From NCBI GenBank assembly GCA_043719295.1, contig JAYSUD010000008.1, positions 8,216 to 72,215 of the forward strand: a stretch of DNA of 64,000 bases, read 5' to 3'. This stretch comes from a bacterium. GTDB taxonomy: Bacteria > Patescibacteriota > Minisyncoccia > Phycocordibacterales > UBA918. This document shows positions 1-64,000 of the stretch, piece after piece (positions within the stretch are counted from its first letter, which is position 1; the number at the start of each line of letters is the position of its first letter). Both the position numbers and the translations under genes were made by a program. The notes beneath the pieces were generated by a model. It did not search any database, had not been told where the DNA came from, and was given only the letters and a program-made list of their open reading frames with translations.

Positions 1-98
1 GTGCTGGGTTAACACAAAGTGATTTAGCAAAAAAGATTAAAACAACTCAAAGCGCCATAGCACGCATTGAAAGTGGTAAACAAAACATAAGCACCGAT

Positions 99-1460
99 AT
101 GATTAAAAAAATTAGTAAAGCACTCAATAAAAACCTTCTTACTCCAACTCCTGGTTCAATGAATCTTGAAATTCACGGTGGTAAAAAACTCGGCGGGATC
201 ATAGAGACAAACACCTCTAAAAATGGCGCAGTAGGACTTCTGTGTGCATCACTCCTTAACAAAGGAAAGACAACACTCTTGCACATGCCGAGGATTGAAG
301 AAGTCTACCGACTCATTGAGGTACTTGAGAGTATTGGTGTCAAAATTGAATGGAATGAGAACAATATCACCATCACTCCTCCGAAAGTCTATAACCTTAA
401 GAATATTGACGTTGAAGCTGCTCGAAAAACACGAAGTATTGTGATGTTTATTGGTCCGCTTATGCACCAGCTAAAAAAGTTTTCACTTCCGCAGTCAGGT
501 GGATGCAAACTTGGAAGTCGAACAGTGCGTCCACATTTCTATGCATTGGAACATTTTGGAGTACACATAGAAACAACAAACGATGCCTTTAAAGTAACCT
601 CAGAACCTGTATGTCCATCTGAAATCATATTGTACGAGTCAGGTGACACGGTCACTGAAAATGCACTCCTTGCTGCTTCGTTAACTAACGCTACAACAAC
701 CATCAAATACGCTTCTGCAAACTATATGGTTCAAGAGATGTGTGCATTCTTAATAGCTTGCGGAGTACAAATAGAAGGAGTTGGGACAACCACCCTTACC
801 GTGATAGGAGTTTCAAGTATCAATACCGACATTACCTACACACTAGCTGAAGATCCTACCGACAGTATGTTCTTTATCGCAGCTGCCATTGTCACGCACA
901 GTCCAATTACTATTACTCGTTGCCCAATTGAGTTTCTTGAACTTGAACTTCTCGTACTTGAAAAAATGGGGCTCCAATACTCAAAATCAAAAGTATATTT
1001 GTCACACAATGGCGTTACAAAACTTGTAGATCTTAAACTAAAACCAAGTAAGCTCACTGCGTCAGCTGAAAAAATCCACTCACGGCCCTACCCTGGTTTA
1101 AATGCTGACAACCTCCCTTTCTTTGCAGTTATCGCAACGCAAGCCACAGGTCAAACACTCATTCACGACTGGATGTATGAAAAGCGAGCAATTTACTTTA
1201 CCGAGCTAGACAAACTAGGTGCAGACACCGTCCTTGCAGATCCCCATCGAATTTATATCAACGGCCCAAGCAAACTGCGAGCAAATGAACTTGTCTGCCC
1301 TCCTGCGTTGCGCCCTGCTACGATACTTCTTATTGCAATGCTCGGAGCGTCAGGTCGCTCTGTCTTACGCAACATTTACAGCATCAACCGAGGCTACGAA
1401 AACCTAGTTGAACGCCTGACTTCATTAGGTGCTGAGGTACGATACTTAGAGGAGTTTTGA
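99..1460 (+). CDS. murA: UDP-N-acetylglucosamine 1-carboxyvinyltransferase (MurA). The reading frame is open from window position 3 and encodes an XRE-type HTH segment in frame upstream of the MurA domain.
   Basis: Product LEIHGGKKLGGIIETNTSKNGAVGLLCASLL... aligns with the MurA N-terminus and runs full length to YLEEF. Translation of positions 3-158 gives LTQSDLAKKIKTTQSAIARIESGKQNIS, a classic HTH_XRE, with no stop before the MurA domain. Confidence 0.9.
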   Translation: MIKKISKALNKNLLTPTPGSMNLEIHGGKKLGGIIETNTSKNGAVGLLCASLLNKGKTTLLHMPRIEEVYRLIEVLESIGVKIEWNENNITITPPKVYNLKNIDVEAARKTRSIVMFIGPLMHQLKKFSLPQSGGCKLGSRTVRPHFYALEHFGVHIETTNDAFKVTSEPVCPSEIILYESGDTVTENALLAASLTNATTTIKYASANYMVQEMCAFLIACGVQIEGVGTTTLTVIGVSSINTDITYTLAEDPTDSMFFIAAAIVTHSPITITRCPIEFLELELLVLEKMGLQYSKSKVYLSHNGVTKLVDLKLKPSKLTASAEKIHSRPYPGLNADNLPFFAVIATQATGQTLIHDWMYEKRAIYFTELDKLGADTVLADPHRIYINGPSKLRANELVCPPALRPATILLIAMLGASGRSVLRNIYSINRGYENLVERLTSLGAEVRYLEEF

Positions 1461-1470
1461 AGTGAGTAAA

Positions 1471-1600
1471 CGAGCGTAGCGACTATTACGAACTTCCGTC
1501 CAAGTTTCTGCTGCTGACCTAGAACATAACTGTCTGCCTCAGCGTTAGCTGTGCAGACAGTTATGTTCAGCAGAAACTTCTGGACGTCTCCAACGCTTAA
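1471..1600 (+). repeat. Intergenic hairpin repeat element, copy A (family also at 53631-53765 and, inverted, at 54301-54592).
   Basis: gagcgtagcgac...tttctgctgctgacctagaacataactgtctgc[ctcagcgttagctgt]gcagacagttatgttcagcagaaa: long imperfect hairpin with a conserved loop. Confidence 0.7.
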
Positions 1601-1681
1601 TTAACTCTACACTCTCGAAGTATGAGTCAATAAGAAGCTATCTTTTCTCGTTACGTAGCTATTTTGCTATACTGAACATCC

Positions 1682-3568
1682 ATGTTTGTTATTGAGGTTA
1701 TTCCCCTAAAACGAGGTATCGGTATTGAATCACTTTCCTACTATTCTGCGTTGTCATACAACGCGGGTACTATCATCTCTATTCCACTTCGAAATCAAGA
1801 GACAATGGCTGTAGTAATTGGATTTAAGCCAGTATCTGCTGCGAAAACTGCCCTTAAAACAGCAACGTTTTCACTCCGTAAACTGCAAGCACAACCTGAT
1901 GCACGAACACTTCCCCTTTCAATTATCAAAACAGCACAAAAACTTTGTCTTCAAAATCCTGCAAGTTTAGGTGCAATTTTATTTTCATTACTCCCGCCAC
2001 AGATCCGCAATGGTGAACGAATGTATCCTAAGGCAGAATCGAAGATAAATTCAGAAGATACTATTCCTAAAATATTAACGGCAATTGCATCGCATCGTTA
2101 CACTGAATACAAAAGCTGTATCCGACAAACCTTTGCCCATCGGGGGTCAGTTGTTTTTATTGTCCCTACTTCAATTGATGTGGAACACGCAAAGAAAAAA
2201 TTAGAAAGTGGGATTGAGAGTCGTGTCGTTACGTTTTCAAGTACCCATACAAAAAAGCAACTTGATGCATCATATGAGGCGTTTGAAGATTATCGACAAG
2301 CGAAGCTTTTTATTGTCACTCCAGCGTATTCGTTTTTAGACAGACACGACATTACCTCAATAATTATAGAAGGCGCTGGAAGTCAAAACTACATTATGCG
2401 AAGTCGTCCGTACTTAGACACTAAAGATGCATTAAAAATATTTGCAAAAGAAACAGGGCGTTCAATCCTACTTGCTGATGCGGTTGTTAAAACAGAAGAC
2501 GAAATCAAGCGAAGAGACGACATCTATACCACCTATAATGAACACACAATCCGTCTTGAACTCGGAGGTTTAGTCACCTTAGCTCACCATAAGAAACTTG
2601 AAGAGGGTGAGACGTTTTCACTCTGTACAGCTGAACTTAAAGAGACAATATCCCGAGTACTCTCAAACCGTGGACATGCTTTTTTGTATGCAGCGCGCAG
2701 GGGCTTGGCACCTGCAATTACGTGTTATGACTGCGGTCACGTGTTTCGCTGTCCTGATTCTGGTGCACCATACTCACTTCTTCGAACGTTTAAAGAAGAC
2801 GTAGAAGAGCGATGGTTTGTATCACACACCTCAGGCAAACGAGTACGGGCCGCTGACGTGTGCCCTAACTGTGGTGGATGGCGATTGCGGGAGCAAGGAA
2901 TTGGAATCCAGCAGGTATACGATGAGATTCGAAAAATCTTCCCAAAAATACAAATCTTCCTATTTGATCACCAAACAGCAACTACTAGTACGAAAGCAAA
3001 AAAAATCATAGCTGATTTCTATGATTCAAAAAAAGGAATCCTTATCGGTACGAATATGGTACTTCCGTATCTTCAGAAACAAGTTGATATTTCTGCAGTG
3101 ATCTCATACGAAGCAACCCGCACAGTTCCAACCTGGCGCGCTGATGAGACAATTTTTTCACTCCTTATTACACTCCGCGAACTGACGCTCAAGGATCTTG
3201 TGGTACAACTTCGAACTGAGGAAGACGAGTTACTCCAATTTGCATCAAAAGGACTTATTGATCAATTTTATTCAAACGAAATTGACGTGCGTAAAGCACT
3301 TTTGTATCCCCCGTATTCAGCATTTATTTTACTTTCCTTCAAAGGAACAAAAGATCAAACTGAAGAAATGGAAGACATGCTTGCGCATGTGCTTCAAGGC
3401 TATGAGGTTCAATTTTACAGTGCTCCCCTTTCAAATAAAAATGAAACATTACGATATGGACTCCTTCGCATTGAAGCCTCAAAATGGCCAAAAGCAGATC
3501 TTGTTGAGCGACTTCGGTCGTTACCGCCCTACATCAAAATTGAAGTCAATCCCGATCGCATAGTTTAA
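1682..3568 (+). CDS. priA: Primosomal protein N' (PriA)-like replication restart helicase with a degenerate Walker A region.
   Basis: 628 aa. PriA-like N-terminal 3' DNA-binding region and the Cys4 zinc ribbon CYDCGHVFRCPD...CPNCGG. Reads HRGSVVFIVPT where GSGKT is expected. Confidence 0.7.
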   Translation: MFVIEVIPLKRGIGIESLSYYSALSYNAGTIISIPLRNQETMAVVIGFKPVSAAKTALKTATFSLRKLQAQPDARTLPLSIIKTAQKLCLQNPASLGAILFSLLPPQIRNGERMYPKAESKINSEDTIPKILTAIASHRYTEYKSCIRQTFAHRGSVVFIVPTSIDVEHAKKKLESGIESRVVTFSSTHTKKQLDASYEAFEDYRQAKLFIVTPAYSFLDRHDITSIIIEGAGSQNYIMRSRPYLDTKDALKIFAKETGRSILLADAVVKTEDEIKRRDDIYTTYNEHTIRLELGGLVTLAHHKKLEEGETFSLCTAELKETISRVLSNRGHAFLYAARRGLAPAITCYDCGHVFRCPDSGAPYSLLRTFKEDVEERWFVSHTSGKRVRAADVCPNCGGWRLREQGIGIQQVYDEIRKIFPKIQIFLFDHQTATTSTKAKKIIADFYDSKKGILIGTNMVLPYLQKQVDISAVISYEATRTVPTWRADETIFSLLITLRELTLKDLVVQLRTEEDELLQFASKGLIDQFYSNEIDVRKALLYPPYSAFILLSFKGTKDQTEEMEDMLAHVLQGYEVQFYSAPLSNKNETLRYGLLRIEASKWPKADLVERLRSLPPYIKIEVNPDRIV

Positions 3569-3600
3569 TGAGCAAACGAGTGAGAAAGTCTAGTAGACTT

Positions 3601-3655
3601 TTGCAAGAGGTTGACTACTATTTTGAAGTATGAAAAATACTGACAACCTGAACAG
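3601..3655 (+). repeat. ~50-nt nested-hairpin module (TTGCAAGAGGTTG-[inner hairpin]-CAACCTGAACAG). Related copies at 26608-26656 and, inverted, 28254-28302.
   Basis: The outer stem AGGTTG/CAACCT and the flanks GCAAG...GAACAG are conserved. The inner hairpin differs between copies. Confidence 0.6.
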
Positions 3656-4089
3656 CTTCTGTAAGAAGTAAGCGACTTTTGCATTTAGCAGAAGCAGGAC
3701 GCTAAGCGTATAAGCTTCCTTGGAGGTCGCTTATACGAAGCGTCTACATAAGATACATATAGTCTCACTGTCGTGATACTTATGTATCTAAACTGCTGGA
3801 CGTCTCTTATATTAGGAGATTATGACTCATACGCATAAATATAAAAAGTAGTTTTTCCATAAAATTAGGTTATAGTACAACTATATCTATAGGACAAAGC
3901 TTGCACGAAAAAATCATAATGTCCTCAGGCTATTGCAGAAGAAGTGAGCTAAAATTAAAAAAACACATAAAACTGCCTTAAGAGGCGGTTTTAGTGCGAC
4001 AGAGCATCATCTGACATATACACAAGCAAAACGTTTAAAGCTGTAGGGTTGAAAATCATATTCCAACTGAGGTAATACGCTACGTTTTC

Positions 4090-4215
4090 TGGTGCAGTTA
4101 CGCAGGCTTCTTGTCTGACATCTTCTTTTTTTCTTCTTCACTCATACTTTTATTCTTATCATCGTGAGAGGCATTTTTTTGATTTGAATCCTTGTTTGAG
4201 TTTGAGTTTTTATTT
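4090..4215 (-). CDS. Possible small hydrophilic protein (41 aa, MEQNKNSNSNKDSNQKNASHDDKNKSMSEEEKKKMSDKKPA).
   Basis: Short ORF below the ORF-track cutoff, inside a 760-nt non-coding gap. Low-complexity and very uncertain. Confidence 0.15.
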
Positions 4216-4328
4216 TGTTCCATAATTTTCATATATTAATGTATGTGGTTAATGAACTATCGACCGTCTTATAGTGTTGCCGAGGCAGTGAGATTATTAT
4301 TGCAATTATAGCTTTCTACTAGGTGTTT

Positions 4329-4841
4329 TTATTCTTTATTGAACAACAACTTTAATTTCTCCAGACCCCGATGCGTTTTAACGGTAACCATATTTTTACT
4401 CTGCCCAGTTAGCAGTGCAACTTCAGCTACCGAAAGTTCCTGTACATAGCGCATGTGGACGATTGATTTGTATGATGGGGGTAATAACTCAATCATTTTA
4501 ACTGCAGACGCTCCATCGAGTTGATTTATCATTTTTGTAGATGAATCGACTCCAAGTTCAAGTCCTTTTTCAATAAGCTCTTCAAGCGAAACAGTTTTGC
4601 GCTTTCTATATTCATCAATAATCAAGCAATTTAAAATATGATACAGGAATGGTTTCATCAGATGAATTTTGCCCGTGTTGATCATATACTTCCAAGTTTT
4701 CATATACGCCTCTTGTACCAAATCATCACACAAAATATTGTCACCCACTTTAAAAAGCGCATATTTTTTGAGTTCCATCTCAAACTCGTTGTGAGCACTG
4801 ATCATGGTTAATTGTAGATCAGCTTTTTTTTGCGTATCCAT
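4329..4841 (-). CDS. RNA polymerase sigma-70 factor, ECF subfamily.
   Basis: 170 aa. Region 2 (DDLVQEAYMKTWKY) and a region 4 HTH (LSVAEVALLTGQSKNMVTVKTHRGLEKL). Confidence 0.75.
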   Translation of the reverse strand: MDTQKKADLQLTMISAHNEFEMELKKYALFKVGDNILCDDLVQEAYMKTWKYMINTGKIHLMKPFLYHILNCLIIDEYRKRKTVSLEELIEKGLELGVDSSTKMINQLDGASAVKMIELLPPSYKSIVHMRYVQELSVAEVALLTGQSKNMVTVKTHRGLEKLKLLFNKE

Positions 4842-5119
4842 TTACAATAGCCGTTTTATATAAGTTGATATTACAAAATTTTTTATAAGAATATGGATTA
4901 AAAATGGTATATGAAATATTTTTAATTCTTGTTCGGCACCTATATTGAACCCTCTCATATACAAACAAACACATCAGAAAAGATGTTGGAATGTTTTAAC
5001 GAGGTAGCTATGTGGTGAACAAAAAATGTCCCAACTTTTTATTTTGACTATTGTTGTCTACACATAGGTGCCCAAGTGATAGGAGTTGTACTAGGCTTAT
5101 TAACATAAAAAAACAACAT

Positions 5120-6205
5120 ATGACGTCAAAAATTGTAACGAAATCAACAAGTGCTATCGCCATCTTGGGTATGTTGGCGCTTGCTACTCCAACTGCTTTT
5201 GCGGGCACTATAACTGTAGAGACTAATAACACTGCTGAGGTGACAAATGACATCACGGTGATGGCTCATAGTGGTGGAAATACTTCACGTGGAAGTCGTG
5301 CTGCGCGAGGAGGTGATGGAGGAACTGTATCTACTGGAGCTAACGGTAGTTCTAATACCGCAGGCATGGGGGGTATAGGAGGCAATGGTGGTAACGGTGG
5401 CTCTATAACAACAGGTGATGCAATTGCTACAGCTGATATCAGCAACGATATCAATACTACCGAAACCAATGTTACTGAAGCACACATGACTGATACATTT
5501 AATGAAACACATCGTGTTCGGTCTTCTATTGGTATGGAATACGACGAATCAGCTACTATGAATTCAGATTATGGAGATAATTCATCTCATGAGTCTTCAC
5601 AAAGTGCATCAGAGGCATCAAGTGATTCAATGAGCGAATCTGGAGACAAAGATTCAAGTGCGAGTCAATCAGATTCAAGCACTGATGCTGCAACATCAAG
5701 CAATGATTCATCTGAAGAAAGTGCTTCAGAGAACAGTGCAAGTGAAAGTTATGCACTTGAATCAGACAGTGCACAGTCAAGCAGTAGTGAATCAGCTGAA
5801 TCACACACTAACGATATTTCTGATGTTCGAAGCACTTCATACGACAACACTGGAAGTGAATATGAAAACTATGAAATGGATTACACACGTACCTATGTTA
5901 ATACACAAGGTGACATTATGGTGACAAACACTAATGATGGCGCTGTTGGAAACACCGGTGCAGTTGATGCGCGAACAGGTGAAAACACATCAACAGGTGA
6001 CGAAGGTGCAATGGGATCAGATGGTGGTGATGTTACCCAAAGTGGAGCAGGTAGTACTACAACTACAGGTAGTAACACTGCAGGTAATGGTGCCAACGGT
6101 GGTGCTGGAGGTATGGGAGGAACCATACTCACTGGTATTTCTGACTCACTCCTTAAATTAGTGACGACTTCAGGTCGAACTATGACACGTATCGTTCGTA
6201 ATTAA
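5120..6205 (+). CDS. Secreted Gly/Ser/Asp-rich low-complexity protein.
   Basis: Signal peptide MTSKIVTKSTSAIAILGMLALATPTAFA, GGNGGNGG-type glycine repeats and a long acidic Ser/Asp-rich middle. Start taken at Met24 of the 5051 ORF. Followed by a hairpin terminator. Confidence 0.6.
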   Translation: MTSKIVTKSTSAIAILGMLALATPTAFAGTITVETNNTAEVTNDITVMAHSGGNTSRGSRAARGGDGGTVSTGANGSSNTAGMGGIGGNGGNGGSITTGDAIATADISNDINTTETNVTEAHMTDTFNETHRVRSSIGMEYDESATMNSDYGDNSSHESSQSASEASSDSMSESGDKDSSASQSDSSTDAATSSNDSSEESASENSASESYALESDSAQSSSSESAESHTNDISDVRSTSYDNTGSEYENYEMDYTRTYVNTQGDIMVTNTNDGAVGNTGAVDARTGENTSTGDEGAMGSDGGDVTQSGAGSTTTTGSNTAGNGANGGAGGMGGTILTGISDSLLKLVTTSGRTMTRIVRN

Positions 6206-6215
6206 ACAATACTCT

Positions 6216-6238
6216 AAAAACAGGCATCTCCTGTTTTT
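6216..6238 (+). terminator. Rho-independent terminator.
   Basis: aaaaacaggcatctcctgttttt: hairpin plus T-run after the Gly-rich gene. Confidence 0.6.
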
Positions 6239-6261
6239 AGATATCACTTTATACAGTTGAA

Positions 6262-8700
6262 GTGATGTCTAAAAACAGGAGCCCACACATCAATATGAAT
6301 TACAAAAATATAAAAAAGAGAGCATCACGCACAGCAAGTTTTATGCTTCTAGTAGTATCACTCATTGCACCACTAACTTCAATGAACGTAGTAATAGTAT
6401 CCGCAGAGGAGATAGAAGTGAGTGAAAATACTGCCATAGACGAATCTGCATCTGAAACGAATTTAAATACAGTGAATGTTGAGAGTTCTGAAATAGGAAG
6501 TGAGAAAACTACTACTACAACAACGGACGAAATCACTCCACACATACCAAATGCCACAAGTACAGAAATCGAGAGTTCTGAAACTACATTACAAAATGAT
6601 ACTGTAACTGCAAGTTCAACAGTTGCGATAACAACTGGAGACACCATTGCGTTAGCAAATATTCTCACAATTGCAAATACTAACTTAGTTAATTCAACCG
6701 GTACTATTATTTTTTCAAATCTAATTGAAGATCAAGTATCTCCAATTGATTTTCGAACAAACAATACAGCATCGACTTCTTGTGCGCTCGTGTACTGTGA
6801 AAAAAATTCAGGAGTTGAAGTTGCTGTTGTTAATGATGCCTACATACATAATATATTGATGATTGAAGCACAAAGTGGCGACAATAGTGTAGAGGGCACT
6901 CTGACAGAAACCTCAGGAGCAATTGTAACGGGCAATGCGTACGCAGGTCTAAACTTGGTTAATGTAGCTAATTCAAATTTTATCGATTCTCATTACCTAC
7001 TCATTACACTAAACGCGTTTGAAGATGTACATGGTGACATTATATTTCCAAGCTTAAGCAATCTTTTAAGCAATCAAGCGATGGCACTATCTCAAACAAC
7101 AGTGCAGACTAATGTAGCAACTGTTGAGAATTCAACAAACGTTACTGCAGAAACTGGTGCCAATACCTCAAACAGTTTGGTGACGGAGATTATTACAGGA
7201 CAAAGTATTGCAACAACCAATGTACTTAATTTGATTAACAGCACACTCTCAGGTGGCGAGAGTATCTCTATTTTGTTACGGGTTCATGGTACGTGGCTTG
7301 GAACAATTTTTGGAGGTGATCCGCGTCTAAACATAACCGACGCGGGTGATGGGTACTACTATATAACTTCAAATAACGTTGACACCTCAGGTCAAAATAA
7401 TTCGCTTGTAACCGGCACTAGTACTGCCTTAATACACAACGATATCAAAGTACTTGCGGGCACTGGAAATAACACACTATCCGACGTTGAGTCAGGGTTA
7501 ATTGAGACAGGAAATGCATTTTCTGGGGCAAATATTGTCAATATTGCTAACACCAATATCATCGGTAGAAATTGGACCTTAGCAATTATTAACATCTTTG
7601 GAGATTTTATTGGGAACCTTTCTTTTGGACAGCCTGATGTATGGATTGGAGAAAAAATTGCAGTACCAAAGGTTGTTCAAAAAGGTAGTGAAATCACCTA
7701 CACGTTCACGGTAACAAACAATGGTGACGCACCATCAACGCGTACACGAGTTAGTGACGCCTATGCAGCTTCAAATTTAAGCATACTTGAAAGTTCAAAT
7801 CCGTACTTACTCGACGCTGATAACAAATTGGTTTGGGAAATAGGAACTCTGCCTGCGGGAGCAACATCTTTAATTACGTACAAAGCCGTTGTAACTTCAG
7901 ATATTCCCGCAACTAACATCACAAATGTCGTTACCGTTACTTCATACGAAACGGACTTCAATGATAGCAATAACACAGATACAGGCACAGTTAAAACATC
8001 AGTGGTAGGAAATACAACTCAAGGGAGTACTGCAAAACGTGCACAGGTATCTTCTCTAACCGCGCCAGATGTTTTAGAGACAAGGGATTTCGTTCCTCCG
8101 ATGGTCACTCGACTAAACGCTATTTCACGTGTAGCCGAAAGTACTAGTGTCTCTACGCAGACACTTGTTATCAAAAATCAAAGTGAAAAAAGTATTCCAA
8201 ATATTGTCCTTCATGATTATGTAATAAGTCAAAGCGGTGCACAGATAGCAGACGAAGTCTGGTCTATTGGCACACTCCTTCCTTATGAGGAAATTACACT
8301 TAGTTATGATATTTCATTTACACCAGATGCACCCAATGGTCACTATACGCTTTCTACGGCACTTATTATGGAGGATGCCGATATATCGTTTTATGGTAAT
8401 GGTTCTATAGATGTACTCCGCAATTCCCTACCGCTTGCGGATGAAGATTCAGTTGTTTTCTTATCAACTGCAATGATAGAGAGTGTGACACCAAATGAGG
8501 ACACTATCACAGACGATGTTTTCGAGCCAACCTTTGCTTCAGCAATTGGACTTACACCAAATATTGCAGAAGCTGCAGATACAACACAATTGGCATCAGT
8601 TGCTGCATCAAAAACGAATATCCCTTTATCACTTATAATAATCTTTGGAGTAATTGGGTTTCTCGTTCTTATAAGTGCCTACCGTGAGCTTCGTGACTAA
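6262..8700 (+). CDS. Large surface protein with a DUF11-like repeat region and a C-terminal membrane anchor.
   Basis: 812 aa. N-terminal signal/TM, Thr/Ser/Asn-rich beta-type repeats, the segment ITYTFTVTNNGDAPSTRTRVSD typical of DUF11/'conserved repeat domain', and a C-terminal hydrophobic anchor IIIFGVIGFLVLISAY. Start may be Met12 at 6295. Confidence 0.6.
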   Translation: MMSKNRSPHINMNYKNIKKRASRTASFMLLVVSLIAPLTSMNVVIVSAEEIEVSENTAIDESASETNLNTVNVESSEIGSEKTTTTTTDEITPHIPNATSTEIESSETTLQNDTVTASSTVAITTGDTIALANILTIANTNLVNSTGTIIFSNLIEDQVSPIDFRTNNTASTSCALVYCEKNSGVEVAVVNDAYIHNILMIEAQSGDNSVEGTLTETSGAIVTGNAYAGLNLVNVANSNFIDSHYLLITLNAFEDVHGDIIFPSLSNLLSNQAMALSQTTVQTNVATVENSTNVTAETGANTSNSLVTEIITGQSIATTNVLNLINSTLSGGESISILLRVHGTWLGTIFGGDPRLNITDAGDGYYYITSNNVDTSGQNNSLVTGTSTALIHNDIKVLAGTGNNTLSDVESGLIETGNAFSGANIVNIANTNIIGRNWTLAIINIFGDFIGNLSFGQPDVWIGEKIAVPKVVQKGSEITYTFTVTNNGDAPSTRTRVSDAYAASNLSILESSNPYLLDADNKLVWEIGTLPAGATSLITYKAVVTSDIPATNITNVVTVTSYETDFNDSNNTDTGTVKTSVVGNTTQGSTAKRAQVSSLTAPDVLETRDFVPPMVTRLNAISRVAESTSVSTQTLVIKNQSEKSIPNIVLHDYVISQSGAQIADEVWSIGTLLPYEEITLSYDISFTPDAPNGHYTLSTALIMEDADISFYGNGSIDVLRNSLPLADEDSVVFLSTAMIESVTPNEDTITDDVFEPTFASAIGLTPNIAEAADTTQLASVAASKTNIPLSLIIIFGVIGFLVLISAYRELRD

Positions 8701-8764
8701 TCAAACAACTGTTTGTAATCTGTATATGTATGTAATACAAAACAACCTATTACGGCATACAGTC

Positions 8765-9334
8765 ATGATTAAATCAAAAGTGAAAGTCCAAAAACATGGT
8801 GCAGATTATTTTGAACAATTATGGGAAGAAAGTTGGACCTACATCAAAACCGTAGTTGATGTTGTGCGAGAGCCTGTAGTTATCTTAGATAAAAATCTCT
8901 GTGTTTTGGCAGCAAATGATCCGTTCTATAGCACTTTCCAAGTAGACCAAAAAGAAACAGAAAACACGCTTGTGTACAAACTAGGTAATGGACAGTGGGA
9001 CATTCCCGATTTGCGTCGACTCCTTGAAGATATCCTCCCAAAAAATACTTTTTTCAAAGGTTTTAAAGTGATGCACGAGTTTCCAGCTATCGGACGAAAA
9101 ATCATGATTCTTAATGCACGGCAAATTCATTATCGAGGTGATAGTAGCTCTGAAAAAGTCCCCCCAATTATCCTCCTTGCCATGGAAGACGTAACCGAGA
9201 TGATGGATGTAGCAGAATCGTTTGCAGGACACATAGAACAAGTAGAGAAAAAATTCTTTGAACGAGTTGATGGTTTTGAAACACAGTTGAAAACGCTTCA
9301 AGCTGAACTTGCACAGCTTAAGAGGAAGTCATAA
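8765..9334 (+). CDS. PAS-fold domain protein with a C-terminal coiled coil.
   Basis: PAS-like core VVREPVVILDKNLCVLAANDPFYSTFQV...GNGQWDIPDLRRLLEDIL. The start is uncertain because the ORF overlaps the previous gene; Met31 was chosen. Confidence 0.45.
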   Translation: MIKSKVKVQKHGADYFEQLWEESWTYIKTVVDVVREPVVILDKNLCVLAANDPFYSTFQVDQKETENTLVYKLGNGQWDIPDLRRLLEDILPKNTFFKGFKVMHEFPAIGRKIMILNARQIHYRGDSSSEKVPPIILLAMEDVTEMMDVAESFAGHIEQVEKKFFERVDGFETQLKTLQAELAQLKRKS

Positions 9335-9461
9335 TAAATACTAGTACTACTGTATATTGGCAAAATTAAATTGAAAAAGTTATTGCTGTAACTAAAAAAC
9401 AGAGTTCCGTATGGTTCATTTTTGGGCAGTTTTGTTGTATAGTTATTCTTAACTAGAGATT

Positions 9462-10013
9462 ATGGCAAAACTTGTACCAGAAAACCATCCTGTCTTACAC
9501 GCAATTGCAGAGGAAGTCACCCAAGATGAAATACAAAATGGCTTTGTTACAAAGCTGATTAAAGACATGAAAGGTGCCTTAAAAACCTATAGTGTTGATG
9601 GTTTTACTGCGGTTGCTATTGCAGCACCGCAAATTGGAGTTTCAAAGCGCCTTTTTATTATTGAGGATCAAAGTAAAGACCGCGATTCCCTTCCCTCACT
9701 TATTGCCATTAATCCCAAAATTATTAAGTCCTCTAAGAAAACGCACATCGTTGGAGAAGGTTGTTTATCACTTCCAGACTATTATGGTGAAGTAAAACGT
9801 CATACCAATGTCACTATGCGCGCTTTAGACGAACAAGGGAAACAGTACGAACGTGGCGCTGGAGGCTTATTAGCCCAAATCATCCAACATGAATACGACC
9901 ACCTTGATGGAATTTTATTTACCGACCGTGCAGAAAAAGTTTGGACAAAGAAGGAGTTAGACGCACTAAAAAAGAAAGAAGAAGCTGTGGCAAAAGAAGC
10001 ACACCATGAGTGA
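9462..10013 (+). CDS. def: Peptide deformylase.
   Basis: The three PDF motifs are present: GVSKRLF, EGCLSLP and QHEYDHLDG. Confidence 0.9.
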   Translation: MAKLVPENHPVLHAIAEEVTQDEIQNGFVTKLIKDMKGALKTYSVDGFTAVAIAAPQIGVSKRLFIIEDQSKDRDSLPSLIAINPKIIKSSKKTHIVGEGCLSLPDYYGEVKRHTNVTMRALDEQGKQYERGAGGLLAQIIQHEYDHLDGILFTDRAEKVWTKKELDALKKKEEAVAKEAHHE

Positions 10014-10863
10014 GAAAAAACTAAGAATTGCCTTTTTTGGAACGCCATACGTTGCGCGTGATACGTTCATGAAACTCGTTGCATCAGGTTTTGCACCCGA
10101 AGTTGTTATAACAAACAACGACACCAAACAAGGTCGAGGGCAGACACTCCAAATGTGTGTCACCAAAGTCTGGGCAACAGATGCGAAGATTCCTACCTTC
10201 TCGCCGTCTACAATTGACGATGTTGCAATTGAGGAAATCAAAAAATACAACTGTGATTATGCAGTTGTAGTAGCGTATGGAAAAATACTCCCGCAAGCAC
10301 TTATTGATACCTTCCCTAAGGGAATACTCAACATCCACTATTCCCTCTTACCAAAATACCGCGGTGCATCGCCTGTTGAAAGTGCTTTACTTAATGGAGA
10401 AACGGTAACAGGAGTTACCATACAAAAACTTGTACTTGCTATGGATGCAGGTGACATTATTGCTCAAAAAGAACTCACCATTGGTAAAGATGAAACAGCA
10501 CTACTTCTTAAAGAGCGTCTTATCACACTTGGTACAGAAATGCTTGTTGAAACACTTCCCCTCTTTGAAACAAACGAAGTAACATTCATCTCACAAAATC
10601 ATGAGAAAGCGACGTTTGCAAAGAAAATCAAAAAAGAAGAGCGGGAATTGAAAATTAGTGAAAACTCCCAAGAAAACTGGAATAAATACAGAGCATATGC
10701 TGAATCGCCAGGTACACACTTTTTTGTTCAAAAAAACGGTAAACCTACACGAGTAAAAATTGTTAGCGCTGAACTTACAGACGGAATCTTTACCCCTCTT
10801 CGAGTGATACCCGAAGGAAAGAAAGAAATGGACTTTACAGCATTCTTAAAGAGTTCTACTTAG
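10006..10863 (+). CDS. fmt: Methionyl-tRNA formyltransferase.
   Basis: 285 aa, overlaps def by 8 nt (conserved def-fmt pair). Formyltransferase core NIHYSLLPKYRGASP. Confidence 0.85.
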   Translation: MSEKKLRIAFFGTPYVARDTFMKLVASGFAPEVVITNNDTKQGRGQTLQMCVTKVWATDAKIPTFSPSTIDDVAIEEIKKYNCDYAVVVAYGKILPQALIDTFPKGILNIHYSLLPKYRGASPVESALLNGETVTGVTIQKLVLAMDAGDIIAQKELTIGKDETALLLKERLITLGTEMLVETLPLFETNEVTFISQNHEKATFAKKIKKEERELKISENSQENWNKYRAYAESPGTHFFVQKNGKPTRVKIVSAELTDGIFTPLRVIPEGKKEMDFTAFLKSST

Positions 10864-10864
10864 G

Positions 10865-11230
10865 TTATCTCCCAAAGCGCAACATTTCTTTGATTTTTCT
10901 ACTTCCTTTACGCATGAGGCTTTCACTTTTCTTATGCCGACGGAGTATCTCACTATCAAGCTCCCCTCGTACACGAGCTATTGCTTTTTCAAAAGAATCT
11001 TCCGTTGCTTCGGCCCTGTATAGTTTGCCCTTTAACCACACATTTGCTTCAAAGCGGAATACATTACCATGTTGATGTGGCGCTTCTTTCTCAAATTCAA
11101 CCTCAATTTTAACGTCAGTTGCATCGCCAAAATATTTCTGAAGTGTTCTAAACTTCTCTTCAACTTGATCTTTAAGATGATTTTTTAATTCAGTATTTGT
11201 AGCCTTGTATTTAATAGTTGGAAATGTCAT
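10865..11230 (-). CDS. hpf: Ribosome hibernation promoting factor / RaiA (S30AE family).
   Basis: TIKYKATNTELKNHLKDQVEEKFRTLQKYF...VEFEKE...FRFEANVWLKGK: typical short HPF. Confidence 0.8.
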   Translation of the reverse strand: MTFPTIKYKATNTELKNHLKDQVEEKFRTLQKYFGDATDVKIEVEFEKEAPHQHGNVFRFEANVWLKGKLYRAEATEDSFEKAIARVRGELDSEILRRHKKSESLMRKGSRKIKEMLRFGR

Positions 11231-11326
11231 AGAAATTTTCAATTAAACGATTAAATCCTATATACCGTCTAGAAATAAATTGAGTTTTGAGTGTTCTAAG
11301 AATGACGTAATTTCAAGATGGTATTT

Positions 11327-11635
11327 CTATTGGCAGGTATCACAGACTTCAGGACTTTGGTGGATCCTCAGTCCTCCAAATGAATTGCTAACTTGGGGAA
11401 TGTTACAGTGTTCATTGAGGTACGCAATAATGTCTTGGGATTCATACATTTTTTCCCCACGTTCTGTATCTACTAGATACGGCACCTGCTTCTTTCCACC
11501 CAGTTTTACAAGCTCGTCTATAAGGGCTGGATCAGCAGAAATATCTTTAAGAGTAACTTTAATAGATAACGCCTCAATTTCACCAAGCACCGCTTGGCAA
11601 TAGGGGCAACTGGGACGGTAATAGAGTGTAAGCAT
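11327..11635 (-). CDS. Glutaredoxin-like protein (CPYC active site) with a Cys-containing C-terminal tail.
   Basis: MLTLYYRPSCPYCQAVLGEIE...KKQVPYLVD: glutaredoxin fold. Confidence 0.7.
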   Translation of the reverse strand: MLTLYYRPSCPYCQAVLGEIEALSIKVTLKDISADPALIDELVKLGGKKQVPYLVDTERGEKMYESQDIIAYLNEHCNIPQVSNSFGGLRIHQSPEVCDTCQ

Positions 11636-11788
11636 GATAGATTTACTTATATCTTGTATGTATACAGTATACAACGTTTATTCAAACCTGTCAGACAGTG
11701 CTAAACCATAAACACCATAAGGTTGAAAACCCCACAGTTTTCTGTACAATAGCCCTACTTGAAGTAATTCAAGTATAGATTCTAAAGC

Positions 11789-12116
11789 TCCGGTGTAGCT
11801 CAGCGGTAGAGCAATCGACTGTAACATTGAACAATGTTCAAAATAGCAGCCTTATCGAGAAATTGATATTGCAAACAAGGTGAATTGCTGGAACCCCCAC
11901 GACACAAGTCAGGGCAATCAGCAGCCAAGCTTTTGGAGAAATCCAATTGAAGGTCCAGAGACTATCCCTTCGGGGAGTAGAATGCTCACAAATGCATTCG
12001 AAGCGCCTTGCACCGTCAGTGTAGTAATACAACCGGTGATGATATAGTCCACGCCATACAGTAACGTATGAATAAGTGTAATCGATTGGTCGCAGGTTCG
12101 AATCCTGCCGCCGGAG
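11789..12116 (+). tRNA. tRNA-Asn (anticodon GUU) interrupted by a group I intron in the anticodon loop. No CCA is encoded.
   Basis: Exons tccggtgtagctcagcggtagagcaatcgactgt + taatcgattggtcgcaggttcgaatcctgccgccggag fold into a 72-nt cloverleaf. Acceptor TCCGGTG/CGCCGGA, U8, T-loop TTCGAAT, G73, and a 5-nt variable loop that excludes Tyr. Confidence 0.75.
11823..12078 (+). ncRNA. Group I self-splicing intron (~256 nt) within tRNA-Asn.
   Basis: CCAAGCTTTTGG (P5-like), GTCCAGAGACTA (J6/7-P7) and ATATAGTCC (P7'/J8-7) match the group I consensus. The intron ends in G. Boundaries are good to about 2 nt. Confidence 0.7.
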
Positions 12117-12132
12117 CTTTAGAATTTAGAGA

Positions 12133-12153
12133 CCACCCGCAAGGGTGGTTTTT
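12133..12153 (+). terminator. Rho-independent terminator downstream of tRNA-Asn.
   Basis: ccacccgcaagggtgg followed by ttttt. Confidence 0.7.
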
Positions 12154-12162
12154 AAAATTCTT

Positions 12163-12184
12163 AGCTCCGGCGGCAGGATTCGAA
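12163..12184 (+). repeat. Perfect inverted copy (22 nt) of the tRNA-Asn 3' end.
   Basis: agctccggcggcaggattcgaa is the exact reverse complement of the tRNA 3' end ttcgaatcctgccgccggagct. Together with the tRNA it makes a ~35-bp inverted repeat enclosing the terminator. Confidence 0.85.
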
Positions 12185-12238
12185 GACCTTGCCTGATATC
12201 TTTTTGAGGTACGAAATAAAATAGTGACAAGGTGTACT

Positions 12239-12268
12239 GGTCGTGTAACGACCGAAATTCCTGCCGCC
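12239..12268 (+). repeat. tRNA-flanking module: hairpin with TGTAA loop, then GAAATTCC, then a direct copy of the tRNA 3' strand.
   Basis: ggtcgtgtaacgacc-gaaattcc-tgccgcc. The tail is complementary to 12170-12182. Homologous modules at 58386-58413, 62436-62462 and 63420-63456. Confidence 0.6.
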
Positions 12269-12282
12269 TAAACATCCATATT

Positions 12283-12291
12283 CGTGGTATA
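12283..12291 (+). promoter_or_regulatory. Extended -10 promoter element (TGGTATACT) upstream of the HNH gene.
   Basis: tggtatact lies ~16 nt before the ATG at 12307. Pattern only. Confidence 0.4.
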
Positions 12292-12306
12292 CTAAACAAA
12301 ACATAC

Positions 12307-12636
12307 CACATGACCCGTAAAGAAACACGCACCTACGCCGATCGAGCTGAGTATATGAAACTCGCTGTCATTAAACGTCGCAAAAAAGTGCGTGACATGG
12401 CACTTGAATACAAAGGTGGAGTCTGCCAAATCTGTAGATATAGTAAAAGTAAACGGGCACTCTCCTTTCATCACATCAATCCCAAAACAAAAGAATTTGG
12501 TATTTCATACAGAGGCTTTACTCGATCATGGGACAAGACAAAAGCAGAACTCGATAAATGCATTCTGCTTTGCATGAACTGTCATATGGAGATACACGAT
12601 GGAATTACAAAGTTACCAGAACTTTGCATTACCTGA
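12307..12636 (+). CDS. HNH endonuclease (zinc-finger HNH); likely a homing-type endonuclease tied to the adjacent intron-containing tRNA.
   Basis: MTRKETRTYADRAEY...CQICRY...SFHHINPK...CMNCHMEIHDG: HNH motif with CxxC pairs. Start taken at the internal Met after the promoter-like box. Confidence 0.7.
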   Translation, partial: HMTRKETRTYADRAEYMKLAVIKRRKKVRDMALEYKGGVCQICRYSKSKRALSFHHINPKTKEFGISYRGFTRSWDKTKAELDKCILLCMNCHMEIHDGITKLPELCIT

Positions 12637-12682
12637 ACACACCCCTTAACAATACATAAAAATACTATATACTACTCACTAT

Positions 12683-12817
12683 ATGACACGACAAATTGCA
12701 TTAAGCCCAAACAAGAACACTAAAACACGTCCTTATAAATCACCGAAGCGTTTAGAAGCAAAAAGAGTATTGCTTGCAAAGAAAACTAACAAGACAGGGG
12801 CAAAGAAAGCAAAGTAG
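12683..12817 (+). CDS. Small basic protein (44 aa, MTRQIALSPNKNTKTRPYKSPKRLEAKRVLLAKKTNKTGAKKAK); function unknown.
   Basis: Clean ATG..TAG ORF, pI >11, followed by the terminator at 12836-12861. Confidence 0.35.
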   Translation: MTRQIALSPNKNTKTRPYKSPKRLEAKRVLLAKKTNKTGAKKAK

Positions 12818-12835
12818 TAAGAATGAATAAAAAGT

Positions 12836-12861
12836 AAAAACCACCCACAAGGGTGGTTTTT
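12836..12861 (+). terminator. Rho-independent terminator.
   Basis: aaaaaccacccacaagggtggttttt. Confidence 0.7.
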
Positions 12862-13086
12862 ACTTTTTATTGATTTTCTAGTCTCTACAGTTTTGCTAAG
12901 GCAAGTTTATACGTATTACACCCACTGTCATAAAAGTAACGTACTCACGGCATTAGTATGTGGATAGAGAGCATCAAACATACTCACACACTACCTGCAA
13001 TATGCAGTGTGTATAAACAGGGAAACAAGCAGTTTACAAGCAATACTCCATTATAAAATAAACTATCGATTTAACCCTAAAACAAT

Positions 13087-13623
13087 ATGAAAAAGACAAT
13101 TTTTGCTTTATTCGACAATATTGATGTAGCTAATAATGCCATTAATAAATTACACAACCAATTCAACATTTTAAGTGATGATATTTCATATGTTTACAAA
13201 AATAAAGATGGACAGAAAGTTTCAGGTACAAACGACGATACAGAAGAAAGTACTGCCGCTGAAGGAGCGGTTACAGGTGCGACAACAGGAGGTATTATCG
13301 GTGCAACGGTAGGATTAATAGCTGTTGCTGGGCTACTTGGCCCACTTGGTCCTATTGTGGTTGCAGGACCACTTGCTACTTTTCTCGGTATTACAGGTGC
13401 TACTGGCGCCGTAATTGGAACAGGTATAGCTGGAGCAACCATTGGTGGACTTGTTGGAGCACTTATGTCAATGGGGGTAAGTGAACCGCAGGCACGTAAT
13501 TATGAAACACGCGTGGACGGAGGAGACGTGCTTGTGAGCATCACCGCTGAAAACACTGACGATGTAACTGCAATTTTGCGTGAATTTGATGCAAAAGAAA
13601 TAACGGTAGTTGAGAAAAATTAA
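13087..13623 (+). CDS. General stress protein 17M (YflT-like) with a glycine-zipper membrane segment.
   Basis: N-terminal YflT-like domain, long GxxxG repeats (TGGIIGATVGLIAVAGLLGPLGPIVVAG...), and a C-terminal small domain. Confidence 0.5.
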   Translation: MKKTIFALFDNIDVANNAINKLHNQFNILSDDISYVYKNKDGQKVSGTNDDTEESTAAEGAVTGATTGGIIGATVGLIAVAGLLGPLGPIVVAGPLATFLGITGATGAVIGTGIAGATIGGLVGALMSMGVSEPQARNYETRVDGGDVLVSITAENTDDVTAILREFDAKEITVVEKN

Positions 13624-13819
13624 TTGCAACACAATGAAGAAATACCATGACAAAGCCACTACTCTATAGTGGCTTTGTTAATTTATTTTTTAGGAAAGTT
13701 AATACTGAAAGGAATTGAAGTGCGGTAGAGAAGCAAATTCAGCAGTTGCATAGTTCATTCATGAAGAATAAAAACTTTCTGATATTCAATATGAGTCATA
13801 ACAAACCAACTATAAAACT

Positions 13820-14065
13820 TTACTTCGAAACTTTTTTTATTGGGTAGTCTTTATTTTCATGTGCAGCTTCCATATGCTCAATAGCAGCATCAATGTGCAC
13901 CTCAGCGGCTTCCTTGTGCACTTCAGCTGCTTCAATATGTATATCAGAAACAGTTTTGTGAGCTCCTTCCACTTTTCTCTCTACTTTCTCAGCTTTTATC
14001 TCAGAGACTTCAACGTCTTTATTATCAATTACTGGGCAAGACTGTTTTTTTGTATCGTTTGTCAT
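13820..14065 (-). CDS. Small His/Glu-rich protein with EAAEVH repeats.
   Basis: 81 aa: HIEAAEVHKEAAEVHIDAAIEHMEAAHE. Possible metal-binding function. Confidence 0.35.
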   Translation of the reverse strand: MTNDTKKQSCPVIDNKDVEVSEIKAEKVERKVEGAHKTVSDIHIEAAEVHKEAAEVHIDAAIEHMEAAHENKDYPIKKVSK

Positions 14066-14254
14066 AGTATTTGTTTAAAACTTTCATTAAAAATGTCCCT
14101 CCTGGGCTTGTTAGCACAAAAAACTATTTCCTATATGAGGGATAGTATCAAGCCGAACAGAACGAGGATCTATTACATACAAGAAAAACTACTATAAAAA
14201 TCTATGTTTACATCTCAGATTCGCATAAATATAAAATCTTTAATGTTTTTACAC

Positions 14255-14509
14255 TCAAGCCCGATGTGAACAACCTGCCCAACAACAGGGTCTTCGCTTC
14301 CCTTTTACAAGGTTCTCAGACATTATTCTTATTCGACGCTCTCTGGTTTCTTGTTGCTTTGCTGAAGTAATCCAACAAAGCCATTCATTGCGCGCAAGTG
14401 GAGTTATGTCTTCCCATACAGCCAATACAGCCTTTTTTGAAATAAGAAGTTTTCGCACATCAACCGGAACGTTGTGCACTACACCATTGGATATTCCTGC
14501 TTTACTCAT
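14255..14509 (-). CDS. YdeI/OmpD-associated (OmdA-like, bacteriocin-protection) family protein.
   Basis: LAVWEDITPLARNEWLCWITSAKQQETRERRIRIMSENL matches the OmdA-domain pattern (...REY..WI..AK..ETR..RI...). Confidence 0.45.
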   Translation of the reverse strand: MSKAGISNGVVHNVPVDVRKLLISKKAVLAVWEDITPLARNEWLCWITSAKQQETRERRIRIMSENLVKGKRRPCCWAGCSHRA

Positions 14510-14545
14510 AGCTACAGTATATCAAAACAATTGACCTGAGTATTT

Positions 14546-15076
14546 TTACCTTGTTTGCTGCTTAAGTTCTAGCAACTGTTGCAAAAGTCCCACTAACTCA
14601 GTGAGTAACTTTATCCGTAACTGTAGTTGCTGAATATTGGAACTTGCGACTTGTGGCAATACCGCAGGAATACACTCTTTCCATGGTGCTGTGCCTTGTT
14701 GTGTATATACATGCCGTGCATATCCCAAATTCCCTTCAACTGTCTTTAAGTCAAATCCGAGCTTTGCTGCTCCGTTACTATGGATACTTTCAAAGAATTG
14801 AAAAATCCCAACCATACCACCACCTGCTCCACCCCTTAAAACAGCACCACTGTCAGTAAACTGTCGAAACTTGGATTCACATTTTGCAATTTCTATCATC
14901 ACGGGAATATCGGCAAAGTACTCTCGGACCTGCTTTTCAATTGACTGTGCTGTTTGGGTTGTTGTAGCCAAACTCGAAGTAGCAACTACCTTTTTTTCAG
15001 CTGCAAAAGTAGCTTGTACCTGCACACAAAAAATACCAATAAAAAGCAACACTCCCCCTCCAATAAATTTATACAT
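14546..15076 (-). CDS. Secreted transglycosylase-like (Rpf-type) domain protein with a C-terminal coiled coil.
   Basis: Signal peptide MYKFIGGGVLLFIGIFCVQVQA, then IAKCESKFRQF...GGMVGIFQF...GTAPWKEC (the Rpf/transglycosylase-like CES...FQF...W pattern). Start taken at Met39 of the 15190 ORF. Confidence 0.55.
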   Translation of the reverse strand: MYKFIGGGVLLFIGIFCVQVQATFAAEKKVVATSSLATTTQTAQSIEKQVREYFADIPVMIEIAKCESKFRQFTDSGAVLRGGAGGGMVGIFQFFESIHSNGAAKLGFDLKTVEGNLGYARHVYTQQGTAPWKECIPAVLPQVASSNIQQLQLRIKLLTELVGLLQQLLELKQQTR

Positions 15077-15227
15077 AGTCCTCAGTATACCATTGTACGA
15101 ATCATGACTTGATACAGTAATATGTTTTTTACTATAGAAAATGGAGGCATGTGTAAGTGCCTCCATCATACCGTTTACACTCTCCGTCACTCCTTATCTA
15201 AAGGTAGAGAGTTATTTCAAATTTGGA

Positions 15228-15758
15228 TCAGGCCGCTTCAAGAAGACTGCCTTCGGCGGACGAGCCCAGCAAGGTCGCCATTGTCGCTTTGAGACCCTTA
15301 GATATAAAGATGCGATACGGAACCTTTGCTTCGATAGGAACCCGGTTGAGCACGCCGATGAAAAATTCGGCCAATTCCTTTGACTTATCGATATAGGCCG
15401 AGTAGTCCTGATAACGTGCTTTGTACACCTGCGCCAGTTCGTCGTCAAAGACTGACCACGTCTGTGCCGGTGTCATACTTCTGATTTCAGCAGATGTAAG
15501 CCCAGCCGACCGCAAAACAGCATTCACTTGACGTTGCCCAGATCCAACTGGCAGCACGGACTTAGCGTAATTGACACCACCTTTCATGACTGCGACAATC
15601 CAAGCAACTTGGCCCCAGCCACAACCACGAAAGCTGTAACCCTTACCAGTTTTGTCGATGCTTTCAACCCATTGGAATGGGACGAACTCACCAGCTTCAG
15701 CGGCTTGCCGCAAACCTTGGCTTGTGGCGTTCAAATGATTACGATTCCAGCTCATCAT
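15228..15758 (-). CDS. Hypothetical protein in a GC-rich segment, probably foreign.
   Basis: 176 aa with no recognised motif. Local GC is well above the window average. Confidence 0.4.
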   Translation of the reverse strand: MMSWNRNHLNATSQGLRQAAEAGEFVPFQWVESIDKTGKGYSFRGCGWGQVAWIVAVMKGGVNYAKSVLPVGSGQRQVNAVLRSAGLTSAEIRSMTPAQTWSVFDDELAQVYKARYQDYSAYIDKSKELAEFFIGVLNRVPIEAKVPYRIFISKGLKATMATLLGSSAEGSLLEAA

Positions 15759-15911
15759 CTAGCTCCAATCTGTTAATCTAAGAATCAGCGGATGCTGACC
15801 CTACATCCAAGTTTACACATTAAAATGTCTCTGTAAAGAAAATTTAGCTTTTAATCTTTTTTTAGAATTATCTACAATTACCCTGTTATACTTACCACAT
15901 ACAATACGCAT

Positions 15912-16449
15912 ATGGATTTTATTACTTCTCTTTCACTCTCACCATATGCCGTACTCACCCAAGTAATCGGTTTTCTTGCTTTTTTTTGTAGGAATATATG
16001 CGTTCACAAACAAAGACGACAAAAAACTACGTATTTGGCAAGCGGCTCAGTGTTTTTTACTTTCACTCCACTTTTTTCTTCTTGGCGCTCAGTCAGGAGC
16101 AGCAATAACCTTGCTAGCAGGTATACGTAATCTGATTTCGCTTCATAAACACACTACTCATGTAGGTGTTATATTTCTTGTACTTTACGTAGTTATTGGA
16201 ATAATTCGCTACGAAGTTCCACTTGATATTCTCCCTGTTTGCTCAGCACTCTTAGGCACTACTGCAATCTTTTACCTCTCTGGTATCAAAATGCGCATAT
16301 TCCTGATGGCAGGAACCTCGCTCTGGATAATTCATAACGCGCTCGTTTTTTCTATCGGCCCGTTTTTTATGGAATTCCTTATTCTCGGAGTTACACTCCA
16401 CACGACATACCAATTATGGAAAACCTCCCGTCTTAATCGTCATACTTGA
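15912..16449 (+). pseudogene. YgjV-like inner-membrane protein split by a frameshift in a T8 homopolymer.
   Basis: ORF 15912-16130 (MDFITSLSLSPYAVLTQVIGFLAFF...) and ORF 15976-16449 are adjacent frames of one membrane protein. They join if the T8 run at 15980-15987 were T7. Confidence 0.5.
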
Positions 16450-16525
16450 TTTTTTCATTGTATACGCGCACTATGGGCTCTGAAGACCTTGATCCTTCTA
16501 TAACACACAAGCGGGAGAACAGACC

Positions 16526-17662
16526 ATGTGTGCACATATTACCCCAACGAAGCCATGCGTTGCCAAAACGGTTATGAGTGTTGCAAGCATGACTCATCCT
16601 CATGCAAAAACAATCACGAATCGTGCAATCCCTCTTTCGGTGGATTTTGTACAAAAAATACTTTCCCTAACTCACTTTAGCTTTAGTGGTCGCAAACCAA
16701 GAAAGCAAAAAAACAAACGTGGAGAGAAGCGACCTACTGATATGGATCTCGCGTCCTTCTTGATCGGACTTTTGCAAAAGCCAACGATATTGGAATTGCC
16801 AGAGTACACGACTGCACTTCCGCGAACTGTCATTGCAGGCGAACGTCACCTAGACACCCGCCGGTATGGGCAACTCCTTAACCTTGTCTCACACAAAAGT
16901 CGACTTTCTTTTGGTGTCCGCATTCATGACGCAACTATAAAGCGACGTTCGTCTCTTGAAGAAGACAGGCTTGGAGCGCCACGAACCTTTATGATCATCA
17001 ATTACGAAGGCAAGTGGCACAGCGGATGGAAAGGTACATCATGGGACTTCAGAAAGGCCGAGCGGGGTTTCCGTGAACGGTATGACTTAAGTGCTGACAT
17101 ACACCATCTTGGATATAAGTATTTTGTACACCTTAACCGTCGACACAGCATTTTTAGCTACTCCCACTTGCTCTTGAAGCTTGTGTGGCAACGCATCGAA
17201 GATGAATTGGCATTCTACCGAGAGGAGCTGAAGCGTCTTGGCAATTACAACACCAATCCAAATAGCGATTACTTTAATGTGCTTGAAGTTGGTGCAAGCA
17301 CAAGTGTCATGGTTCCAAGCTTTGTCATGGCGCTTGAAGGCTATTCTTATACTGGTGAATATTCGCCAGTTGAAGCAAGTGAAGAAGGCTACAAAAAAGC
17401 CCAAGCACATGTTGATTTTCTTCAGTACCAACTTCGTCCACGCGTGCAATTTGTCGTTCGTGCAAACGAAGCCGCGTTTTATCATTACGGCAAACCTCAA
17501 GGGTATGTCGCAGGATGGATACGTGGTGTCTATTGGGAAAAAACTGGTGTGAATGATCAGTATCAGCAAGAGGCAACGTTTGCTTTCTCTGATTCGTTCA
17601 TCATGCGCTACAAATGCGATACCGTCTCGCAAGTGGTAGCACCTTCATACACAGGGGTCTAG
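16526..17662 (+). CDS. Hypothetical protein with elevated GC; no recognisable domain; start uncertain (possibly Met at 16742).
   Basis: 378-aa ORF with Trp/Tyr-rich composition, followed by a GC-rich terminator. Looks horizontally acquired. Confidence 0.4.
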   Translation: MCAHITPTKPCVAKTVMSVASMTHPHAKTITNRAIPLSVDFVQKILSLTHFSFSGRKPRKQKNKRGEKRPTDMDLASFLIGLLQKPTILELPEYTTALPRTVIAGERHLDTRRYGQLLNLVSHKSRLSFGVRIHDATIKRRSSLEEDRLGAPRTFMIINYEGKWHSGWKGTSWDFRKAERGFRERYDLSADIHHLGYKYFVHLNRRHSIFSYSHLLLKLVWQRIEDELAFYREELKRLGNYNTNPNSDYFNVLEVGASTSVMVPSFVMALEGYSYTGEYSPVEASEEGYKKAQAHVDFLQYQLRPRVQFVVRANEAAFYHYGKPQGYVAGWIRGVYWEKTGVNDQYQQEATFAFSDSFIMRYKCDTVSQVVAPSYTGV

Positions 17663-17672
17663 ATTGACCCCA

Positions 17673-17702
17673 AAAGCCGGCGTCACAACGCCGGCTTTTT
17701 TC
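17673..17702 (+). terminator. Rho-independent terminator.
   Basis: aaagccggcgtcacaacgccggcttttttt. Confidence 0.75.
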
Positions 17703-17740
17703 TGTAACAGAGTACAAATCAACTTTTTACTACGTTGCCT

Positions 17741-18208
17741 CTACCGCGTCAAACAATACGCGACACTTCCTGCAATGGGAGCTTCGGCATGTTTTGGTGC
17801 ACAGACGGTAAACCGTCCGAGCGTATCTTTTAATACGGTATAGAGTGTGTCGCCTGCTGTACCTCCATCGGGATCAAACGGTATTGCACTTGGGATGTAT
17901 GTTGGTACTAAACAAGAGAAATCGATGTTAGAACCCGCGATACCAATGTTGGTTGCAGTTCCAGAAACTGTTGTTCCGACACAGGTAAAAGTGCCTTTAT
18001 TATCTGCAATATTTTGTCCAATAGCATTAAGGAGTGTAGAGACGTTAGACTCGCGTTGTGTGTTTCGTGCTTGCGCAAATTGTCGCGAAGGGTTAATTGC
18101 AACAACGACAATGGAGGCCAGAATTGCAATTACGCCAATAACGATCAGTAGCTCTATGAGTGTAAAACCTTGGTCACGACGAACTTTTTTAATTGATGAG
18201 GTGGTCAT
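17741..18208 (-). CDS. Type IV pilin-like protein (prepilin N-terminal cleavage/methylation domain).
   Basis: Start at MTTSSIKKVRRDQ-GFTLIELLIVIGVIAILASIVV: canonical class III signal with Gly-1, Phe+1 and Glu+5. Confidence 0.8.
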   Translation of the reverse strand: MTTSSIKKVRRDQGFTLIELLIVIGVIAILASIVVVAINPSRQFAQARNTQRESNVSTLLNAIGQNIADNKGTFTCVGTTVSGTATNIGIAGSNIDFSCLVPTYIPSAIPFDPDGGTAGDTLYTVLKDTLGRFTVCAPKHAEAPIAGSVAYCLTR

Positions 18209-18315
18209 ACAAATTATGTGATGAACGTTACAACATTTAATAAGGACAGTGCGTTTATGGATAGCAGTATAAGTATATGCCTGTATAGAAAAAAAGAATT
18301 TTTTCTTGTGCACAT

Positions 18316-18804
18316 CTAAGGTAGTGACGGGAGTTCTTTCCAAGAAATAAGTTCACTCTCAAAAGAAGGTAATGGTGATAAAGGTGTATTAAGGGGAGGC
18401 GTTGCGATTTCATCAATTCGTATATCATGCATATCAAACTGCAGTTCAAGATTAGTAACAGAGTCACGAACCTTCCCTTGTACACGAAGTGTTACAAAAC
18501 CTGCTGTTGGAGTGTGCAGAGCTACTGGAAATACATAACACGTTCCCACGGCACTCGAGGTTGTGGCACCACCTTGGAATTCTGGATTTGCTATAAGCTC
18601 ACCAAGTGCCCTCTGTCCACACCCTTTCGCAAGTGTCTCTGACTGTTCTTTTGCTTCAACACCCAAGAGAGTGAATCGTGCTCGTGATCCAAACGTAGTA
18701 ATACTCACCGTCAGCACAAGCAAGACAGCGCCAATAACAATAGTTGCCATCAGTGCAATGTACCCATCAGAAACTTCCGGTGATTGTATATGTAAGTGTC
18801 GCAT
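18316..18804 (-). CDS. Pilus-associated protein (minor pilin or pseudopilin-like) with an N-terminal hydrophobic segment.
   Basis: 162 aa, SDGYIALMATIVIGAVLLVLTV... It overlaps both neighbours, so it lies in the same operon as the pilin and the giant protein. Confidence 0.4.
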   Translation of the reverse strand: MRHLHIQSPEVSDGYIALMATIVIGAVLLVLTVSITTFGSRARFTLLGVEAKEQSETLAKGCGQRALGELIANPEFQGGATTSSAVGTCYVFPVALHTPTAGFVTLRVQGKVRDSVTNLELQFDMHDIRIDEIATPPLNTPLSPLPSFESELISWKELPSLP

Positions 18805-21800
18805 TATAATTTCCAGCTTCAGTTAAGCTTTCTACATTTGCAATATAACGAAGGTCATACACAGAGACAGTCTCATCTCCTACTCCCGTTGCAACTAAAT
18901 CAGGAAACGACGCGCTGTCAAAGGCCCACAATAGTGAATTATAGGGTGACTGAGGAATACCATTACCTGAGGAGGTTGCAATTCGCATACCAAATTGCTC
19001 AGTACCGAGCAATGTTGCTGAAGGAGTGGCACCAATAGGAAGAAGCGTTGTATCAACGCACGCAGTACACGTGAGTGTATTTCCTGAAAGAGTGATGGTA
19101 TATCCGCCTGGCGCATTGGTAATTGCTGAAATAGTGTGAGCAACAGTTGTTGATGTTGTATTTCCAAGAGTATCTCCTGTTGCATATTTAGTAGTCACTG
19201 AAGATAATCCACCAAAACCAACAGTTGTATCTGAAATAGCCATAGTTATGTATTGTTCAGGTCTTTTTTTAAGATACCGCACACTCATCATTGCAAAATC
19301 CCACGCACGCGTGTCCCCTGCGGCTAATCGAGTTGAGGCTGAGCTACGAAGACGCAAGTTCATCAAATTATTAACCGTATCTACAAAATCATCAGGACCA
19401 TTTTGTTGTTCTACTATTCTAAAGGTATCGAAATACCCATACGTTGTTGCAGCGTTTACGTCAGTTCCGGGGGTACTTTGCCACCCTGCTCCTGTTGCCT
19501 CTCCACCTAAACCTGAAGTCCCTGCATAGTTTTTAAGCTGTACGTCACTTGTGATTGTGGTCACATTCGAACGAAACTTTGCTGCATAGTGGATACCCGT
19601 AATTGCTGTTGAAGATGGAACGGTAATAGGAAATGAAATGTTTGCCGAATGTGCGTACTCTGCATTTACCGCATCGTCGTCGTTATCAAGCGCATAGTAT
19701 GTGGAAGGATATTCAATGGCACTTGTTTGTTGCCAAGTTGCCGTTGATGAAGTTGCCGTAACTGCTTCACTCATTGTGCGCGTATTGGCACAATTAGCTG
19801 CTGTTCCCGTACCCCACGAAATTTCACATAAAGCACTGTTACTGTTTACTGATCCGAGCATTAAGTACATACGATCAAACTGAAGATTGTACACAACTCC
19901 TGGAGCATTAGTTAAAAAGCGAACGCGTACCTCCCCTGTTGAGGAAATGTGGTTAGCCATATTAAATCCACCTATAGAAGTATCGTTGAAGGTAAAGGCC
20001 ATATCTGCATCAGTTGCACAAGTAGCCCCGCCTATAGTCGTTGAGGCGTGTTGCGTCCAGGTTGTATTTTGAAAGTCATAGAGATATATGCCGAACGTCA
20101 AAGCAACGTTTGAGCGACAGATTTCAGCTGAGAATAAAATGGTATTCATGCCAGTGTATGTTTGCACATTTTTAAATGAGTAGTAGAAATCGGCTGCAGT
20201 TGAAATTGCAGTCATAGGGACCGTCATTTTGGTTGCATCACTTCCCGTGACGGTAGTATAGATACCTCCAAGTGTGTCAGAGATGAAGTTTGTCGTCACG
20301 CCGGCTGACGTTGTTGCAAAACCTGCGGGTTCGTAAATTGGATCGATAGCGACCTCTACTTGCGCGAAGTCAATACGGTGTTCAACGGTGTTGTTAACTG
20401 TTGAGTATGAACGGAGAATAATACGTCCACTTGTTGACGAAGCGAAGTTTGAAAGTGGTGTTGCAATGATTGTTCCAGGAGACGTCACACGCGTAGAGAA
20501 GTATCCGTCATATATTTCATAGACGCGTGTTATGTCAGTGGTATCAGTAAGGTTTGCGTCTTGTGGCTCGAGGTTGCGCCAACCACCTCCGGTACAACCT
20601 GCAGTTGCTGCGTTATCAACACCAGTATTGTCTACCCAATCACAAATTTGGTGTTGGTAGTTACTTCCAGTAGTAATATTGCCTGACTCTATTGTCAGCA
20701 AAAGCTTATTTGCACTATAGAGTTCAACATTGTCAAAATACAGCTGTGCGTCAAAACCAGTTGTTGTCCGTCTAAACGACCAATAGTTAGAATCGTTACC
20801 GAGTGTGCCTTTATAGTCTCCGGCGTTTACAAAAGAAGAAGACGAAGCGGTTCCAACTACAAGTGAACCACCTGTTGCAATATACTGACTCCGCAACGTT
20901 ACCCTACTTTGTTCATTGATAAAACGAACACTCATCATCGCAAAATCAATATCGCGAGTATCGCCTGACGCAACTCGAGTAGAGGCTGAGGTACGGATTC
21001 GCATGTTCATCACGTTGTTCTTAGTATCAACAAAATCATCAGAACCGTTTTGTTGTTCTACTATTCTAAATGAATCGAAATATCCATAGGTTGTAGATAA
21101 GTTAATATCGGCCCCTGGAGTACTTTGCCAGAATGACCCTGCTGCTTCGCCCGATACTCCTGAAGTCCCCGCGAAGTTCTTAATTTGAATGTCGTTGGTG
21201 ATAGTTGTCACGTTCGACCGGTGTTTTACTGCATAGTGAATACCCGTAATAGAGGTAGTTGAAGCAAGCGTAATTGGAAATGACAAGTTTGAAGAGTATG
21301 CATACTCAGCGTTGACCGCATCATCGTCATTATCAAGTGGATAGTATGTTGACGGATACTCAATGGCACTTGTTTGTTGCCACGTTGCGGTTGTCGGTGT
21401 GTCAGTAATTCCCTCTGCCATAGTGCGCGTATTTGAGCAATTGGCTGCCGTTCCCGTACCCCACGAAATTTCACACAAAGAACTATCAGTATTAACTGAT
21501 CCGAGCATCAAGTACAGTTGATCGAACTGCAAGTTATAGACGACTCCAGGGCCATTGGTTAAAAAACGCACACGTATTTCACCTGTAGAGGAAATATGGT
21601 CTTCCATATTAAAACCACTAACTGATGTATCGTTAAAGGTAAATACCATGTCTCTGTCAGTTGCACAGGTACTTGCACCAATAGTTGTTGATGCATGCTG
21701 CGTCCATGAAGTATTTTGAAAATCATACACATATATTCCAAACGTCAGCGCAGTGTTTGAGCGACAAATTTCTCCTGAGAACAAAATCGTATTCATCCCC

Positions 21801-22699
21801 GTATACGTTTTCACATTTTTAAATGAAAAGTAGAAGTCTGCTGGGGTTGAAACTGCAGTCATGGGCACAGTTAGTTTGTTAGCATCACTTGCCGTTAACA
21901 GGGTGTAGGTAGGAGGCCCAACCAAGTCAGAGATAAAGTTTGTCGTTACACCCGCTGACGTTGTTGCAAAGCCTGCGGGTTGATAGACCGGGTCAACAGC
22001 AACTTCTACCTGTGCGAAGTCAATACGATGCTCAACGGTGTTGTTAACTGTTGAGTACGAACGAAGAATAAATCGACTATTGTTTGAAGCATTGATAAAA
22101 TTTGACAACGGAGTACTTACGACAATTCCAGGCGACGTCACTCGTGTTGAAAAATAACCATCGTAAATTTCATAGACCCGAGTGTTGTCGGTTGTATCAA
22201 CAAAGTTTGTCCGTCTTGGTTGGAGTGTTCGCCATCCGCCTCCAGTACATTGTGCATCAACCGCGTTATCAACCCCTGTAGTTGAGACAAAGTCACAGAT
22301 TTGATGTACGTAGTTACTTCCTGTTGTGATGTTCGTTGATTCAATAGTGATAAGTATTTTATTGGCACTGTAGAGTTCTACATTGTCAAAATACAGTTGT
22401 GCATCAAAGCCAGTTGTAGTACGTCTAAACGACCAATAGTTAGAATCGTTACCAAGTGTTCCTTTATAATCGCCCGCGTTAACAAAAGATGAGGACGATG
22501 CGGTTCCGACAACAAGTAAACTTCCCGTTGCCCGATACTGTCCTGTTGCAAGTGCTGTTTCTGGAAGTAATGAATCGGCCGTTTGAGTACCTGACCCCAA
22601 ATCAAAAAAACTAAGTCCTCCAAAACCAACAAAAAGTGCCATAAGAAAAAAGAAAGTTCCTATAGACCACTGTACTTTTTTTTCAGAGGATATACTCAT
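18767..22699 (-). CDS. Giant (1310 aa) surface or pilus-associated adhesin-like protein made of two ~550-aa tandem repeat units.
   Basis: N-terminal signal-anchor. The blocks SLLVVGTASSSSFVNAGDYKGTLGNDSNYWSFRRTTTGFDAQLYFDNVELYSANK... and ...ILRSYSTVNNTVEHRIDFAQVEV... occur twice in the same order. Thr/Ser/Asn-rich beta-type composition. Confidence 0.7.
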   Translation of the reverse strand: MSISSEKKVQWSIGTFFFLMALFVGFGGLSFFDLGSGTQTADSLLPETALATGQYRATGSLLVVGTASSSSFVNAGDYKGTLGNDSNYWSFRRTTTGFDAQLYFDNVELYSANKILITIESTNITTGSNYVHQICDFVSTTGVDNAVDAQCTGGGWRTLQPRRTNFVDTTDNTRVYEIYDGYFSTRVTSPGIVVSTPLSNFINASNNSRFILRSYSTVNNTVEHRIDFAQVEVAVDPVYQPAGFATTSAGVTTNFISDLVGPPTYTLLTASDANKLTVPMTAVSTPADFYFSFKNVKTYTGMNTILFSGEICRSNTALTFGIYVYDFQNTSWTQHASTTIGASTCATDRDMVFTFNDTSVSGFNMEDHISSTGEIRVRFLTNGPGVVYNLQFDQLYLMLGSVNTDSSLCEISWGTGTAANCSNTRTMAEGITDTPTTATWQQTSAIEYPSTYYPLDNDDDAVNAEYAYSSNLSFPITLASTTSITGIHYAVKHRSNVTTITNDIQIKNFAGTSGVSGEAAGSFWQSTPGADINLSTTYGYFDSFRIVEQQNGSDDFVDTKNNVMNMRIRTSASTRVASGDTRDIDFAMMSVRFINEQSRVTLRSQYIATGGSLVVGTASSSSFVNAGDYKGTLGNDSNYWSFRRTTTGFDAQLYFDNVELYSANKLLLTIESGNITTGSNYQHQICDWVDNTGVDNAATAGCTGGGWRNLEPQDANLTDTTDITRVYEIYDGYFSTRVTSPGTIIATPLSNFASSTSGRIILRSYSTVNNTVEHRIDFAQVEVAIDPIYEPAGFATTSAGVTTNFISDTLGGIYTTVTGSDATKMTVPMTAISTAADFYYSFKNVQTYTGMNTILFSAEICRSNVALTFGIYLYDFQNTTWTQHASTTIGGATCATDADMAFTFNDTSIGGFNMANHISSTGEVRVRFLTNAPGVVYNLQFDRMYLMLGSVNSNSALCEISWGTGTAANCANTRTMSEAVTATSSTATWQQTSAIEYPSTYYALDNDDDAVNAEYAHSANISFPITVPSSTAITGIHYAAKFRSNVTTITSDVQLKNYAGTSGLGGEATGAGWQSTPGTDVNAATTYGYFDTFRIVEQQNGPDDFVDTVNNLMNLRLRSSASTRLAAGDTRAWDFAMMSVRYLKKRPEQYITMAISDTTVGFGGLSSVTTKYATGDTLGNTTSTTVAHTISAITNAPGGYTITLSGNTLTCTACVDTTLLPIGATPSATLLGTEQFGMRIATSSGNGIPQSPYNSLLWAFDSASFPDLVATGVGDETVSVYDLRYIANVESLTEAGNYNATLTYTITGSF
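19050..22540 (-). repeat. ~1.65-kb tandem duplication (2 units, ~70-75% nucleotide identity) inside the giant CDS.
   Basis: cactcatcatcgcaaaatc at ~20935 matches cactcatcattgcaaaatc at ~19274. gtaccccacgaaatttcaca(c/t)aaag occurs at ~21463 and ~19812. Period ~1.65 kb. Confidence 0.75.
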
Positions 22700-24255
22700 A
22701 TACGCATTCTTTCAGGTACAAAATCAATTTTGATTGTACTTGTATCGACACTAACCTCATATTCCCCTGTTTGGAGTTCTATAATATTCTCTTGTCTACT
22801 ATTAGTGTTAAGTGTCTGCGAAAATAACGATTTACTCACAATATCAAAGCCCATCACTGTATCACTTTGTGCTGTTGTCCAAAACAAAACTCCTGCTTTA
22901 AATTCAAGAATTGGATTTTTCATCATGACTGTTTCATCGGTAATTTTCTCAAAACTGCGGACGGTACCTGAGGCCATTTCTTGTAACCAGAGCGTCTGAA
23001 AACCTGAAGCGTCAGCAACTACTGTAGCAAAACTTGTTTGTGTCAGTGGTTTGAGACTGATAACCGTGCCGTCAATGGTAAAGATGTGGTACGAAACATA
23101 CTCTTGACCCTTAAAGATGATACGGAGTTCAAGTGCATGTTCTCCTACGTCAAATACACCTTGGGTAAAGGTAACTTGTAGCATACCAACTCCATCGTCA
23201 ACAAATTCTATCGGAGCTTTAGTTCCATCAACCAATGCAAAAGATGTAAGCACCACAGGGTTCGTTATTGCAATAATTTCTACTCCATCTTCTTCTGTTA
23301 CTACTGGAGAAAGCGCGATACTGACAGCTTCTATTTGATCATCCACAACAACATCACTACTTCCTTCTGAAGGATCGGTAGAAACTTGAGGGAGAGCATC
23401 AACTGGTATATCTACATCAATAGTTTCTTGGGTTCCCGAAGCTACTTCTTGAGGTTGCTCTACTACTTCAGATAGTTCTGTACTTGTTGCTTCTACATCT
23501 GAATTTTCTGGAGATACAACTTGCTCTGGTTCAGGTTCTGGTTTCGATTCAGATTCAGATTCAGAAACAACTGCAGGTGGAAGCTCCTGTCCTTCTGCTG
23601 TGGGAATGAGAAAATCAACTACATTTGAGAACGTTTCAGTCACGACATCAACCACAGCTTCAACAACACTCCCTTGATACGCATCAACAATAGCCTCCCC
23701 AATAGTATCAACAACCGTCTCTATAAACGTCGACAAAACTGTCCCCGTGGCCTGCTCTGCAGCTGTATACGAAAAAGTAAACGAGGGTATTTCATTAATT
23801 GCAAAGTTCATCTTTTCTGATCCAAGAATAAACGGAAGATCAACATTTGAAGTAGAAGAGGCCCTAGTGCGTTCAATAAGTGAATCCACAACAATAACTG
23901 GTTCAATTATTGGAGACCCAAGTGACTCATCCTCTTTGCTTGCGCTCTCACTTGTAGTTGAATTCTGAATATCTTCTTCGAACACAGGTGCCAAGATTTC
24001 ACCCTCAATAGGTGAAGAAGGCTCTATGGGCCCAATTAGCGGTAGAGTATCTCCTTCAGCATGATCACCTCCCTTACTGTCTGTTACTTCTATTTCTTGT
24101 TGTAAAGGCAGAGCAACTTCGGGTTCTGTAACCAGCACTTCACCTTGTTGTGCAAATGCAAAGGTATGCGGAATAACCGTTTCAACTACCAGTAGAAAAG
24201 CCAACAATACCTGCCCAATTTTGTACCTATATCCCATTGTTGTATCAGTATACAA
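22696..24255 (-). CDS. Secreted acidic protein (519 aa), first gene of the pilus/adhesin operon.
   Basis: Signal peptide, a SESESESKPEPEPEQ acidic linker and a C-terminal beta-rich region. Its stop overlaps the giant CDS start. Confidence 0.5.
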   Translation of the reverse strand: MYTDTTMGYRYKIGQVLLAFLLVVETVIPHTFAFAQQGEVLVTEPEVALPLQQEIEVTDSKGGDHAEGDTLPLIGPIEPSSPIEGEILAPVFEEDIQNSTTSESASKEDESLGSPIIEPVIVVDSLIERTRASSTSNVDLPFILGSEKMNFAINEIPSFTFSYTAAEQATGTVLSTFIETVVDTIGEAIVDAYQGSVVEAVVDVVTETFSNVVDFLIPTAEGQELPPAVVSESESESKPEPEPEQVVSPENSDVEATSTELSEVVEQPQEVASGTQETIDVDIPVDALPQVSTDPSEGSSDVVVDDQIEAVSIALSPVVTEEDGVEIIAITNPVVLTSFALVDGTKAPIEFVDDGVGMLQVTFTQGVFDVGEHALELRIIFKGQEYVSYHIFTIDGTVISLKPLTQTSFATVVADASGFQTLWLQEMASGTVRSFEKITDETVMMKNPILEFKAGVLFWTTAQSDTVMGFDIVSKSLFSQTLNTNSRQENIIELQTGEYEVSVDTSTIKIDFVPERMRI

Positions 24256-24290
24256 GAGAGGAGAAGCTAAAAACGTAACTTACTCACTAA

Positions 24291-25040
24291 CTATTCTAAG
24301 CCTAAAACCCTTTTCCGCTCTACAAGTGCTTTTACAATCTCTGCATCTGTCTCTTCATAGGCACCCTCACCAATATGGTCGTACACAATATTTCCATGTA
24401 TATCAATCAAATATTTTCTAGGCCAAAATCGGTTGCCATATGCATTCCATGTCGCATATTCATTATCCATAATAACGGGATACGTAATGCCGAACTTAAG
24501 CATTGCTTCTTCGACATTATCCTTATCTTTTTCAAACGCAAACTCAGGAGTATGAAGCCCAATAACAATCAATCCATCATCTTTATATGCTTCATACCAT
24601 GTATTCACATACGGAAATGTCGCCTGACAGTTACTACACGAATAGGTCATCACGTTAAGTACGATTACTTTTTTACCCACATATTCACCAATTGTAATAG
24701 GTTGATTATTACTGTTCACAAATCCTGATGGACGGACAATCTCAATATACTTTTTAAAATTGTTTGTACCTGTTTTTGGTAGTGCATTTTCTGTGACAAC
24801 AGAATCGGTTTGAGGAAGACCAGTACGTTCATTTGAATCTTTTTGAATACACACGGAACTTGTAGATGAGGTACTGCAACTTACGGAAGACTCTTCTTTC
24901 AAGTCCTTGGTATTTGGACTCATATCAGATAGAGAGACAATGTCTTGTTCGTTGTTTTTGATAGTAAATGCACCTGTAGCAACAAGACCTATAGAGGCGA
25001 GCCCAATTAGAAAGAGTGTAATACCAAGAACATACCGCAT
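24291..25040 (-). CDS. TlpA/ResA-like thiol-disulfide oxidoreductase (redoxin fold, membrane-anchored).
   Basis: N-terminal TM, CxxC site in VLNVMTYSCSNCQATFPYVNTWYEAYKDDGLIVIGLHTPEFAF: AhpC/TSA-redoxin pattern. Confidence 0.7.
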   Translation of the reverse strand: MRYVLGITLFLIGLASIGLVATGAFTIKNNEQDIVSLSDMSPNTKDLKEESSVSCSTSSTSSVCIQKDSNERTGLPQTDSVVTENALPKTGTNNFKKYIEIVRPSGFVNSNNQPITIGEYVGKKVIVLNVMTYSCSNCQATFPYVNTWYEAYKDDGLIVIGLHTPEFAFEKDKDNVEEAMLKFGITYPVIMDNEYATWNAYGNRFWPRKYLIDIHGNIVYDHIGEGAYEETDAEIVKALVERKRVLGLE

Positions 25041-25041
25041 A

Positions 25042-25764
25042 CTAAATTTTTTCTAATAGCTTGTGTTCAATTTTAGTAACGTCAAAGTAACCACGTTCAA
25101 TTAAGTTCGTTTCAAACTTTTTTTCAAGTCCTAACATAATTGAAAGACCAAGAAGAATAAAGAGCACCCCAAGTGAACGCTTAAACCAACCTCGTCCATC
25201 TGAGACGTTTGTCAGTTTTGCGGTAAATTTTTCACCTAACAATGCAATGAGTAAAAGGACTAACGATAAGCCCAATGTGTAAGCGAGCAAATACGTTGTA
25301 CCGAGCAAGAAACTTGCAGGCAGTACAGACGCTAAGATGACAAAGTACGTTGGTGAACAAGTAGAGAAAATTGGACCTAACGATGCTCCAACAATTACGT
25401 CACCCCAAACAGTTTTTTTAAGATGCCCTTTGCCAAGTAATTTATTTGAGCCAATAGAAAGTTTTGAAATGTACGGTATACGCTCCCACAAAGAAGGAAA
25501 CGAAAGTACCAGCCCAAACACGAAGATGATGCCTCCTGAAAGATACGTCCAGAATTCTTGTGGCACCGTAATAAACACTGTGGAGACTTTTAGGATAAAC
25601 GTAAACGCAATAATTGAAAGCGCTAACGATCCGACAACAATGTATGGTGTGTATGGACTTCTCCCTTGTGAAGACGTACCAATAACAACAGGTAATAACG
25701 GCAAAATACACGGTGCCAAGACCGTGAGAATGCCTGCTAAAAACGATACTATGAGTAACGTCAT
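25042..25764 (-). CDS. ccdA: Cytochrome c-type biogenesis protein CcdA (DsbD-family membrane thiol-disulfide transporter).
   Basis: LAGILTVLAPCILPLLPVVIG and a second conserved Cys (IFSTCSPTYF); six TM helices. Confidence 0.8.
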   Translation of the reverse strand: MTLLIVSFLAGILTVLAPCILPLLPVVIGTSSQGRSPYTPYIVVGSLALSIIAFTFILKVSTVFITVPQEFWTYLSGGIIFVFGLVLSFPSLWERIPYISKLSIGSNKLLGKGHLKKTVWGDVIVGASLGPIFSTCSPTYFVILASVLPASFLLGTTYLLAYTLGLSLVLLLIALLGEKFTAKLTNVSDGRGWFKRSLGVLFILLGLSIMLGLEKKFETNLIERGYFDVTKIEHKLLEKI

Positions 25765-25771
25765 ACTACTA

Positions 25772-26401
25772 TTATTTTACACTTGTCATCAAAGAAGCCA
25801 ATGTTGGTGAACCACTCCATTTAGCAATCTGTGTCCCGTTACTATCAACTTGCACAAACGTGTGTTGGTAGGTTACGCCATACTTTGTTTTAAGTGCCTG
25901 TGAGTTGTCGTAGTCAACTTCTAAAATAGTGAGACCGTCTTTGATTGAAGTTCTATTTGCCTTGATGTCTGCGTCAACTGCTTTACATGAAGGACACCAT
26001 GACGCTTTAAAAAATAGCACAACGTCACCTTTCTCTGCACGCGCAAGCTTACTTGCATCATAGGTCTCATAACTTCCCTTCTCCATCATTGTAGCTTCTG
26101 CTGGCTTAGCCATTGCATCTGTCTTCATCATAGAGTCATCTTTTTTCATCATTGCATCATCTTTCATCATAGAGTCTGCGTCTTTTGACATTGAGGTGTC
26201 ATCTTTTTTCATTGCCTCTGCTTCCATAATTGACTTTTCCTCCATAGCTTTTTTCTCCATCATCGCTTTTTCTTCCATCTCTAGCTTTTCTTGCATCACC
26301 TTTTGTTCTTGTGCCTTTGTATCAGTAGCGTTGTTTTGTAGTAAAAAATACCCAACTCCCCCGAGTACCACAACTCCCCCAATAAGTAACAAATTTTTCA
26401 T
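25772..26401 (-). CDS. Membrane-anchored thioredoxin-fold protein (WCPSCK) with a Met-rich repeat region.
   Basis: TM anchor, then MMEKKAMEEKSIMEAEAMKKDDTSMSKDADSMMKDDAMMKKDDSMMKTDAM, then a thioredoxin fold with the WCPSCKA active site. Confidence 0.7.
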   Translation of the reverse strand: MKNLLLIGGVVVLGGVGYFLLQNNATDTKAQEQKVMQEKLEMEEKAMMEKKAMEEKSIMEAEAMKKDDTSMSKDADSMMKDDAMMKKDDSMMKTDAMAKPAEATMMEKGSYETYDASKLARAEKGDVVLFFKASWCPSCKAVDADIKANRTSIKDGLTILEVDYDNSQALKTKYGVTYQHTFVQVDSNGTQIAKWSGSPTLASLMTSVK

Positions 26402-26607
26402 GTGTTTTGTATATATAATTGACAATACAAAAAGCATATACCATCGTATACAAAATGTAAAGTTAACTTTACATTTTATCTGTGGAAAAACTTAGGGGTG
26501 ATAAAATCAGAGGATTTATGAAAACGAGTGAGAAGTGATACAAAATCCACCACAAGAGTATTTCCATTTTTATAGTCGTCTTACGACTCCATAAAAATTA
26601 GGTCACT

Positions 26608-26656
26608 TCGCAAGAGGTTTCCTACTCTTTTGGAAAAAGAGTGAGAACCTGTACAG
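26608..26656 (+). repeat. Nested-hairpin module (same family as 3601-3655 and 28254-28302).
   Basis: tcgcaagAGGTTtcctaCTCTTTTggaAAAAGAGtgagAACCTgtacag. Confidence 0.6.
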
Positions 26657-26708
26657 TTCCTGTAAGGAACAAGAGAGATTAAGAAGTGTGCCGTTTCCAT
26701 AAAACCTG

Positions 26709-27068
26709 CTAATTGTAGGTGTCGGCAAACAACCTCGCACACAACTTTGAAATAACCATCACACCTAAGGTTACTGCAATCCATGGGTCAATTGCGTGAG
26801 AAAGTCCTTGAATAATAAGAGCGAGGGTCAATGTACCAATACCAGACAAGTACGCTACCCTTCCCGCATTCATACGATGCTGTAGTTCGCGTTCATCTCC
26901 ACTTTTTTCATACATGACAAAACCAGCCCAAATCAACAGTAATGAACACGCACCAAGCAATGCGAGCATTTGCGCCATGTCAGGCATCCAAAATGGAATC
27001 AGATCTGCAAGTGCAAGAAGTAATACTACTAAAACTAAAGCTACGACAATTTCAATTGTGTTATTTTT
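26709..27068 (-). CDS. Small membrane protein (DUF2178-like) paired with an XRE regulator.
   Basis: Three or four TM helices. Overlaps the upstream HTH gene by 8 nt, the typical HTH_XRE + membrane-protein pair. Confidence 0.45.
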   Translation of the reverse strand, partial: KNNTIEIVVALVLVVLLLALADLIPFWMPDMAQMLALLGACSLLLIWAGFVMYEKSGDERELQHRMNAGRVAYLSGIGTLTLALIIQGLSHAIDPWIAVTLGVMVISKLCARLFADTYN

Positions 27069-27273
27069 CATAAGCAATTTTAAAAACTTCTTCAACAGTA
27101 ACACCAAAAACCCGCGCAATCTTTATTGCGAGCAATACTGACGGCGTGTAATTCCCTTTCTCGATAGCAATTACCGTCTGCCGGCTAACGCCAATTTTTT
27201 GTGCAAACTCTTCTTGAGTAAAGCTTTTTTTACTACGGAGTGCGTGCACGTTATTTTTAATATATTCTGTCAT
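27061..27273 (-). CDS. XRE-family HTH transcriptional regulator.
   Basis: KSFTQEEFAQKIGVSRQTVIAIEKGNYTPSVLLAIKIARVFGV: Cro/C1-type HTH. Confidence 0.85.
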   Translation of the reverse strand: MTEYIKNNVHALRSKKSFTQEEFAQKIGVSRQTVIAIEKGNYTPSVLLAIKIARVFGVTVEEVFKIAYEK

Positions 27274-27324
27274 ATAAGACTTCCTCAGTATACTATGTGT
27301 TCAAACAAAGATGTCAAGTCAACT

Positions 27325-27696
27325 TCACACTGCTTGTTTTTTCTTCTTTGGCTTCGGTTTTGGTAATGAAGCAGAGAGTAACTGTAGAATTTCTGACAAA
27401 TTTTTAATCGAACGTATCTGTTCCTCTTCAACAACGTAATGTAATTTTGCACCAGTATAGGGAGAATCTTTTTCGCACATACTTTCAAGTTCAGAACTTG
27501 AAGGTACAATTTTTACATACAACAAATCATCACAGATAAGCGCCACAACTTTCCCGTCACAATACAAAGCATACTCCCCAAACATCGCTCTTGCTGTAAA
27601 AATGTGTGGTTTACGAGACCCCACATCGAAGACACCACCTTGTTGCCCTTCAAGAGTTTCAAGAATATGCGCAACAGTTTCTTTGTGGGTACTCAT
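27325..27696 (-). CDS. TfoX N-terminal domain protein.
   Basis: HILETLEG...ARAMFGEYALYCDGKVVALICDDLLYVKI matches the TfoX_N consensus. Confidence 0.65.
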   Translation of the reverse strand: MSTHKETVAHILETLEGQQGGVFDVGSRKPHIFTARAMFGEYALYCDGKVVALICDDLLYVKIVPSSSELESMCEKDSPYTGAKLHYVVEEEQIRSIKNLSEILQLLSASLPKPKPKKKKQAV

Positions 27697-27705
27697 TATA
27701 AGTAT

Positions 27706-28191
27706 CTATAAATAACTATCAAAATAGATTGCATGGCAAGTATAGCCACCCACATTCTTCTGCAAATAGTCCTGATGGTAACTTTCAGCAGGCCAAAAAC
27801 GTGTATACGGTTCAAGTGATGTAACAACAGGATTGTCCCAACGTTCACTCTCATTCACTACCTCAATCATCTCCTCTCCAATTTCTTTTTCTTTCTCATC
27901 TTTGTAGAAAATTGCAGAACGATACGAAGTGCCTTTGTCATTTCCCTGTTGATTTAAGGTTGTCGGGTTATGAACCTGGAAAAAGAAATCAAGAATTTGT
28001 TTGTATGAAATTACATTCTCATCATAGGTAACAAGAAGTGCTTCGGCGTGACCTTCATGTGATTCATACGTTGGATTTTCACCTTTGCCACCACTGTATC
28101 CAGCTTCAGTATCAAGAACACCTTTAAGATCACGAAAGAGTTCTTCCAATCCCCAGAAACACCCGCCAGCTATGATTGCTTCTTTTTGCAT
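27706..28191 (-). CDS. msrA: Peptide methionine sulfoxide reductase MsrA.
   Basis: MQKEAIIAGGCFWGLEELF... GCFWG active site. 161 aa. Confidence 0.9.
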   Translation of the reverse strand: MQKEAIIAGGCFWGLEELFRDLKGVLDTEAGYSGGKGENPTYESHEGHAEALLVTYDENVISYKQILDFFFQVHNPTTLNQQGNDKGTSYRSAIFYKDEKEKEIGEEMIEVVNESERWDNPVVTSLEPYTRFWPAESYHQDYLQKNVGGYTCHAIYFDSYL

Positions 28192-28250
28192 AGTTATTAT
28201 TATATTAAGAATTAACTTCTATTCTTTACTATCACCAGATAGCGACTCAG
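28151..28250 (-). repeat. Promoter/5'-CDS unit of msrA (copy 1, functional). Duplicated at 28487-28590 and, diverged, at 28321-28405.
   Basis: ~100 nt (ccccagaaacacccgccagctatgattgcttctttttgcatagttattattatattaagaattaacttctattctttactatca) recur nearly identically 336 nt upstream. Confidence 0.85.
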
Positions 28251-28320
28251 AATCTGTTCAGGTTGTCGCTCTTTTTCCAAAAGAGCAGGCAACCTCTTGC
28301 GAAGTGACATTTAGTCACTT

Positions 28321-28405
28321 CTCACCCCAGAAACATCCCCCTGCAAGTAAGGCTTCTTTTTGCATATAGTCTGATATATAAATTATGTACTTCTATTCTT
28401 ACAGA
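28321..28405 (-). pseudogene. Diverged decoy copy of the msrA start (would encode MQKEALLAGGCFWGEK*).
   Basis: On the minus strand reads ATGCAAAAAGAAGCCTTACTTGCAGGGGGATGTTTCTGGGGTGAGAAGTGA, then a hairpin and the nested-hairpin module. Confidence 0.6.
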
Positions 28406-28486
28406 ATCTGTCCACTCATTGGATTTTTTATTTCACTTCGTTCATAAAAACTCACAATGAGTCTTGCGACAGTCCCCCGGACTGTC

Positions 28487-28590
28487 TCACCCCAGAAACA
28501 CCCGCCAGCTATGATTGCTTCTTTTTGCATAGTTATTATTATATTAAGAATTAACTTCTATTCTTTACTATCAGTAGATAATGACTCAGG
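28487..28590 (-). pseudogene. Near-identical decoy copy of the msrA promoter plus first 14 codons, followed immediately by a hairpin and a U-run terminator.
   Basis: Minus-strand RNA: ...ATGCAAAAAGAAGCAATCATAGCTGGCGGGTGTTTCTGGGGTGAGACAGTCCGGGGGACTGTCGCAAGACTCATTGTGAGTTTTTAT. Confidence 0.7.
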
Positions 28591-28633
28591 ACCTGTCAAT
28601 TTGTCACTATTTTTAAAATAAAGTCACCTGACT

Positions 28634-29248
28634 TTATTTAATTTCTACTTGTACTTCATTACGATTCATCCAAGGTGGTGTCCATGGTGCATTGTATCCT
28701 GCGTACGAAGGTGTACCCACAATCACAACGCCATCTTTTGAAAGTGCATCTTGCAATAGTCTTTGTTTTTCAATTACACGTGATTCAGAACGAAACCAAG
28801 AAAAACGAAGTACCGCTATTTTTTGTGCTGGCACTTCTTTTAGGCTCACTCGTGCATCATTTGGAACAGGGAGTGTTGCCAATGTATATGAAGCTGGCAT
28901 CACAAATGAAATAACACGAGACGATCCTTCTAAACTCGCAACAACAGGGGCTGTCATTGCAATTTTTTCAGATGTCTTTTGAGTAACAGGAGCCGTCATT
29001 GCAATTTTTTCTTGAGCAGTATTGTCTCCAAAAATATATCCTGCAATAATACTAAATCCTTTGTTTAACGATTCGTCGTACGAACCTTCAACAGTGGTCT
29101 CTGCCACAATTCGAGCTTTATATTCCCGCACTTCATACATGCCTTCTTTTTTAAGAACCCCGTACTGTGCCTGTTCAACATTTGACCCAAAGTAACCCCA
29201 CACAGACCAAAGTACTAAAACAAGTACAACAATAATTAAAAATTTCAT
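28634..29248 (-). CDS. SOUL/HBP heme-binding family protein with an N-terminal membrane anchor.
   Basis: YEVREYKARIVAETTVEGSYDESLNKGFSIIAGYIFGDNTAQEKIAMTAPV... is SOUL-domain-like. A second IAMTAPV repeat is present. Confidence 0.5.
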   Translation of the reverse strand: MKFLIIVVLVLVLWSVWGYFGSNVEQAQYGVLKKEGMYEVREYKARIVAETTVEGSYDESLNKGFSIIAGYIFGDNTAQEKIAMTAPVTQKTSEKIAMTAPVVASLEGSSRVISFVMPASYTLATLPVPNDARVSLKEVPAQKIAVLRFSWFRSESRVIEKQRLLQDALSKDGVVIVGTPSYAGYNAPWTPPWMNRNEVQVEIK

Positions 29249-29405
29249 TGTTTTACTATAGCATTTTTTGCTTAACAGGTGGTGCGATTTTGTAACTGTA
29301 ATAATAAGGCAACCTATACGTCTATACTAAAGAGACTCCAACTTTTACTGTGTCTGTATAAATACAGCTCCACATCTCTATCATCTAATATATTTTAACT
29401 ACATT

Positions 29406-30332
29406 ATGGAAGACCCACAAAACCACAAAGAAGATACAACACATGATGGTCTTATATCGCCTGTAACATCACTCCAAACTGTCCCCAAGACTGCTACACA
29501 GAGCTCTTTATATCGTTATATTTTCTACGCAATTGTTGGATTAGTGCTTATTGGCACCGCATTTGTTGCATTTGCAATGCAAAGTATCCCTGGTGACACG
29601 CTCTATAGTGCAAAAACTTCAGTAGTTGAAAATGTTGCAGAGAAACTGTACCTTAGTAACAAAAGTAAAGCATCATACCAATTAACACTACTGCAACATC
29701 GACTCGCTGAAATCAAAGAACTATCAAAAAAAGAAACGGTACCTGAAGCTGATACACTCATTTTATCATCTCATATTGATACCCACACGGCGTCGCTTGA
29801 GTCGTTAATTGGAGCATCAATTGATAGTGCGTTCCCGAAAACAGAGGTTCTTAATTTACTGAACGAATTTGCAAGTGTTGCAGGCGCAATTGAGACCATT
29901 GGTGAAGGGACGCCAAAGCTTCAATCTGTTGGTGATACTGCAGAAAATGCACGAAGTGCATCTGTTTCACTCTACAAAAAACGAGCACTGAGTTTTGTGC
30001 AAACTGAAGCACCAACTGATGTGTATGCGTATATTGCTCTACAACTTAAAACCGTTAAAGACGATTTAAGCGAAAATGCAGTAAGTGAGGATGCTGCCGA
30101 AAAAGTTGATACCTATTTAGACAGAGTTGATCCTGCAATTGCCAAAAGTGACCTAACTAAAGTAATTGTATCAATTGCCGAAGCATACCGATTTATTGCT
30201 ATGGAAGTCTACAGTGGTGTCGTTCCTACAGAGGAACAAACTGTTCAGGACAGCACACAAGCAACATCAACAGAAACGGATACGAACGCTTCAACATCAG
30301 ACTCTAAAGTTAATGATGTTGTTGTTCCATAA
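29406..30332 (+). CDS. Hypothetical membrane-anchored protein (one TM, alpha-helical ectodomain, Thr/Ser-rich C-terminus).
   Basis: 308 aa with TM at residues ~40-62. No recognised motif. Confidence 0.4.
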   Translation: MEDPQNHKEDTTHDGLISPVTSLQTVPKTATQSSLYRYIFYAIVGLVLIGTAFVAFAMQSIPGDTLYSAKTSVVENVAEKLYLSNKSKASYQLTLLQHRLAEIKELSKKETVPEADTLILSSHIDTHTASLESLIGASIDSAFPKTEVLNLLNEFASVAGAIETIGEGTPKLQSVGDTAENARSASVSLYKKRALSFVQTEAPTDVYAYIALQLKTVKDDLSENAVSEDAAEKVDTYLDRVDPAIAKSDLTKVIVSIAEAYRFIAMEVYSGVVPTEEQTVQDSTQATSTETDTNASTSDSKVNDVVVP

Positions 30333-30531
30333 AATATGTTCGCAGAAAAATGACTCATAATTGAGTCATTTTTCTACACATTTTAATCACTTGTACAAAA
30401 TCCTATATAACCTAGACAAATGAGTGCAATTCGAGACGCACAAACAAAAAAGGACGAGTCGTACGCATAGTACGGTGAGGAGTATTTTCGTGCAGTGCAA
30501 CGAAGAAGTGTGCCATTTGTGTAGGTTATGT

Positions 30532-31134
30532 TTACTTCCCTTCAACCAAATACCTATACACCTGGAATCCAAGTATTGCGCCGATAATCGGCGCAAACAA
30601 ATACACAAAAGTAAGTGAATTGAGCGCAAATGCTACTGCGGGGTTTAATATTCCCGAAGCGCCTAAAAATGAAGCAATTAAAATTCCGAACAGAAGTGAT
30701 CCTCCTACCACCATTCCTGACATTTGTTCTTTGGCTTTCCCGTATACAACCGATGCAATCCCAAAGTTAAAGAAAAATGCTCCAAGCATCTCAGCTAAAA
30801 AAACCGTCACTTCAAACGGTGCAACTATAGCCGGAGTGACCGTGAAAAAAACTTTTGCAACAACTATTGCGCCAACTGCTCCAATGATTTGTGCAACAAT
30901 GTACCGAATTCCCTCAATACGTGAAATTTTTCGAACTGACATAAGTCCAAGTGTCACTGACGGATTAATGTGACAACCTGATACTGCTCCAATTGTGTAA
31001 ACAAAAAGACCAAGGGTAAAACCTGCGATAAGTGGTACCGCCATTGGAAGTGTTCCTGTAAATGAAACTGCTCCTAACACAACGGTTGCAAGTGCAAATG
31101 TTCCAACTGCTTCAGCAATATATTTTTGATACAT
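30532..31134 (-). CDS. Aquaporin / MIP-family channel.
   Basis: Two half-helix motifs HINPSVTLG and ILNPAVAFA (NPS/NPA), six TM helices. 200 aa. Confidence 0.8.
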   Translation of the reverse strand: MYQKYIAEAVGTFALATVVLGAVSFTGTLPMAVPLIAGFTLGLFVYTIGAVSGCHINPSVTLGLMSVRKISRIEGIRYIVAQIIGAVGAIVVAKVFFTVTPAIVAPFEVTVFLAEMLGAFFFNFGIASVVYGKAKEQMSGMVVGGSLLFGILIASFLGASGILNPAVAFALNSLTFVYLFAPIIGAILGFQVYRYLVEGK

Positions 31135-31196
31135 GAATTTAACTGTTTGTTATTAATACCTATAATGGTAGCACTCTTTATTTTGCAATTTAGAGC

Positions 31197-31430
31197 TTAT
31201 TTGATTTTTGAAGCGGTACGCATGCGATGCAGATAGAGCTTTTCAACTTTTTCCCGTGCCCAGGGGGTTTTACGTAAAAAAGTAAGACTTGAAGCTATGC
31301 TTGGGGTATCAGTAAAACACTTTATACGTATCTTTCTTCCAAGCTCTTCAAACCCAAGGTCATTAACAAGATACTCAAGTATCGCCTTGAGCATAATTCC
31401 ATGTAATGGGTTTTTAGGTTGTATTACCAT
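31197..31430 (-). CDS. Small conserved protein (DUF2132/VF530-like).
   Basis: NPLHGIMLKAILEYLVNDLGFEELGRKIRIKCF...LRKTPWAREKVEKLYL. Confidence 0.4.
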   Translation of the reverse strand: MVIQPKNPLHGIMLKAILEYLVNDLGFEELGRKIRIKCFTDTPSIASSLTFLRKTPWAREKVEKLYLHRMRTASKIK

Positions 31431-31446
31431 AGGTATATCAAAGTAT

Positions 31447-32295
31447 TTATTTAGAAGATGCGCTACGGTATGTAAGTGGAGCCTGCATCGACGGAGCTAC
31501 TCGAGCCCAAGTTATTTTACCATCAGAGATGTACGCATCAGAGACAACTTCATCAACCTCAATAGTTCGCTCTTCAACAATTGCGTTACATCGTCGCAAT
31601 GCTTCAAGAATAAAATCTCGCTCATCATCAACATCTACATCAATTCTATGTGAGGCTCTATACGTAAGCGGTGTAAAACCAAAACCAATATCTCGTGAAG
31701 CAGCTCCAACCCACGTAATTGGTTTCGTTAAATCAACTGAGTGTCGCGTAATCCAGTATCTGAAATCGCGTAAACCTATTCGAGGGTCTACGTTTGCTGC
31801 CCAAAAGCGTACATGGTGACGTTTACGAGGACTGTTGCCAATAGCGCGCTCAAACCCGTAATCCTGTTTACGACCAAAAAGAAATAATGGACTAAACGGA
31901 GCTTGGGGATAGGGTTTATTAAGCGCAAAGCAAACTACCAATTTAAAACCTGTTTTAATTGTTAACGGATCAGTTTCATACCATCCTGCATTTCTAAATG
32001 CATGAATAAGCTCAGGTGCAGTTGCTTCAAACAATAAGTTAACCGGGTCTGCAACAAGTCCGTCACCGGCTCTGGTCATTCGAGGAATACGTCCGCGACG
32101 TAGAAGTGTCACACCGATATTGATAAAAAGTGGAAGAACTACATAGAGCGGTACCATGTACGCAAGCAAAAGTGCAACAAACATTGGCAACTGTTCATCT
32201 AACGTTGCAAAAACACGCGTGACAAAAAACCAGACAATGCCGATCCCAAGCACAAACCAAATTGAACGTTGAAATACTCGACTGAGAAAATGCAT
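31447..32295 (-). CDS. Hypothetical membrane protein (N-terminal TM pair plus soluble domain; possibly LssY-C-like).
   Basis: 282 aa with hydrophobic N-terminus. Family assignment is weak. Confidence 0.35.
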   Translation of the reverse strand: MHFLSRVFQRSIWFVLGIGIVWFFVTRVFATLDEQLPMFVALLLAYMVPLYVVLPLFINIGVTLLRRGRIPRMTRAGDGLVADPVNLLFEATAPELIHAFRNAGWYETDPLTIKTGFKLVVCFALNKPYPQAPFSPLFLFGRKQDYGFERAIGNSPRKRHHVRFWAANVDPRIGLRDFRYWITRHSVDLTKPITWVGAASRDIGFGFTPLTYRASHRIDVDVDDERDFILEALRRCNAIVEERTIEVDEVVSDAYISDGKITWARVAPSMQAPLTYRSASSK

Positions 32296-32339
32296 AGTAT
32301 GCCAAGTATACCATTACTACAATATGCTAGAACAAATGT

Positions 32340-32744
32340 TTACCAATTCAAATACGTAATAGTCAGTTGCAATATAGTCGCAAAGGAAACCCAGAGTGTA
32401 TAGGGAATGTTTATGTAAGAAACCCATTTTATGTATGGATAAATTGCGATAAGCCCCCACACCAACGTTACCAAGACCAATAGAATATCAATTGATGCAA
32501 GCAAGTTATTTTGTAAGCCAAACTGAAGTGGAGTAAAAAGCGCATTGAAAATCAAGTTTAATGCAAATGGAACCGCAACCTTTTGTGGTATCTCTTTTTT
32601 ATATACTTTGTAAAAAACGGCAAAAAAAGAAACGGCGATGATTGCGTACAACACTGCCCACACAGGACCAAATAACCATGCTGGAGGTGCCCATTCTGGC
32701 TTAACCAATTCTGTGTACCAGTTATATGTTGTATTCATAATCAT
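32340..32744 (-). CDS. tspO: TspO/MBR family tryptophan-rich sensory protein.
   Basis: LVKPEWAPPAWLFGPVWAVLYAIIA..., five TM, many Trp. Confidence 0.8.
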   Translation of the reverse strand: MIMNTTYNWYTELVKPEWAPPAWLFGPVWAVLYAIIAVSFFAVFYKVYKKEIPQKVAVPFALNLIFNALFTPLQFGLQNNLLASIDILLVLVTLVWGLIAIYPYIKWVSYINIPYTLWVSFATILQLTITYLNW

Positions 32745-32835
32745 AGTATATCACTTTAAAGTACAAGAAATTGAAAAAGGGTGCGTCCGCAGATAGCGAT
32801 CGCACCCCTTCGTACTGGCATAATCCCAGCACTAG

Positions 32836-33090
32836 TCATAGCGACACCTGCCCGAACTCAGCGAGCAACAATGCCTCGGCTTCAGTATGAGAAAGTCCAG
32901 GTGTATGAACCCACAACAACATGAGGTGCATCACAACCTGTTTAGTCACCCCCTCAAAGCGCTCACGGAGCACTGATTCAGCATGGTGTGGGCGAAGACG
33001 GTAGCACCGCTTTGCCAACACCAATGCATTTTCTCTGAAGGTGGGGTGCTCCTTCGCGTATTCATGCAGACATTTTTCCCTAACTTTCAT
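32836..33090 (-). CDS. Hypothetical protein in a GC-rich (~55%) patch.
   Basis: 84 aa. The surrounding 32.8-33.6 kb has overlapping short ORFs on both strands, typical of degraded GC-rich DNA. Confidence 0.25.
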   Translation of the reverse strand: MKVREKCLHEYAKEHPTFRENALVLAKRCYRLRPHHAESVLRERFEGVTKQVVMHLMLLWVHTPGLSHTEAEALLLAEFGQVSL

Positions 33091-33496
33091 TCTTACACCC
33101 TTTCATGCAAGCCGGCGTATCCCAACAACTTGGAAAACTTCTCCCGGAATTGGTATTTGTACAATACTGTACCAATAGCAATTCCGAGGGGCGATGTTTT
33201 TAGCATCGCCCAGGGAAATAGTTTTGCTCTACCAGTGCCTTGTTCCTGTGGAGAGGTCGAGACGTCCTTTCCCACGCGGGTTTTTTGGATTATCCACGAA
33301 CGTCACTCTCTCCATTACTTTTGATGCAACAGGAAGATCCCCGTCTTCTCCGCATTGCATCAACCCAAACGTCCGAAGCGCTGGGTCAGATGAACAATCA
33401 TCTGACGGCACTCCGTCAGATCCAAAATCATGTTCTCTTGGCATTTTTCATCTTTCTTGAATTATGTACGTATCCCATACACGCACACCCGAGCCT

Positions 33497-33558
33497 CCCT
33501 GTAGCGACTCGGTGTACAGAGCTTTACTTGAAAGCTTCATACACCGAGTCGCTACAAC
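33497..33558 (+). repeat. Perfect 17-bp inverted repeat with a 28-nt spacer.
   Basis: tgtagcgactcggtgta...tacaccgagtcgctaca. Confidence 0.7.
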
Positions 33559-33855
33559 TATTTCCTATTCTTTTAAATGAACACGTACGTCATCTCTAAA
33601 CAAAAAACAAGTTCTACGCTTAGGTAGAACTTGTTTTTGTTTAGAGCACTTGTGCAAACTCATCGTAAAACAGTTCTATCTAGGTAGGTAAGACAGACAT
33701 GAGAAGCACGATTGAACGTGAACCCTGTGTCAAACTGTTTTTATTACGACGTTGCATACCTTCAGAATATACCCTTTCATAAAAAATCTGTCAAATAGAA
33801 AGACAAGTACGGCAAAACACTCACTACATTAATCTTTCTAGCTTCCCTTTTCGTT

Positions 33856-34212
33856 TCACAATGTTTTTATAGTCCCACTGGATTTCTTTTGATTTTTAAG
33901 CCACCGTCGTACGTCTTTAGAGTGGACCTCATCAAGCTTCGTATACCGTGCATCAGCAGCCTTAAAACTCCCTTCGTTTTGTAACCCCTCTTCTTCAAAC
34001 GATTGCCCGCTCCAAAACAGTAATCGGACAGAATCTTTTAACTTGCCATACCCAACAATTGGATTCCCTTTCAAAAACCAAACTGGGTGTCCATGCCACA
34101 CTTTACTTTCAGCGTTCTTAAGCACTCCTTCGATAAGTGACAATAATAAATCGCATATTGCTCTGTCCTCTTTTTTGAGTGCTTTGTTATACATACTAAT
34201 ATCTTTTGTCAT
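33856..34212 (-). CDS. DUF1801 (YdhG-like) domain protein.
   Basis: AESKVWHGHPVWFLKGNPIVGYGKLKDSVRLLFWSG. Confidence 0.45.
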   Translation of the reverse strand: MTKDISMYNKALKKEDRAICDLLLSLIEGVLKNAESKVWHGHPVWFLKGNPIVGYGKLKDSVRLLFWSGQSFEEEGLQNEGSFKAADARYTKLDEVHSKDVRRWLKNQKKSSGTIKTL

Positions 34213-34238
34213 GTATATTTTTTGCTTCGTTAAAGTTT

Positions 34239-34493
34239 TTAGAGTTTTTCAATTTCTTTAAGATCGTGATCAGGGATATATAAAAGAAGAACTCCGATTA
34301 TAATTCCAGCAAGTCCTGTCCAAAATAAATCCCCACCAAAGTAGAGTGCCTCAACAACATCAAGCACATGCCAAATACCCCGCCAAATCATCACAAGTCC
34401 AACTACAATAGAAAGTGTACGGACAAAGTATCTAAAGTCTTTATGTTTTTCCTTTCGCATATTTAGTATTGTATCACGCAGATACATACACAA
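34239..34493 (-). CDS. Small membrane protein.
   Basis: 84 aa, two TM. Confidence 0.35.
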   Translation of the reverse strand: MCMYLRDTILNMRKEKHKDFRYFVRTLSIVVGLVMIWRGIWHVLDVVEALYFGGDLFWTGLAGIIIGVLLLYIPDHDLKEIEKL

Positions 34494-34505
34494 GATGAAG
34501 AATAT

Positions 34506-35522
34506 CTATGTACGGGCAAGAAGTTCCACTTTTTGTTCTTGCGTTAAATTGGTATCAAGCATCTTGGATGCGCCGTATGTTTTAAGTGTGTATACAAATG
34601 CGTTATCTCCGTAATTTTTATCAGTTGCCGCTTGAAACGCTGTGTGTGCAAGCATGTAGTACACATCAAACCCTGTTAAGAGCTCCGATTGAGAGAGTGA
34701 TTCAATGGTGTCACTTTTTGTCCTAAATTCCCCATCAAACCACTCCAATACATTAGCCATAGTCCCCATCCCCGCAAAATAGGCATTGATAAAAAATGGT
34801 ACATAAAACTCTTTCTCAAAACGAACTGTATCACCATCAAAGAAGTTTAGTCTAATCCGTTCTAGAGCCTCACCACAGCGTGATTGAAAATAACTATTAA
34901 TTTGCGACAGGTATTTGTTAATCACAAACATTTGATCAGTAAGCGACTGTGGGTTCATTCCTGCATCTTTATGTTCGTTCCACACAAAAGACATAATCTG
35001 CATTAAGCTACGAGCACCATCTTCACTCACCTCCCCTGCATCATAGCCAGACTCAACAATCGGAAGTGCCTGAAATAACTTCTTAAGTTCTGTTTGTACC
35101 ACAAACGACACACCGTTAACTACAAGTGTCTCGCCTATATACTGCATTCGAGATCTATTATGTACATCATTTTTTGTGATCTCTGATGCAAAGGGTAAAA
35201 CATGTGGTAACTCTCTTTTATATACAATTGCATACGCATCAACGTCAGTATTAAACCAAATCGATTTTGATTCTTCATGAACAACTTCATGAGTATCTTC
35301 AAGATGACCTGAAAGTGACTCATCTTCTTCCTCAGCTACATCAAGTTTTGGTTCTGGTACGTCCACATCTTCATTTATATTTTCAATAGGCTGATTTAAA
35401 AGTGCAAATCCCCCAACCGCACCAACCGCCGCATTAGCTCCTAGTGCTCCCATAAACCATCTTCTTGTGACGTTTGGTGTCTCCTTTTTTGTACCACTCA
35501 CACGTTGTGGTTTTTCTGACAT
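34506..35522 (-). CDS. Secreted protein with a twin-arginine (Tat) signal peptide.
   Basis: N-terminus ...TRRWFMGALGANAAVGAVGGFALL: S/T-R-R-x-F-hydrophobic Tat motif. Confidence 0.5.
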   Translation of the reverse strand: MSEKPQRVSGTKKETPNVTRRWFMGALGANAAVGAVGGFALLNQPIENINEDVDVPEPKLDVAEEEDESLSGHLEDTHEVVHEESKSIWFNTDVDAYAIVYKRELPHVLPFASEITKNDVHNRSRMQYIGETLVVNGVSFVVQTELKKLFQALPIVESGYDAGEVSEDGARSLMQIMSFVWNEHKDAGMNPQSLTDQMFVINKYLSQINSYFQSRCGEALERIRLNFFDGDTVRFEKEFYVPFFINAYFAGMGTMANVLEWFDGEFRTKSDTIESLSQSELLTGFDVYYMLAHTAFQAATDKNYGDNAFVYTLKTYGASKMLDTNLTQEQKVELLART

Positions 35523-35715
35523 ACCTCTATTCTACCTAAAAAGTTTATTAACTGTAAATGTCATCACCAATATGGAAAATTTGATAGCTACAACTGGAAT
35601 CAGTGTAGCTATCAAAACCAAAAAAATCAAGACTGGAGGGGAGATTTTTTTGCCTATTTACTATGATTGATGCTTATAAAGCATTATTTTCACCAGTTGC
35701 TGCTGCTGTCAAAAA

Positions 35716-36900
35716 TTATTGGTACTGTATAAAAATTGGCTTCGGATTCAGTTGTAGAGCTTCAGAAGGTGTAAAAATACCAGTACTTGGTGCTTTAAGG
35801 TCATTTTTATAGAAAATCTTGAGCCCTGCAAACTGTACTGGTTCAGGTTGAATTACTTGTGCATAGGTCCCTCGTTTAAGATCCTTTGGGCCCCAACCAT
35901 CCATTACGATAATCACCTGCACTTCGGGTGTCGGCGTAATCAAAGCAGAGTCTTTCACCATATTTTGGGTAAACCGGTGGACCAAGAGTACCTTTGGCGA
36001 TAATTTATTGGTGCGAACAATTTCTGACATGTAGTTGATCACGTAGTTGATATCAGCAGCATTATGCGAGCCAATGACTGTACCAGGCTTATCCCCTGTT
36101 TTCATCGAAAACTCTGGGTCGAGTGCTAAATGAACTTCCGGACGTTCTAAATAGGTTTTAAATTTGGGCAACTCTCGCTCAATAGGACTAAGGCCAATTT
36201 GCATATCCAAAATGAGTATTGCATCTGCCTTCAGAGCCAAGGCATATGCTTTTTCGATTTCAGTTGCAGGCATCATTGCCCGATACATCCCATCCCTTCC
36301 GCCATCGGCCTGCGCTACCATCGCAATATATTCAATTGCCAATTGTACGGGAGTATTTGGATCAGCCGCTTCCCATAAGGCTTTAGTAGCATTGAGACGA
36401 CGCAAAACTTCATCCGGTTCATACTCACCTAAAATCCCCATGTGCCGTGAGTAGAAATTTCCATAGTAAGAAAGGATTCTTTTAAATGGCAAAATCGCCC
36501 CACCATGGGGATACAAAGCCGAAGCTGGCCAACGCTTCCCTTCAATAGTGACATTACTGCTACTACTGTACGTTGGAAGAATGGCTTTAAATACCGGTAC
36601 TGTAGTAGAACTTGATGTCCCTGAAGTAGTAAGAGGCTTTGGGGCAACGTAGTTTGCAAGTACAAGTAATCGCTTATCGTAATCTTCCGTATCAAGGGGT
36701 AATGGCCACGAAGGAGCCGCCACTTCTGTAACTACTTCAGAATCAGTTCTTGAGAGCGCTGAACTTGTGCCACTTTGTACAGCACTTTTATCATAACTGA
36801 CTTTACTCACACTCAAAGCTTGCACCCCAAACGCCCCCGCAAACAAAACCGGAATGGCAAGCGCAAACAACAACTTATATTTTTTAGCATCTTCAATCAT
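35716..36900 (-). CDS. Hypothetical exported protein (signal anchor; glycosyl-hydrolase-like C-terminal region uncertain).
   Basis: ~395 aa, TM KLLFALAIPVLFAGAFGV, Ser/Thr-rich linker. Confidence 0.4.
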   Translation of the reverse strand: MIEDAKKYKLLFALAIPVLFAGAFGVQALSVSKVSYDKSAVQSGTSSALSRTDSEVVTEVAAPSWPLPLDTEDYDKRLLVLANYVAPKPLTTSGTSSSTTVPVFKAILPTYSSSSNVTIEGKRWPASALYPHGGAILPFKRILSYYGNFYSRHMGILGEYEPDEVLRRLNATKALWEAADPNTPVQLAIEYIAMVAQADGGRDGMYRAMMPATEIEKAYALALKADAILILDMQIGLSPIERELPKFKTYLERPEVHLALDPEFSMKTGDKPGTVIGSHNAADINYVINYMSEIVRTNKLSPKVLLVHRFTQNMVKDSALITPTPEVQVIIVMDGWGPKDLKRGTYAQVIQPEPVQFAGLKIFYKNDLKAPSTGIFTPSEALQLNPKPIFIQYQ

Positions 36901-36953
36901 ATATGTGATGATATCACAGTACCAAAGCATATGTACAAAATACAGGTACTGCT

Positions 36954-38384
36954 TTAGATGTGTATAGATGAATCAGTAACACTAAAGGTAATTTTTGAAT
37001 TCTTCTTAAGAATATGAGATGAGAGAATCCGATAGGTATCAAAGTCAAACGGCTGATTGATCTCCTCTTCTACGTACCCTTCTGCAGTATATTCATATTT
37101 TTTAATAATCTTCCATTGATTAATTACATACGCAGTACCCTCTGTAGCCTCCTGGTCTTCTGGTACAACTATTGAGCCCTTAAATGGCCACGAACGAAGA
37201 CGCATCTTATTAAACGCTTCTTCAAAACGTTTATTATACAAACTGACATCTTCTTTCCCAATACAGGCACCTTTACACTTTCCTAACTGATATTGAAAGC
37301 AAGCACCGCTACCTGTTTCAAGTCCAGATAGCTTAGGACAAAGTTGGTGTGTAGCTAGTAACTGATGAATTACCGCCTTTCCACTTGAGAGTGTGCGGAA
37401 TATCCCTTCGATGTTGGTAAGCTCAACGATATCCGATTTGTTTTGATACAAGAGAGTACTTGTTTTATAACCGAGTGTATTGAAACTACTTTTATGAACC
37501 GCGAGCTTTGAAGCTGACCTTAATCGCCGATTAAAGACCGGCTGTAATTCTTTAATAAGAGCTGACTCTTTAAGTAACGCTGAAAGTTCCCCTGAGGTAG
37601 TCTCACAATCAATATGCGTAACCTGGTTAGTAAGCATACGTTCTTTAGCACTCATGTAGTCTTGACCAAAGTGTGAACGAACTCTGTTTTTTATATCAAC
37701 ACTTTTGCCGATGTACAAAAGAGTATCGTCTTTGTCATAAAAGAAATACACTCCAGGAGCATGGGGTAATTGCTCAATGATTTTAGGATCCATAGTCGAC
37801 GGTAATGTGTACGTCAAAAGACATTTTGTTACACACTCCTTAACTACTTCAGGTGTTAGTTTGCGCTCCGCTACACGTAAAAAATCGACCATTGCTTCTG
37901 CATCTGCCAACGCTCGATGTCGATTTTTAACCTTGATACCGTGGGATTCTATAATTGATTGAAGGCTGTGACTTTTTTGCTCACTAAAAAGTTGACGTGA
38001 CATTTTTACTGTGCAGAGTGTTTTTGCATTCCATACGATACCTAAACGCATAAACTCATTTTTGATAAAGCCATAATCAAAGCGGACATTGTGTGCAACA
38101 AACACAGCTCCCGCTAAAAGCTCTTGTATGTGTAACGCGACTTCATCAAACCGAGGCTTCCCCTCCAGATCACTATCTTTAATGCCCGTTATATCAGTTA
38201 TAAATGAAGGTAAGATTCTATCTGGCTGGATTAAGGTCTCAAATGTTTCAACAATTTCCCCATCTTCAACACGAATAATACCAACCTCAATTATTTGTCC
38301 GTATCGTGAATTAGCTCCTGTTGTTTCAACATCAACAAAAGCATATGAAGCGCCTTTTAAAGATTGAAGTATTACTGAAACCAT
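36954..38384 (-). CDS. Fusion of a DnaQ-like 3'-5' exonuclease (DEDDh) with a GIY-YIG nuclease domain (Cho/UvrC-N-like).
   Basis: N-terminus FVDVETTG...IIEVGIIRV and HNVRFD (exo motifs I-III). Middle PGVYFFYDKDDTLLYIGKSVDIKNRVRSHF (GIY-YIG). Confidence 0.7.
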   Translation of the reverse strand: MVSVILQSLKGASYAFVDVETTGANSRYGQIIEVGIIRVEDGEIVETFETLIQPDRILPSFITDITGIKDSDLEGKPRFDEVALHIQELLAGAVFVAHNVRFDYGFIKNEFMRLGIVWNAKTLCTVKMSRQLFSEQKSHSLQSIIESHGIKVKNRHRALADAEAMVDFLRVAERKLTPEVVKECVTKCLLTYTLPSTMDPKIIEQLPHAPGVYFFYDKDDTLLYIGKSVDIKNRVRSHFGQDYMSAKERMLTNQVTHIDCETTSGELSALLKESALIKELQPVFNRRLRSASKLAVHKSSFNTLGYKTSTLLYQNKSDIVELTNIEGIFRTLSSGKAVIHQLLATHQLCPKLSGLETGSGACFQYQLGKCKGACIGKEDVSLYNKRFEEAFNKMRLRSWPFKGSIVVPEDQEATEGTAYVINQWKIIKKYEYTAEGYVEEEINQPFDFDTYRILSSHILKKNSKITFSVTDSSIHI

Positions 38385-38584
38385 ACAAATGAACTAGTAA
38401 TTGTAATTGAATTTACCAATTGAGTACAGTTTGGCCACGTACCTCGTGGAAGTGTCCTGTTCTAGCAGAAACAAAAGTTATTTTTGAATAAAGATATTAA
38501 TTTTTAATTGCTTAATAAGTTCGTGAAGATACGCATCAAAGCACCACAAGCAACCAAAACTCTCACTACAAAGTTATAAAGAGT

Positions 38585-38884
38585 ATGAAATGGAATCCAC
38601 TTGTACATGCACTCGCTGCATCTTTATACATTGGCCTTGTAGCCCTATTTATGCGTTTTATTGAATCTATTCGTCACGATACTCCTGATACCTTTGTTGA
38701 TGGACTCGGCTTTTTATCACTTTTTGTTTGTTCTGTTGCAATAATGGCATTTCTTTTTTTCTACCAACCCGTAGCATTACTCATTGAGGGAAAAAAGAAA
38801 GAAGCACTAGTGTATTTTATAAAAACCATTGGTAGCTTTGCACTTATTACGGTTTGCATCTTAATACTTACAAGCCTTCAGTGA
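38585..38884 (+). CDS. Small membrane protein (3 TM).
   Basis: 99 aa, hydrophobic. Confidence 0.4.
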   Translation: MKWNPLVHALAASLYIGLVALFMRFIESIRHDTPDTFVDGLGFLSLFVCSVAIMAFLFFYQPVALLIEGKKKEALVYFIKTIGSFALITVCILILTSLQ

Positions 38885-39033
38885 GTAGTTGTTACGGCTA
38901 CCTGTGATAATGCCAGAAAAGTAAAAATCCCCTCTTCGGGGATTTTGTGCTAAGAGCTGGCTGTATGGGAGGATGTTAGAACCTATTTACATAAAATTCA
39001 TCAAGATTTCTGATATCTCAAAAAAATAAGAAA

Positions 39034-39864
39034 CTACTCACTAAAAACAATTGGAACTTTTTGTTGTACTTTATTTAAGTAATCAATCAAAGATACACTG
39101 CTATTCTTGTATTCATTTAGCCAGCTATATTCTTCTGGTAAAGGTTTAGAAAAATCTGTAGAAAAGATATCGAGGCCTACATCACTGTAATAGTCAAACC
39201 TTAGTGCGCCTGAGTCGCTAACTCGTATAATTCTTTCATCGCTTCCAGAAGAAAAGACTAAGAATTGGTAATTAATACCAGCACTTTGCAAAAGTTGTTG
39301 TAACTGTAGTCCATCAACATGTACTAGAGCAGTTAATTTAGGAGCACTTGCGACAATGGTTGCTCTATCTCTAATACCACTAGGTAAACTTGAGGGCAGT
39401 GTGGCAAATATAGTGTTTAAGCCATCAATATTTTTTTGCAAACATGAATCTAGATATTCAAATTCTGCTTGCGAAAACTTATACTTAATATCATTGTGTG
39501 ATGCTAGTTTTTCATTTGGCATAAAAAGCACCAAATCATTATTTGTGTTTGAAGATGTATAGGTTGATATATTTATATCTGTATTTATAGGTAGAATATA
39601 ATTCCACTCACTCGAATTAATCAAAGGTCCTCCGCCCAGAGTGATATTTTTTATTGCACTTGTACTGTACTGAATTTTATATGAGGCACCATCTCCTTCT
39701 AGCGCATTTGGTCTCAAATCCAAACGGACATCAATTTTTGAAAGATTACAATCAATCGTACCAATCAATTTTGTGTTTTGCTGCTTTTCAAAATAATTGA
39801 AACCGACCCAAATTAAAATAACAAATCCTATTAAAGTAAATACTACAATCCTATTTTTTGACAT
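39034..39864 (-). CDS. Hypothetical membrane-anchored extracellular protein.
   Basis: 276 aa, N-terminal TM IVVFTLIGFVILIWVGF. Confidence 0.4.
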   Translation of the reverse strand: MSKNRIVVFTLIGFVILIWVGFNYFEKQQNTKLIGTIDCNLSKIDVRLDLRPNALEGDGASYKIQYSTSAIKNITLGGGPLINSSEWNYILPINTDINISTYTSSNTNNDLVLFMPNEKLASHNDIKYKFSQAEFEYLDSCLQKNIDGLNTIFATLPSSLPSGIRDRATIVASAPKLTALVHVDGLQLQQLLQSAGINYQFLVFSSGSDERIIRVSDSGALRFDYYSDVGLDIFSTDFSKPLPEEYSWLNEYKNSSVSLIDYLNKVQQKVPIVFSE

Positions 39865-40016
39865 ACCTATACTATATCACCCTTGACTTTGTTGTAGCTT
39901 CGATGTCTGGGATGAGGTTAAAACTTTTTTATTAGAAAAACACTCTACCTAAACCAGTTGATTATTACTGGAATTGCAAAGACCTAAAATAGCAAGACGA
40001 GTGTTCGCGGGGACTT

Positions 40017-40238
40017 TTAGAGTGTAACTGAAACCTCACTCGAACTTTCTGTACGCAAAATACGCTTTGGAAGGAGCCGATTAAAGAAAGCTAAACGAAT
40101 GCCCAAAAATTCAAGTCCGAGCACAGCGAACAAGGCTCCGGGCAAAATGGGAAGAATGAGGCCAATTATGCCCAAAATAATAAGGAGTATCCCTATTGTT
40201 TTGCGTAACCAGTTTCTTGAATAGATATATGTTTTCAT
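40017..40238 (-). CDS. YbaN/DUF454-family inner membrane protein.
   Basis: TIGILLIILGIIGLILPILPGALFAVLGLEFLG. Confidence 0.5.
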   Translation of the reverse strand: MKTYIYSRNWLRKTIGILLIILGIIGLILPILPGALFAVLGLEFLGIRLAFFNRLLPKRILRTESSSEVSVTL

Positions 40239-40383
40239 ACCTGCCTCTATACTCCTTCTGACGTGTATAATCTTTATTTCTTACAGAGAATGCAGATTTT
40301 TCCCGTGATTCGGCAAGCAACGGCAAACGCCGTAAACAAATACTTGTTTACGGCGTGCCGATTGCTGACTGTCTGGGATGAGG

Positions 40384-40620
40384 TTAGAACTTTTTGTAGA
40401 GATACAAACCTCCAGAAACCAACAATAATGCAATTCCCGCTTTAAAAAATAAACTCGCGTAAGCTGGTGAAGTGAGGAGTATAAATCTACCAAAATCAGT
40501 TGCTGATGAAACTACGGATAAAATTCCAAAGGGCTTTAAGTTTGTCCATAGAAAACTTAATAGAAAAAGAAATAAACCTACACTGAAAGTGATTTTAACT
40601 AATTTAAATTTTTCAATCAT
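40384..40620 (-). CDS. Small membrane protein.
   Basis: 78 aa, two or three TM. Confidence 0.35.
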   Translation of the reverse strand: MIEKFKLVKITFSVGLFLFLLSFLWTNLKPFGILSVVSSATDFGRFILLTSPAYASLFFKAGIALLLVSGGLYLYKKF

Positions 40621-40656
40621 AGAAATTCATTGTAACACCTTTAGCTCAACCGTTTG

Positions 40657-40709
40657 CTGCCAGACTTGGACTCGAACCAAGATAACATCCTCCAGAGGGA
40701 TGTGTCCTA
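40657..40709 (-). pseudogene. Partial copy of tRNA-Gln (anticodon arm through 3' end, lacking acceptor 5' and D arm) ~55 nt downstream of the intact gene.
   Basis: Minus strand: ...gtaggacacatccctctggaggatgttatcttggttcgagtccaagtctggcag matches the intact tRNA from the D-loop end to the 3' end. Confidence 0.65.
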
Positions 40710-40767
40710 CAGTCAAATGAGTGAGCGAAACGAGGAAATGGATATTTCTTATTATTTACGTGCTTTG

Positions 40768-40838
40768 CTGCCAGACTTGGACTCGAACCAAGATGATATC
40801 CTCCAGAGGGATACATCCTACCATTAGATGATCTGGCA
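40768..40838 (-). tRNA. tRNA-Gln (anticodon CUG); no encoded CCA.
   Basis: Minus strand tgccagatcatctaatggtaggatgtatccctctggaggatatcatcttggttcgagtccaagtctggcag. Acceptor TGCCAGA/TCTGGCA, anticodon loop CUCUGGA, T-loop TTCGAGT. Confidence 0.7.
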
Positions 40839-40908
40839 GCACAGCACACAAATTATGAAATATTCATTTACTCATTTCCGAACGAAAGCAGATTGTATGG
40901 TTTCCATA

Positions 40909-40926
40909 CCATTAGACGATCTAGCA
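40909..40926 (-). repeat. Short imperfect copy of the tRNA-Gln 5' end, upstream of the intact gene.
   Basis: ccattagacgatctagca versus ccattagatgatctggca (2 mismatches). Confidence 0.35.
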
Positions 40927-41114
40927 ATGTGTGTGTCTGTTTGTTTGTTTCTTATTTGTCTTTAACCTACCAATACAGCTTCATGTGAAGCGCTACTTTT
41001 CATGAAGCCTGTTTGGTACATTTCTTGCGTTTTTGACGTAAGCAACACTATAGTGCCAAAATTCCTCGATAAATCAAGCTTTGTATGTCCTTAAGTCCTC
41101 AACTCTTCATACAC

Positions 41115-41744
41115 TCATTCCGCAAAGTGCGCGTGGTCGTTCCACATTTCTAGATGCCATGAGCTCTTATCGAAGGTAAAAGTGCTGATACTTGTATTAC
41201 TCATAGAAGAAATTGCATTTTTAAAATCAATATTTTCTGAAGGTGTTTGTGCTCCATGATGCAGTATGAAAATTAGAATTGATTTAATCAACGATTCATG
41301 ACTTACTACTAAAATGTGTTCTTCAGGATGACTTGCTAATTTGGCAAGCCCTAACTCTATTCTCTTATGTAGATCAGTGTAATTTTCTGCATCCTCATAC
41401 CTGGCACCTGTAACTTCATAGCACTGCTTTAGGTTTTCAAAGTATTCTTTTGCTTCAGGTCCGTTTTTTGGCTTGCCATGCATTGATGAAGCAAATTTAA
41501 TGCCACTAAAACAGTCTTCTATCTCAATCGGCAAACCAGTTACATTACTAATATATTCTGCAGTCTGGATTGTTCGTTTTAGTGATCCTGCTAGGAGTGT
41601 GGTTATGGGTAGCGATTGAATACGTTCTGCAATAAACTTTGATTGCTGATGTCCAAGTTCAGTCAATACAGCTGTCGGAAGTTTGAAAATCTTTTCTAAG
41701 TTTCCTTCAGCTTGACCATGCCGGATAAAGTAAATTGTTTTCAT
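41115..41744 (-). CDS. Histidine phosphatase family protein (phosphoglycerate mutase-like), paralog 1.
   Basis: MKTIYFIRHGQAEGN... (RHG catalytic motif) ...SHESLIKS. Ends WNDHAHFAE, the same as its neighbour. Confidence 0.75.
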   Translation of the reverse strand: MKTIYFIRHGQAEGNLEKIFKLPTAVLTELGHQQSKFIAERIQSLPITTLLAGSLKRTIQTAEYISNVTGLPIEIEDCFSGIKFASSMHGKPKNGPEAKEYFENLKQCYEVTGARYEDAENYTDLHKRIELGLAKLASHPEEHILVVSHESLIKSILIFILHHGAQTPSENIDFKNAISSMSNTSISTFTFDKSSWHLEMWNDHAHFAE

Positions 41745-41748
41745 ACAC

Positions 41749-42384
41749 TCATTCCGCAAAGTGCGCGTGGTCGTTCCAGAGGACCAATCGCCATCCCCTA
41801 TCTTCACTGTACTCAAATAAGGTAATGCCTGTGTTACTAATTTTAAAAGTAGAAGCAAGGTTGTGCCATACGTGAGTAGTTGATTCTGCTTTAAGTAGTA
41901 CAGCTGACGCAAAACACATCATAAAGAAACTATGGGAAACAACTAAAATTGTTTCTGCGTCATCTGTTTCAAGAAGTGATTTTGCTTGTTGTACACGAGC
42001 AAAAATGTCTTCGAAGTTCTCTCCGTCTTCTTGTCGCCACGTTGGGTTTTCTACATTTGCATTTCTGTTTTTACGGTGCGACAGAACTCGCTCATCTTCT
42101 TCAGATATATTGAACAATGAAGATGGTTCAATTACCTCTCCAAAGACTGGAGCGGTATTTGGAACAATGTTTTTCAATAGAGCAATTGGCTCTGTTGTCT
42201 GCTCAGCTCGGAGAAAATCACTTACGTATATTTTCTTAATTTCTAAATCTTTCACACGCGATGCAACAAGTTCTGCTTGTGCGAATCCATTAAGATTTAG
42301 CGGTTCAGCTTTACTCGGCACGTACCGCTCTACATTCGAATCAGTCTCTCCATGTCGTACAAAATATATTCGTTTGGTTGTCAT
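41749..42384 (-). CDS. Histidine phosphatase family protein, paralog 2 (tandem).
   Basis: MTTKRIYFVRHGETDSN... ...VSHSFFM. The last ~32 nt (cactcattccgcaaagtgcgcgtggtcgttcca) are identical to paralog 1. Confidence 0.75.
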   Translation of the reverse strand: MTTKRIYFVRHGETDSNVERYVPSKAEPLNLNGFAQAELVASRVKDLEIKKIYVSDFLRAEQTTEPIALLKNIVPNTAPVFGEVIEPSSLFNISEEDERVLSHRKNRNANVENPTWRQEDGENFEDIFARVQQAKSLLETDDAETILVVSHSFFMMCFASAVLLKAESTTHVWHNLASTFKISNTGITLFEYSEDRGWRLVLWNDHAHFAE

Positions 42385-42395
42385 ATGTATTTAAA

Positions 42396-43430
42396 TTATT
42401 TGGTACAACTCTCGATAATTGCTAACTCGAGCGGTAACTGGGGTAATACTGTTTTTCCTATTTGTTCGGACGCACCAAGAAGTGCCACAAGGAGATGTGA
42501 ATTTAAGTTTGATGGAGTAGCTTTTGCAAGTGTTTTTAAAAGTTCAGCATCTGCAACGCTAAATGCTGAAAGCAACTTTGCTTCGCTTTGTGGTGCATTT
42601 CGTAACAACATCACCGCACGTACACGCTCAAGCAACAAACACATGAAAAGTTTCATGTCAGCGTTTGCTTCAATCGCCTCCCCAACTTCGTTCAAAGCGG
42701 ATTCAACGTCTTTTTCATGAAGTGCCTGTAACAAGTTCTGCAGCGTCTTTGCTTTTGGTGCACCAATAATTCCTGCTACTTCGTCAGCATTTCCAATAGT
42801 GTCCCCCGACGCCATAATCACCTTTTGCGTTACACCAATTGCGTCACGAAACGAACCATCAGCAGCAATTGCAATTAAGTCTGCAGCATCGGGTGAAAGT
42901 TCAAAACCTTCTTTTTTTGCAATGTCAGTTACAGTTTTTGCAAGTACTTCCCGTGAAGGCGAATGCATACGGAATACCTGACAACGTGACAAAATTGTAT
43001 CGAGCAACTTTTCTTCTTCAGTTGTTGCTAAGATAAACACCACGTGCGACGGAGGTTCTTCAAGCGTTTTTAAAAGCGCATTAAAAGCTTCTTTAGTGAG
43101 CATGTGAACCTCGTCAATGATGTACACCTTTCGTTCACTTTCATACGGTAGTGTATAAACTGCTTCGCGAAGTTCACGAATGTCATCAATACCGCGGTTA
43201 CTAGCAGCATCAATTTCATAGAGATCAACATCACTTACACCAATTGCTTTTGCAAAAATGCGCGCAAGGGTTGTCTTCCCTGTTCCTCTGGTACCTGAAA
43301 ACAAAATCGCATGAGGAATAGTCTTTTTTGCAATTGCACCTTTAAGAACTGACACAATGTGATCTTGATCACGAACATCGTCAAAAGAAAGTGGCCGGTA
43401 TTTTCGATAGAGCGCAAGATTTTCTGACAT
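42396..43430 (-). CDS. dnaX: DNA polymerase III gamma/tau subunit, short form (344 aa).
   Basis: AILFSGTRGTGKTTLARIFAKAI (Walker A), DEVHML, and the SRC sensor motif (LSRCQVF). Confidence 0.85.
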   Translation of the reverse strand: MSENLALYRKYRPLSFDDVRDQDHIVSVLKGAIAKKTIPHAILFSGTRGTGKTTLARIFAKAIGVSDVDLYEIDAASNRGIDDIRELREAVYTLPYESERKVYIIDEVHMLTKEAFNALLKTLEEPPSHVVFILATTEEEKLLDTILSRCQVFRMHSPSREVLAKTVTDIAKKEGFELSPDAADLIAIAADGSFRDAIGVTQKVIMASGDTIGNADEVAGIIGAPKAKTLQNLLQALHEKDVESALNEVGEAIEANADMKLFMCLLLERVRAVMLLRNAPQSEAKLLSAFSVADAELLKTLAKATPSNLNSHLLVALLGASEQIGKTVLPQLPLELAIIESCTK

Positions 43431-43591
43431 ATTTTTTTAAATTTTCATTAGTATAGAACTTTCACAAATGGATGCAATTCGAGACGTACAAATAAAATAT
43501 GACGAAACGTACTTGATGTACGTTGAGGATTATTTTTTGCAGTACAACGAAGAAGTGCGCCGTTTGTGTAGGTTCTATATAGTATAACAGA

Positions 43592-44449
43592 TTACTCTAA
43601 TCTGACCTTTTGCTGTACTTCCGCTCGCAAAAGCTGTATATCGCTTTTTATGTGTTCGCTTTTAAGAATCACGTAACACACAAGTATCTTCTGTCCTGTA
43701 GCTAGTGTTTCTTCAAAAATTGCTACATCGGTACGTCCTGCTTCTTTTGTAAACCCATGTTTACCCCCTTTGTACCCATCCTCTTGAACTAGAGGGTTAT
43801 TGTTACGCCAACCGGTGTTGCTCCCAATAAACTGCGTCAGACGGGTGATGTCAAAAATGTGTGGATACGTGTCATACAAATGCATACTCAATAATCCAAG
43901 CTCTTGTGCAGATGAGGTGTCTAGAGCAGATAAGCCTGAAGTGTCGGAAAAAGTCGTATCTGTAAGACCTTTTTCTTGTACATACGCATTCATTTTTATG
44001 ACAATATCTGGTGACACTCGATCAACCACAAACGCTGCATCGTTTGACGATTCAAGAAGTAATGGGTACATGAGTTCTCGATATGTATAGACATCACCAT
44101 ACCCAAGTCTGCCTGCCTCTCCTTCGTTTGCAATGTCAGCCCACGTAATGGACGTTGTTGCTTTAAGGTTTACATCACGATAAAAAAGTGCCGCTGACAG
44201 TAGTTTTGTTATCGAGGCTATTGGCAAGACTACGTTTTCATTCTTTGTGGCGATAACTTCCCCTGTCTCAACTCTGATCACATACAATGAAGTAGCGGAA
44301 ACTAAAGAGGTATCAAATTGATGCGAAGTCAATGTTGGCGTGTATGTTACCGCATCTTCAACACTCCATACTGCAATGGAAAAAAGTCCGATACCAAGTG
44401 TCGCAAACAATACGGTAAAGACAGTAATTCTGCCAAGAGTTTTTCGCAT
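43592..44449 (-). CDS. D-alanyl-D-alanine carboxypeptidase (peptidase S11, PBP5-like).
   Basis: SxxK (ASITKLLSA), SxN (LLESSNDAAF) and KTG-like (KGGKHGFT) motifs; signal anchor. Confidence 0.8.
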   Translation of the reverse strand: MRKTLGRITVFTVLFATLGIGLFSIAVWSVEDAVTYTPTLTSHQFDTSLVSATSLYVIRVETGEVIATKNENVVLPIASITKLLSAALFYRDVNLKATTSITWADIANEGEAGRLGYGDVYTYRELMYPLLLESSNDAAFVVDRVSPDIVIKMNAYVQEKGLTDTTFSDTSGLSALDTSSAQELGLLSMHLYDTYPHIFDITRLTQFIGSNTGWRNNNPLVQEDGYKGGKHGFTKEAGRTDVAIFEETLATGQKILVCYVILKSEHIKSDIQLLRAEVQQKVRLE

Positions 44450-44517
44450 TAGTTAATAATACAGCGTTGATCTCTAAACGAGACCAACGCTGTATTATCT
44501 TCTGTGTATAGAGAAAA

Positions 44518-45000
44518 TTAGTTCTTTGCTACAACTTTCTTAGCTGGAGCTTTTGCTACAGCCTTCTTAACAGCTGGTGCAACTTTCTTTGCAACCGTTG
44601 TTGCCTTTTTAACTACTTTCTTTGCAGGTGTAGCTGCTTTCTTTGCCTTGTTTACCTTAGCCATTCCCATCTTAGCTAATCCTCTCCAGTTTTCACTCAT
44701 TTCATTTTTGAAGTCACTGAGTTCATTTCGAGAAATCTTTTGTGCATTGCTGTATGTAGCTACAACAGTACTTACTAAGTTGTTAAACTCTTCTTCAGTA
44801 ATTTTTTCTGCCTTTTCAATTGCTTCAAGTACTTCACCTTTAGCTTTAATAGCCCAACTTTTTACCACTTTTCGATTTTTTGCAGCCCCCTTACTTCCGT
44901 ATAAAAAGTATGCTCCTGCAGCAGCAACTGCGGCGGTAGTAAGTCCTACACCAATACCGAGTTTTTGTGCGTTTGAAATTGCTGGTTGTTTCTTTACCAT
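44518..45000 (-). CDS. Histone H1-like Lys/Ala-rich DNA-binding protein.
   Basis: C-terminal KKAATPAKKVVKKATTVAKKVAPAVKKAVAKAPAKKVVAKN repeats. Confidence 0.6.
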   Translation of the reverse strand: MVKKQPAISNAQKLGIGVGLTTAAVAAAGAYFLYGSKGAAKNRKVVKSWAIKAKGEVLEAIEKAEKITEEEFNNLVSTVVATYSNAQKISRNELSDFKNEMSENWRGLAKMGMAKVNKAKKAATPAKKVVKKATTVAKKVAPAVKKAVAKAPAKKVVAKN

Positions 45001-45028
45001 ATTGTAGTCTTAGTTACGTATAATTAAA

Positions 45029-45304
45029 TTACTCTTTTTTCTTGCGTGTCGCCTTTCGTGCTTTTGTCCCCATGACAAAACTCAACACTTGTGAGACGAG
45101 ACTTCCTTCGGTTACATACGCACGTAATTGTGATACATCTTCGGCAATCACCTCACTTCCTTCATCTATCCGAGCGACAATGCGTCGAATCGACTTGAGA
45201 ATTTTGATTACCTGATATATCGCAACGCATAGTAACACTGTAAACAGTACTACAGACGCACTTGTTATTGCGAAGAAAATATTTGTTTGTAATATCTCAC
45301 TCAT
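45029..45304 (-). CDS. DUF948-like small membrane-anchored protein.
   Basis: N-terminal TM then a coiled coil. 91 aa. Confidence 0.35.
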   Translation of the reverse strand: MSEILQTNIFFAITSASVVLFTVLLCVAIYQVIKILKSIRRIVARIDEGSEVIAEDVSQLRAYVTEGSLVSQVLSFVMGTKARKATRKKKE

Positions 45305-45470
45305 AAGTACAGTATACCTTACAGGTACTGTCTACTCACTTGTTTTTTATCCACTCCGTTCCCAAAAGACTCAGTGAGTCTTGCGAAATGCTTCAAGCAT
45401 TTCTCACCATGCACCAGTAGCGAACATGTTGCTATGTGTGGATGAATACTCTGAAAGTGATACAGAATAA

Positions 45471-46601
45471 TCACTTCATTGAAGCCGTATGAAGTTCCAA
45501 TATATTTCCAACTTCACTCGCATTTTCTGCAACCATTAATAAAGCACGTAGTTCCACCGCACCCTCAAATCCATTGATATACGCTTTGTAGTGTTTTTTC
45601 ATCAGTGCAAAGCTTTTGTGTGGCAAGAGTTCCTCAAAAAGCTGTGTGTGTTCTATTACTGCTTCAAATCGTTCTGTAAGAGTAACTAACTCAATTTCAG
45701 ATTGCAATATACTCAAAGCGTTTTCCTGAGGTGAAGAGCGAGGAAGAGCAAAGTTGTGAAGTGAGTCGTACGTTGTAGTACGGCGATCGAGCAACAAAGA
45801 CTCTGACGAAGTTATTCGCTCAGGTAAACGCTTTGAGGGATGGAACAACCACGGGTTGCCAAATATGGCTCTCCCAAGCATCACTCCATCAGCTCCTGTT
45901 GCTGTTATTTTCTCTTTTGCATCCTCAAGTGATAGCACATCGCCATTACCAATAATTAATGTCTCACTTTTAAGTTCATCTCGAATCTCTACCGCACGCT
46001 TCACGCGTTCCCATCGCGCAGGAACTTTACTCATTTCTTTTCGGGTGCGTGCGTGGACCGTAATTGCCGCTGGATTTGCCTTAAGTAAAAACGGAAGCCA
46101 CGTTTCAAGTTCGTCAGTGTTATATCCTAACCGTGTTTTAACTGATACCGGTAATCCATTACTACCTTTCTTAGCTGCCTCAATAACCGCTTCTGCAATC
46201 TGTGGAGTTTTAATCATCGCCGACCCACACCCTTGCTTTTCAATCCCTTTATCAGGGCACCCCATGTTGATATCAATTCCATCAAAACCAAGTTCGCGAC
46301 ACAGTCGTGCAGCTTTCTCCATGTATTCTGGATGACTTGAAAACAGTTGTGCAACAATTGGTCGTTCTTCTTCGGCATAGAGCAAGTCAGCCATAAGCTT
46401 TTTCTTCCCTTCTTCGGTTGCACGAATGAGTCCATCAGCAGACACGAACTCTGTCCACATAACGTCAGGCCCTCCAACAGTTCCGTCCTTTCGCTCATGA
46501 GCCGAGCACTTTGCAATCATGCGTCGAAACGACACATCAGTAACATCCGCCATAGGCGCAAGTACAAAAAACGGTTTTGGGAGATCTTGCCAGAAGTTCA
46601 T
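45471..46601 (-). CDS. dus: tRNA-dihydrouridine synthase (Dus family).
   Basis: LAPMADVTDVSFRRMIAKCS...INMGCP...VKTRLG: FMN TIM-barrel Dus motifs; extended C-terminus. Confidence 0.8.
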   Translation of the reverse strand: MNFWQDLPKPFFVLAPMADVTDVSFRRMIAKCSAHERKDGTVGGPDVMWTEFVSADGLIRATEEGKKKLMADLLYAEEERPIVAQLFSSHPEYMEKAARLCRELGFDGIDINMGCPDKGIEKQGCGSAMIKTPQIAEAVIEAAKKGSNGLPVSVKTRLGYNTDELETWLPFLLKANPAAITVHARTRKEMSKVPARWERVKRAVEIRDELKSETLIIGNGDVLSLEDAKEKITATGADGVMLGRAIFGNPWLFHPSKRLPERITSSESLLLDRRTTTYDSLHNFALPRSSPQENALSILQSEIELVTLTERFEAVIEHTQLFEELLPHKSFALMKKHYKAYINGFEGAVELRALLMVAENASEVGNILELHTASMK

Positions 46602-46652
46602 AAGAATAGTACTGTACTCGCCGGGTTCAAAAAAGCAAGAGGGGCTATATCA

Positions 46653-46895
46653 ATGACAGAAAATTCCAAAGGACCGATTGTATTCGTTATGATTGCATTG
46701 TTTCTTCTATCGTTAATACTGCCAGTGGTATTAACCCCAATAGCAGTTTACACGAATCAAATCCTGATTTGGCAAACAGCAAATGTTGCGTCGCTCATAT
46801 TAGAAATTTTGGCTCTATTGGGAGCAATCGCTTTAGCAGGCGGAATCACAAAAGAACAATACTTCAGAGTTGTAAGGCTACTGCCCTTACTCTGA
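46653..46895 (+). CDS. Small membrane protein (2 TM).
   Basis: MTENSKGPIVFVMIALFLLSLILPVVL... Start at the internal Met of the long 46347 ORF, which otherwise runs antisense to dus. Confidence 0.4.
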   Translation: MTENSKGPIVFVMIALFLLSLILPVVLTPIAVYTNQILIWQTANVASLILEILALLGAIALAGGITKEQYFRVVRLLPLL

Positions 46896-47012
46896 CAAAC
46901 CGCCATCTGGCGCTCGGGGAGTCCGCGCGTTTGTGGCGGTCTTTTCATTTAATTTTAGTACGATATATCGTACTAAATAAAAACCGTTTTTAAGTCCTAA
47001 AAACAGAATAGT

Positions 47013-47912
47013 CTATTCTGTCACAGAGTTTTCTTCACTTATTTCTACTGAACTTGTTGCTGTTACTTCTTTTGCTTCATTTACAAAAACCTTATCACCA
47101 AACCGTAAGTCAATGTATTGAAACGATCCTGGTTCTGTATCAACAAATTCCTTTGAGTTTAGAATTGTTTCTAAGTTTTCAAATGTTTTCTCCATGGGAA
47201 TAGTCTGTGAAACTTTAATAATCGCCCCACCAGAGATAGTATATTCAACATCATAATTCCCCACTTTTGTGACGTGTGTTACATACAGAGACAACTTCTC
47301 TTTGAGGTTTTCTATAAAAGTATTGGTTTGTTTAATATATTCTCCATCAAAAGAAGCATTCTTAATTTGAGGAGTAACTCCATTTTCTACATATCTAACA
47401 AAAGCACTTCCTTCTAGGGAAGGTGCGGGGGAAAATGCATAGCCAACGCTATCAATAAACAAACAAGATTCAGTGTCTTTATGTTCGCACCACAGAGCAT
47501 AAGGAGTGTACTCTTCAAAGACTACTGCAAGTGTTTGATTATCACTTCTTTCAATTGCAACATTCTTTACACGATTAAATGCGAACACACTTTCAACCAA
47601 CGCATCGTGCGGATAAAATGGAATAAACCGCTTAGGTACTAATTTAAAATACGAACCTTCAATCCCGCCTTCTACCACCTTCACAATTGCATCATGTGGA
47701 ATTGTTTGACCACCAACAACCTCAACCGTGCGTAATTGAAATGACTCAACGCGCGTAATGAAATACACAAGTGTAAAAAGGATTGTAACAACTACTACAA
47801 TCGAGCATCCAGTGAGGATTTGCAGTTGCAGTTGTGTGAGTCTTCGCTTTGCAACTTTTTTACGCAATACAACCGGTTGTGTATTCCGTTTAAATTTTTG
47901 AAAAAAGGCGCG
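47013..47912 (-). CDS. ftsQ: Cell division protein FtsQ/DivIB-like (POTRA domain).
   Basis: Basic N-terminus, one TM, then FQLRTVEVVGGQTIPHDAIVKVVEG...: POTRA_FtsQ pattern. Confidence 0.6.
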   Translation of the reverse strand, partial: RAFFQKFKRNTQPVVLRKKVAKRRLTQLQLQILTGCSIVVVVTILFTLVYFITRVESFQLRTVEVVGGQTIPHDAIVKVVEGGIEGSYFKLVPKRFIPFYPHDALVESVFAFNRVKNVAIERSDNQTLAVVFEEYTPYALWCEHKDTESCLFIDSVGYAFSPAPSLEGSAFVRYVENGVTPQIKNASFDGEYIKQTNTFIENLKEKLSLYVTHVTKVGNYDVEYTISGGAIIKVSQTIPMEKTFENLETILNSKEFVDTEPGSFQYIDLRFGDKVFVNEAKEVTATSSVEISEENSVTE

Positions 47913-48088
47913 CATCGAAGTATGGTAGCACACGGAAAATACCTTTTTTGAAACTATCACTAAACTACAACACAATAAAAGTCCTCAGATACGCGAAGCA
48001 CAAAGAAATTTTTGCGAGCCCTACTTGATGTAGGGTAAGAAAAAATTTCTGCAGTGCGACAAAGTAGCTGATACTTTTAGTGAGTTAT

Positions 48089-49354
48089 CTATGCTATTTC
48101 TGTACGGCCGGCCATGTACTTCTGCAATGGCTCTGGAATTCTAATGCTACCATCTTCTTGCTGGAAGTTTTCAATCATTGATACGAGAATCCGTGGGGTC
48201 GGAATTGCAGTACAGTTAAGTGAGTGTGCATAGCGCATTTTTCCCTCTGCATCTTTATACCGAATGTTGAATCGTCGTGTTTGGAAATCGTGGAAGTAAG
48301 ACGCACTACTAATTTCACGATACTTTCCTTCAAGTGGCACCCACAATTCAACGTCATACTTCTTTACCTGACCTTGTCCAATGTCGCCTCCACAGTTTAA
48401 AACAGTATGGTATGGAATCCCGAGTGACTCAATAAACTCTTCAGTGTTTCGATTGATTTCTTCGTGCAATCGTACAGACTCAACGTGTGACGCTTCACAA
48501 ATAACTACCTGCTCTACTTTATAAAATTCATGTACCCGAATGAGTCCTTTAGTATCCTTTCCATGACTTCCTGCTTCACGTCTAAAACATGGGGAGAATG
48601 CTAAGTGCTTAATTGGAAACAAGCTTTGTTCAAGTACCTCGTCGGCATAGTACCCCATAGTTGATACTTCACTCGTGCCAATTAAGTAATCTTCGTCTTG
48701 AGTGTTGTATACATCCTCCGCATCGTTTGGTAAGTGTCCTGTTCCATACAAGTTACTCTTTCGGACAATTGCGGGGACCAACATTGGATCAAATCCTTTT
48801 GCTCCAAAAAAATCATTTGCGTAATTCCATATTGCCCATGACAGTCGCGCTCCGTCGCCAAGTAGATAGTAGCCTCGAAATCCATGCACCTTTGTTCCTC
48901 GTTCAAAATCAACCATTTTGAGTTTGGTCATTATTTCCACATGGTCTTTTGGAGTAAACCCAAACTTCGGTTTTTCTCCCCACGCTTTAACTTCAACGTT
49001 ATCAGCGTCACTGTCTCCATCGGGAACTGACATGTCGGGGACATTAGGTACCTGCAACATCAATGCCTGCCACTCTTGCATCACTGGTTTTAACTTTTCT
49101 TCATCTACCCCAATCTCTGCCTTAAGTGCTTGCATCTCTCCAATAAGTTGCTGTTTAATCACTGGTTCTTGCGCGCCTACAATGTCAACAGAAACACGAT
49201 TCTGTTCTGCCTTTTTTGTTTCGATAGTTTGCATCAATTCTTTACGGGAATCGTCAACAGCAATCAATCTGTCTAAGTCAATTTTGATATGCTTCTTTGT
49301 TGCCGCCATCTTAACGATGTCGAGATTCTCCCTGATGAATTTAATGTCTAGCAT
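48089..49354 (-). CDS. serS: Seryl-tRNA synthetase.
   Basis: 421 aa, N-terminal coiled coil, class II motifs (FRREAGSHGKDTKGLIRVHEF, GIPYHTVLNCGGDIG). Confidence 0.9.
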   Translation of the reverse strand: MLDIKFIRENLDIVKMAATKKHIKIDLDRLIAVDDSRKELMQTIETKKAEQNRVSVDIVGAQEPVIKQQLIGEMQALKAEIGVDEEKLKPVMQEWQALMLQVPNVPDMSVPDGDSDADNVEVKAWGEKPKFGFTPKDHVEIMTKLKMVDFERGTKVHGFRGYYLLGDGARLSWAIWNYANDFFGAKGFDPMLVPAIVRKSNLYGTGHLPNDAEDVYNTQDEDYLIGTSEVSTMGYYADEVLEQSLFPIKHLAFSPCFRREAGSHGKDTKGLIRVHEFYKVEQVVICEASHVESVRLHEEINRNTEEFIESLGIPYHTVLNCGGDIGQGQVKKYDVELWVPLEGKYREISSASYFHDFQTRRFNIRYKDAEGKMRYAHSLNCTAIPTPRILVSMIENFQQEDGSIRIPEPLQKYMAGRTEIA

Positions 49355-49451
49355 AAATATGTAATGAAATTACACTCTACTATATCTAGAGACAAACGAA
49401 AAGGCCACACAAGTGATGCAGCCTTCGCGCAACACTGCATGGCCTGTAGAT

Positions 49452-50222
49452 CTAGAACACCAACTTGAGACCTCCTTTAAGGATCCACTCATCAGCGTTT
49501 ACTTCGCCGACAAGTGTCTTACCCCAAATATCAACACTCTCTTTCATGCCGAATTCTGGAAAAGAAATCCCCACGTCGTAACTTAGGCTCAAACGCCCTC
49601 GCCCTCGATTTGGACCTCTGTGCTCAAAACTAAGTCCAGGCACAAACATGTCCATACCCCAGCCGTCGTGACAACCCATAACTTGGAAACTTGGGGAATT
49701 TCCAAATACACATAGTGACATCTCTTTTCCGACAAGTCCTGCAGTGGCAAAAAGTGCATCGTTTGGAGTAAGGAGTACTCCACCACGAATACTCAATTCT
49801 GCAGCGGCCGTCTGACTGTATCTGACACCAATAGTGTATTCATCGTAGGTCCAGGAAGTTGAACCTCGGACACTTCCCTTTCGATACGTTCCTTCAGCAC
49901 CCAAAATAAATGGTGAGTTTGGAATCTGCCAAAGCAAAACAGCTGTGCCTCCTGACATAGAGCCACTGTACGAGAGCTTATAGAGCTCCGCACCAAGGCC
50001 GTATTCAGGAAGAGCAAGTGACGTCGTCTGCTCTCCTTGAGTATAATCAGCAGACACCCCAATGCTAAGACCATTCCAGTTTGGCGCATCTTGAGGAAAC
50101 ACTCGCGTCGCGAAGACGCAAGAACCCAAAACTGCCGCAATCAGGAACCCAATCGCCGAAGCAATGAATCCACCTAAATTAGACGGAACTTCCTTCACAC
50201 TGTTTCTACCATCACGCATCAT
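49452..50222 (-). CDS. Putative beta-barrel outer-membrane-like protein (signal peptide; C-terminal aromatic residue).
   Basis: Signal peptide, alternating amphipathic beta-strand pattern, ends ...GGLKLVF (terminal Phe, the OMP assembly signature). Confidence 0.4.
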   Translation of the reverse strand: MMRDGRNSVKEVPSNLGGFIASAIGFLIAAVLGSCVFATRVFPQDAPNWNGLSIGVSADYTQGEQTTSLALPEYGLGAELYKLSYSGSMSGGTAVLLWQIPNSPFILGAEGTYRKGSVRGSTSWTYDEYTIGVRYSQTAAAELSIRGGVLLTPNDALFATAGLVGKEMSLCVFGNSPSFQVMGCHDGWGMDMFVPGLSFEHRGPNRGRGRLSLSYDVGISFPEFGMKESVDIWGKTLVGEVNADEWILKGGLKLVF

Positions 50223-50331
50223 CCTGCCCCTTTTCAAATTGCTGCGTTGCACTATTGCGAACGCTTGTGTATACTATACTACATTTTTAGCTAAAAGTCA
50301 ATCTACACCTCTCCGTGCTACCATTTTATAT

Positions 50332-51207
50332 ATGTCCTTTCCTATATATGAAGTGAAAGAAAATGAGTTTCCACCACTGTTACGTGAGATTCCTCAGGTA
50401 CCGAAATCACTTAATTACCGAGGGATACTTCCCTCTTCCTCTATGAAACTCCTCGCTGTTGTAGGGTCACGAAAACATACCACCTATGGCAAACAAGTTG
50501 TTGAGCACCTCCTTGCAGGATTAGAAGGATACGATGTCGGCATTGTTTCGGGTCTGGCACTCGGCATTGATTCGCTCGCACACGAGAGTGCACTTACTCA
50601 CCATCTCTATACGCTTGCTGTTCCTGGTTCAGGAATAGACGACAGTGTCATCTACCCAGCTTCACACAAACCGCTTGCACGAAAAATTCTTGAGGGTGGT
50701 GGTGGACTTCTTTCAGAATTTGATCCTACCTTTACCGCGACGAAGTGGTCGTTCACGCAACGTAACCGCATCATGGCAGGAATCGCACATGCAACCTTGC
50801 TTATTGAAGCAGGCGAGAAATCGGGGACGTTAATCACCGCACGCATGGCAACCGACTACAACCGCGAACTTTTAGTAGTACCAGGAAACATTTTTTCTCA
50901 AAACAGTATCGGGACGCATCAATTTTTAAAATTAGGAGCAACGCCGGTTACAGACGCTTCTGATATTTTATACGCACTCGGTTTTAGTCAAGAAGAAGTG
51001 GAACAAAAACAAAAAACTTTTACACCACATACAGACCTAACTTCAGATGAACAGAGAGTACTTACTCTTCTTCGTGAACCAACTGATAAAGACTCACTCA
51101 TACGCGGACTCATGCTTCCCTCCCACACTGCAAATGCACTTTTAATGCAGATGGAAATGAAAGGTTTGATTCATGAAGACAACAACCAGTATAAAGCTGT
51201 GAGTTGA
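50332..51207 (+). CDS. dprA: DNA processing protein DprA (Smf).
   Basis: LAVVGSRKHTTYGKQVVEHL...VSGLALGIDSLAHESAL...: Rossmann DprA core plus C-terminal winged helix. Start at the internal Met (MSFPIYEVK). Confidence 0.8.
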   Translation: MSFPIYEVKENEFPPLLREIPQVPKSLNYRGILPSSSMKLLAVVGSRKHTTYGKQVVEHLLAGLEGYDVGIVSGLALGIDSLAHESALTHHLYTLAVPGSGIDDSVIYPASHKPLARKILEGGGGLLSEFDPTFTATKWSFTQRNRIMAGIAHATLLIEAGEKSGTLITARMATDYNRELLVVPGNIFSQNSIGTHQFLKLGATPVTDASDILYALGFSQEEVEQKQKTFTPHTDLTSDEQRVLTLLREPTDKDSLIRGLMLPSHTANALLMQMEMKGLIHEDNNQYKAVS

Positions 51208-51255
51208 CATACATTGACATATATTAGTAAGGGTAGTATTTGTTATCCAATATAT

Positions 51256-53619
51256 ATGGCAAAAACAGCGACAAAGACAACATTGGTGATTGTTGAATCC
51301 CCTGCAAAGGCAAAAACTATCGAGAAATATCTAGGACCTGGATTTAAGGTGCGTTCTTCTATTGGTCACGTACGTGATTTACCTAAAAGCAACAAAGACG
51401 CCGTTGACATTGAAGCAGGGTTTGTTCCTCGCTATATCATTTCTCCAGGAAAAGAAAAGGTTATTGCTGAACTTCAAAGAGAGGCTAAAAATGCTGACTT
51501 GGTACTGTTGGCATCTGACCCCGACCGTGAAGGAGAAGCTATTGCGTGGCATGTAGCTGAACTCATAAAAAAAGAAAACAAAAATCAGAAGCGAATTGTA
51601 TTTCATGAAATCACCGAAGACGCGGTTAAAGAAGCCCTCCTCCATCCCCGTGCAATTGATGTAAACCTTAAAGAGGCACAAGAGGCACGTCGGGTGCTTG
51701 ATAGACTCGTGGGGTATGACCTTTCGGGACTCATATGGAAAAAAGTTCGGTATGGACTTTCTGCCGGAAGAGTACAGTCCCCCGCGTTACGAATCTTGAT
51801 GGAACGTGAACGAGAAATACGTGCATTTAACCCTGAAGCTTTTTTCGTACTCACCGCACATACAGAGAAAGCAAAAATGCAGATTCCTTTTACCTGTGCT
51901 GAAGAACCAAAGGTACAGAAGGAGGCTGACCGCATTAAAACTGTCGGAGAAAAAAATAATTGGGAGGTTACTTCTATTAAAGAGACCGAAGCAAAGCGAT
52001 CTCCAAAACCTCCTTTTACTACTTCAACCTTACAGCAAGCTGCATCAACTCGACTTGGTTTTTCTCCATCACGCACCATGGGTGCTGCTCAAAAGCTCTA
52101 TGAAGCGGGACACATTACCTACATGCGAACAGACAGTACAACCATGAGCAAAGTTGCGCTTACACAAATTCTTGCACTTATAAGCAAGGACTATGGGAAA
52201 GAATATCTCCAACCACGAACCTTTAAAACTAAAAGTAAGTCGGCCCAAGAAGCGCACGAAGCGGTACGTCCAACAAACTTCAAACATCGATCTTCAGGAT
52301 TAACCGGTGATCAAAAAGCACTCTATGAACTTATTTGGAAACGTTCTGTCTCTTCTCAGATGGCAGATGCTCGGCTATTGCGCACGAAAATATTAACCAA
52401 CATCACAAATGACAAGGAGCCAATTCCTGATTTTAGTGTGAACGGATCACGAGTAATCTTTGACGGATGGCTCAAGGCTGACGTTGGTGCACGTGGCGAA
52501 GATACAGAAGTCCCAAAGCTAACCATAGGCGACACGCTTACGCTCAAAGAAATTGAGATTGAAGCAAAACACACACAACCTCCAAGTCGCTATTCCGAAG
52601 CAGGACTTATTAAAGAACTTGAAAAGCGAGGTATTGGTCGTCCTTCAACCTATGCTTCAATCATGAAGACTATTATTGATCGGGGATATACTATCAAAGA
52701 GGGACGCACACTTATTCCAACCGACACCGGAGACGTTGTCTCATCATTCCTTGAAGAGCACTTTAGTGAATACATTGGGGACGACTTTACAAGTGGAATG
52801 GAAGACAAACTCGACTTAATTGCAGAAGGCAAAGCACAGTATAAAAAAGTGTTAACCGATTTTTATAAACCTTTCTCGAAAGCAGTTGAAGCAAAAGAAG
52901 ATATTCCAAAACTCACCAATCTAGGTGATGGACCAAAAGAATTTCCTTGTCCAAAGTGTGGCAAACCTATGGTCATAAAGTTAGGGCGTGGTGGAAAGTT
53001 TCTCTCATGTGGCACCTTCCCCGATTGTGATGGAGCGCGCACCCTTGAAGGTGGAGAAGTTGGAGAAAGTGAATCACTTGGAAATCACCCAGAAACAGGT
53101 GAAGCAATATTTGTACTTGATGGTCGTTTTGGACCCTATGTACAACTAGGATCAACTCCTGATAAAAAAGACAAGAAAGCTCCGAAGCCAAAACGCGCAT
53201 CGTTGCCTGACGGGAAACTCCCCGCTTTAGTCACACTTGAAGAAGCAGTTCATTATTTAATTCTGCCGCGTGAACTCGGGATACATCAAGCAACGGGAGA
53301 ACCAATCCAAGCGAACACCGGAAAGTTTGGTCCCTATGTAGTACATGCAGGTGACTACCGTTCACTTAAGGGTGCAGATAACCCATACGACATTACGCTC
53401 GAACGGGCACTCAAAATCTTCGCAGAACCAAAACAAGGACGTAAAGGTGAAAAGCTTGTAAAAGAACTCGGACTAAACCCTAAAACAAAAAAGATGGTAA
53501 ATGTGTACGAATCAAAATCAGGAAGGTATTTACGCAAAGGTTTCAAACGATTGTCACTACCTGATGATGTAGATCTAGAAAAGTTTACTATTGAAGATGC
53601 GTTACTTATTTTAAAATGA
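51256..53619 (+). CDS. topA: DNA topoisomerase I.
   Basis: MAKTATKTTLVIVESPAKAKTIEKYLG (Toprim), active-site Tyr region, C-terminal zinc ribbon CPKCGKPMVIKLGRGGKFLSCGTFPDC. Confidence 0.9.
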   Translation: MAKTATKTTLVIVESPAKAKTIEKYLGPGFKVRSSIGHVRDLPKSNKDAVDIEAGFVPRYIISPGKEKVIAELQREAKNADLVLLASDPDREGEAIAWHVAELIKKENKNQKRIVFHEITEDAVKEALLHPRAIDVNLKEAQEARRVLDRLVGYDLSGLIWKKVRYGLSAGRVQSPALRILMEREREIRAFNPEAFFVLTAHTEKAKMQIPFTCAEEPKVQKEADRIKTVGEKNNWEVTSIKETEAKRSPKPPFTTSTLQQAASTRLGFSPSRTMGAAQKLYEAGHITYMRTDSTTMSKVALTQILALISKDYGKEYLQPRTFKTKSKSAQEAHEAVRPTNFKHRSSGLTGDQKALYELIWKRSVSSQMADARLLRTKILTNITNDKEPIPDFSVNGSRVIFDGWLKADVGARGEDTEVPKLTIGDTLTLKEIEIEAKHTQPPSRYSEAGLIKELEKRGIGRPSTYASIMKTIIDRGYTIKEGRTLIPTDTGDVVSSFLEEHFSEYIGDDFTSGMEDKLDLIAEGKAQYKKVLTDFYKPFSKAVEAKEDIPKLTNLGDGPKEFPCPKCGKPMVIKLGRGGKFLSCGTFPDCDGARTLEGGEVGESESLGNHPETGEAIFVLDGRFGPYVQLGSTPDKKDKKAPKPKRASLPDGKLPALVTLEEAVHYLILPRELGIHQATGEPIQANTGKFGPYVVHAGDYRSLKGADNPYDITLERALKIFAEPKQGRKGEKLVKELGLNPKTKKMVNVYESKSGRYLRKGFKRLSLPDDVDLEKFTIEDALLILK

Positions 53620-53630
53620 ACTGAGCTACA

Positions 53631-53765
53631 GAGCGTAGCGACAATAGCGAAGTTCGTTCCTAATTTTCTGCTGCTGACCTAGAACATACTGTAGAACCTC
53701 GGCGCTAGCCGTGTTCTACAGTATGTTCAGCAGAAAATAGGAACACCCCAACGCTCAGATATCTC
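53631..53765 (+). repeat. Intergenic hairpin repeat element, copy B.
   Basis: gagcgtagcgacaatagcgaagttcgttcctaattttctgctgctgacctagaacatactgtagaac[ctcggcgctagccgt]gttctacagtatgttcagcagaaaataggaac. Confidence 0.7.
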
Positions 53766-53870
53766 CGCCACTTACAACAACTAATTATTTCGAGTTTATC
53801 CTAATTTTGAATTAACAAAGGGCACACATGACGTGCGCCCTTTTGGCATCTGCTCGATGCCCTCATATTA

Positions 53871-54227
53871 TCAGAAAACCGTGCCACAAGCTCCGATTTT
53901 CTTAGGCCCTAAAGAAGTCGTAGTCGCAAGAATTTTCCCTTGCCAACCGTTTCGCTCCGTATTAGCGCGATTGATTGCGTCAATGGCTTGACGCGTCTGA
54001 CCTGCAAAAGGCTTCCGCACAACCAACAGTGTTTGAACAGGAGCAACAGGCTCTGCTACAATCCGCACCGGTGCCAAAGCAACTTTTTTCTTAGGCTTTT
54101 TTGGCACCTTTGATGCATCCAAGGCAGGCAAAATTGAATTTTCGCCAAAATATTTAAGCTCTTGCCTTGCTGGTATACGTGGACTTCCTTTAGGCATTTT
54201 GCCCCTCACTTTCTTTTGTTTAAACAA
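53871..54227 (-). CDS. Hypothetical basic protein.
   Basis: 118 aa, Lys/Pro-rich, no recognised motif. Confidence 0.3.
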   Translation of the reverse strand: MFKQKKVRGKMPKGSPRIPARQELKYFGENSILPALDASKVPKKPKKKVALAPVRIVAEPVAPVQTLLVVRKPFAGQTRQAIDAINRANTERNGWQGKILATTTSLGPKKIGACGTVF

Positions 54228-54300
54228 ACTGGTCTTTCCAGCAAGTGCTATTTAACCATACTAACTGTTTTTGTCAACTTTTTGCATCATTGTATATGTG

Positions 54301-54592
54301 TATGCGGAGGTCTATTGTTATTGGAGAGTTCCAGCAGTTTCTGCTGAGCCTAGTGTAGGACACTGCTAACGCTGAGGTCCTACACTTGTCTCTAGGTCAG
54401 CAGCAGAAACTGTAAACAAAGTTCGCCATTGTCGCTTGCGTATATGCGGAGTCATATTGTTGTTGGAGAGTTCCAGCAGTTTTCGCTGAGTAACATTCAA
54501 AGCACAGCTAACGCTGAGGCTTTGAATGTTACTCTGGGTCAGCGCAAAAACTGGGTGAAAAGCGAATACTTGGAGCTTCGCAAGACTCATTG
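54301..54592 (-). repeat. Two tandem copies (C 54301-54440, D 54441-54592) of the hairpin repeat element in inverted orientation; a third partial unit at ~54640-54675.
   Basis: Both units share the tatatgcggag...gagagttccagcag leader and the ctcagcgttagc(a/t)gt loop (rc). Their stems differ but stay complementary (covariation). Confidence 0.7.
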
Positions 54593-54724
54593 AGGTTCTA
54601 TGGAACGAAGTGGAGTAGAATCCAATGAGTGGACAGCTTCTGTAAGAAGAGGAGTTCGCCATTCTCGCTTGCGCTCTGTGGCTCACTCCTTGCTAACAAA
54701 CCGTTACGGCCATACAATGAATTT

Positions 54725-56275
54725 ATGCGAACGGTTAAAGAAATACTGGTTGAACTTAACTCTCCTACCGAGGCTGATACGGTCCTTATTAATAAGGCCT
54801 ATGCACTCACCTCTTTGGCTTTTAGAGACATTAAACGCTACTCAGGTGAACCGTACATGTCACACATTTCTGAGGTGGGCTACAAGCTTGCAAAAATGGG
54901 TATGGGGCCACGTACTATCGCGGCTGGTTTGCTTCACGATATCATTGAGGATACCCCAACTACAGCTGACGACATCAAAGAACAGTTTGGAGAAGAAATA
55001 CTCTTTTTGGTTGAAGGGGTTACTAAACTAAGTTCTGTACGCTACTACGGAACGGATCGCCACAACGAAAGTCTCCGAAAACTTTTTGTCGCTACTTCTC
55101 AAGATATCCGTGTGTTAATCATTAAGCTTAATGACCGGCTCCACAACATGGAAACGTTACAGTTCGTTCCCAAAGAAAAGCAAATGCGTATCGCACGCGA
55201 GACCCTAGAAATCTACGTACCAGTTGCCCACCGTCTTGGAATGGGGCGAATTCGTAAGGAACTTGAGGACCTTGCCTTTCCCTATGTGTATCCAGAAGAA
55301 TATAAAAAAGTATGTGACCTTCTTGCAAAGAGCACTGAGAAGTCACTTCTCATGCTTGAGCGTGAGCGTAAATCAATGCAAAAACGTCTTGCTGATTCTG
55401 GACTCCTTAAGTTTAATACCTCATATCGAGTAAAAGGTCTCTATAGCCTCTTTCACAAACTCAAGCGAAAAGATTGGGATATTCATGACGTATACGACCT
55501 CCTTGCGATGCGGGTTGTAGTTAACTCTGTTGAGGATTGTTACAAGGCACTTGGTGTCATTCACGAAATGTGGCGACCATTGCCAAAACGAATGAAAGAC
55601 TACATTGCATTTCCAAAACCAAACGGCTATAAATCAATTCACACAACAGTTACGACACCTCACGGGACAATTCTTGAAATTCAAATTCGTACTCAACAGA
55701 TGCATCACGAATCAGAGTACGGAGTTGCATCACACTTGATCTATAAACAACAGGCAGTGCAAGGTGACCAAATAGCTTCAACAAGTTCTTGGTTTAGTAA
55801 CCTTATTCCATCACTGTTTAAACCATTCGCATGGAAAGAAAGTAAAAATTCTGTTCCGATTAAAAGTGCGAAAGATGTGCCCCATACAGAAAAAATTCCC
55901 TATTGGATAAACCAGATTGGTGAAATGTACGCGTCGGAAAAAACTACTGGTGAAGAGTTCATGTCCGACATGCGTAAGGATTTCTTCAGTAACAGAATCT
56001 TCGTTTTTACTCCAAATGGCGACGTTGTTGATTTACCCATGGGTGCAAACCCTATCGACTTTGCATACGCCATCCACTCAGAAATTGGTGACCATATTGC
56101 GGGGGTTCATGTAAACAACAAACTCGTGCAGTTTGATACAGAACTTAAAAATGGTGACATCGTGCGCGTTGAAACAAAGAAGTCTGCACACCCAACTGCA
56201 AAGTGGATTTTGATGGCACAGACGTCGATTGCAAAACGGAAGATTAGAGCGTACCTTGCTGAACATTCAGTGTAG
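54725..56275 (+). CDS. Small bifunctional (p)ppGpp synthetase/hydrolase (HD + RelA/SpoT synthetase + TGS, no ACT domain).
   Basis: HD motif (LLHDIIEDT), synthetase region (DLLAMRVVV...YKSIHTTV), TGS (VFTPNGDVVDLPMGANPIDFAYAIHSEIG). Start at MRTVKEIL, after the repeats. Confidence 0.8.
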   Translation: MRTVKEILVELNSPTEADTVLINKAYALTSLAFRDIKRYSGEPYMSHISEVGYKLAKMGMGPRTIAAGLLHDIIEDTPTTADDIKEQFGEEILFLVEGVTKLSSVRYYGTDRHNESLRKLFVATSQDIRVLIIKLNDRLHNMETLQFVPKEKQMRIARETLEIYVPVAHRLGMGRIRKELEDLAFPYVYPEEYKKVCDLLAKSTEKSLLMLERERKSMQKRLADSGLLKFNTSYRVKGLYSLFHKLKRKDWDIHDVYDLLAMRVVVNSVEDCYKALGVIHEMWRPLPKRMKDYIAFPKPNGYKSIHTTVTTPHGTILEIQIRTQQMHHESEYGVASHLIYKQQAVQGDQIASTSSWFSNLIPSLFKPFAWKESKNSVPIKSAKDVPHTEKIPYWINQIGEMYASEKTTGEEFMSDMRKDFFSNRIFVFTPNGDVVDLPMGANPIDFAYAIHSEIGDHIAGVHVNNKLVQFDTELKNGDIVRVETKKSAHPTAKWILMAQTSIAKRKIRAYLAEHSV

Positions 56276-56339
56276 AAAAAATATGGATATAAAAAATGGA
56301 AGGCAAAGCCTTCCATTTTTTATATCCATATACCTACTC

Positions 56340-57920
56340 CTACAACCCAAAGTTCTTCATTGAATACAAGTCATCGTCATCATCTTTTTTTGCTGGAGTT
56401 GGTTCTTTAGTTTCTGTGACAACAGCTTGTTGTATAGGTTCACTTTGCACAACTTCTTGCATAACGATTACGGGTTCAATTTTTTGTTCGAAGTTTGTAG
56501 CACGTGGTGTTAAGAAATCAGTGCCTTCAAAAGAAGGAGCTTCTGCTTTCGCTTCATTGTTCAATTTTTGCATATTTGCCTTTAGAGCATCTTGCATACC
56601 ATCTCCGTTTTGATCTGTCCCGTTTGAGCTTTGAGGTTGCATAACTGCATTTGAAACAACGGGATACGTTGTATACGAAGTACCGTACGCCTCTTCTTCA
56701 ACAACAGGACGTTCATAGGCTACATACCCACTTGGTGGTACTTTCATATCTTCTCGTTCTTGCATCTGTGCCTGTGTCTCACTTCCTTCTTGGTAACTGG
56801 TATGAACTTCATTTGTATCAAGTGCATGGCGTTGTGTACCATCTCTTGATGGTTCTTGTGTGGCGTTAGAAAGTCCTGCAAATTCTGCATTCTCTGCAAT
56901 CACATTCTCAAGCTCCTCCCTAACTGCTTGCTCTGCCTCAAGTGCGTCTTCAACCCGAATCTCATCTTCTACGCGCTCAGGCTGTGGTTCTACCAACTCA
57001 AGTACGGTAGCATCTGTAATCTTTTCAAGTTCTTGGATATGGGTAGTGCTACTTTCTTCTTCACCTCCCGCCATATGGAAATCAGTAATCTTTCCTTGCG
57101 ACTTCATAATTGCCAACAGTTTCTGAAGGTCTTCATCAGAGAAGTAATCAATAGTGAGCTTTCCCCCAAAGTCAGTTTTAAGAATTTGCACACGCGTGCC
57201 TAATGTATCGGTAAACTCTCGTTCAATCTCAATCAAGACTGCATCCGTGTTTGCCCAGTTCTTCTTTCGCACTTTGTCTGATGCAATTTTTCGAACAATG
57301 CGTTCAACTTCACGTACTGAAAGTTTTTTCAAAAGAATCTCACGGAAGATAACGTCCTGCTCTTCAGGTTTATCATTAAGCATCAACAGCGTCCGCGCGT
57401 GACCCTCGCTAATGTCAGCAGTTCGAAGCGATGAGAGCATATAGTCAGGCAATCCCAAAAGACGAATGGTATTTGAAACGTACTCACGACTTCGTCCTAC
57501 TTTTTTTGCAACAGCTGCATGCGGAAGATTAAACACGTCAGCTAACTGTCGAAACGCAAGAGCTCTGTCAACAGCGTTTAAGTCCTCTCGCTGTAAGTTT
57601 TCAATAATAGCAAGTTCAAGTTTTTCCTGCTCAGAGTTTTCACCCGTTCGGATAATAACAGGGACTTGCTCCATGCCTGCAAGGCGTGATGCACGTAACC
57701 GACGTTCACCAGCGATAAGTTCGTATTGTGTGAAAAAAGCACCGTCTTTGGTTTGTATTTCTTTTCGTGTAACGGTCAGAGGTTGCAGAATCCCGTACAT
57801 GCGGATAGACTCCGACAATTCTTTGAGTTTTGATTCATCAAATTCCCGCCGTGGTTGAAACGGATTGGGAACGATTTTTTCTACCTCCACCCAAAAAATT
57901 GAATCTCCTTGAAAAGCCAT
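56340..57920 (-). CDS. parB: ParB-like partition protein with a long low-complexity acidic C-terminal extension.
   Basis: ParB/Srx box GILQPLTVT...YELIAGERRLRASRLAG...VPVII, HTH region, then ~250 aa of E/Q/T-rich disordered sequence. Confidence 0.7.
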   Translation of the reverse strand: MAFQGDSIFWVEVEKIVPNPFQPRREFDESKLKELSESIRMYGILQPLTVTRKEIQTKDGAFFTQYELIAGERRLRASRLAGMEQVPVIIRTGENSEQEKLELAIIENLQREDLNAVDRALAFRQLADVFNLPHAAVAKKVGRSREYVSNTIRLLGLPDYMLSSLRTADISEGHARTLLMLNDKPEEQDVIFREILLKKLSVREVERIVRKIASDKVRKKNWANTDAVLIEIEREFTDTLGTRVQILKTDFGGKLTIDYFSDEDLQKLLAIMKSQGKITDFHMAGGEEESSTTHIQELEKITDATVLELVEPQPERVEDEIRVEDALEAEQAVREELENVIAENAEFAGLSNATQEPSRDGTQRHALDTNEVHTSYQEGSETQAQMQEREDMKVPPSGYVAYERPVVEEEAYGTSYTTYPVVSNAVMQPQSSNGTDQNGDGMQDALKANMQKLNNEAKAEAPSFEGTDFLTPRATNFEQKIEPVIVMQEVVQSEPIQQAVVTETKEPTPAKKDDDDDLYSMKNFGL

Positions 57921-58054
57921 AACAAAAACACATAACCACGAAAAAATGCCTCTCATTTCTTCGCTTTTCCTCCTAACTCCCCCATTCTACCACAGCAAAG
58001 TTTTTGAGTGGCTGTTTATAACTTTCAAAGAATCTGTTACACTTGCCCTTGCCT

Positions 58055-58136
58055 GCCTCGGTGGCGGAATTGGTATACGCGCACGACTCAAAATCGTGTG
58101 CCGCAAGGCTTGAGGGTTCGACCCCCTCCCGAGGCA
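58055..58136 (+). tRNA. tRNA-Leu (anticodon CAA), type II with a long variable arm; no CCA.
   Basis: gcctcggtggcggaattggtatacgcgcacgactcaaaatcgtgtgccgcaaggcttgagggttcgaccccctcccgaggca. Acceptor GCCTCGG/CCGAGGC, loop CUCAAAA. Confidence 0.75.
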
Positions 58137-58145
58137 CAATAAAAC

Positions 58146-58167
58146 AGCACCTTTTGGTGCTTTTTTA
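58146..58167 (+). terminator. Rho-independent terminator after tRNA-Leu.
   Basis: agcaccttttggtgcttttttat. Confidence 0.7.
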
Positions 58168-58317
58168 TGTGACGAGGAGAAAGCAAACTTCTTTGCTTTT
58201 GTGAGGGTGTCGAAAGACGGAACGATGCCGAAGGCAAGTGAGCCGGGGTCGCAGAAATTTCTGAAAGAAATTATCTGTGACCGCCCACCGAGGAACAAGT
58301 GACTGAATGTCACTTGT

Positions 58318-58413
58318 GGGAGGGGGTCGAAAAGGTTGCCTGATATTTTGTGACGTAAGGAAACAAAATATCGATAACCTGTACTGAACATGTAATGTTC
58401 GATTCCCCTCGAC
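58318..58413 (+). repeat. tRNA-Leu flanking modules: inverted copy of the tRNA T-loop/acceptor (58318-58331) followed by the TGTAA-hairpin module (58386-58413).
   Basis: gggagggggtcgaa = rc of ttcgaccccctccc. Then gaacatgtaatgttc-gattcc-cctcgac. Confidence 0.55.
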
Positions 58414-58500
58414 TTTCCCCAATTTTTCTATAAGCTACTGTACAGACCAGTCCTTTGTAAGCAGGAGCTGGTTTCCTCACAATTTAACCGAGCACTGGAG

Positions 58501-59256
58501 GTGCAAATGCCCATATTCCTTACTTCCAAAGACCTAGGTTGTGGTATCTGGCTCGCATTGGACATGGACAACTTCGAGGAAGCTCTCGACTTGACCGGTC
58601 AAACCGGCGAATATATTGATGGTGTCAAAGTTCATGGCATCGTTGAAGACGCTATGAAGGAAAAACTTGGCAAGCTCCGTAAAGTTGGTGCAAAAAAAAT
58701 TTGGCTCGACCGAAAGGTCGATGACACCCCAGGGACCGTCAAGATCGTTTCGAGGAACGCTCACGACTGTGGTGCCGACAGAATGACCGTCATGGCATCT
58801 GCTGGCATTGAGGCAATGATGACTGCCATCAATCATGGTCCTGCCGAAATTGTCGCCGTCACCGACCTCACTTCACTTTCAAAAGCCGAAATTGGAATGT
58901 CGCGTGGAATGCCGGCCGACGCCTCTGTGCTTCAAAAAGCACAATGGGCAAAGCTTGCTGGAGTTAAGCTTGTTGTCTGTTCAGTTGAGGAGGTGGCTGA
59001 ACTGGACAAACGCCGAGGATATTCCAGACTGGCAGATTGCCATCTGGAACTGAATGGAATGAAGTTTACAGTCCCAGGCAGCAGAACCATCACGGACATT
59101 CTGAAAGGACAAGTGCGGAGCAACACCGCAATGGCGACCCTTGCTGCCGGAGCCGATGAACTGGTGCTCGGGAGCGAAGTTTGGGAAGCCAGACAGCCCT
59201 TCGATGCACTTCAACAGGTCTATCATTCAATTCTAGAATACATGAACAAACAATAA
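58501..59256 (+). CDS. Orotidine 5'-phosphate decarboxylase-family (PyrF/KGPDC-like) protein, in a GC-rich island.
   Basis: IWLALDMDNFEEALDLTGQ...KIWLDRKVDDTPGTV resembles the OMPDC-family (ALD..., D-K-D-P-T) motifs. GC ~55% versus ~40% for the window. Confidence 0.45.
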   Translation: MQMPIFLTSKDLGCGIWLALDMDNFEEALDLTGQTGEYIDGVKVHGIVEDAMKEKLGKLRKVGAKKIWLDRKVDDTPGTVKIVSRNAHDCGADRMTVMASAGIEAMMTAINHGPAEIVAVTDLTSLSKAEIGMSRGMPADASVLQKAQWAKLAGVKLVVCSVEEVAELDKRRGYSRLADCHLELNGMKFTVPGSRTITDILKGQVRSNTAMATLAAGADELVLGSEVWEARQPFDALQQVYHSILEYMNKQ

Positions 59257-59487
59257 AACCCTCCGGCGAGATTCTGCATACATTCACGAAGCTGAATGTA
59301 TCCAAAATCTCGCCGGACACCTCAAACCGTCGGTTTTGGAAAGTATACACATCGTATATTTCCCCAAGCCGACGGTTTTTTCTTTTCTTGTATTTTTTAT
59401 ATTTTAGAGTAGTCTACAATTCATCACCAAACCGTCACACATGTGACTTTATCGGGAGGATTGTACCTTGAGAGCACTTACAGAAGT

Positions 59488-60160
59488 TATGGCTGAGGCT
59501 CATACCGTCGCTGAAGTTTTTACCGACAAACACTTTATCTACACGGGAGGAGATCACGGCGATGGATACGTGAACTACAGACCACTTGGGGCTGTGGGGT
59601 CTGAGTTCCTTCTTCGCGAGGTATGTGTGCATCTGGTCCGCAATATGCTCATTGGAGTTCCTGTTGAGAAATACAGAAACATTGTCATCATTGGCCCAGA
59701 AACGATGGGTGCAAAAATGGTAAAGCAAATCGGTTGCACCTTGGAAGATGAGCTTCCTTATATCATCCATACGAGGACTTTTGTCAAAGACCCCAACAAG
59801 GCAAAAAGCTTTTTGTGGAATGCTGATCCGGAAAAACTGCTCGATGAAGATTCTCTGGTTTTGTGGATTGACGATCTCCTGAACGGAGGGACGACGTTTG
59901 AAGCAACCGCACCGATGATTCACTACTACGATGCACAGGTGTACGGCATCGGGGTTATCGGCGACCGCAGTGGACTTACTCCAGAAAAGCTTAGCGTTCG
60001 CCGTATCACATCGCTTGAGCAGTTTAGCCTCAAGAGATACCCTGAGGCAGAGTGCCCTTCTTGCCGCGACCACATCCCAATTGTTGATAATCTTGGACAC
60101 GGTGCGAAGTTCAAGGCAACTCATCCAAGCTATCAAGGTGGATTCATTCCTGCCAGATAG
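59488..60160 (+). CDS. Type I phosphoribosyltransferase (orotate PRTase-like), in the GC-rich island.
   Basis: PRPP-binding motif LVLWIDDLLNGGTTF. Start may be TTG at 59468. Confidence 0.5.
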
Positions 60161-60239
60161 CATGCATGACCTTCAACGGGCGGACTATACACTCTCAGAT
60201 GAGAATACATTGTCAGCCCGTTGGAGAAATACGACGCCG

Positions 60240-60285
60240 TTACCCTTCATCGGATACGGCGTTTCTTTTTTTCTAAAATTCAACA
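60240..60285 (+). terminator. Rho-independent terminator closing the GC-rich island.
   Basis: acgacgccgttacccttcatcggatacggcgtttcttttttt. Confidence 0.6.
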
Positions 60286-60525
60286 ACGAGAATTTATAAT
60301 AACAATACCAGTAAGGAAATTAGATTCTTCACGTCATCACGAATAACATGTACATACGCACACAAAATTATTGGATGATGAAGACCTTTACCTCACGTAC
60401 GCCTTTTTGGCGACTGGTTTTGTTTCGGTATATCATCTAACTCCCCTTTTTTTGAAATAACACAACAGAACCAGTCTCTAAGACTGGTTCTGTTCTTTTT
60501 GGTTCTTTAAATAAGGAGGAAGCCT

Positions 60526-60828
60526 ATGTCCGAAATTTGTTTTGTTCCTGTAATTGGGTATGTTCCAAGTATGCATCCAAATCAACAACTTGGATATGAA
60601 ATCTGGGTAAGTAATCCACAACGTGCAGTACCGTACATCTTCAAAACAACACTGCAAGAATATAACAAACAACAAGGTGGTAATCTGTTTGGACAAGAGT
60701 GCATGATATATGGTTTATATCTTCATGTATCTCCCTTAGCTTTGTACGCAACAAAGGAACAGGCCTTGTTTGCACTCGGGGTTTTTATTCCTACAAAAAC
60801 AATGTACGATCTTGATGCCGCGCGTTAG
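60526..60828 (+). CDS. Hypothetical small protein.
   Basis: 100 aa, no motif. Preceded by a hairpin/T-run at 60465-60500. Confidence 0.35.
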   Translation: MSEICFVPVIGYVPSMHPNQQLGYEIWVSNPQRAVPYIFKTTLQEYNKQQGGNLFGQECMIYGLYLHVSPLALYATKEQALFALGVFIPTKTMYDLDAAR

Positions 60829-60870
60829 CGCGGCATTTCTTTTTCCTGTTTCTTTGCTACACTTCCCAAA

Positions 60871-61797
60871 ATGGAATCACACAAAAAACCTAAAGTTATC
60901 GTTATAGTCGGCCCAACCGCTTCCGGAAAAACGGCGCTTTCTTTAATGCTTGCAAAACAATTAAAGGGCGAAGTGATTAACGCTGATTCACGCCAAGTAT
61001 ACAAAAGACTTGATGTTGGTACCGAGAAAATTACGTATGAAGAAATGGAAGGAATCCCTCACCACTTGTTAAGTATCGTCGACATCAACACAGTCTACAC
61101 CGCCATGGATTTTAAAAAAGATGCAGAAACTGCAATTACAGAAATTACAGAACGTGGCAATATCCCCATTATTGCAGGGGGTACTTTTTTCTACATTGAT
61201 ACGTTGTTAGGAAAGATGGGTACTTCTCCTGTAGAACCAAATTGGGAACTTCGGGAAGAACTGGAAAAATATTCGACAGAAGAATTGTTCACGTTATTAC
61301 AGAAAAAAGATCCACGGCGTGGAGATACCATTGAAAAGGATAATAAACGACGTCTCATTCGTGCACTTGAAATTGTCGATAAGCTTCAAAGTGTCCCCGC
61401 ACAAAACCCAAATGCAGAATGCCCATACGATGTCCTTACAATCGGTATTTCTGTTGAAAAAGAAGTCCTCAAAGAACGTCTTCGCATACGTGCGCAAGAC
61501 GCACTCACAAGAGGACTCATTGAAGAAACACAATCGCTCCTAGCCTGTGGAGTTTCAAAGGAACGGCTTTTAGAAATCGGCCTGCAGTACAAAGTTGTCA
61601 TGGAATACATTGACGGGATAATCACCGATACAGAACTAATCCAAAAACTTGGAGAAAAGAACTGGCAGTACGCAAAGCGCCAACTGCTCTGGTTAAAACG
61701 AAATGAGGATATTGTCTGGTTTAAACGCGAAGACACAGATGCTCTATCTGGAGTTGTATCAGAATTTCTCAAAAACTATCCAAAATCAATTCGTTGA
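60871..61797 (+). CDS. miaA: tRNA dimethylallyltransferase.
   Basis: VIVIVGPTASGKTALS...DSRQVYK...GGTFFY: MiaA P-loop and conserved blocks. Confidence 0.9.
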   Translation: MESHKKPKVIVIVGPTASGKTALSLMLAKQLKGEVINADSRQVYKRLDVGTEKITYEEMEGIPHHLLSIVDINTVYTAMDFKKDAETAITEITERGNIPIIAGGTFFYIDTLLGKMGTSPVEPNWELREELEKYSTEELFTLLQKKDPRRGDTIEKDNKRRLIRALEIVDKLQSVPAQNPNAECPYDVLTIGISVEKEVLKERLRIRAQDALTRGLIEETQSLLACGVSKERLLEIGLQYKVVMEYIDGIITDTELIQKLGEKNWQYAKRQLLWLKRNEDIVWFKREDTDALSGVVSEFLKNYPKSIR

Positions 61798-61855
61798 TTT
61801 TTAACCTATTTTCACATACACTGTTGAACACCAAGAAATTGGTACAAAGAACTAC

Positions 61856-61987
61856 GGGCCTATAGTTCTATGGAAAGAAATCAAAGATTTCTTCCTTCCA
61901 GCACTCACTCGGAAATGTAAGCGAGCTTCCATTTCTCTCGTGTCGTTTGGAAGGAGAATTTCCGGTTTCCAAAACCGTAGATCGAGG
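61856..61987 (+). pseudogene. Partial tandem copy of tRNA-Trp (5' end through T-stem 5' strand) carrying an ~83-nt structured insertion in the D-loop; lacks T-loop and 3' acceptor.
   Basis: gggcctatagttctatgg + [aaagaaatcaaagatttcttcc...ggaagg] + agaatttccggtttccaaaaccgtagatcgagg. The intact gene follows 18 nt later. Confidence 0.6.
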
Positions 61988-62004
61988 ACTTGTAGAAAAT
62001 ATTG

Positions 62005-62075
62005 GGGCCTATAGTTCAATGGTAGAATTCCGGTTTCCAAAACCGTAGATCGAGGTTCGAATCCTCGTGGGCTCG
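62005..62075 (+). tRNA. tRNA-Trp (anticodon CCA); no CCA.
   Basis: gggcctatagttcaatggtagaattccggtttccaaaaccgtagatcgaggttcgaatcctcgtgggctcg. Acceptor with two G-U pairs, loop UUCCAAA. Confidence 0.7.
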
Positions 62076-62462
62076 CTCGAGTAAAGAAAAAACATAATGC
62101 TGAAGCATTATGTTTTTTCTTTAGAACCTGACCTGCGTCAGGTTCGTGCTCGAGCGAGAGACGGAGACATGTCGCCTGCGACAGTCGAGTCGGGGTCGAG
62201 AGTACTTATGATTTGAGGAGGTACGACGATAATCATTAGTAACTCGTGACCGCAGTGAGCCCACGAGGCATAGCTTTTTGAAAAAATGCGTAGTGCGATT
62301 CGAAGCCCGATTGAGATAATTTTGGAGCGAAGCGAACAAAATTATCCAATTGGGATACTGGTCGTGTAAGCAAAGCTTTCTTTCACTGCATTCCTATTAC
62401 AAATAAAAATGAACTTTTCTTTGAATACTCATTTGTGAAAGTAACGACCGAAATTCCTCGTT
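62076..62462 (+). repeat. Highly structured tRNA-Trp 3' flank: nested stems pairing with the tRNA 3' end, then the TGTAA-hairpin/GAAATTCC module.
   Basis: gctcgctcgag (62071-81) pairs ctcgagcgag (62151-60). gagcccacgagg (62257-68) is the exact complement of the tRNA 3' cctcgtgggctc. Module gtgaaagtaacgaccgaaattcctcg at 62436-62462. Confidence 0.55.
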
Positions 62463-62466
62463 GTCT

Positions 62467-62859
62467 CTAACACTCACCAATCTCATTCCACTGTCCAAAT
62501 CCAGATTCAGCACTCACCAGTCCTTTCATAACAGTATCAATAATCAACCAACCTGCAATAATGATTACAAACCCAATAATGATATTACTTACCATCCCTT
62601 TTGCTTTCTCCATTGCTCCACTATTGCCTTGAGAGATAACTAACTGAAATCCGGCATACATCACCATCATCACCGCTGCTAAAGTCAGAAGTACAAACAA
62701 AAAATCAAAAACACGATCAACCATCTGTACGAGAGTACAAAAATCACAATTAGGTTGACCTGCGTTGCCACAGGTAACCAGTCCGTCAGCGGCAAACGTA
62801 ACGTGAGCCAAAAGACTTGTGACAAAAAATATCAAGGAAAATAGCAATACAAACTTCAT
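62467..62859 (-). CDS. Small secreted/membrane protein resembling TrbC/VirB2-type (type IV secretion) pilins.
   Basis: Signal peptide, Cys-containing segment, then ...MMVMYAGFQLVISQGNSGAMEKAKGMVSNIIIGFVIIIAGWLIID...: hydrophobic helix - polar loop - hydrophobic helix layout typical of VirB2/TrbC/PrgF pilins. Confidence 0.35.
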   Translation of the reverse strand: MKFVLLFSLIFFVTSLLAHVTFAADGLVTCGNAGQPNCDFCTLVQMVDRVFDFLFVLLTLAAVMMVMYAGFQLVISQGNSGAMEKAKGMVSNIIIGFVIIIAGWLIIDTVMKGLVSAESGFGQWNEIGEC

Positions 62860-62981
62860 ACGTAATACAATAATACTAGCACAGCACTACTTCAAATTTG
62901 ACACCCCTTTCCTATCCCCTCCTAATATGATAGTTTATAAGCCTTGTGGTCTCACTAAAATTTGACTCAAGAGTTGCTAAA

Positions 62982-62996
62982 TACAACTATGCGTCG
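62982..62996 (+). repeat. 15-nt copy of the tRNA-Tyr 5' end, ~170 nt upstream of the intact gene.
   Basis: gcgtcggtggcagag is identical to the first 15 nt of the tRNA, followed by the hairpin gatgaaaagtgaatagtttcacttttcatc. Confidence 0.55.
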
Positions 62997-63165
62997 GTGG
63001 CAGAGCGGATGAAAAGTGAATAGTTTCACTTTTCATCTGGTCTACGAGCGAATGCGAGTAGATTGGTCGCTGTGAGTAATTGCGAAGCTTTTATGAACAG
63101 ACCAAAGGAGGAAGACGAGTCCAACGCTCAGAAACATAAAAACGTTCTTGAGCAAGCATAACATT

Positions 63166-63248
63166 GCGTCGGTGGCAGAGTGGTCAATTGCAAGAGACTG
63201 TAAATCTCTCGGCTTCGGCCTACGAAGGTTCAAATCCCTCCCGGCGCA
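63166..63248 (+). tRNA. tRNA-Tyr (anticodon GUA), type II with a long variable arm; no CCA.
   Basis: gcgtcggtggcagagtggtcaattgcaagagactgtaaatctctcggcttcggcctacgaaggttcaaatccctcccggcgca. Acceptor GCGTCGG/CCGGCGC, loop CUGUAAA, A73. Confidence 0.75.
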
Positions 63249-63260
63249 CAAAATACCAAA

Positions 63261-63285
63261 ACCCAAAGCGGATGCTTTGGGTTTT
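63261..63285 (+). terminator. Rho-independent terminator after tRNA-Tyr.
   Basis: acccaaagcggatgctttgggttttgtt. Confidence 0.7.
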
Positions 63286-63295
63286 GTTGTATTTT

Positions 63296-63456
63296 GGCGT
63301 CGGGAGGGATTTGCACCACAAGAGTATTTCCATTTTTATATTCCCTTCAGTCATTAAAAATTAAGTCAAGACCTTTTGAGATAGATTTGACTGAAAGGAA
63401 AATATACCCAAAAGGTGTACCGGTCATGTAATGACCAAAATTCCCTCCCGGCGCAC
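63296..63456 (+). repeat. tRNA-Tyr flanking modules: inverted 3'-end copy (63296-63313), a 27-nt block shared with 26546-26572, and the TGTAA-hairpin module ending in a direct copy of the tRNA 3' strand (63420-63456).
   Basis: ggcgtcgggagggatttg is close to rc of caaatccctcccggcgc. caccacaagagtatttccatttttata is repeated at 26546. ccggtcatgtaatgacc-aaaattcc-ctcccggcgcac. Confidence 0.6.
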
Positions 63457-63497
63457 TTTTTAAAAACGAGCGTCTACTTTTGTAGGTGCCGTTTTTA

Positions 63498-63878
63498 TTA
63501 GTGTTTAATTAATTCCCAAGTATTGTATAAAACTGGATATGATCCATCTATAAACCAAGCAAGCAAAACTATACTAACTAAAACTAGCGAAATGCCAAAT
63601 ACCATCTTATCTACTTCTCTAGGTGAATTTTTAAGAGATTTGAAACTTAAAATAAAAGCCAGAAGATAACTCGCGTGGATAATAAATATTCCAAAATTAA
63701 CAGATAACTGCATCCATGCTAAATGGGCAGTAGTTGGAACAGAAAAGAATGTCAGTATTTTTGAAAATACACCATTAAAAGTATCTATTGACGCCAATCC
63801 GGAAATTGTCACTATGATTCCAGCGAAAAACAAAACAAACGATAATTTATATTTTTTCATGCAATAAAATTTTAGCAC
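63498..63878 (-). CDS. Hypothetical membrane protein (4 TM).
   Basis: 126 aa, hydrophobic, no motif. Confidence 0.4.
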   Translation of the reverse strand: MLKFYCMKKYKLSFVLFFAGIIVTISGLASIDTFNGVFSKILTFFSVPTTAHLAWMQLSVNFGIFIIHASYLLAFILSFKSLKNSPREVDKMVFGISLVLVSIVLLAWFIDGSYPVLYNTWELIKH

Positions 63879-64000
63879 AAAGTTGTCTAATCAACTCCAG
63901 CTCGGCGCACAAGTCCCACCACTTGACCATCTCTCATTAAACGTTAAGCTTAGTTGGTTAACTGCACAGCTGTCACAAGGGAGGACCCCAGCATGCGTTT

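Follow-up and report, generated by a model that had tools for sequence, protein, structure and literature searches.

A five-gene cassette in the 64-kb window (the whole stretch of DNA that was analysed) probably encodes a parcubacterial extracytoplasmic reducing pathway, a regulated system in which electrons pass mainly to methionine-sulfoxide reductases (Msr) at the cell surface and a methionine-rich stalk acts as an oxidant sink. The open reading frames (ORFs) named in a preliminary description of this DNA were all present on the minus strand with the domains ascribed to them, as judged from ORF calls and Pfam and NCBIfam searches; the three cassette genes listed there are real, but the list omitted two more lying between the thioredoxin and tfoX, an XRE-family HTH gene (27061–27273) and a gene for a four-TM (4-TM) membrane protein (26709–27071), both of which we assigned to the cassette by conserved synteny. 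The cassette thus consists of the XRE HTH, its 4-TM partner, a Met-rich thioredoxin, CcdA and a DipZ-type redoxin. In order of transcription, the features of this region are:

27706–28191, minus strand: cytoplasmic MsrA, 161 aa (PMSR at 5e-59; TIGR00401 at 174.8 bits against a cut-off of 108)
27325–27696, minus strand: TfoX_N-domain protein, 123 aa (Pfam TfoX_N at 1.9e-9)
27311–27330, no strand assigned: degenerate second copy of the operator, ATGTCAAGTCAACTTCACAC (3-mismatch match)
27061–27273, minus strand: XRE-family HTH regulator, 70 aa (Pfam HTH_3 at 1e-15, conserved synteny)
26709–27071, minus strand: 4-TM membrane protein, 120 aa (four hydrophobic segments, synteny)
26453–26476, no strand assigned: operator, a perfect 24-nt palindrome, AAATGTAAAGTTAACTTTACATTT (sequence, promoter scan, exact pattern match)
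25772–26401, minus strand: Met-rich tethered thioredoxin, 209 aa from the ATG at 26401 as its most likely start (Pfam Thioredoxin, homologues, gene call in L001/P0001, promoter position)
26339–26395, minus strand: N-terminal signal-anchor of the Met-rich thioredoxin, a single TM segment (Kyte-Doolittle peak 2.11, residues 15–33 of the 221-aa ORF)
26087–26302, minus strand: Met/Lys/Glu/Asp-rich stalk, ~72 residues (composition, Met spacing, AlphaFold2)
25775–26086, minus strand: minimal thioredoxin-fold domain with WCPSC (Cys148/Cys151; AlphaFold2 pLDDT >90, Foldseek)
25042–25764, minus strand: CcdA, a 6-TM thiol-disulfide electron channel, 240 aa (Pfam DsbD_2, hydrophobic segments, synteny)
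24291–25040, minus strand: membrane-tethered DipZ-type redoxin, 249 aa (Pfam Redoxin and AhpC-TSA, structural relatives, hydrophobicity)

Genomes of 554 Patescibacteria species share the conserved cassette. Among the loci that we compared, which belong to related genomes and do not count as independent events, the gene directly after the Met-rich thioredoxin encodes CcdA in 74 of 75, and the HTH and 4-TM genes lie directly upstream of the thioredoxin in 64 of 74. The slot after the thioredoxin is filled by CcdA and redoxin, fused or split, in 65 loci, and alternatively by CcdA-MsrA-MsrB, as a fusion in eight and split in one. The module had been placed immediately downstream of a pilus/adhesin operon; all of its genes are on the minus strand, so that it is in fact transcriptionally upstream of the large surface-protein genes. 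In a comparison of 80 loci, the genes for these 519-aa and 1310-aa surface proteins were not conserved neighbours of the cassette, and a TfoX homologue occurred within 10 kb of it in only one locus, which indicates that both adjacencies are incidental.

CcdA, which matched DsbD_2 at 28.7 bits against a gathering cut-off of 24.9, has six hydrophobic segments, with Cys19 in TM1 (APCILP) and Cys136 in TM4 (TCSP). Hydrophobicity profiles predicted six TM segments for this protein and a single N-terminal anchor for each of the two thioredoxin-fold proteins. By homology with CcdA/DsbD systems, CcdA would take electrons from cytoplasmic thioredoxin and move them across the membrane through Cys19/Cys136 to two outward-facing CxxC proteins, a CcdA-dependent export of reducing power that had been proposed previously and that our analysis supports. 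The redoxin (PF08534, 2.2e-14) begins with a TM segment at residues 4–22, followed by a Ser/Thr-rich linker containing Cys55 and Cys64 and then by a thioredoxin-like domain with the active site YSCSNCQ (CSNC; YSC[IS]NC in the family). Unlike most of its relatives, it lacks the C-terminal Thioredoxin_10 domain, of which no remnant was found anywhere in the window.

The pairing of CcdA with a TlpA/ResA-superfamily redoxin is the classic one of the System II reductive branch of cytochrome c maturation, in which the two proteins would reduce the CxxCH of apocytochromes, and c-type cytochromes do occur in a few Parcubacteria (PMC5220378). Nevertheless, we regard this role as highly improbable for the cassette. 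The redoxin is of the DipZ type and not a ResA: among solved structures it is closest to M. tuberculosis DipZ (2hyx/5cyy, E=2e-38), with NHLRC2 and SOQ1 ranking next, whereas ResA, the best NCBIfam partial match, scored 59.7 bits against a cut-off of 170. The WWD heme-handling motif (WGxxWxWD, regex search) is absent from all ORFs of 81 loci, and CxxCH occurs in only 11 of the 2518 ORFs of at least 100 aa in the same loci. No credible CxxCH protein is encoded in the window, where the motif was confined to two ORFs, one HNH-like and the other probably spurious; when 50 of the window's ORFs were scanned against Pfam, no cytochrome, respiratory or heme-lyase family was returned. Also, the 554 species carrying the cassette belong to a lineage generally inferred to be non-respiring and without electron-transport chains (PMC5220378). 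Together, these observations support the non-cytochrome reading already given in the preliminary description.

The Met-rich thioredoxin (PF00085, 1.7e-11; active site WCPSC), for which we found 2141 homologues, lies in an open frame that runs to 26437 (25772–26437; 221-aa ORF). Because the predicted -10 box (26433–26438) falls downstream of the ATG at 26437, the start is most likely the ATG at 26401, as in the L001/P0001 gene calls. Of the 120 top homologues, 115 scored positive for an N-terminal hydrophobic segment, and the signal-anchor contains no lipobox Cys. The thioredoxin domain resembles classical thioredoxins (Foldseek TM-score ~0.74); however, His192 (motif Q-H-T-F), which aligns to the 'MPTF' of thioredoxin 5dbq, occupies the cis-proline position. 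This His is an invariant column of the family alignment and stands at that position in 123 of 125 and in 139 of 179 domains, with Pro in none. The cis-proline that normally shapes the thioredoxin substrate groove is therefore absent, and the His next to the CxxC could serve metal binding or other chemistry as opposed to plain disulfide exchange with Msr.

Between the anchor and this domain lies the stalk, whose Met tract, MMKDDAMMKKDDSMMKTDAM, was confirmed inside the thioredoxin ORF (25772–26437). Met accounts for 10 of 40 residues in the tract, far beyond chance given the 2.2% Met of the long ORFs in the window, and no ORF of the window other than the thioredoxin exceeds six Met per 40 residues; across loci, 67 of the 73 ORFs with at least eight Met per 40 residues are the Met-rich thioredoxin. 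Stalks of the family contain 21.6% M, 16.8% K, 16.6% E and 0.14% H, with MM pairs repeating about every six residues. Their Met-Met spacing peaks at 1, 6 and 11–12, while spacings of i+2, i+3 and i+4 are 5- to 30-fold rarer than in shuffles. Although stalk length varies from ~40 to 100 residues among homologues, the composition is conserved. AlphaFold2 modelled residues 37–75 as a helix (pLDDT ~70) and gave a pLDDT below 50 at residues 78–118, predicting a helical first half and a disordered second half. Of the 50%-identity clusters nearest to the thioredoxin domain, about half have ordinary linkers with no Met excess, so the stalk is dispensable for the basic job of the domain.

From its composition, and by analogy, the exposed Met of the stalk (~15 per molecule) would most likely form a renewable oxidant sink: peroxide or hypochlorite-type oxidants would oxidise them and surface Msr would reduce them again, with electrons arriving via the thioredoxin domain that the polypeptide itself carries at its tip. 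A precedent is MrpX, a Met-rich periplasmic scavenger recycled by methionine-sulfoxide reductase (PMC4436054). The tract had previously been likened to copper-binding ones, and the stalk might alternatively bind Cu(I) and hand it on to a Cys148/Cys151/His192 site with Sco-like logic, CcdA keeping the Cys reduced, as TlpA does for Sco, and a nearby Msr repairing Met-based copper sites. We consider such copper or soft-metal handling distinctly unlikely. The Met-rich region is extracytoplasmic, and the invariant His replaces the cis-proline, which is considered to keep metals from binding at CxxC (PMC2757866, citing Su et al. 2007); a few relatives also have neighbouring genes with Met/His/Gly-rich tracts of the copper-protein type (L020 2705–4264, L038 12424–12849). 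However, the stalk (~22% Met, MM pairs, no His) is unlike copper "Mets" motifs, and it is precisely the MxM, MxxM and MxxxM spacings that are depleted in a family whose stalks hardly contain His. Copper genes accompany the cassette in one of the 80 loci, and a P1B-type ATPase lies within 10 kb in only one of 80, as compared to Msr domains in 32 of 74; small MxCxxC ORFs occur in five loci, none in a conserved position. In addition, the fold is that of a minimal classical thioredoxin and not of the Sco/TlpA type with an insertion, and most Parcubacteria are without copper enzymes served by Sco-type chaperones (PMC5220378; established knowledge).

Comparative evidence supports a link of the cassette to methionine-sulfoxide repair. 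The CcdA-MsrA-MsrB fusion directly follows the Met-rich thioredoxin in eight related loci; TM-anchored MsrA-MsrB is encoded in eight loci, in seven of them directly after the CcdA/redoxin gene; TM-anchored MsrB adjoins the cassette in six; and small msrA/msrB genes stand beside it in ~20 of 74. In 32 of the 74 loci an Msr domain lies no more than 10 kb from the cassette, where a few percent would be the rough expectation for a gene present once or twice per ~1 Mb genome. The nine CcdA-MsrAB loci have no DipZ redoxin within 10 kb, leaving the Met-rich thioredoxin family, of which one such locus (L066) carries a second copy, as the only thioredoxin-fold partner there. The main use of the electrons in this lineage would be to recharge Msr outside the membrane, which in relatives forms one protein with CcdA or is anchored beside it. 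The concept of such a pathway is already known from Streptococcus and Fusobacterium, with CcdA-Etrx-MsrAB2 in S. pneumoniae (PMC3914529) and Trx-CcdA-MsrAB with a linked regulator in F. nucleatum (PMC9239216) as precedents; the cassette is a variant of this CcdA-Trx-MsrAB surface protein-repair pathway, distinguished by the Met-studded stalk and by His in place of the cis-proline.

In the remaining 42 of 74 loci no Msr domain lies within 10 kb, so Msr is dispensable as an operon member and there must be further acceptors. This would also suit a general surface disulfide reductase or isomerase, in which the two tethered CxxC proteins keep the Cys of surface or secreted proteins correctly reduced or paired, and the stalk is a stiff charged spacer (an ER/K-like single helix) lifting the thioredoxin domain off the membrane. 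Candidate substrates include pilin-like proteins and the 1310-aa surface protein whose gene comes next downstream and which has 14 Cys in a repeated pattern. The operon runs into the 519-aa and 1310-aa genes across gaps of 35–53 nt with no predicted terminator, and yet, as described above, these genes are not conserved neighbours of the cassette. DipZ-type and CcdA systems have several acceptors in other bacteria (PMC3914529; PMC3322552), and the first half of the stalk is predicted to be one long helix, rich in E and K; a spacer, however, leaves unexplained both the ~22% Met kept across stalks varying in length and sequence and the near-restriction of this Met bias to the Met-rich thioredoxin. 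Given also the CcdA-MsrAB fusions in the same operon slot, we judge this alternative to be unlikely.

The link to methionine-sulfoxide repair drawn in the preliminary description holds for the family, through the fusions, the anchored MsrAB and the 32 loci with Msr, but not via the window's own MsrA, which is ruled out as a surface acceptor. This enzyme (catalytic Cys11 in GCFWG, recycling Cys152) has no signal peptide and no TM or hydrophobic segment in its hydrophobicity profile, begins directly at GCFWG and is preceded by an in-frame stop four codons upstream, and is therefore cytoplasmic. It is the only Msr in the 64-kb window, which encodes no secreted or otherwise outward-facing Msr and no MsrB at all. 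A pattern search found no cassette operator upstream of msrA; tfoX is probably co-transcribed with it (9-nt gap), and on these sequence grounds the two genes are a transcription unit separate from the cassette and without an operator. The window's MsrA would thus be a functional neighbour, sharing the oxidised-methionine repair neighbourhood but outside the export relay and the operator-controlled units; we infer that an Msr serves as electron acceptor in the window's own genome.

The palindromic operator, of the pattern ATGTAAAG-N4-CTTTACAT, overlaps the -35 box (TTTACA, 26455–26460) of the thioredoxin-ccdA-redoxin promoter, whose -10 box, TATGCT, lies at 26433–26438. In 42 of the 80 loci the exact pattern has a single occurrence, immediately in front of the Met-rich thioredoxin gene. 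All 68 matches to a relaxed pattern in 1.25 Mb fall at cassette promoters, 54 of them ahead of the thioredoxin, 13 ahead of the HTH and one ahead of the anchored MsrAB of L017. The second copy in the window coincides in part with the -35 box, TTGACA, of the HTH promoter (promoter-like site 27317–27290, 10/12 positions), an arrangement shared by the operator-like site upstream of the HTH in 13 other loci, which suggests that the HTH is autoregulated. Its recognition helix is strongly conserved (RQT.IA.EKGNYTPS), and it is presumed to be a repressor binding the palindrome. The 4-TM protein has no significant match in Pfam or NCBIfam; its 193 homologues are all unnamed or from CPR, one of them with a precomputed DUF2178 match. 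Its conserved motifs are P..WMP, DER and Q..H..D.W. As the partner of the HTH, it is a candidate signal-sensing or modulating component. Repressor and partner would control the operon via the operator over the -35 box, and with it the output of stalk-tethered thioredoxin, CcdA and tethered DipZ-type redoxin.

All of the genes named in a preliminary description of the window were found, each with a domain match, together with two further genes that it had not mentioned:

24291-25040, minus strand: redoxin, with a Redoxin/AhpC-TSA match and active site CSNC
25042-25764, minus strand: CcdA, with a DsbD_2 match above the gathering score
25772-26437, minus strand: thioredoxin, with a Thioredoxin match, active site WCPSC and the Met-rich tract cited in that description
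26709-27071, minus strand: protein with four transmembrane (TM) helices (4-TM protein), newly noted here
27061-27273, minus strand: XRE-type helix-turn-helix (HTH) protein of 70 aa, newly noted here
27325-27696, minus strand: TfoX_N protein, domain match
27706-28191, minus strand: MsrA (methionine-sulfoxide reductase, Msr), domain match

The thioredoxin, ccdA and redoxin genes are separated by gaps of only 7 nt and 1 nt, placing CcdA and an extracytoplasmic thioredoxin-fold donor in one operon, as in known CcdA-Etrx-MsrAB systems. Topology, read solely from hydropathy analysis, indicated a single N-terminal anchor in each of the two thioredoxin-fold proteins (the Met-rich thioredoxin and the redoxin) and six hydrophobic segments in CcdA, which matched PF13386 with 28.7 bits (gathering score 24.9) and PF02683 weakly (18 bits). 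The only two cysteines of CcdA lie in segment 3-21 (Cys19, APCILP) and at the opening of the fourth segment, 136-154 (Cys136, TCSP), reproducing the CcdA/DsbD-core arrangement of one cysteine in TM1 and one in TM4, each beside a proline. From this homology, and because relatives carry C-terminal fusions to redoxin or MsrAB, we infer that CcdA moves electrons from cytoplasmic thioredoxin to extracytoplasmic partners. The cassette formed by the HTH, 4-TM, thioredoxin, CcdA and redoxin genes is very probably a CcdA-dependent reducing system, in which electrons would pass from NADPH through TrxB/TrxA to CcdA (Cys19/Cys136), then to the two tethered CxxC proteins, and finally to acceptors at the cell surface.

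The identity of the redoxin (249 aa) had to be revised. It had been described as ResA-like; however, it scored 59.7 bits against the ResA model (NF002854, cut-off 170), 22.6 against the dsbE model (cut-off 123) and far under the cut-off of the StoA model, and we rejected a ResA/CcmG type. Residues 105-239 instead matched Mycobacterium tuberculosis DipZ (Rv2874; 2hyx, 5cyy) with E=2e-38 over 135 residues, and the active site, YSCSNCQ, shares with DipZ the xSCxNC motif and the WP cis-proline loop; the next-best solved relatives were human NHLRC2 (E=2.3e-19) and SOQ1 (E=6.5e-18). Whereas M. tuberculosis DipZ is a single fusion of CcdA, redoxin and a Thioredoxin_10 C-terminal domain (CTD), in the window CcdA and redoxin are encoded by separate genes; the redoxin is independently anchored and is devoid of the CTD, of which no remnant was found in the 64 kb. 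We know of no physiological acceptor for DipZ itself.

Cytochrome c maturation, the process to which annotation labels such as 'cytochrome c biogenesis protein CcdA/DipZ' would assign these genes, is very unlikely; the preliminary description, too, had noted nothing beyond CcdA and the redoxin to suggest cytochromes. We rejected it on the model scores of the redoxin and on the gene content of the searched DNA: no respiratory, heme-lyase or cytochrome gene was found in the 64-kb window, and neither heme-handling proteins (ResBC/CcsBA, Ccm) nor c-type cytochromes were found there or in 1.25 Mb of related loci. Within the window, CxxCH motifs occur in just two ORFs, one HNH-like and the other probably spurious. 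Apart from rare exceptions, Parcubacteria are generally inferred not to respire (PMC5220378). In cassette-bearing genomes of the CPR, such labels are therefore misleading.

The Met-rich thioredoxin matched PF00085 (1.7e-11), with its CxxC (WCPSC) at the N-terminus of helix 1, and was modelled as a minimal classical thioredoxin fold (pLDDT >90; TM-score ~0.74 to thioredoxin structures). Its WCP[ST]C motif resembles the CcmG active site. The protein departs from classical thioredoxins at His192, which aligns with the proline of 'MPTF', the thioredoxin cis-proline preceding strand 3; histidine is invariant at this position in the family (Q-H-T-F), and proline was never found there. Across the fold class the cis-proline is conserved more than the CxxC, and is thought to shape the substrate groove and to block metal binding (PMC2757866). 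His192 may tune reactivity or bind metal. The predicted transcription start lies 3' of the ATG at 26437, so translation most likely begins at the ATG at 26401, yielding 209 aa, as in the related locus L001. When the domain alone was used as query, a Met-rich stalk, the segment between membrane anchor and thioredoxin domain, was present in roughly half of the closest clusters formed at 50% identity, the others having ordinary linkers; some multi-domain relatives carry Met-rich linkers between domains.

A pattern search covering a single genome from each GTDB species detected a relative of the Met-rich thioredoxin in 554 genomes, with named homologues from Candidatus Kaiserbacteria, Paceibacteria and Parcubacteria. 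We analysed gene order in the best 80 loci among these; all locus counts refer to related genomes that are not phylogenetically independent. CcdA comes next after the thioredoxin in all but one of the loci that could be evaluated (74/75), and the HTH and 4-TM genes lie directly upstream in 64/74. The slot following the thioredoxin gene is occupied in several alternative ways.

Occupants of the slot after the Met-rich thioredoxin gene (74 loci)
CcdA, redoxin and CTD fused, exactly as in DipZ: 36 loci
CcdA, then redoxin with CTD: 14 loci
CcdA fused to redoxin, no CTD: 11 loci
CcdA, then redoxin, no CTD (the type found in the window): 4 loci
CcdA, MsrA and MsrB fused: 8 loci
CcdA, then MsrAB: 1 locus

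The CcdA-MsrA-MsrB fusions are single polypeptides (L023:10592-12442, L031, L041, L055, L066:10620-12428, L070, L071 and L081:10383-12254, all loci from related genomes) encoded directly 3' of the Met-rich thioredoxin gene. Both Msr domains are C-terminal to the sixth TM helix of CcdA, and hence outside the membrane. No DipZ redoxin was found within 10 kb of these fusion loci, where the Met-rich thioredoxin family provides the only thioredoxin-fold partner (with a second copy in L066). A separate, N-terminally anchored MsrA-MsrB occurs in 8 loci, in seven of them directly 3' of the CcdA/redoxin gene and in L017 ~2 kb upstream of the thioredoxin gene; an anchored MsrB adjoins the cassette in 6 loci, and leaderless msrA and msrB genes are also common neighbours. 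Altogether, an Msr domain of any kind accompanies the cassette in 32/74 loci, and in 16/74 it is extracytoplasmic through a CcdA-MsrAB fusion or a TM-anchored MsrAB, others having only a TM-anchored MsrB. These fusions, anchored enzymes and locus counts, together with the match to known CcdA-Trx-MsrAB systems, give the link to Msr good support at the level of the family, and MsrA/MsrB outside the membrane is the best-supported class of acceptor.

The preliminary description had proposed that the module supplies reducing power for methionine-sulfoxide repair at the cell surface. This link stands for the family; in the window itself it does not, as the 64-kb stretch encodes neither a surface Msr nor an MsrB, and its sole Msr is the leaderless MsrA, which has no hydrophobic anchor, opens at the catalytic GCFWG motif and is preceded four codons upstream by an in-frame stop, and must therefore be cytoplasmic. 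On balance, we favour methionine-sulfoxide repair as the main purpose of the cassette. A role in reducing disulfides at the surface in general, in which the stalk would be no more than a spacer, would fit the 42/74 loci in which no Msr is encoded nearby, but leaves the methionine bias of the stalk unexplained, and we consider it unlikely.

A further alternative comes from Arabidopsis SOQ1: according to a preprint (10.1101/2024.11.01.621559), its lumenal thioredoxin-like domain feeds another domain, at the C-terminus, that has Msr activity. In this scheme the DipZ CTD would itself be an Msr, replaced by MsrAB in some loci. Most relatives do encode CcdA, a redoxin domain and a Thioredoxin_10 CTD, fused or adjacent, and anchored MsrAB accompanies 6/16 loci without a CTD compared to 2/50 with one (Fisher p=0.0018, not corrected for phylogeny). 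However, cysteine is absent from 49/52 Parcubacterial DipZ-type CTDs, so the two-cysteine mechanism proposed for SOQ1 cannot operate there, and SOQ1-like activity is excluded for the Parcubacterial proteins; the window redoxin, unlike SOQ1, has no C-terminal domain at all.

The stalk of the window thioredoxin, ~72 residues long, contains the only tract of its kind in the window, with 10 Met per 40 residues against a background of 2.2%. Such richness is specific: of the 73 ORFs in the 1.25 Mb of related loci that reach 8 or more Met in 40 residues, 67 are Met-rich thioredoxins. Among 116 homologues, stalk length varies from ~40 to 100 residues while composition is kept (21.6% Met, 16.8% Lys, 16.6% Glu, 12.4% Ala, 8.7% Asp), with histidine at 0.14% and cysteine essentially absent. 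By AlphaFold2 prediction, the first half, rich in E/K, forms a single long helix, and the second half, rich in D/K, is disordered. In the same homologues, Met-Met distances peak at 1, 5-7 and 11-12, describing an MM pair every ~6 residues (typical words AMMEKK and MMKKD), while distances of 2, 3 and 4 are depleted (observed/shuffle-expected 0.18, 0.03 and 0.14). This conserved, hexad-like repeat points to selection on composition rather than sequence. The number of stalk methionines did not correlate with operon type, with medians of 13-16 in all classes.

The preliminary description had likened the tract to copper- or oxidant-scavenging sequences. Copper handling would account for the methionine richness and for a histidine at the cis-proline position, but the spacing is the opposite of that in the Cu(I)-binding 'Mets' motifs (MxM, MxxM or MxxxM, often with His), histidine is scant in the stalk, and copper genes lie near the cassette in only 1/80 loci; we therefore rejected it as the leading explanation and rate it as improbable, slightly more so than the disulfide-reductase alternative. 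A parallel is MrpX/YedY(MsrP) of Azospira suillum, in which an extracytoplasmic Met-rich polypeptide under a dedicated stress regulator is proposed to be oxidised sacrificially and recycled by a methionine-sulfoxide reductase (PMC4436054). The cassette stalk is similarly extracytoplasmic by predicted topology, consists of ~22% Met and is linked to Msr at the family level; the two share no sequence homology, and the likeness is one of analogy. MrpX exists as a free, soluble peptide, and the molybdoenzyme that recycles it draws on the quinone pool, whereas the Met-rich segment of the cassette is covalently joined to a thiol electron donor and the reductases are the thiol-dependent MsrA/MsrB. Modelled on MrpX (PMC4436054), the stalk methionines are proposed, with some reserve, to act as a renewable oxidant sink.

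The thioredoxin gene is preceded by a perfect intergenic palindrome, AAATGTAAAGTTAACTTTACATTT (26453-26476), whose right half forms the -35 box, with a -10 box 17 nt further on. Its exact core, ATGTAAAG-N4-CTTTACAT, occurs once, just 5' of the thioredoxin gene, in 42/80 loci. A relaxed pattern gave 68 matches in the 1.25 Mb, of which 54 precede the thioredoxin gene, 13 the HTH gene and one the anchored MsrAB gene of L017; in the window, a degenerate copy (27311-27330) covers the -35 box of the HTH promoter. We infer an autoregulated XRE repressor acting with a small membrane partner, the 4-TM protein, for which no significant Pfam or NCBIfam match was found even at E up to 10, and only one homologue carries a precomputed DUF2178 match. 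Rfam detected no known RNA element in or beside the cassette. This operator is missing from the msrA-tfoX pair, which forms a separate unit, and a TfoX homologue lies near the cassette in only 1/80 loci, so the proposed association with TfoX was not upheld; nor was that with the pilus/adhesin genes, as the cassette is not consistently accompanied by the 519-aa and 1310-aa proteins in related loci.

The cassette follows the operon logic of Streptococcus pneumoniae CcdA1-Etrx1-MsrAB2/CcdA2-Etrx2 and the S. gordonii MsrAB pathway, in which CcdA is coupled to surface thioredoxin-fold proteins and the acceptor is a surface MsrA-MsrB (PMC3914529, PMC7034828). Both the pneumococcal system and the cassette have two parallel thioredoxin-fold donors, and relatives of the window either encode an anchored MsrAB beside CcdA or fuse the two. 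The pneumococcal Etrx proteins, however, are TlpA-like lipoproteins with a cis-proline, whereas the cassette donors are a His-variant thioredoxin on a Met-rich stalk and a DipZ-type redoxin, tethered by a signal-anchor instead of a lipid; the window moreover lacks a surface Msr, and its regulator is an XRE and 4-TM pair with a palindromic operator. In Fusobacterium nucleatum, the peroxide-induced trx-ccdA-msrAB-modRS locus likewise clusters Trx, CcdA and MsrAB with a dedicated, genetically linked regulator (PMC9239216), but that regulator is a two-component system, as opposed to the one-component XRE repressor of the cassette and its small partner in the membrane, and the F. nucleatum locus has neither a Met-rich stalk nor a DipZ-type redoxin. 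Bacillus subtilis CcdA-ResA and CcdA-StoA and Escherichia coli DsbD-CcmG also use a CcdA/DsbD-type channel to feed tethered thioredoxin-fold reductases; unlike these, the cassette has no cytochrome c or sporulation genes in its context.

The kind of system is thus already known; what is new is a Met-studded thioredoxin of the His variant that is paired with a DipZ-type redoxin, an operon slot filled by either DipZ or a CcdA-MsrAB fusion, and the XRE/4-TM regulator with its operator. No description of the Met-rich thioredoxin family, of Msr/CcdA systems in Patescibacteria, or of these other elements was found in the searchable literature. For protein chemistry, the family offers two unusual objects, a thioredoxin with an invariant histidine where the near-universal cis-proline stands and the hexad-like MM repeat of the stalk. 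More tentatively still than the oxidant sink, it might represent a new functional thioredoxin-fold class of Parcubacteria and relatives, a membrane-tethered, self-recharging extracellular antioxidant. A rod-and-tail array of ~10-25 exposed methionines would take up oxidants and be repaired cyclically via its own CxxC domain, and the Cys2-His site might itself reduce sulfoxide or sulfenate, or perform metal-dependent chemistry instead of simple disulfide exchange. If true, this antioxidant, with its XRE/4-TM switch and operator, would be the main surface oxidative-stress defence of cell-attached organisms that lack most classical defences. The CPR/Patescibacteria make up a huge, almost uncultured share of bacterial diversity, and many live in oxic water and soil; to our knowledge, how the envelope of these minimal, mostly fermentative, surface-attached cells is protected from oxidants is poorly understood. 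Its presence in at least 554 species-level genomes and its clear regulatory signature therefore make the cassette a concrete, testable candidate for the repair of oxidative surface damage.

Several features beside the cassette were also observed. In relatives, Met/His/Gly-rich, copper-protein-like proteins are encoded near it (L020:2705-4264 and 4265-6514; L038:12424-12849), one in L020 adjoining a P1B-type ATPase and that of L038 shortly 3' of an anchored MsrB gene (11482-11970), and an anchored MsrA-MsrB at L007:2004-3590 has an extra N-terminal DM13 ('electron transfer') domain (PF10517, 5e-13). In the window, genes for an anchored SOUL heme-binding-family protein, a MIP aquaporin and a TspO/MBR protein lie beyond msrA (28634-29248, 30532-31134 and 32340-32744); two are members of tetrapyrrole-binding families, another might conduct peroxide, and together they may be part of a wider oxidative-stress neighbourhood. 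A SOUL homologue lies near the cassette in L009 too.

The 5' end of msrA is present in three tandem copies (28146-28226, 28320-28400 and 28485-28565), each with a -10 region, a ribosome site and the first ~14 codons including the catalytic GCFWG. The two upstream copies form mini-ORFs, MQKEALLAGGCFWGEK followed by a stop and MQKEAIIAGGCFWGETVRG... (43 aa); past 'GGGGTGAG' each of these two diverges into a 7-bp hairpin and then CGCAAGA. These repeats could be duplication relics or leader-peptide-like regulatory ORFs. A 61-nt inverted repeat (89% complementary; 26602-26662 and 28248-28308) flanks the msrA-tfoX-HTH-4TM segment; the -35-like part of the msrA promoter region lies in the arm upstream of that gene, and the second arm is a promoter-like element directed antisense into the 4-TM gene. 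This arrangement hints at an inversion or recombination in the past, or at an antisense transcript. A recurring ~37-nt element (TGACAAcCTGnACnG...TGTAA; 3628-3664, 12212-12248, 26629-26665, 58359-58395, 62333-62369 and 63395-63431) looks like the promoter consensus of the genome, in which a -35-like box precedes a -10-like box of the extended form TGTAAGAAT.

Elsewhere, the window encodes housekeeping functions (Def, Fmt, TopA, DprA, SerRS, RelA/SpoT, ParB, DnaX), a pilin-like gene and large surface proteins. Among the latter, the 1310-aa protein (18767-22699) contains an internal tandem duplication (offset ~1650 nt, 70-83% identity) with 14 cysteines in a repeated pattern and no Pfam match; the acidic 519-aa protein preceding it has no cysteine. 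A group I intron (Rfam RF00028, 80 bits; 11828-12071) lies inside a tRNA gene (11789-12119) that ARAGORN did not call. Beyond the tRNA come both a terminator hairpin and the tRNA 3' end repeated in inverted orientation (12097-12184), and then an ORF (12232-12636) whose CMNCH motif suggests an HNH endonuclease. A ~130-nt intergenic element in two copies (30404-30534 and 43452-43581, 78-84% identical, no Rfam match) could be a lineage-specific small RNA or regulatory element. Finally, a second, uncalled tRNA-Gln-like copy stands beside tRNA-Gln (40653-40720 versus 40764-40831, 87% identity over 68 nt), and two adjacent, overlapping His_Phos_1 phosphatase genes have an exact 39-nt repeat in common (41106-41144 and 41740-41778).

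Follow-up and report, generated by a model that had tools for sequence, protein, structure and literature searches.

A tandem array of msrA gene starts in a patescibacterial genome as the probable product of repeated insertion of a structured non-coding element

Introduction

Several kinds of mobile DNA are able to insert into a gene without destroying it. Among the gene-restoring integrative elements are the lambdoid phage 21 and e14, which reside in icd, and islands that occupy the 3' ends of tRNA and tmRNA genes. Small structured repeats form a second group of relevant systems in bacteria, which includes the Rickettsia palindromic elements, the Neisseria Correia elements, REP/BIME sequences and the palindrome-associated elements derived from IS200/IS605. 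To our knowledge, a polar duplication of the 5' flank has not been described for the Rickettsia palindromic, Correia, REP/BIME or IS200/IS605-derived families.

Patescibacteria have tiny genomes that are thought to carry few mobile elements. In contrast, a covariance model detects about ten copies of one structured element, here termed module M, in the 64-kb stretch of DNA analysed here (the window), and the family recurs across Patescibacteria. Two of these copies lie directly upstream of the methionine sulfoxide reductase gene msrA, among repeated copies of the start of this gene. As in the gene-restoring integrative elements, direct repeats of the gene end flank the insert and the gene itself is intact.

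Results and discussion

The msrA gene of the window is an intact CDS of 161 aa on the minus strand (27706..28191 in the list of open reading frames; Pfam PMSR, 5e-59). A public protein collection contains an exact match to this MsrA as well as relatives at 84-88%, in Patescibacteria. The first-pass annotation had claimed that the gene is preceded by tandem copies of its own start, one of them nearly identical and one diverged, and a repeat finder bears this out. It detects the gene start in three copies on the minus strand, with start-to-start spacings of 174 and 165 nt for an 81-nt stretch, so that two further gene-start copies are found on the 5' side of msrA within 440 nt upstream on this strand. 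Copy 1 is attached to the gene (28151-28257), and its head portion (28151-28191) comprises the first 40-41 nt of the CDS. Copy 3 (28490-28596, minus strand) shares a stretch of 107 nt with copy 1 at 94% identity, and its coding portion of 41 nt does not differ from the actual start of msrA. Copy 2 (~28320-28400, minus strand) is only 70-75% identical and reads MQKEALLAGGCFWGEK followed by a stop codon. Compared to copy 1, it has 8 differences in 41 nt, which amount to four synonymous codons and two Ile-to-Leu codons.

The two extra copies consist of the first 40-41 nt of the gene together with an AT-rich stretch that resembles a -10 box. Both of these orphan heads end exactly at TTCTGGG/G (the slash marks the break), which is two nt past the TGG of the catalytic GCFWG motif, and are followed by a module of about 100 nt, which is module M. 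The orphan head of copy 2 (MQKEALLAGGCFW) is located at 28326..28365 and that of copy 3, which is identical to copy 1, at 28491..28530, both on the minus strand. In the list of open reading frames, the two heads open ORFs of 16 and 43 codons, and the 43-aa ORF of copy 3 runs into the adjoining module.

Module M is non-coding and 75-105 nt in size. It contains three helices in the layout GUGAGA-P1-GCAAGA-P2/P2a-UGNACAG-P3, where P1 is a hairpin, P2 is a long-range helix that encloses the hairpin P2a, and P3 is a hairpin with a CUGUAAG loop. By scanning a genome collection with a pattern that was built from the conserved single-stranded motifs, we found at least 117 stretches, compared to about 7 that are expected by chance according to our own estimate. 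Nearly all of these loci are labelled as Patescibacteria or as lineages thereof (Paceibacteria, Kaiserbacteria, Zambryskibacteria and others). In an alignment of 88 sequences, compensatory changes are present in 11 of the 18 consensus pairs, and 97.8% of the alignment cells are paired, compared to 76% for shuffled sequences and about 48% with slid partners; for covariation, the score is 0.587 versus 0.18. Furthermore, G-U pairs are several-fold more common than A-C pairs in the helices, and we thus conclude that the fold is selected on this strand, either as RNA or as single-stranded DNA.

Searching the whole window against Rfam 15 at the gathering threshold yielded no family for M; the matches elsewhere in it were limited to tRNAs and one group I intron. 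A relaxed search (E <= 10) of the regions 28100-28700 and 54200-54760 found no family either, the best matches in 28100-28700 having E values of 0.5-6, far below the threshold. A full-text search of the literature retrieved no description of the module. Most likely, M is a previously undescribed family of structured elements of Patescibacteria. Its GUGAGA-P1-GCAAGA head is shared with a repeat family, H, and with variants that are linked to tRNA 3' ends.

The array at msrA contains two complete modules on the minus strand that differ in the class of their P2 helix. M_C (28220..28325; covariance model 68.1 bits, E 3e-15; fold z-score -5.3) belongs to the class GGUUGCC/GACAACC and has a 19-nt hairpin insertion in the P3 loop, and M_D (28394..28490; 83.8 bits, E 4e-19; z-score -4.4) belongs to the class CUCAUUG/CAAUGAG. 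Between each module and the following head, the sequence contains a remnant of msrA from beyond the insertion site and an AT-rich filler. Upstream of the intact gene (28192..28219, minus strand), the remnant reads GAAGT (compare GGAAGAAC), and the filler includes a TATAAT 7 nt upstream of the msrA ATG; equivalent stretches occur in other lineages. In the unit of copy 2 (28366..28393, minus strand), the remnant reads GAAGTAC and the filler resembles those of L028 and L123. Copy 3 is preceded by a filler, a -10-like stretch and the relic of an older, M_C-like module (28531..28615, minus strand; recognized from the sequence and by the repeat finder). The relic represents the 3' half of a module, with the 3' strand of P2, the ACAG motif and a P3 that has the 19-nt loop insertion of M_C. 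The repeat shared with 28192-28275 reaches 28596 at 94% identity, and a weaker similarity can be followed to about 28615. With this older module tail upstream of copy 3, the array, which comprises three heads and two and a half modules in total, testifies to at least three rounds.

Elsewhere in the window, the covariance model detects further copies, at 3580..3669 (plus strand, 80.6 bits) and, downstream of a Dus gene (Pfam Dus), at 45314..45407 (minus strand, 71.6 bits). The latter corresponds to the second hairpin motif that the first-pass annotation had noticed at 45373-45412, which is thus real. Another copy (54555..54650, plus strand, 71.7 bits) lies in the second of two tandem 142-nt H repeats, as seen from the sequence and its repeats, upstream of relA/spoT (Pfam RelA_SpoT). 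A copy with an insertion of about 65 nt in P1, visible in the sequence, is found at 26529..26669 (plus strand, 54.5 bits).

M is a widespread element and behaves as a discrete insertion. H repeats with and without M at the same internal position are found side by side, both in the window (54298-54700) and at locus L113, and M is nested in older copies of M at L123 and L135/L142. There is a target preference as well: G occupies position -2 of the 5' flank in 72% of the copies, G or A occupies position -1 in 85%, and position +1 is G in all intact targets that could be read by eye. At target positions +1 to +3, the original bases have given way to the three nucleotides after CUGUAAG, which make up the 3' strand of P3.

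The order of features at msrA recurs at other genes: an orphan gene end is followed by M, 5-25 nt of downstream target, a short filler and the intact gene. In tRNA-Val, Ile, Asn, Tyr and Thr, M is inserted in sense orientation at the D-loop, such that the 5' part of the tRNA up to the D-loop GGTAGA is followed by M, a tRNA remnant of 13-22 nt, a filler of 25-50 nt and a complete tRNA. The same order is found with M in antisense orientation at the 3' ends of tRNA-Leu, His and Phe and of 5S rRNA; both D-loops and T-arms of tRNAs are among the insertion sites. The heads of a GH1 glycosidase gene and of the RNase HII gene follow the same order, and the 3' end (tail) of msrA is also a site, with M in antisense orientation (L004, L005 and L083). 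The GCFWG site of msrA itself was hit in about ten lineages with differing P1 and P2 subtypes, namely L129, L133/135/141/142, L137/143, L140, L144/145 and L146, which were found by a metagenome junction scan, together with L093, L028, L123 and the window. Wherever downstream sequence exists in these lineages, an intact second msrA head follows after the remnant and the filler. Arrays of two or three modules are present in L142 and L135.

Which of the two heads is the older one is decided only by L137, as is the phase of the repeat unit (M to head or head to M). In L137, the orphan head overlaps the stop codon of msrB by 8 nt (ATGATTAG), and the same 8-nt overlap of msrB and msrA is found in L001, a relative without M (ATGAATAA). 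The orphan is thus the original head and the gene-attached head came with the module, and this comparison of sequences establishes the upstream head as the resident one in L137. Differences between orphan and attached heads are mostly synonymous or conservative, which fits evolution in different functional msrA genes and not decay in place. From the resident orphan in L137 and the synonymous differences, we read the inserted unit as a cassette that is placed at head/G.

Taken together, we consider it probable that the array resulted from the repeated invasion of msrA by a non-coding, structured and non-autonomous mobile family, M, that carries a replacement gene end. M would insert in one orientation at sites of the form G-R/G, directly at the 3' border of strongly conserved motifs (TTCTGGG/G in this case). 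The cassette would consist of M, a few nucleotides of post-target sequence, a short filler that is AT-rich and contains a -10-like box, and the replacement gene end. Upon insertion, the old head would be stranded upstream of M as an orphan, whereas the head of the cassette would be joined to the gene body, leaving msrA intact. As the junction of head and GUGAGA resembles the target again, further cassettes could insert or heads could recombine unequally with each other, and both would lead to tandem arrays. Such a cassette presumably moves as a unit between genomes, and the conserved motif at the 3' end of the head (GCFWG, D-loop, T-loop or the DEVG of RNase HII) may provide homology or recognition for its integration.

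Several observations count against the cassette, among them the fruitless search for an enzyme and the absence of M from viral contigs, which are described below. About 80% of the M copies have no flank duplication, which means that M alone can also be the inserted unit. Near-identical copies of M at different loci were not found, the best pair (L023/L025) being about 92% identical by eye. In addition, the enrichment of M at gene ends could partly reflect the selection of survivors.

The direction of the duplication allows us to compare the cassette to the explanation that survives best among its rivals. According to this explanation, M is a structured RNA that benefits the host, for example as a signal for processing or stability, as an insulator or as a scaffold of a small RNA, and spreads passively, while the duplicated ends result from slippage or unequal crossing-over and are kept by selection. 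Strongly conserved single-stranded motifs, covarying helices and the G-U excess that indicates selection on one strand would all be expected for such an RNA; about ten copies in 64 kb are a high density for a very small genome; and no mobilizing enzyme was found among the window ORFs that were scanned or at the 117 loci. However, the duplication is polar. The 16-nt upstream flank of M recurs within 300 nt downstream in 12 of the 106 copies with enough flank, whereas the mirror arrangement, a downstream flank that recurs upstream, is present in at most one of the 106, and in all of the 7-8 independent kinds of sites M has the short piece of the gene end on its 5' side. Since symmetric slippage combined with selection does not predict this polarity, we take it as a property of the insertion process. 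Moreover, independent M subtypes from different lineages interrupt msrA at one and the same nucleotide, M is nested both in M and in H repeats, and the orphan heads appear foreign or divergent. We therefore regard a host-beneficial RNA as an unlikely explanation. The polarity also qualifies a suggestion of the first-pass annotation, which had considered the array as a product of illegitimate recombination at a module insertion site: this pointed in the right direction, but the heads are a regular, polar by-product and not the outcome of a one-off event.

Alternatively, the orphan heads could be attachment-site scars of larger integrative elements, such as a prophage or an island, that brought a replacement 5' end and then lost their interior, with M being part of the attachment region. 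Direct repeats of a gene end around foreign DNA are indeed the signature of integrative elements, and in the window the 3' ends of tRNAs are followed by small elements with inverted and direct copies of the tRNA end. Yet the whole insert is only 130-340 nt in every lineage and contains no coding remnant, no integrase is found nearby, and arrays of two or three units would need repeated complete deletions. Such scars thus appear very unlikely to us.

Similarly improbable is the function that had been suggested for the array at first, namely that tandem promoters or leaders produce short terminated transcripts or peptides and act as an attenuator or promoter trap for msrA under oxidative stress. 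Each head has an ATG with a TATAAT-like -10 element 7-10 nt upstream, as visible by reading the sequence, the orphan ORFs described above are present, and transcription from the upstream heads must traverse structured RNA; a strict two-hexamer sigma-70 scan called no promoter upstream of the three msrA starts. The proposal places an intrinsic terminator after copy 3. Intrinsic (Rho-independent) terminators consist of a local GC-rich hairpin that is immediately followed by an unpaired U-run, and a terminator scan of 27600-28800 returned no site. Instead, the presumed terminator (ACUCAUUGUGAGU-UUUUU) provides the 5' strand of P2, the long-range helix of M_D: the minimum-free-energy fold places ACUCAUUG opposite CAAUGAGU, which lies 40 nt downstream, and the U-run is paired with an A-run inside P2a. 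This long-range helix covaries across the 88 family members. In leader-peptide attenuators, a leader ORF is coupled to alternative terminator and antiterminator hairpins in an operon-specific manner. Here, the same architecture is found at tRNA, 5S rRNA, GH1 and RNase HII genes and, with M in antisense, at the 3' ends of genes, and it is therefore not a device specific to msrA or to oxidative stress; at tRNA and 5S rRNA genes and at antisense gene ends, a leader peptide would be impossible. Furthermore, msrA is present without any array in the relatives L001, L003 and L125.

Lastly, the concern that the repeats are an artefact from mis-assembled strain variants is hardly credible: although the window stems from a metagenome-assembled contig and the contigs of close relatives break within the region (L123 begins inside M), the units differ from each other in module subtype and head sequence, and equivalent arrays with the same architecture recur in numerous independent assemblies, some of them with contigs of 60-620 kb.

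If msrA was invaded by cassettes of M, the question arises how they move. Our best guess is that the homology of the conserved head guides the integration of a circular or concatemeric copy composed of head, module, remnant and filler; integration of such a copy through the head would result in exactly the observed product and also in arrays. For new insertions, we would propose, again as a best guess, a trans-acting, strand-polar enzyme that joins the 5' end of M to a 3'-OH of the target. Either an enzyme of this kind or a reverse transcriptase acting on a transcript that ends shortly beyond the module is suggested by the strand polarity and by the junctions, which are precise on the 5' side and ragged on the 3' side. 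A single-strand or rolling-circle transposase of the HUH type or a reverse transcriptase would fit, but we consider this assignment doubtful. Three other processes were rejected on paper. Target-primed reverse transcription from a bottom-strand nick, the duplication of a classical staggered cut and the repair of a double-strand break from an allele that contains M all predict M beside a full-length gene or the mirror arrangement, and neither was observed.

Candidates for the enzyme were searched in several ways. Pfam detects no transposase, reverse transcriptase or integrase among about 40 ORFs of the window that were scanned, and all-against-all clustering of 2660 ORFs from the 117 loci revealed no protein family that is enriched near M. 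The viral contigs that were scanned contain no copies of M, and a search for split 'autonomous' elements, in which the 5' and 3' halves of M are separated, returned none. By eye, we found no target-matching segment within M that is common to the subtypes at the same msrA site.

In a broader view, M could represent a new class of selfish 'homing' element, that is, a folded RNA or single-stranded DNA of about 90 nt that does not splice, travels with a spare gene end and a minimal promoter, and is mobilized by a trans-acting strand-polar enzyme (a HUH transposase, a reverse transcriptase or an RNA-guided recombinase). We put this forward tentatively, as a possibility that we would not yet bet on. 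If it is true, the shared GUGAGA-P1-GCAAGA head would make M part of a larger modular system that is specific to Patescibacteria. On the cassette reading in general, replacing the gene end is a third way to occupy conserved gene sites, besides the RNA splicing of introns and the protein splicing of inteins. Should the process depend on an enzyme or on guidance by an RNA, this could be a new site-specific insertion activity.

The insertions also have consequences for the genomes and their annotation. They create orphan mini-ORFs and pseudo-tRNA halves, and the cassettes rewire the promoters of housekeeping genes. In metagenome-assembled genomes, the element causes contig breaks and likely mis-called gene starts. 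In addition, M may mark the entry points of horizontal DNA in the genomes of Patescibacteria.

Comparison with known systems

Some known systems do not match M. Group II introns start with GUGYG, contain domains I-VI including the catalytic hairpin of domain V, and restore the gene by exon joining. M starts with GUGAG, but it has only 75-105 nt and three helices, no domain V and no Rfam match. An intron is also suggested by the ends GU and AG; however, joining the flanks restores neither msrA nor the tRNAs. MITEs of DDE transposons have terminal inverted repeats and a short target-site duplication of fixed length around the element. The two ends of M, GTGAGA and CTGTAAG, do not form an inverted repeat, and the duplicated flank is 12-110 nt long, present on one side only and separated from M by the target remnant. 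The attC sites of integrons have an inverse core (RYYYAAC) and a core (GTTRRRY) around an imperfect palindrome, and the strand order and sequence of P2 (GGTTGCC with GACAACC, CTCATTG with CAATGAG) do not fit these motifs. A diversity-generating retroelement was rejected as the heads do not differ specifically at adenines and no reverse transcriptase lies in the vicinity, and a CRISPR-like array as there was only a weak match below the threshold and on the wrong strand.

Other systems call for a more detailed comparison. Like homing introns and inteins, M targets catalytic or universally conserved motifs (GCFWG, the D- and T-loops of tRNAs, the DEVG of RNase HII), and like minimal group II or group III introns (5' GUGYG), it begins with GUGAG and includes a branch-like UGNACAG motif. 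In contrast to these, the removal of M would not restore the gene, which is rescued by a spare end and not by splicing. The omega RNAs of TnpB and IscB are also structured RNAs of about 100 nt at a transposon end that directly adjoin target-derived sequence; for M, however, neither TnpB nor IscB was seen, the subtypes at one target have no target-matching segment in common, and the three nucleotides that adjoin M differ from the target. Non-autonomous elements of the IS200/IS605 type are recognized by subterminal hairpins, a lack of inverted repeats, strand-specific insertion 3' of a short motif and a TnpA or TnpB gene in the same genome. In M, P1 lies near the 5' end and P3 at the 3' end, and G-R is preferred in front of the insertion point. 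TnpA and TnpB are absent from the window ORFs that were scanned, and we know of no polar flank duplication in elements of this type.

HUH rolling-circle transposons such as IS91 and Helitrons, including their one-ended transposition, resemble M in strand polarity, in a precise 5' end beside a short target motif, in a hairpin near the 3' end and in the lack of a classical target-site duplication. They also capture downstream flank that ends at a target-like sequence. M differs from them as it is far smaller, as the captured flank is always the end of the resident gene itself and as no HUH gene was identified. With the small structured repeats, M shares its abundance, its non-autonomous and hairpin-rich nature, its size of about 100 nt, its location in intergenic regions and sometimes inside genes, and the ability to supply promoter elements. 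Unlike those repeats, M has no terminal inverted repeats, but a precise 5' end (GUGAGA) and three covarying helices, and it shows the polar duplication of 12-110 nt of its 5' flank.

Finally, M resembles the gene-restoring integrative elements in its insertion into a conserved gene, for which the element brings a substitute end, in the displaced end that stays behind as a direct repeat and in the tandem arrays that result from serial integration. The differences lie in the element itself. The M insert comprises only 130-340 nt, is non-coding and has no ORF; no integrase or recombinase was found in it or near it; the unit usually replaces the 5' end of the gene including the -10 box; and the constant part is a folded module of about 90 nt and not an attachment site with arm sites. 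Among the known systems, integrative elements that bring along a spare end for the gene follow the logic most similar to that of M.

Modules at the msrA 3′ end and around the array

Among loci from other genomes and metagenomes, L004 (2960–3240) has two reverse-oriented modules 3′ of msrA, and L005 and L083 show the same arrangement. In all three loci, each of these modules adjoins a duplicated msrA 3′ end (TCHAVYFDSYLKS*, CHTIYFDSYL*). GGYTCH, a second conserved msrA site, is therefore a recurrent target as well.

In the closest msrA relatives, the contigs break in or beside the module and the repeats of the msrA head: L123 and L124 start within a module, and P0002 and P0003 are contigs of about 1 kb. 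Arrays of modules and heads probably fragment metagenome assemblies, and they may also mislead gene-start calls.

Beside the array, the SOUL haem-binding protein gene carries a 27-nt direct repeat with a spacing of 42 nt (28943–29011, minus strand), which doubles the peptide EKIAMTAPV. A near-consensus promoter (TTGCTA, 17 nt, TACAAT; 54690–54727) precedes the relA/spoT gene (54725–56275) and ends 7 nt ahead of its ATG, and −10 boxes lie immediately upstream of the msrA starts. Taken together, these elements suggest that mRNAs in this organism are leaderless or have very short leaders.

Insertions in modules and the H repeats

One sequence of ~55–65 nt (CCACCACAAGAGTATTTCCATTTTTATA..TAAAAATTA) was found inserted in two different modules of the window, namely inside P1 of module 26529–26669 (about 26536–26600) and at about 63305–63360; it may be another tiny insertion element. 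At 28236–28254 and 28575–28593 (both minus strand), an inserted 19-nt hairpin (AGUCGCUAUCUGGUGAUAG) separates CUG from UAAAG in the loop of P3; L141 carries a ~75-nt insertion at the corresponding position of the loop.

The H repeats (54298–54439, 54440–54700, about 58200–58285 and about 62150–62255; also in L023, L024, L113 and L127) form a second family, with the layout (GUGAGA-P1-GCAAGA or inverted T-loop), CCGGAGCG, hairpin, CGAGNCGG|GUCGC, hairpin, GUGAC. The 5′ head of the module can be common to both families. Their CGG|G is a frequent site of a hosted module. Rfam returned no match for this family.

tRNA genes and variant modules

A group I intron (Rfam match 11828–12071, 80 bits) splits the anticodon loop of what is apparently a tRNA-Asn gene (11790–12115, plus strand), for which ARAGORN made no call; the anticodon, GTT, was read by eye. 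ARAGORN also made no call for the complete tRNA copies 3′ of the module in L017 (about 7300–7400) and L084, where additional sequence past the anticodon stem suggests that these copies, too, contain introns.

Variant modules lie directly 3′ of tRNA-Asn, Leu, Trp and Tyr (12118–12253, 58299–58400, 62278–62374 and 63365–63436, all plus strand). Each carries two copies of the tRNA 3′ end, an inverted one ahead of GAAGA-P2-GUACUG-P3 and a direct one after it. The tRNA-linked variants are the mirror design, in which the core has the replacement gene end on its 5′ side.

What the first reader, a model, noticed from the sequence alone, without database searches (positions are those of the whole stretch)
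40655..40930. tRNA-Gln locus: intact gene flanked by a 3' two-thirds copy and a 5'-end fragment of itself
On the minus strand the order is [5' fragment 40926-40909] - [tRNA-Gln 40838-40768] - [copy from D-loop to 3' end 40709-40657]. Fragmentary self-copies in the same orientation are what sequential integration and excision at a tRNA att site leaves behind, but here they are only 50-70 nt apart. The other four tRNA loci in the window show related behaviour.
Basis: seen in the sequence. Interest (0 to 1): 0.6.

Follow-up and report, generated by a model that had tools for sequence, protein, structure and literature searches.

The report
tRNA gene nested inside split tRNA
In this candidate-phyla-radiation bacterium an intact glutamine tRNA gene sits inside a 196-base hairpin-shaped insertion that has split an older copy of the same tRNA gene in its D loop. 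It is one example of an apparently undescribed set of tiny non-coding elements that insert into tRNA genes and bring a working replacement with them.

Summary
On the minus strand lie a 20-nt 5' fragment (40926-40907), an intact tRNA-Gln(CUG) (40838-40767) and a 55-nt D-loop-to-3'-end copy (40710-40656).

The two partial copies are complementary halves of one tRNA-Gln(CUG) gene. They overlap by 3 nt (GTA), and joined they give a valid tRNA. Every difference from the intact gene preserves tRNA structure, including a compensatory pair that spans the two halves.

So a 196-nt cassette (left arm, own tRNA-Gln, right arm, folding as a long hairpin) is inserted in the D loop of another tRNA-Gln gene. 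The same nested arrangement occurs in an unrelated metagenome contig (L114). A syntenic relative (L133) has the gene uninterrupted.

Related D-loop inserts split tRNA-Trp and tRNA-Gln relics elsewhere. A second family, a three-helix module with a palindromic copy of the tRNA 3' end, follows tRNA-Asn, Leu, Trp and Tyr here and tRNAs of at least ten identities in 44 metagenome loci.

No integrase, transposase or reverse transcriptase is present in the 64 kb, and there is no Rfam, viral or literature match. The insertion mechanism is unknown.

The parts
40907..40926 (-). 5' half of the split (outer) tRNA-Gln(CUG): positions 1-20, TGCTAGATCGTCTAATGGTA
   Evidence: 18/20 identical to the intact gene, chance expectation 0.01. 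Preceded by ..acacat|T, like the native upstream context of tRNA-Gln in relatives. Joined to 40706-40656 it gives a valid 72-nt tRNA-Gln(CUG).
40839..40906 (-). Left arm of the inserted cassette. It holds a junction hairpin GTATGG-AAA-CCATAC (40909-40895, shared with the last 3 nt of the 5' half), a conserved 30-nt end, a -10-like TTCATAAT (about 40859-40852) and a leader GTGCTGTGC.
   Evidence: Homologous left arm in L114: the first ~31 nt are ~87% identical and the TCATAAT/TCATAGT box is kept. The hairpin is flagged as terminator-like. The arm pairs with the right arm in the MFE fold.
40767..40838 (-). Intact inner tRNA-Gln(CUG), with U1-A72 and G73
   Evidence: ARAGORN; Rfam RF00005 55.1 bits.
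40711..40766 (-). Right arm of the cassette: trailer GCAAAGCAC pairing with the leader, and a conserved end ..GCTCACTCATTTGACT
   Evidence: Alignment with L114. The leader-trailer helix is kept in L114 through three double (compensatory) changes, read. Related right ends occur in D-loop inserts of L108, L116 and the window tRNA-Trp relic.
40656..40710 (-). 3' half of the split (outer) tRNA-Gln(CUG): positions 18-73 plus one base, GTAGGACACATCC...GGCAGC. GTA (40710-40708) duplicates the GTA at 40909-40907.
   Evidence: Five differences from the inner gene, all structure-preserving: C27-G43 replaces U27-A43; C25 pairs with G10 of the 5' half; A26 and U45 are unpaired. Alone it is not a tRNA (Rfam 20.1 bits against a 29-bit cut-off).
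12117..12268 (+). T-loop element downstream of the intron-containing tRNA-Asn(GUU) (11789-12116): terminator, inverted copy of the tRNA 3' end plus trailer (12163-12184), P2/P3 module, GAAATT, and a 9-nt direct copy of the T-stem/acceptor 3' strand (12260-12268)
   Evidence: covariance model R1 95.2 bits at 12173-12264.
58138..58410 (+). T-loop element (long variant) downstream of tRNA-Leu(CAA)
   Evidence: R1 75.8 bits at 58320-58410.
61856..61987 (+). Relic of a tRNA-Trp gene upstream of the intact one: positions 1-18, an 81-nt D-loop insert (61874-61954) of the same family as the Gln cassette but without a tRNA, then positions ~20-53
62077..62461 (+). T-loop element (long variant, with P3 interrupted by a ~70-nt insert) downstream of tRNA-Trp, ending in GTAACGACCGAAATT + CCTCGT
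   Evidence: R1 29.3 bits.
62991..63008 (+). 5' fragment copy of tRNA-Tyr (positions 1-18), followed by a hairpin inserted in the D loop
63250..63456 (+). T-loop element downstream of tRNA-Tyr, ending in a 14-nt exact copy of the tRNA 3' end (63443-63456)
   Evidence: R1 46.1 bits.

Best explanation
The locus is one tRNA-Gln(CUG) gene nested inside another.

Shown:
- A 196-bp non-coding cassette lies in the D loop of a tRNA-Gln(CUG) gene, after G18-U-A, with GTA duplicated at the two junctions.
- The cassette consists of a conserved left end, a -10-like box, a complete tRNA-Gln(CUG) embedded in a leader-trailer helix, and a conserved right end. It folds as one long hairpin with the tRNA at its tip.
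- The '5' fragment' and the '3' two-thirds copy' are the two halves of the interrupted gene.

Inferred:
- The inner gene supplies the function and the outer halves are inert.
- The cassette belongs to a family of small mobile, target-restoring elements of candidate-phyla-radiation bacteria. They insert at the two most conserved tRNA sequences, the D loop (GG-TA) and the T loop (TTCGAAT). They are tolerated because they bring along a working copy, or the missing part, of the gene they hit.
- They are moved in trans by an enzyme encoded elsewhere. They probably spread between lineages as whole units including the flanking tRNA halves, in a homing-like way with co-conversion.

Not established:
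- The enzyme and the chemistry. My preferred guess is a recombinase acting on a folded single strand, because the elements are built of covarying hairpins, and the T-loop type carries a palindrome that mimics the duplex of the tRNA 3' end.
For: 1. Complementary halves. Positions 1-20 plus 18-73 with a 3-nt overlap, and any near-correct join gives tRNA-Gln(CUG).
2. All 7 differences between the split and the inner gene preserve structure. Two are compensatory pairs, and one of these (G10-C25 against A10-U25) spans the two halves, so the halves belonged to one gene.
3. The same architecture occurs in metagenome contig L114, with the same junctions (..AATGGTA|TGGARACCATACA.. and ..TTGACT|GTAGGAC), conserved cassette ends and a covarying leader-trailer helix. 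L114 also carries a further, outer 13-nt 5' fragment.
4. Empty site. The syntenic DnaX / His-phosphatase x2 / tRNA-Gln(CUG) locus of L133 and L134 has an uninterrupted gene.
5. The cassette with its flanks folds far better than shuffles, with z = -5.8 for the window and -5.0 for L114.
6. Family. Inserts with related ends sit at the same D-loop position, with a TA duplication, in tRNA-Trp and tRNA-Gln relics of the window, L108 and L116.
7. Transfer. The window and L114 tRNA-Gln sequences differ at 3-6 of 72 positions, whereas other CPR tRNA-Gln(CUG) genes, including syntenic L133, differ from them at 13-28. The flanking proteins are only 25-54% identical.
8. Context. In the loci tested, 5' fragments upstream and 3' fragments or inverted copies downstream are common at CPR tRNAs and rare at non-CPR tRNAs. 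The motif search gave 44 metagenome loci, and an intact same-strand tRNA of one of at least ten identities was found upstream in roughly two thirds of the motif instances.
Against: - No transposase, integrase or reverse transcriptase is seen, so mobility is inferred from distribution only.
- There are only two nested-Gln examples.
- The cassette has no terminal inverted repeats at its very ends, and a 3-bp duplication could be coincidental sequence ambiguity.
- The halves are better conserved than the middle of the cassette arms. That could instead mean they are still under selection (see the split-tRNA rival).
- The relatedness of the window organism and the L114 organism is measured on short, paralogous protein segments only.
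Confidence: 0.7

Rival explanations
1. Classical att-site scars. Integrase-encoding islands or prophages integrated into and excised from the tRNA-Gln gene several times, leaving partial tRNA copies. The intervening DNA was later deleted down to 50-70 nt.
For: Partial, same-orientation tRNA copies next to an intact gene are the known signature of elements that integrate into tRNA genes (PMC3293823; bioRxiv 10.1101/2022.07.05.498093). The T-loop elements at the other loci do end in a direct copy of the tRNA 3' end, as attR does.
Against: Integration at a 3' att site does not produce a 5' fragment. The two fragments fit together exactly as halves of one gene. Identical short spacers with conserved ends recur in L114, which independent deletions would not give. 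No integrase is present in the 64 kb.
Confidence: 0.08
2. The outer gene is still functional, either as a tRNA gene with a D-loop intervening sequence or as a two-piece tRNA. RNase P and RNase Z release the inner tRNA. The two outer halves stay paired through the arm helix and the acceptor stem, or are ligated, and act as a second tRNA-Gln.
For: Both halves are complete and all their differences from the inner gene preserve structure. The MFE fold forms the outer acceptor stem, anticodon arm and T arm, with the insert as one long arm emerging from the D loop. The arm helix covaries between the window and L114. The halves differ from L114 at only 3 of 73 positions while the arm middles have diverged.
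Against: No bacterial machinery is known for splicing at a D loop, and I found no bulge-helix-bulge motif at the junctions by inspection. The inner gene has the same anticodon, so nothing selects for the outer one. Comparable relics at other loci are truncated or decayed, e.g. window tRNA-Trp, L108, L116 and the outer fragment in L114. The junction hairpin followed by a T-run looks like a terminator directly after the 5' half. From my own knowledge, D-loop size is an identity element for GatCAB on tRNA-Gln. The high similarity of the halves is explained equally well by recent transfer.
Confidence: 0.1
3. Local tandem triplication of the tRNA-Gln gene by replication slippage, followed by deletions that happened to remove complementary parts of the outer copies. 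No mobile element is involved.
For: Tandem tRNA duplications are common. Hairpin-rich DNA promotes slippage. This genome has other local duplications, at msrA and upstream of relA.
Against: It requires two independent deletions that leave exactly positions 1-20 and 18-73. It does not explain the complementary arms, the conserved ends, the recurrence in L114, or the same D-loop position in tRNA-Trp and tRNA-Gln relics of other genomes.
Confidence: 0.05
4. Assembly artefact: a chimeric or collapsed join of reads from several tRNA-Gln alleles.
For: The source is probably a metagenome assembly, and short-read contigs break in this repeat.
Against: The same order of parts, with different sequence, occurs in an independent metagenome (L114). 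The arms are unique sequence that forms a coherent structure.
Confidence: 0.02

Closest known systems
Genomic islands, prophages and integrative plasmids that integrate into tRNA genes and carry a copy of the displaced tRNA part (tyrosine-integrase att sites in the anticodon or T loop; pNOB8/SSV-type elements in archaea; model of Sugahara et al. 2012, PMC3293823)
   Same: The target is a tRNA gene. The gene is kept functional because the incoming DNA brings replacement tRNA sequence. Partial tRNA copies in the same orientation are left behind. T-loop elements end in a direct repeat of the tRNA 3' end.
   Different: The elements here are 90-470 nt, non-coding and built of covarying hairpins, with no integrase nearby. 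The Gln cassette carries a whole tRNA gene and sits in the D loop. A 5' fragment is left as well as a 3' fragment.
Archaeal non-canonical tRNA introns and split or tri-split tRNA genes (Thermoproteales intron transposition; Nanoarchaeum and Caldivirga split tRNAs)
   Same: There are interruptions at D-loop and T-loop positions, related intervening sequences recur in different tRNA genes, and the halves could pair.
   Different: This is a bacterium. No bulge-helix-bulge motif was seen, an intact copy is always present next to the interrupted one, and most interrupted copies are truncated.
[quoted passage not shown]
   Same: A selfish insert sits in a tRNA gene. There is apparent spread between lineages together with flanking tRNA sequence. 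This same genome has a true group I intron in tRNA-Asn.
   Different: The Gln insert gives no match to the Rfam group I intron model. At 124 nt of non-tRNA sequence it is too small for a ribozyme core. It lies in the D loop rather than the anticodon loop.
Folded single-strand recombination sites (integron attC sites; CTX-phage attP(+) used by XerCD) and MITE/REP-like miniature elements
   Same: All are small and non-coding, present in many copies per genome and moved in trans. Structure is conserved more than sequence, and a palindrome mimics a duplex target.
   Different: No R'/R'' (GTT/AAC) core, dif-like site or terminal inverted repeats were found. The link to gene-restoring duplications of tRNA and msrA is not a known property of these elements.

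Membership tests
Integrase-mediated tRNA att scars (genomic island / prophage) | Direct repeat of the tRNA 3' segment (from the anticodon loop or T loop to the 3' end) at both ends of the element | tested here: not met
   At the Gln locus the repeat starts in the D loop and is matched by a complementary 5' fragment. The feature is met at the Asn, Tyr, Trp and Leu loci, where 6-14 nt starting from the T stem are repeated.
Integrase-mediated tRNA att scars (genomic island / prophage) | Integrase (or other recombinase) gene within or next to the element | tested here: not met
   Pfam scan of 50 window ORFs found no PF00589, transposase or reverse transcriptase family. The spacers are 56 and 68 nt.
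Archaeal-type spliced or split tRNA | Bulge-helix-bulge motif at both exon-intron junctions | tested here: inconclusive
   Manual inspection of the junction sequences found no 3-4-3 motif. No dedicated search tool was available.
Archaeal-type spliced or split tRNA | Splicing endonuclease (EndA) and ligase in the genome, and mature spliced tRNA | not testable with these tools
   Only 64 kb of the genome is available and there are no RNA data. No such gene is among the window ORFs scanned.
Group I intron in tRNA | Match to the group I catalytic core (RF00028) inside the insert | tested here: not met
   Permissive Rfam E-value scan of 40300-41300 gave only tRNA and chance miRNA hits. The tRNA-Asn intron at 11823-12078 serves as a positive control, at 80 bits.
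MITE / IS-derived miniature element | Short target-site duplication | tested here: met
   GTA flanks the cassette in the window and in L114. TA flanks the related D-loop inserts of L108 and L116.
MITE / IS-derived miniature element | Terminal inverted repeats at the element ends | tested here: not met
   The outermost ~28 nt on the left and ~20 nt on the right are not complementary. Only the internal arms pair.
Known RNA families (Rfam 15) | Score at or above the gathering threshold for the arms or the T-loop module | tested here: not met
   Only tRNA and the group I intron pass. Permissive scans of 57800-63700 and 40300-41300 gave nothing credible.

The most novel reading that the evidence does not exclude
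CPR bacteria harbour a previously undescribed class of protein-less, structure-defined mobile cassettes. These home into the universally conserved D-loop and T-loop sequences of tRNA genes, and into at least one conserved protein-coding site, the GCFWG codons of msrA. They neutralise the damage by carrying a replacement gene or gene end. Target choice is encoded in a folded nucleic-acid mimic of the target (the palindromic copy of the tRNA acceptor/T-arm 3' strand) rather than in an element-encoded protein. As a by-product they replace resident tRNA alleles horizontally and create nested or split tRNA genes in bacteria.
Probability: 0.3. Interest if true: 0.85.

Novelty: new variant of a known kind. 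Interest (0 to 1): 0.7.

Why it matters
If the reading holds, tRNA genes in a large part of the bacterial tree are being overwritten by tiny selfish cassettes.
- This would be a route for horizontal replacement of tRNA alleles.
- It would be a bacterial source of interrupted, nested and fragmentary tRNA genes, which until now have been discussed mainly for archaea.
- It would be a cause of contig breaks and tRNA mis-annotation in CPR metagenome assemblies.

The associated three-helix module and the palindromic target mimic have no database match. They point to a recombination or transposition mechanism with nucleic-acid-encoded specificity, which could be looked for experimentally.

Tried and rejected
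- Phage origin. blastn of 38-44 kb against the phage collection matched only a dnaX segment. Four scans of viral contigs with element motifs gave 0 hits.
- Known RNA families. Rfam gathering and permissive scans found nothing.
- Recombinase in the window. Pfam on 50 ORFs found none. The 85-aa ORF carried inside the L121 element has no Pfam hit.
- Closer strains. Exact-protein look-ups gave only the same organism's short Logan contigs, which break in the repeats, or loci without the tRNA.
- 'The guide is a copy of the tRNA leader plus 5' strand'. Rejected: the sequence before the guide is the reverse complement of the discriminator plus trailer in 15 of 23 loci, against 5 of 23 for the leader.
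- DGR-like template/variable repeats. Rejected: the differences between copies are not adenine-specific.
- Hammerhead or other small ribozymes, box C/D sRNA, integron attC and dif were considered from motif resemblance. They were dropped for lack of the defining motifs or of any Rfam hit.
- Two apparent extra motif hits (3508-3524 and 9673-9689) were chance matches; the latter lies inside the def gene, and the former is not an element on inspection.
- Literature. Five full-text searches found no description of these elements.

Full report
**What is there.** The window comes from a CPR (Paceibacterota/Parcubacteria-like) bacterium. Its DnaX is at best 56% identical to MAG proteins of that group in the reference-genome collection, and 68.5% identical to the L133/L134 metagenome contigs. 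ARAGORN finds four tRNAs. A fifth, tRNA-Asn(GUU) at 11789-12116, is split by a group I intron.

On the minus strand the Gln locus reads as follows:
- 5' fragment TGCTAGATCGTCTAATGGTA (40926-40907);
- 68 nt of spacer;
- intact tRNA-Gln(CUG) (40838-40767);
- 56 nt of spacer;
- GTAGGACACATCC...GGCAGC (40710-40656).

Both copies are far beyond chance: expectations are 0.01 and 0.00 matches, and no shuffle reached the observed count.

**The two partial copies are halves of one gene.**
- They cover positions 1-20 and 18-73 and overlap only in GTA. Joining them gives a tRNA-Gln(CUG) that ARAGORN accepts.
- Neither is a tRNA with its own neighbours. ARAGORN finds nothing, and Rfam scores the 3' copy at 20.1 bits against a cut-off of 29.
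- The composite differs from the inner gene at 7 of 72 positions:
  - C4>U, which gives U4.G69;
  - A10>G together with U25>C, a compensatory D-stem pair whose two sides lie in different fragments;
  - U27>C together with A43>G, a compensatory anticodon-stem pair;
  - G26>A and C45>U, both unpaired.
- So the fragments were once, or still are, one properly folding tRNA gene, now interrupted after G18-U-A by 196 nt (40906-40711) that contain the intact gene.

**The insert is a defined unit.**
- Its two arms pair along most of their length, with the tRNA at the tip (MFE -92.9 kcal/mol, z = -5.8).
- Metagenome contig L114 has the same order of parts and the same junctions..AATGGTA|TGGAGACCATACAG.. 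and ..CTCACTTGACT|GTAGGAC.
- Between the window and L114 the first ~31 nt of the left arm are ~87% identical, and a -10-like TCATAAT/TCATAGT box and the last ~17 nt of the right arm are conserved. The middle has diverged.
- The 8-9-bp leader-trailer helix that extends the acceptor stem is kept through three double substitutions, as read.
- L114 has one further layer: a 13-nt 5' fragment followed by a related insert, lying upstream of the 20-nt fragment.

**Empty site and relationships.**
- L133 and L134 share the gene order Dus ... DnaX, two His-phosphatases, tRNA-Gln(CUG). Their DnaX is 68.5% identical to the window's. Their tRNA-Gln(CUG) is uninterrupted and is followed by a T-loop element.
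- L114 also has the two His-phosphatase genes upstream, but they are only 23-54% identical to those of the window and 28-39% identical to those of L133.
- Yet the window and L114 tRNA-Gln sequences, both halves and inner genes, differ at only 3-6 of 72 positions. Other CPR tRNA-Gln(CUG) genes, including L133, differ from them at 13-28.
- I read this as transfer of the tRNA/cassette complex between lineages, including the flanking halves, as in homing with co-conversion. It also means that the good preservation of the halves need not reflect function.

**A family of D-loop inserts.** Inserts of 79-83 nt begin with the hairpin AAGAAATC-AAA-GATTTCTT and share the motifs CTGCGTTCGG / TCGGAAATG, TCCATTTC.TCGT and an end ..CTC..TCA.TTGAC. 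Three of them (81-83 nt) lie at the same D-loop position, and a TA duplication flanks those of L108 and L116:
- in the tRNA-Trp relic of the window (61874-61954);
- in a tRNA-Trp relic of L116;
- in a tRNA-Gln relic of L108.

A fourth (79 nt) forms the outer layer of L114, inserted earlier, after position 13. Those relics are truncated, and an intact gene follows 16-45 nt downstream.

**The other tRNA loci: T-loop elements.** After tRNA-Asn, Leu, Trp and Tyr come, in order:
1. a terminator hairpin;
2. an inverted copy of the tRNA 3' end;
3. a conserved module;
4. GAAATT;
5. a direct copy of the T-stem and acceptor 3' strands, 6-14 nt long.

A metagenome scan with the module's 3' motif returned 44 loci. 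In roughly two thirds of the 47 motif instances examined, ARAGORN finds an intact tRNA upstream on the same strand, usually 70-400 nt away. The identities are Gln, Asn, Val, Tyr, Ser, Ile, Trp, Arg, Lys and His, and pile-ups of two or three elements occur.

The sequence before the inverted copy is the reverse complement of the discriminator plus trailer in 15 of 23 loci. So the region from the T loop to ATTCGAA is one long palindrome centred on the terminator.

The 93-nt core folds as a three-way junction made of a closing helix, a variable P2 and a P3 with a UGUAA loop. Of the pair cells, 97.4% are paired, 8 pairs show double changes, and 0 of 500 shuffles reached the observed covariation score.

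A covariance model built from it finds the four tRNA-linked copies in the window and five further weaker partial or full-length matches that are not next to tRNAs. It finds none at the Gln locus.

Across the loci tested, self-copies within 400 nt are frequent at CPR tRNAs. In the motif loci, 25 of 61 tRNAs have a direct 3' copy and 22 of 61 an inverted one. Among non-CPR controls the figures are 5 of 28 and 2 of 28.

**What moves them is unknown.** 50 of the 61 ORFs of at least 100 aa in the window were scanned against Pfam; those with hits are housekeeping or surface proteins (some had none), and no integrase, transposase or reverse transcriptase appears. The modules are absent from Rfam and from IMG/VR. 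Five full-text searches found no description.

The features point to a mobile element handled in trans as a folded single strand. Those features are covarying hairpins, a palindromic duplex mimic of the target, short TA/GTA duplications, a precise right junction with variable left junctions, and many copies per genome. The analogy is to integron attC sites or CTX-phage attP with Xer recombinases. This is inference, not a result.

**Comparison with known systems.**
- The closest known kind is the tRNA-targeting integrative element that restores its target. The logic is the same, but size, content, position and the lack of a recombinase differ.
- Archaeal mobile tRNA introns and split tRNAs resemble the anatomy, but their defining splice motif was not found, and most interrupted copies here are truncated.
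- I therefore file this as a new variant of a known kind. A substantial chance remains that the mechanism is new.

**Verdict.** The best explanation is a miniature tRNA-carrying cassette nested in the D loop of another tRNA-Gln gene, belonging to a wider set of target-restoring elements in CPR genomes (confidence 0.7). A functional split tRNA remains possible (about 0.1).

Noticed in passing
window 28150-28600 (minus strand): The promoter-proximal region plus the first 41 nt of msrA (ATG..TGTTTCTGGGG, i.e. up to the GCFWG active-site codons) occurs three times: at 28530-28490, at 28365-28325 and at the start of the intact gene (28191). Each relic copy is followed by TGAG, a hairpin (one is the same GTGACTAAATGTCAC hairpin seen in tRNA T-loop elements), CGC and the P2/P3 module. 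A 107-nt direct repeat is 94% identical. This is the same 'relic - module - intact gene' pattern, at a protein-coding gene.
   Followed up: partly
window 3605-3669(+), 26612-26670(+), 28394-28465(-), 45314-45382(-), 54571-54661(+): Solo copies of the P2/P3 module lie away from tRNAs (covariance-model scores 17-35 bits), usually preceded by G(G)TGAGA + hairpin + (T)CGC. The copy upstream of relA/spoT is flanked by AGTTCGCCATT[G/C]TCGCTTGCG repeats, and 142-nt-spaced duplications lie next to it.
   Followed up: partly
window 11789-12116 (+): tRNA-Asn(GUU) is interrupted by a group I intron at 11823-12078, with CUGU|...G|UAA in the anticodon loop; ARAGORN misses it. The same intron-bearing Asn-type tRNA with a T-loop element is seen in L112 and L117; L096 also has a group I intron upstream of a pile-up of T-loop elements. 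Its acceptor stem is extended by a 10-bp leader-trailer helix, as in the inner tRNA-Gln.
   Followed up: partly
window 40767-40838 and 11789-12116: Both tRNA-Gln and tRNA-Asn start with U1-A72. From my own knowledge this is the identity feature used by GatCAB amidotransferase, which suggests the indirect pathway for both amino acids.
   Followed up: no
window 62371-62440 (+): The P3 hairpin of the tRNA-Trp T-loop element is split by a ~70-nt insertion (GTGTAAGC|aaagctttc...tttgtgaaa|GTAACGACCGAAATT). This suggests that elements insert into one another.
   Followed up: no
L095, L111, L116, L124, L125; window 58160-58320 and 62130-62290: 'Long-variant' T-loop elements contain an extra GC-rich domain (..GGCGGAGCCGGGG..GACGAATCCC..) bounded by GGGATTCG / CGAATCCC. 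It looks like a second type of insert sitting, in the opposite orientation, in the T-loop-like sequence of the guide.
   Followed up: no
L087 and L098 (upstream of their T-loop elements): A repeated 33-nt motif ACAGCGGTTCGAAC.TCCTTCACC.A.CGGAGC takes the place where the tRNA 3' end is expected, and no tRNA is detected there.
   Followed up: no
window 41115-42384 (-): Two tandem histidine-phosphatase paralogues lie between dnaX and tRNA-Gln. Their shared C-terminal coding sequence breaks short-read contigs (the Logan contig ends at 41749).
   Followed up: partly
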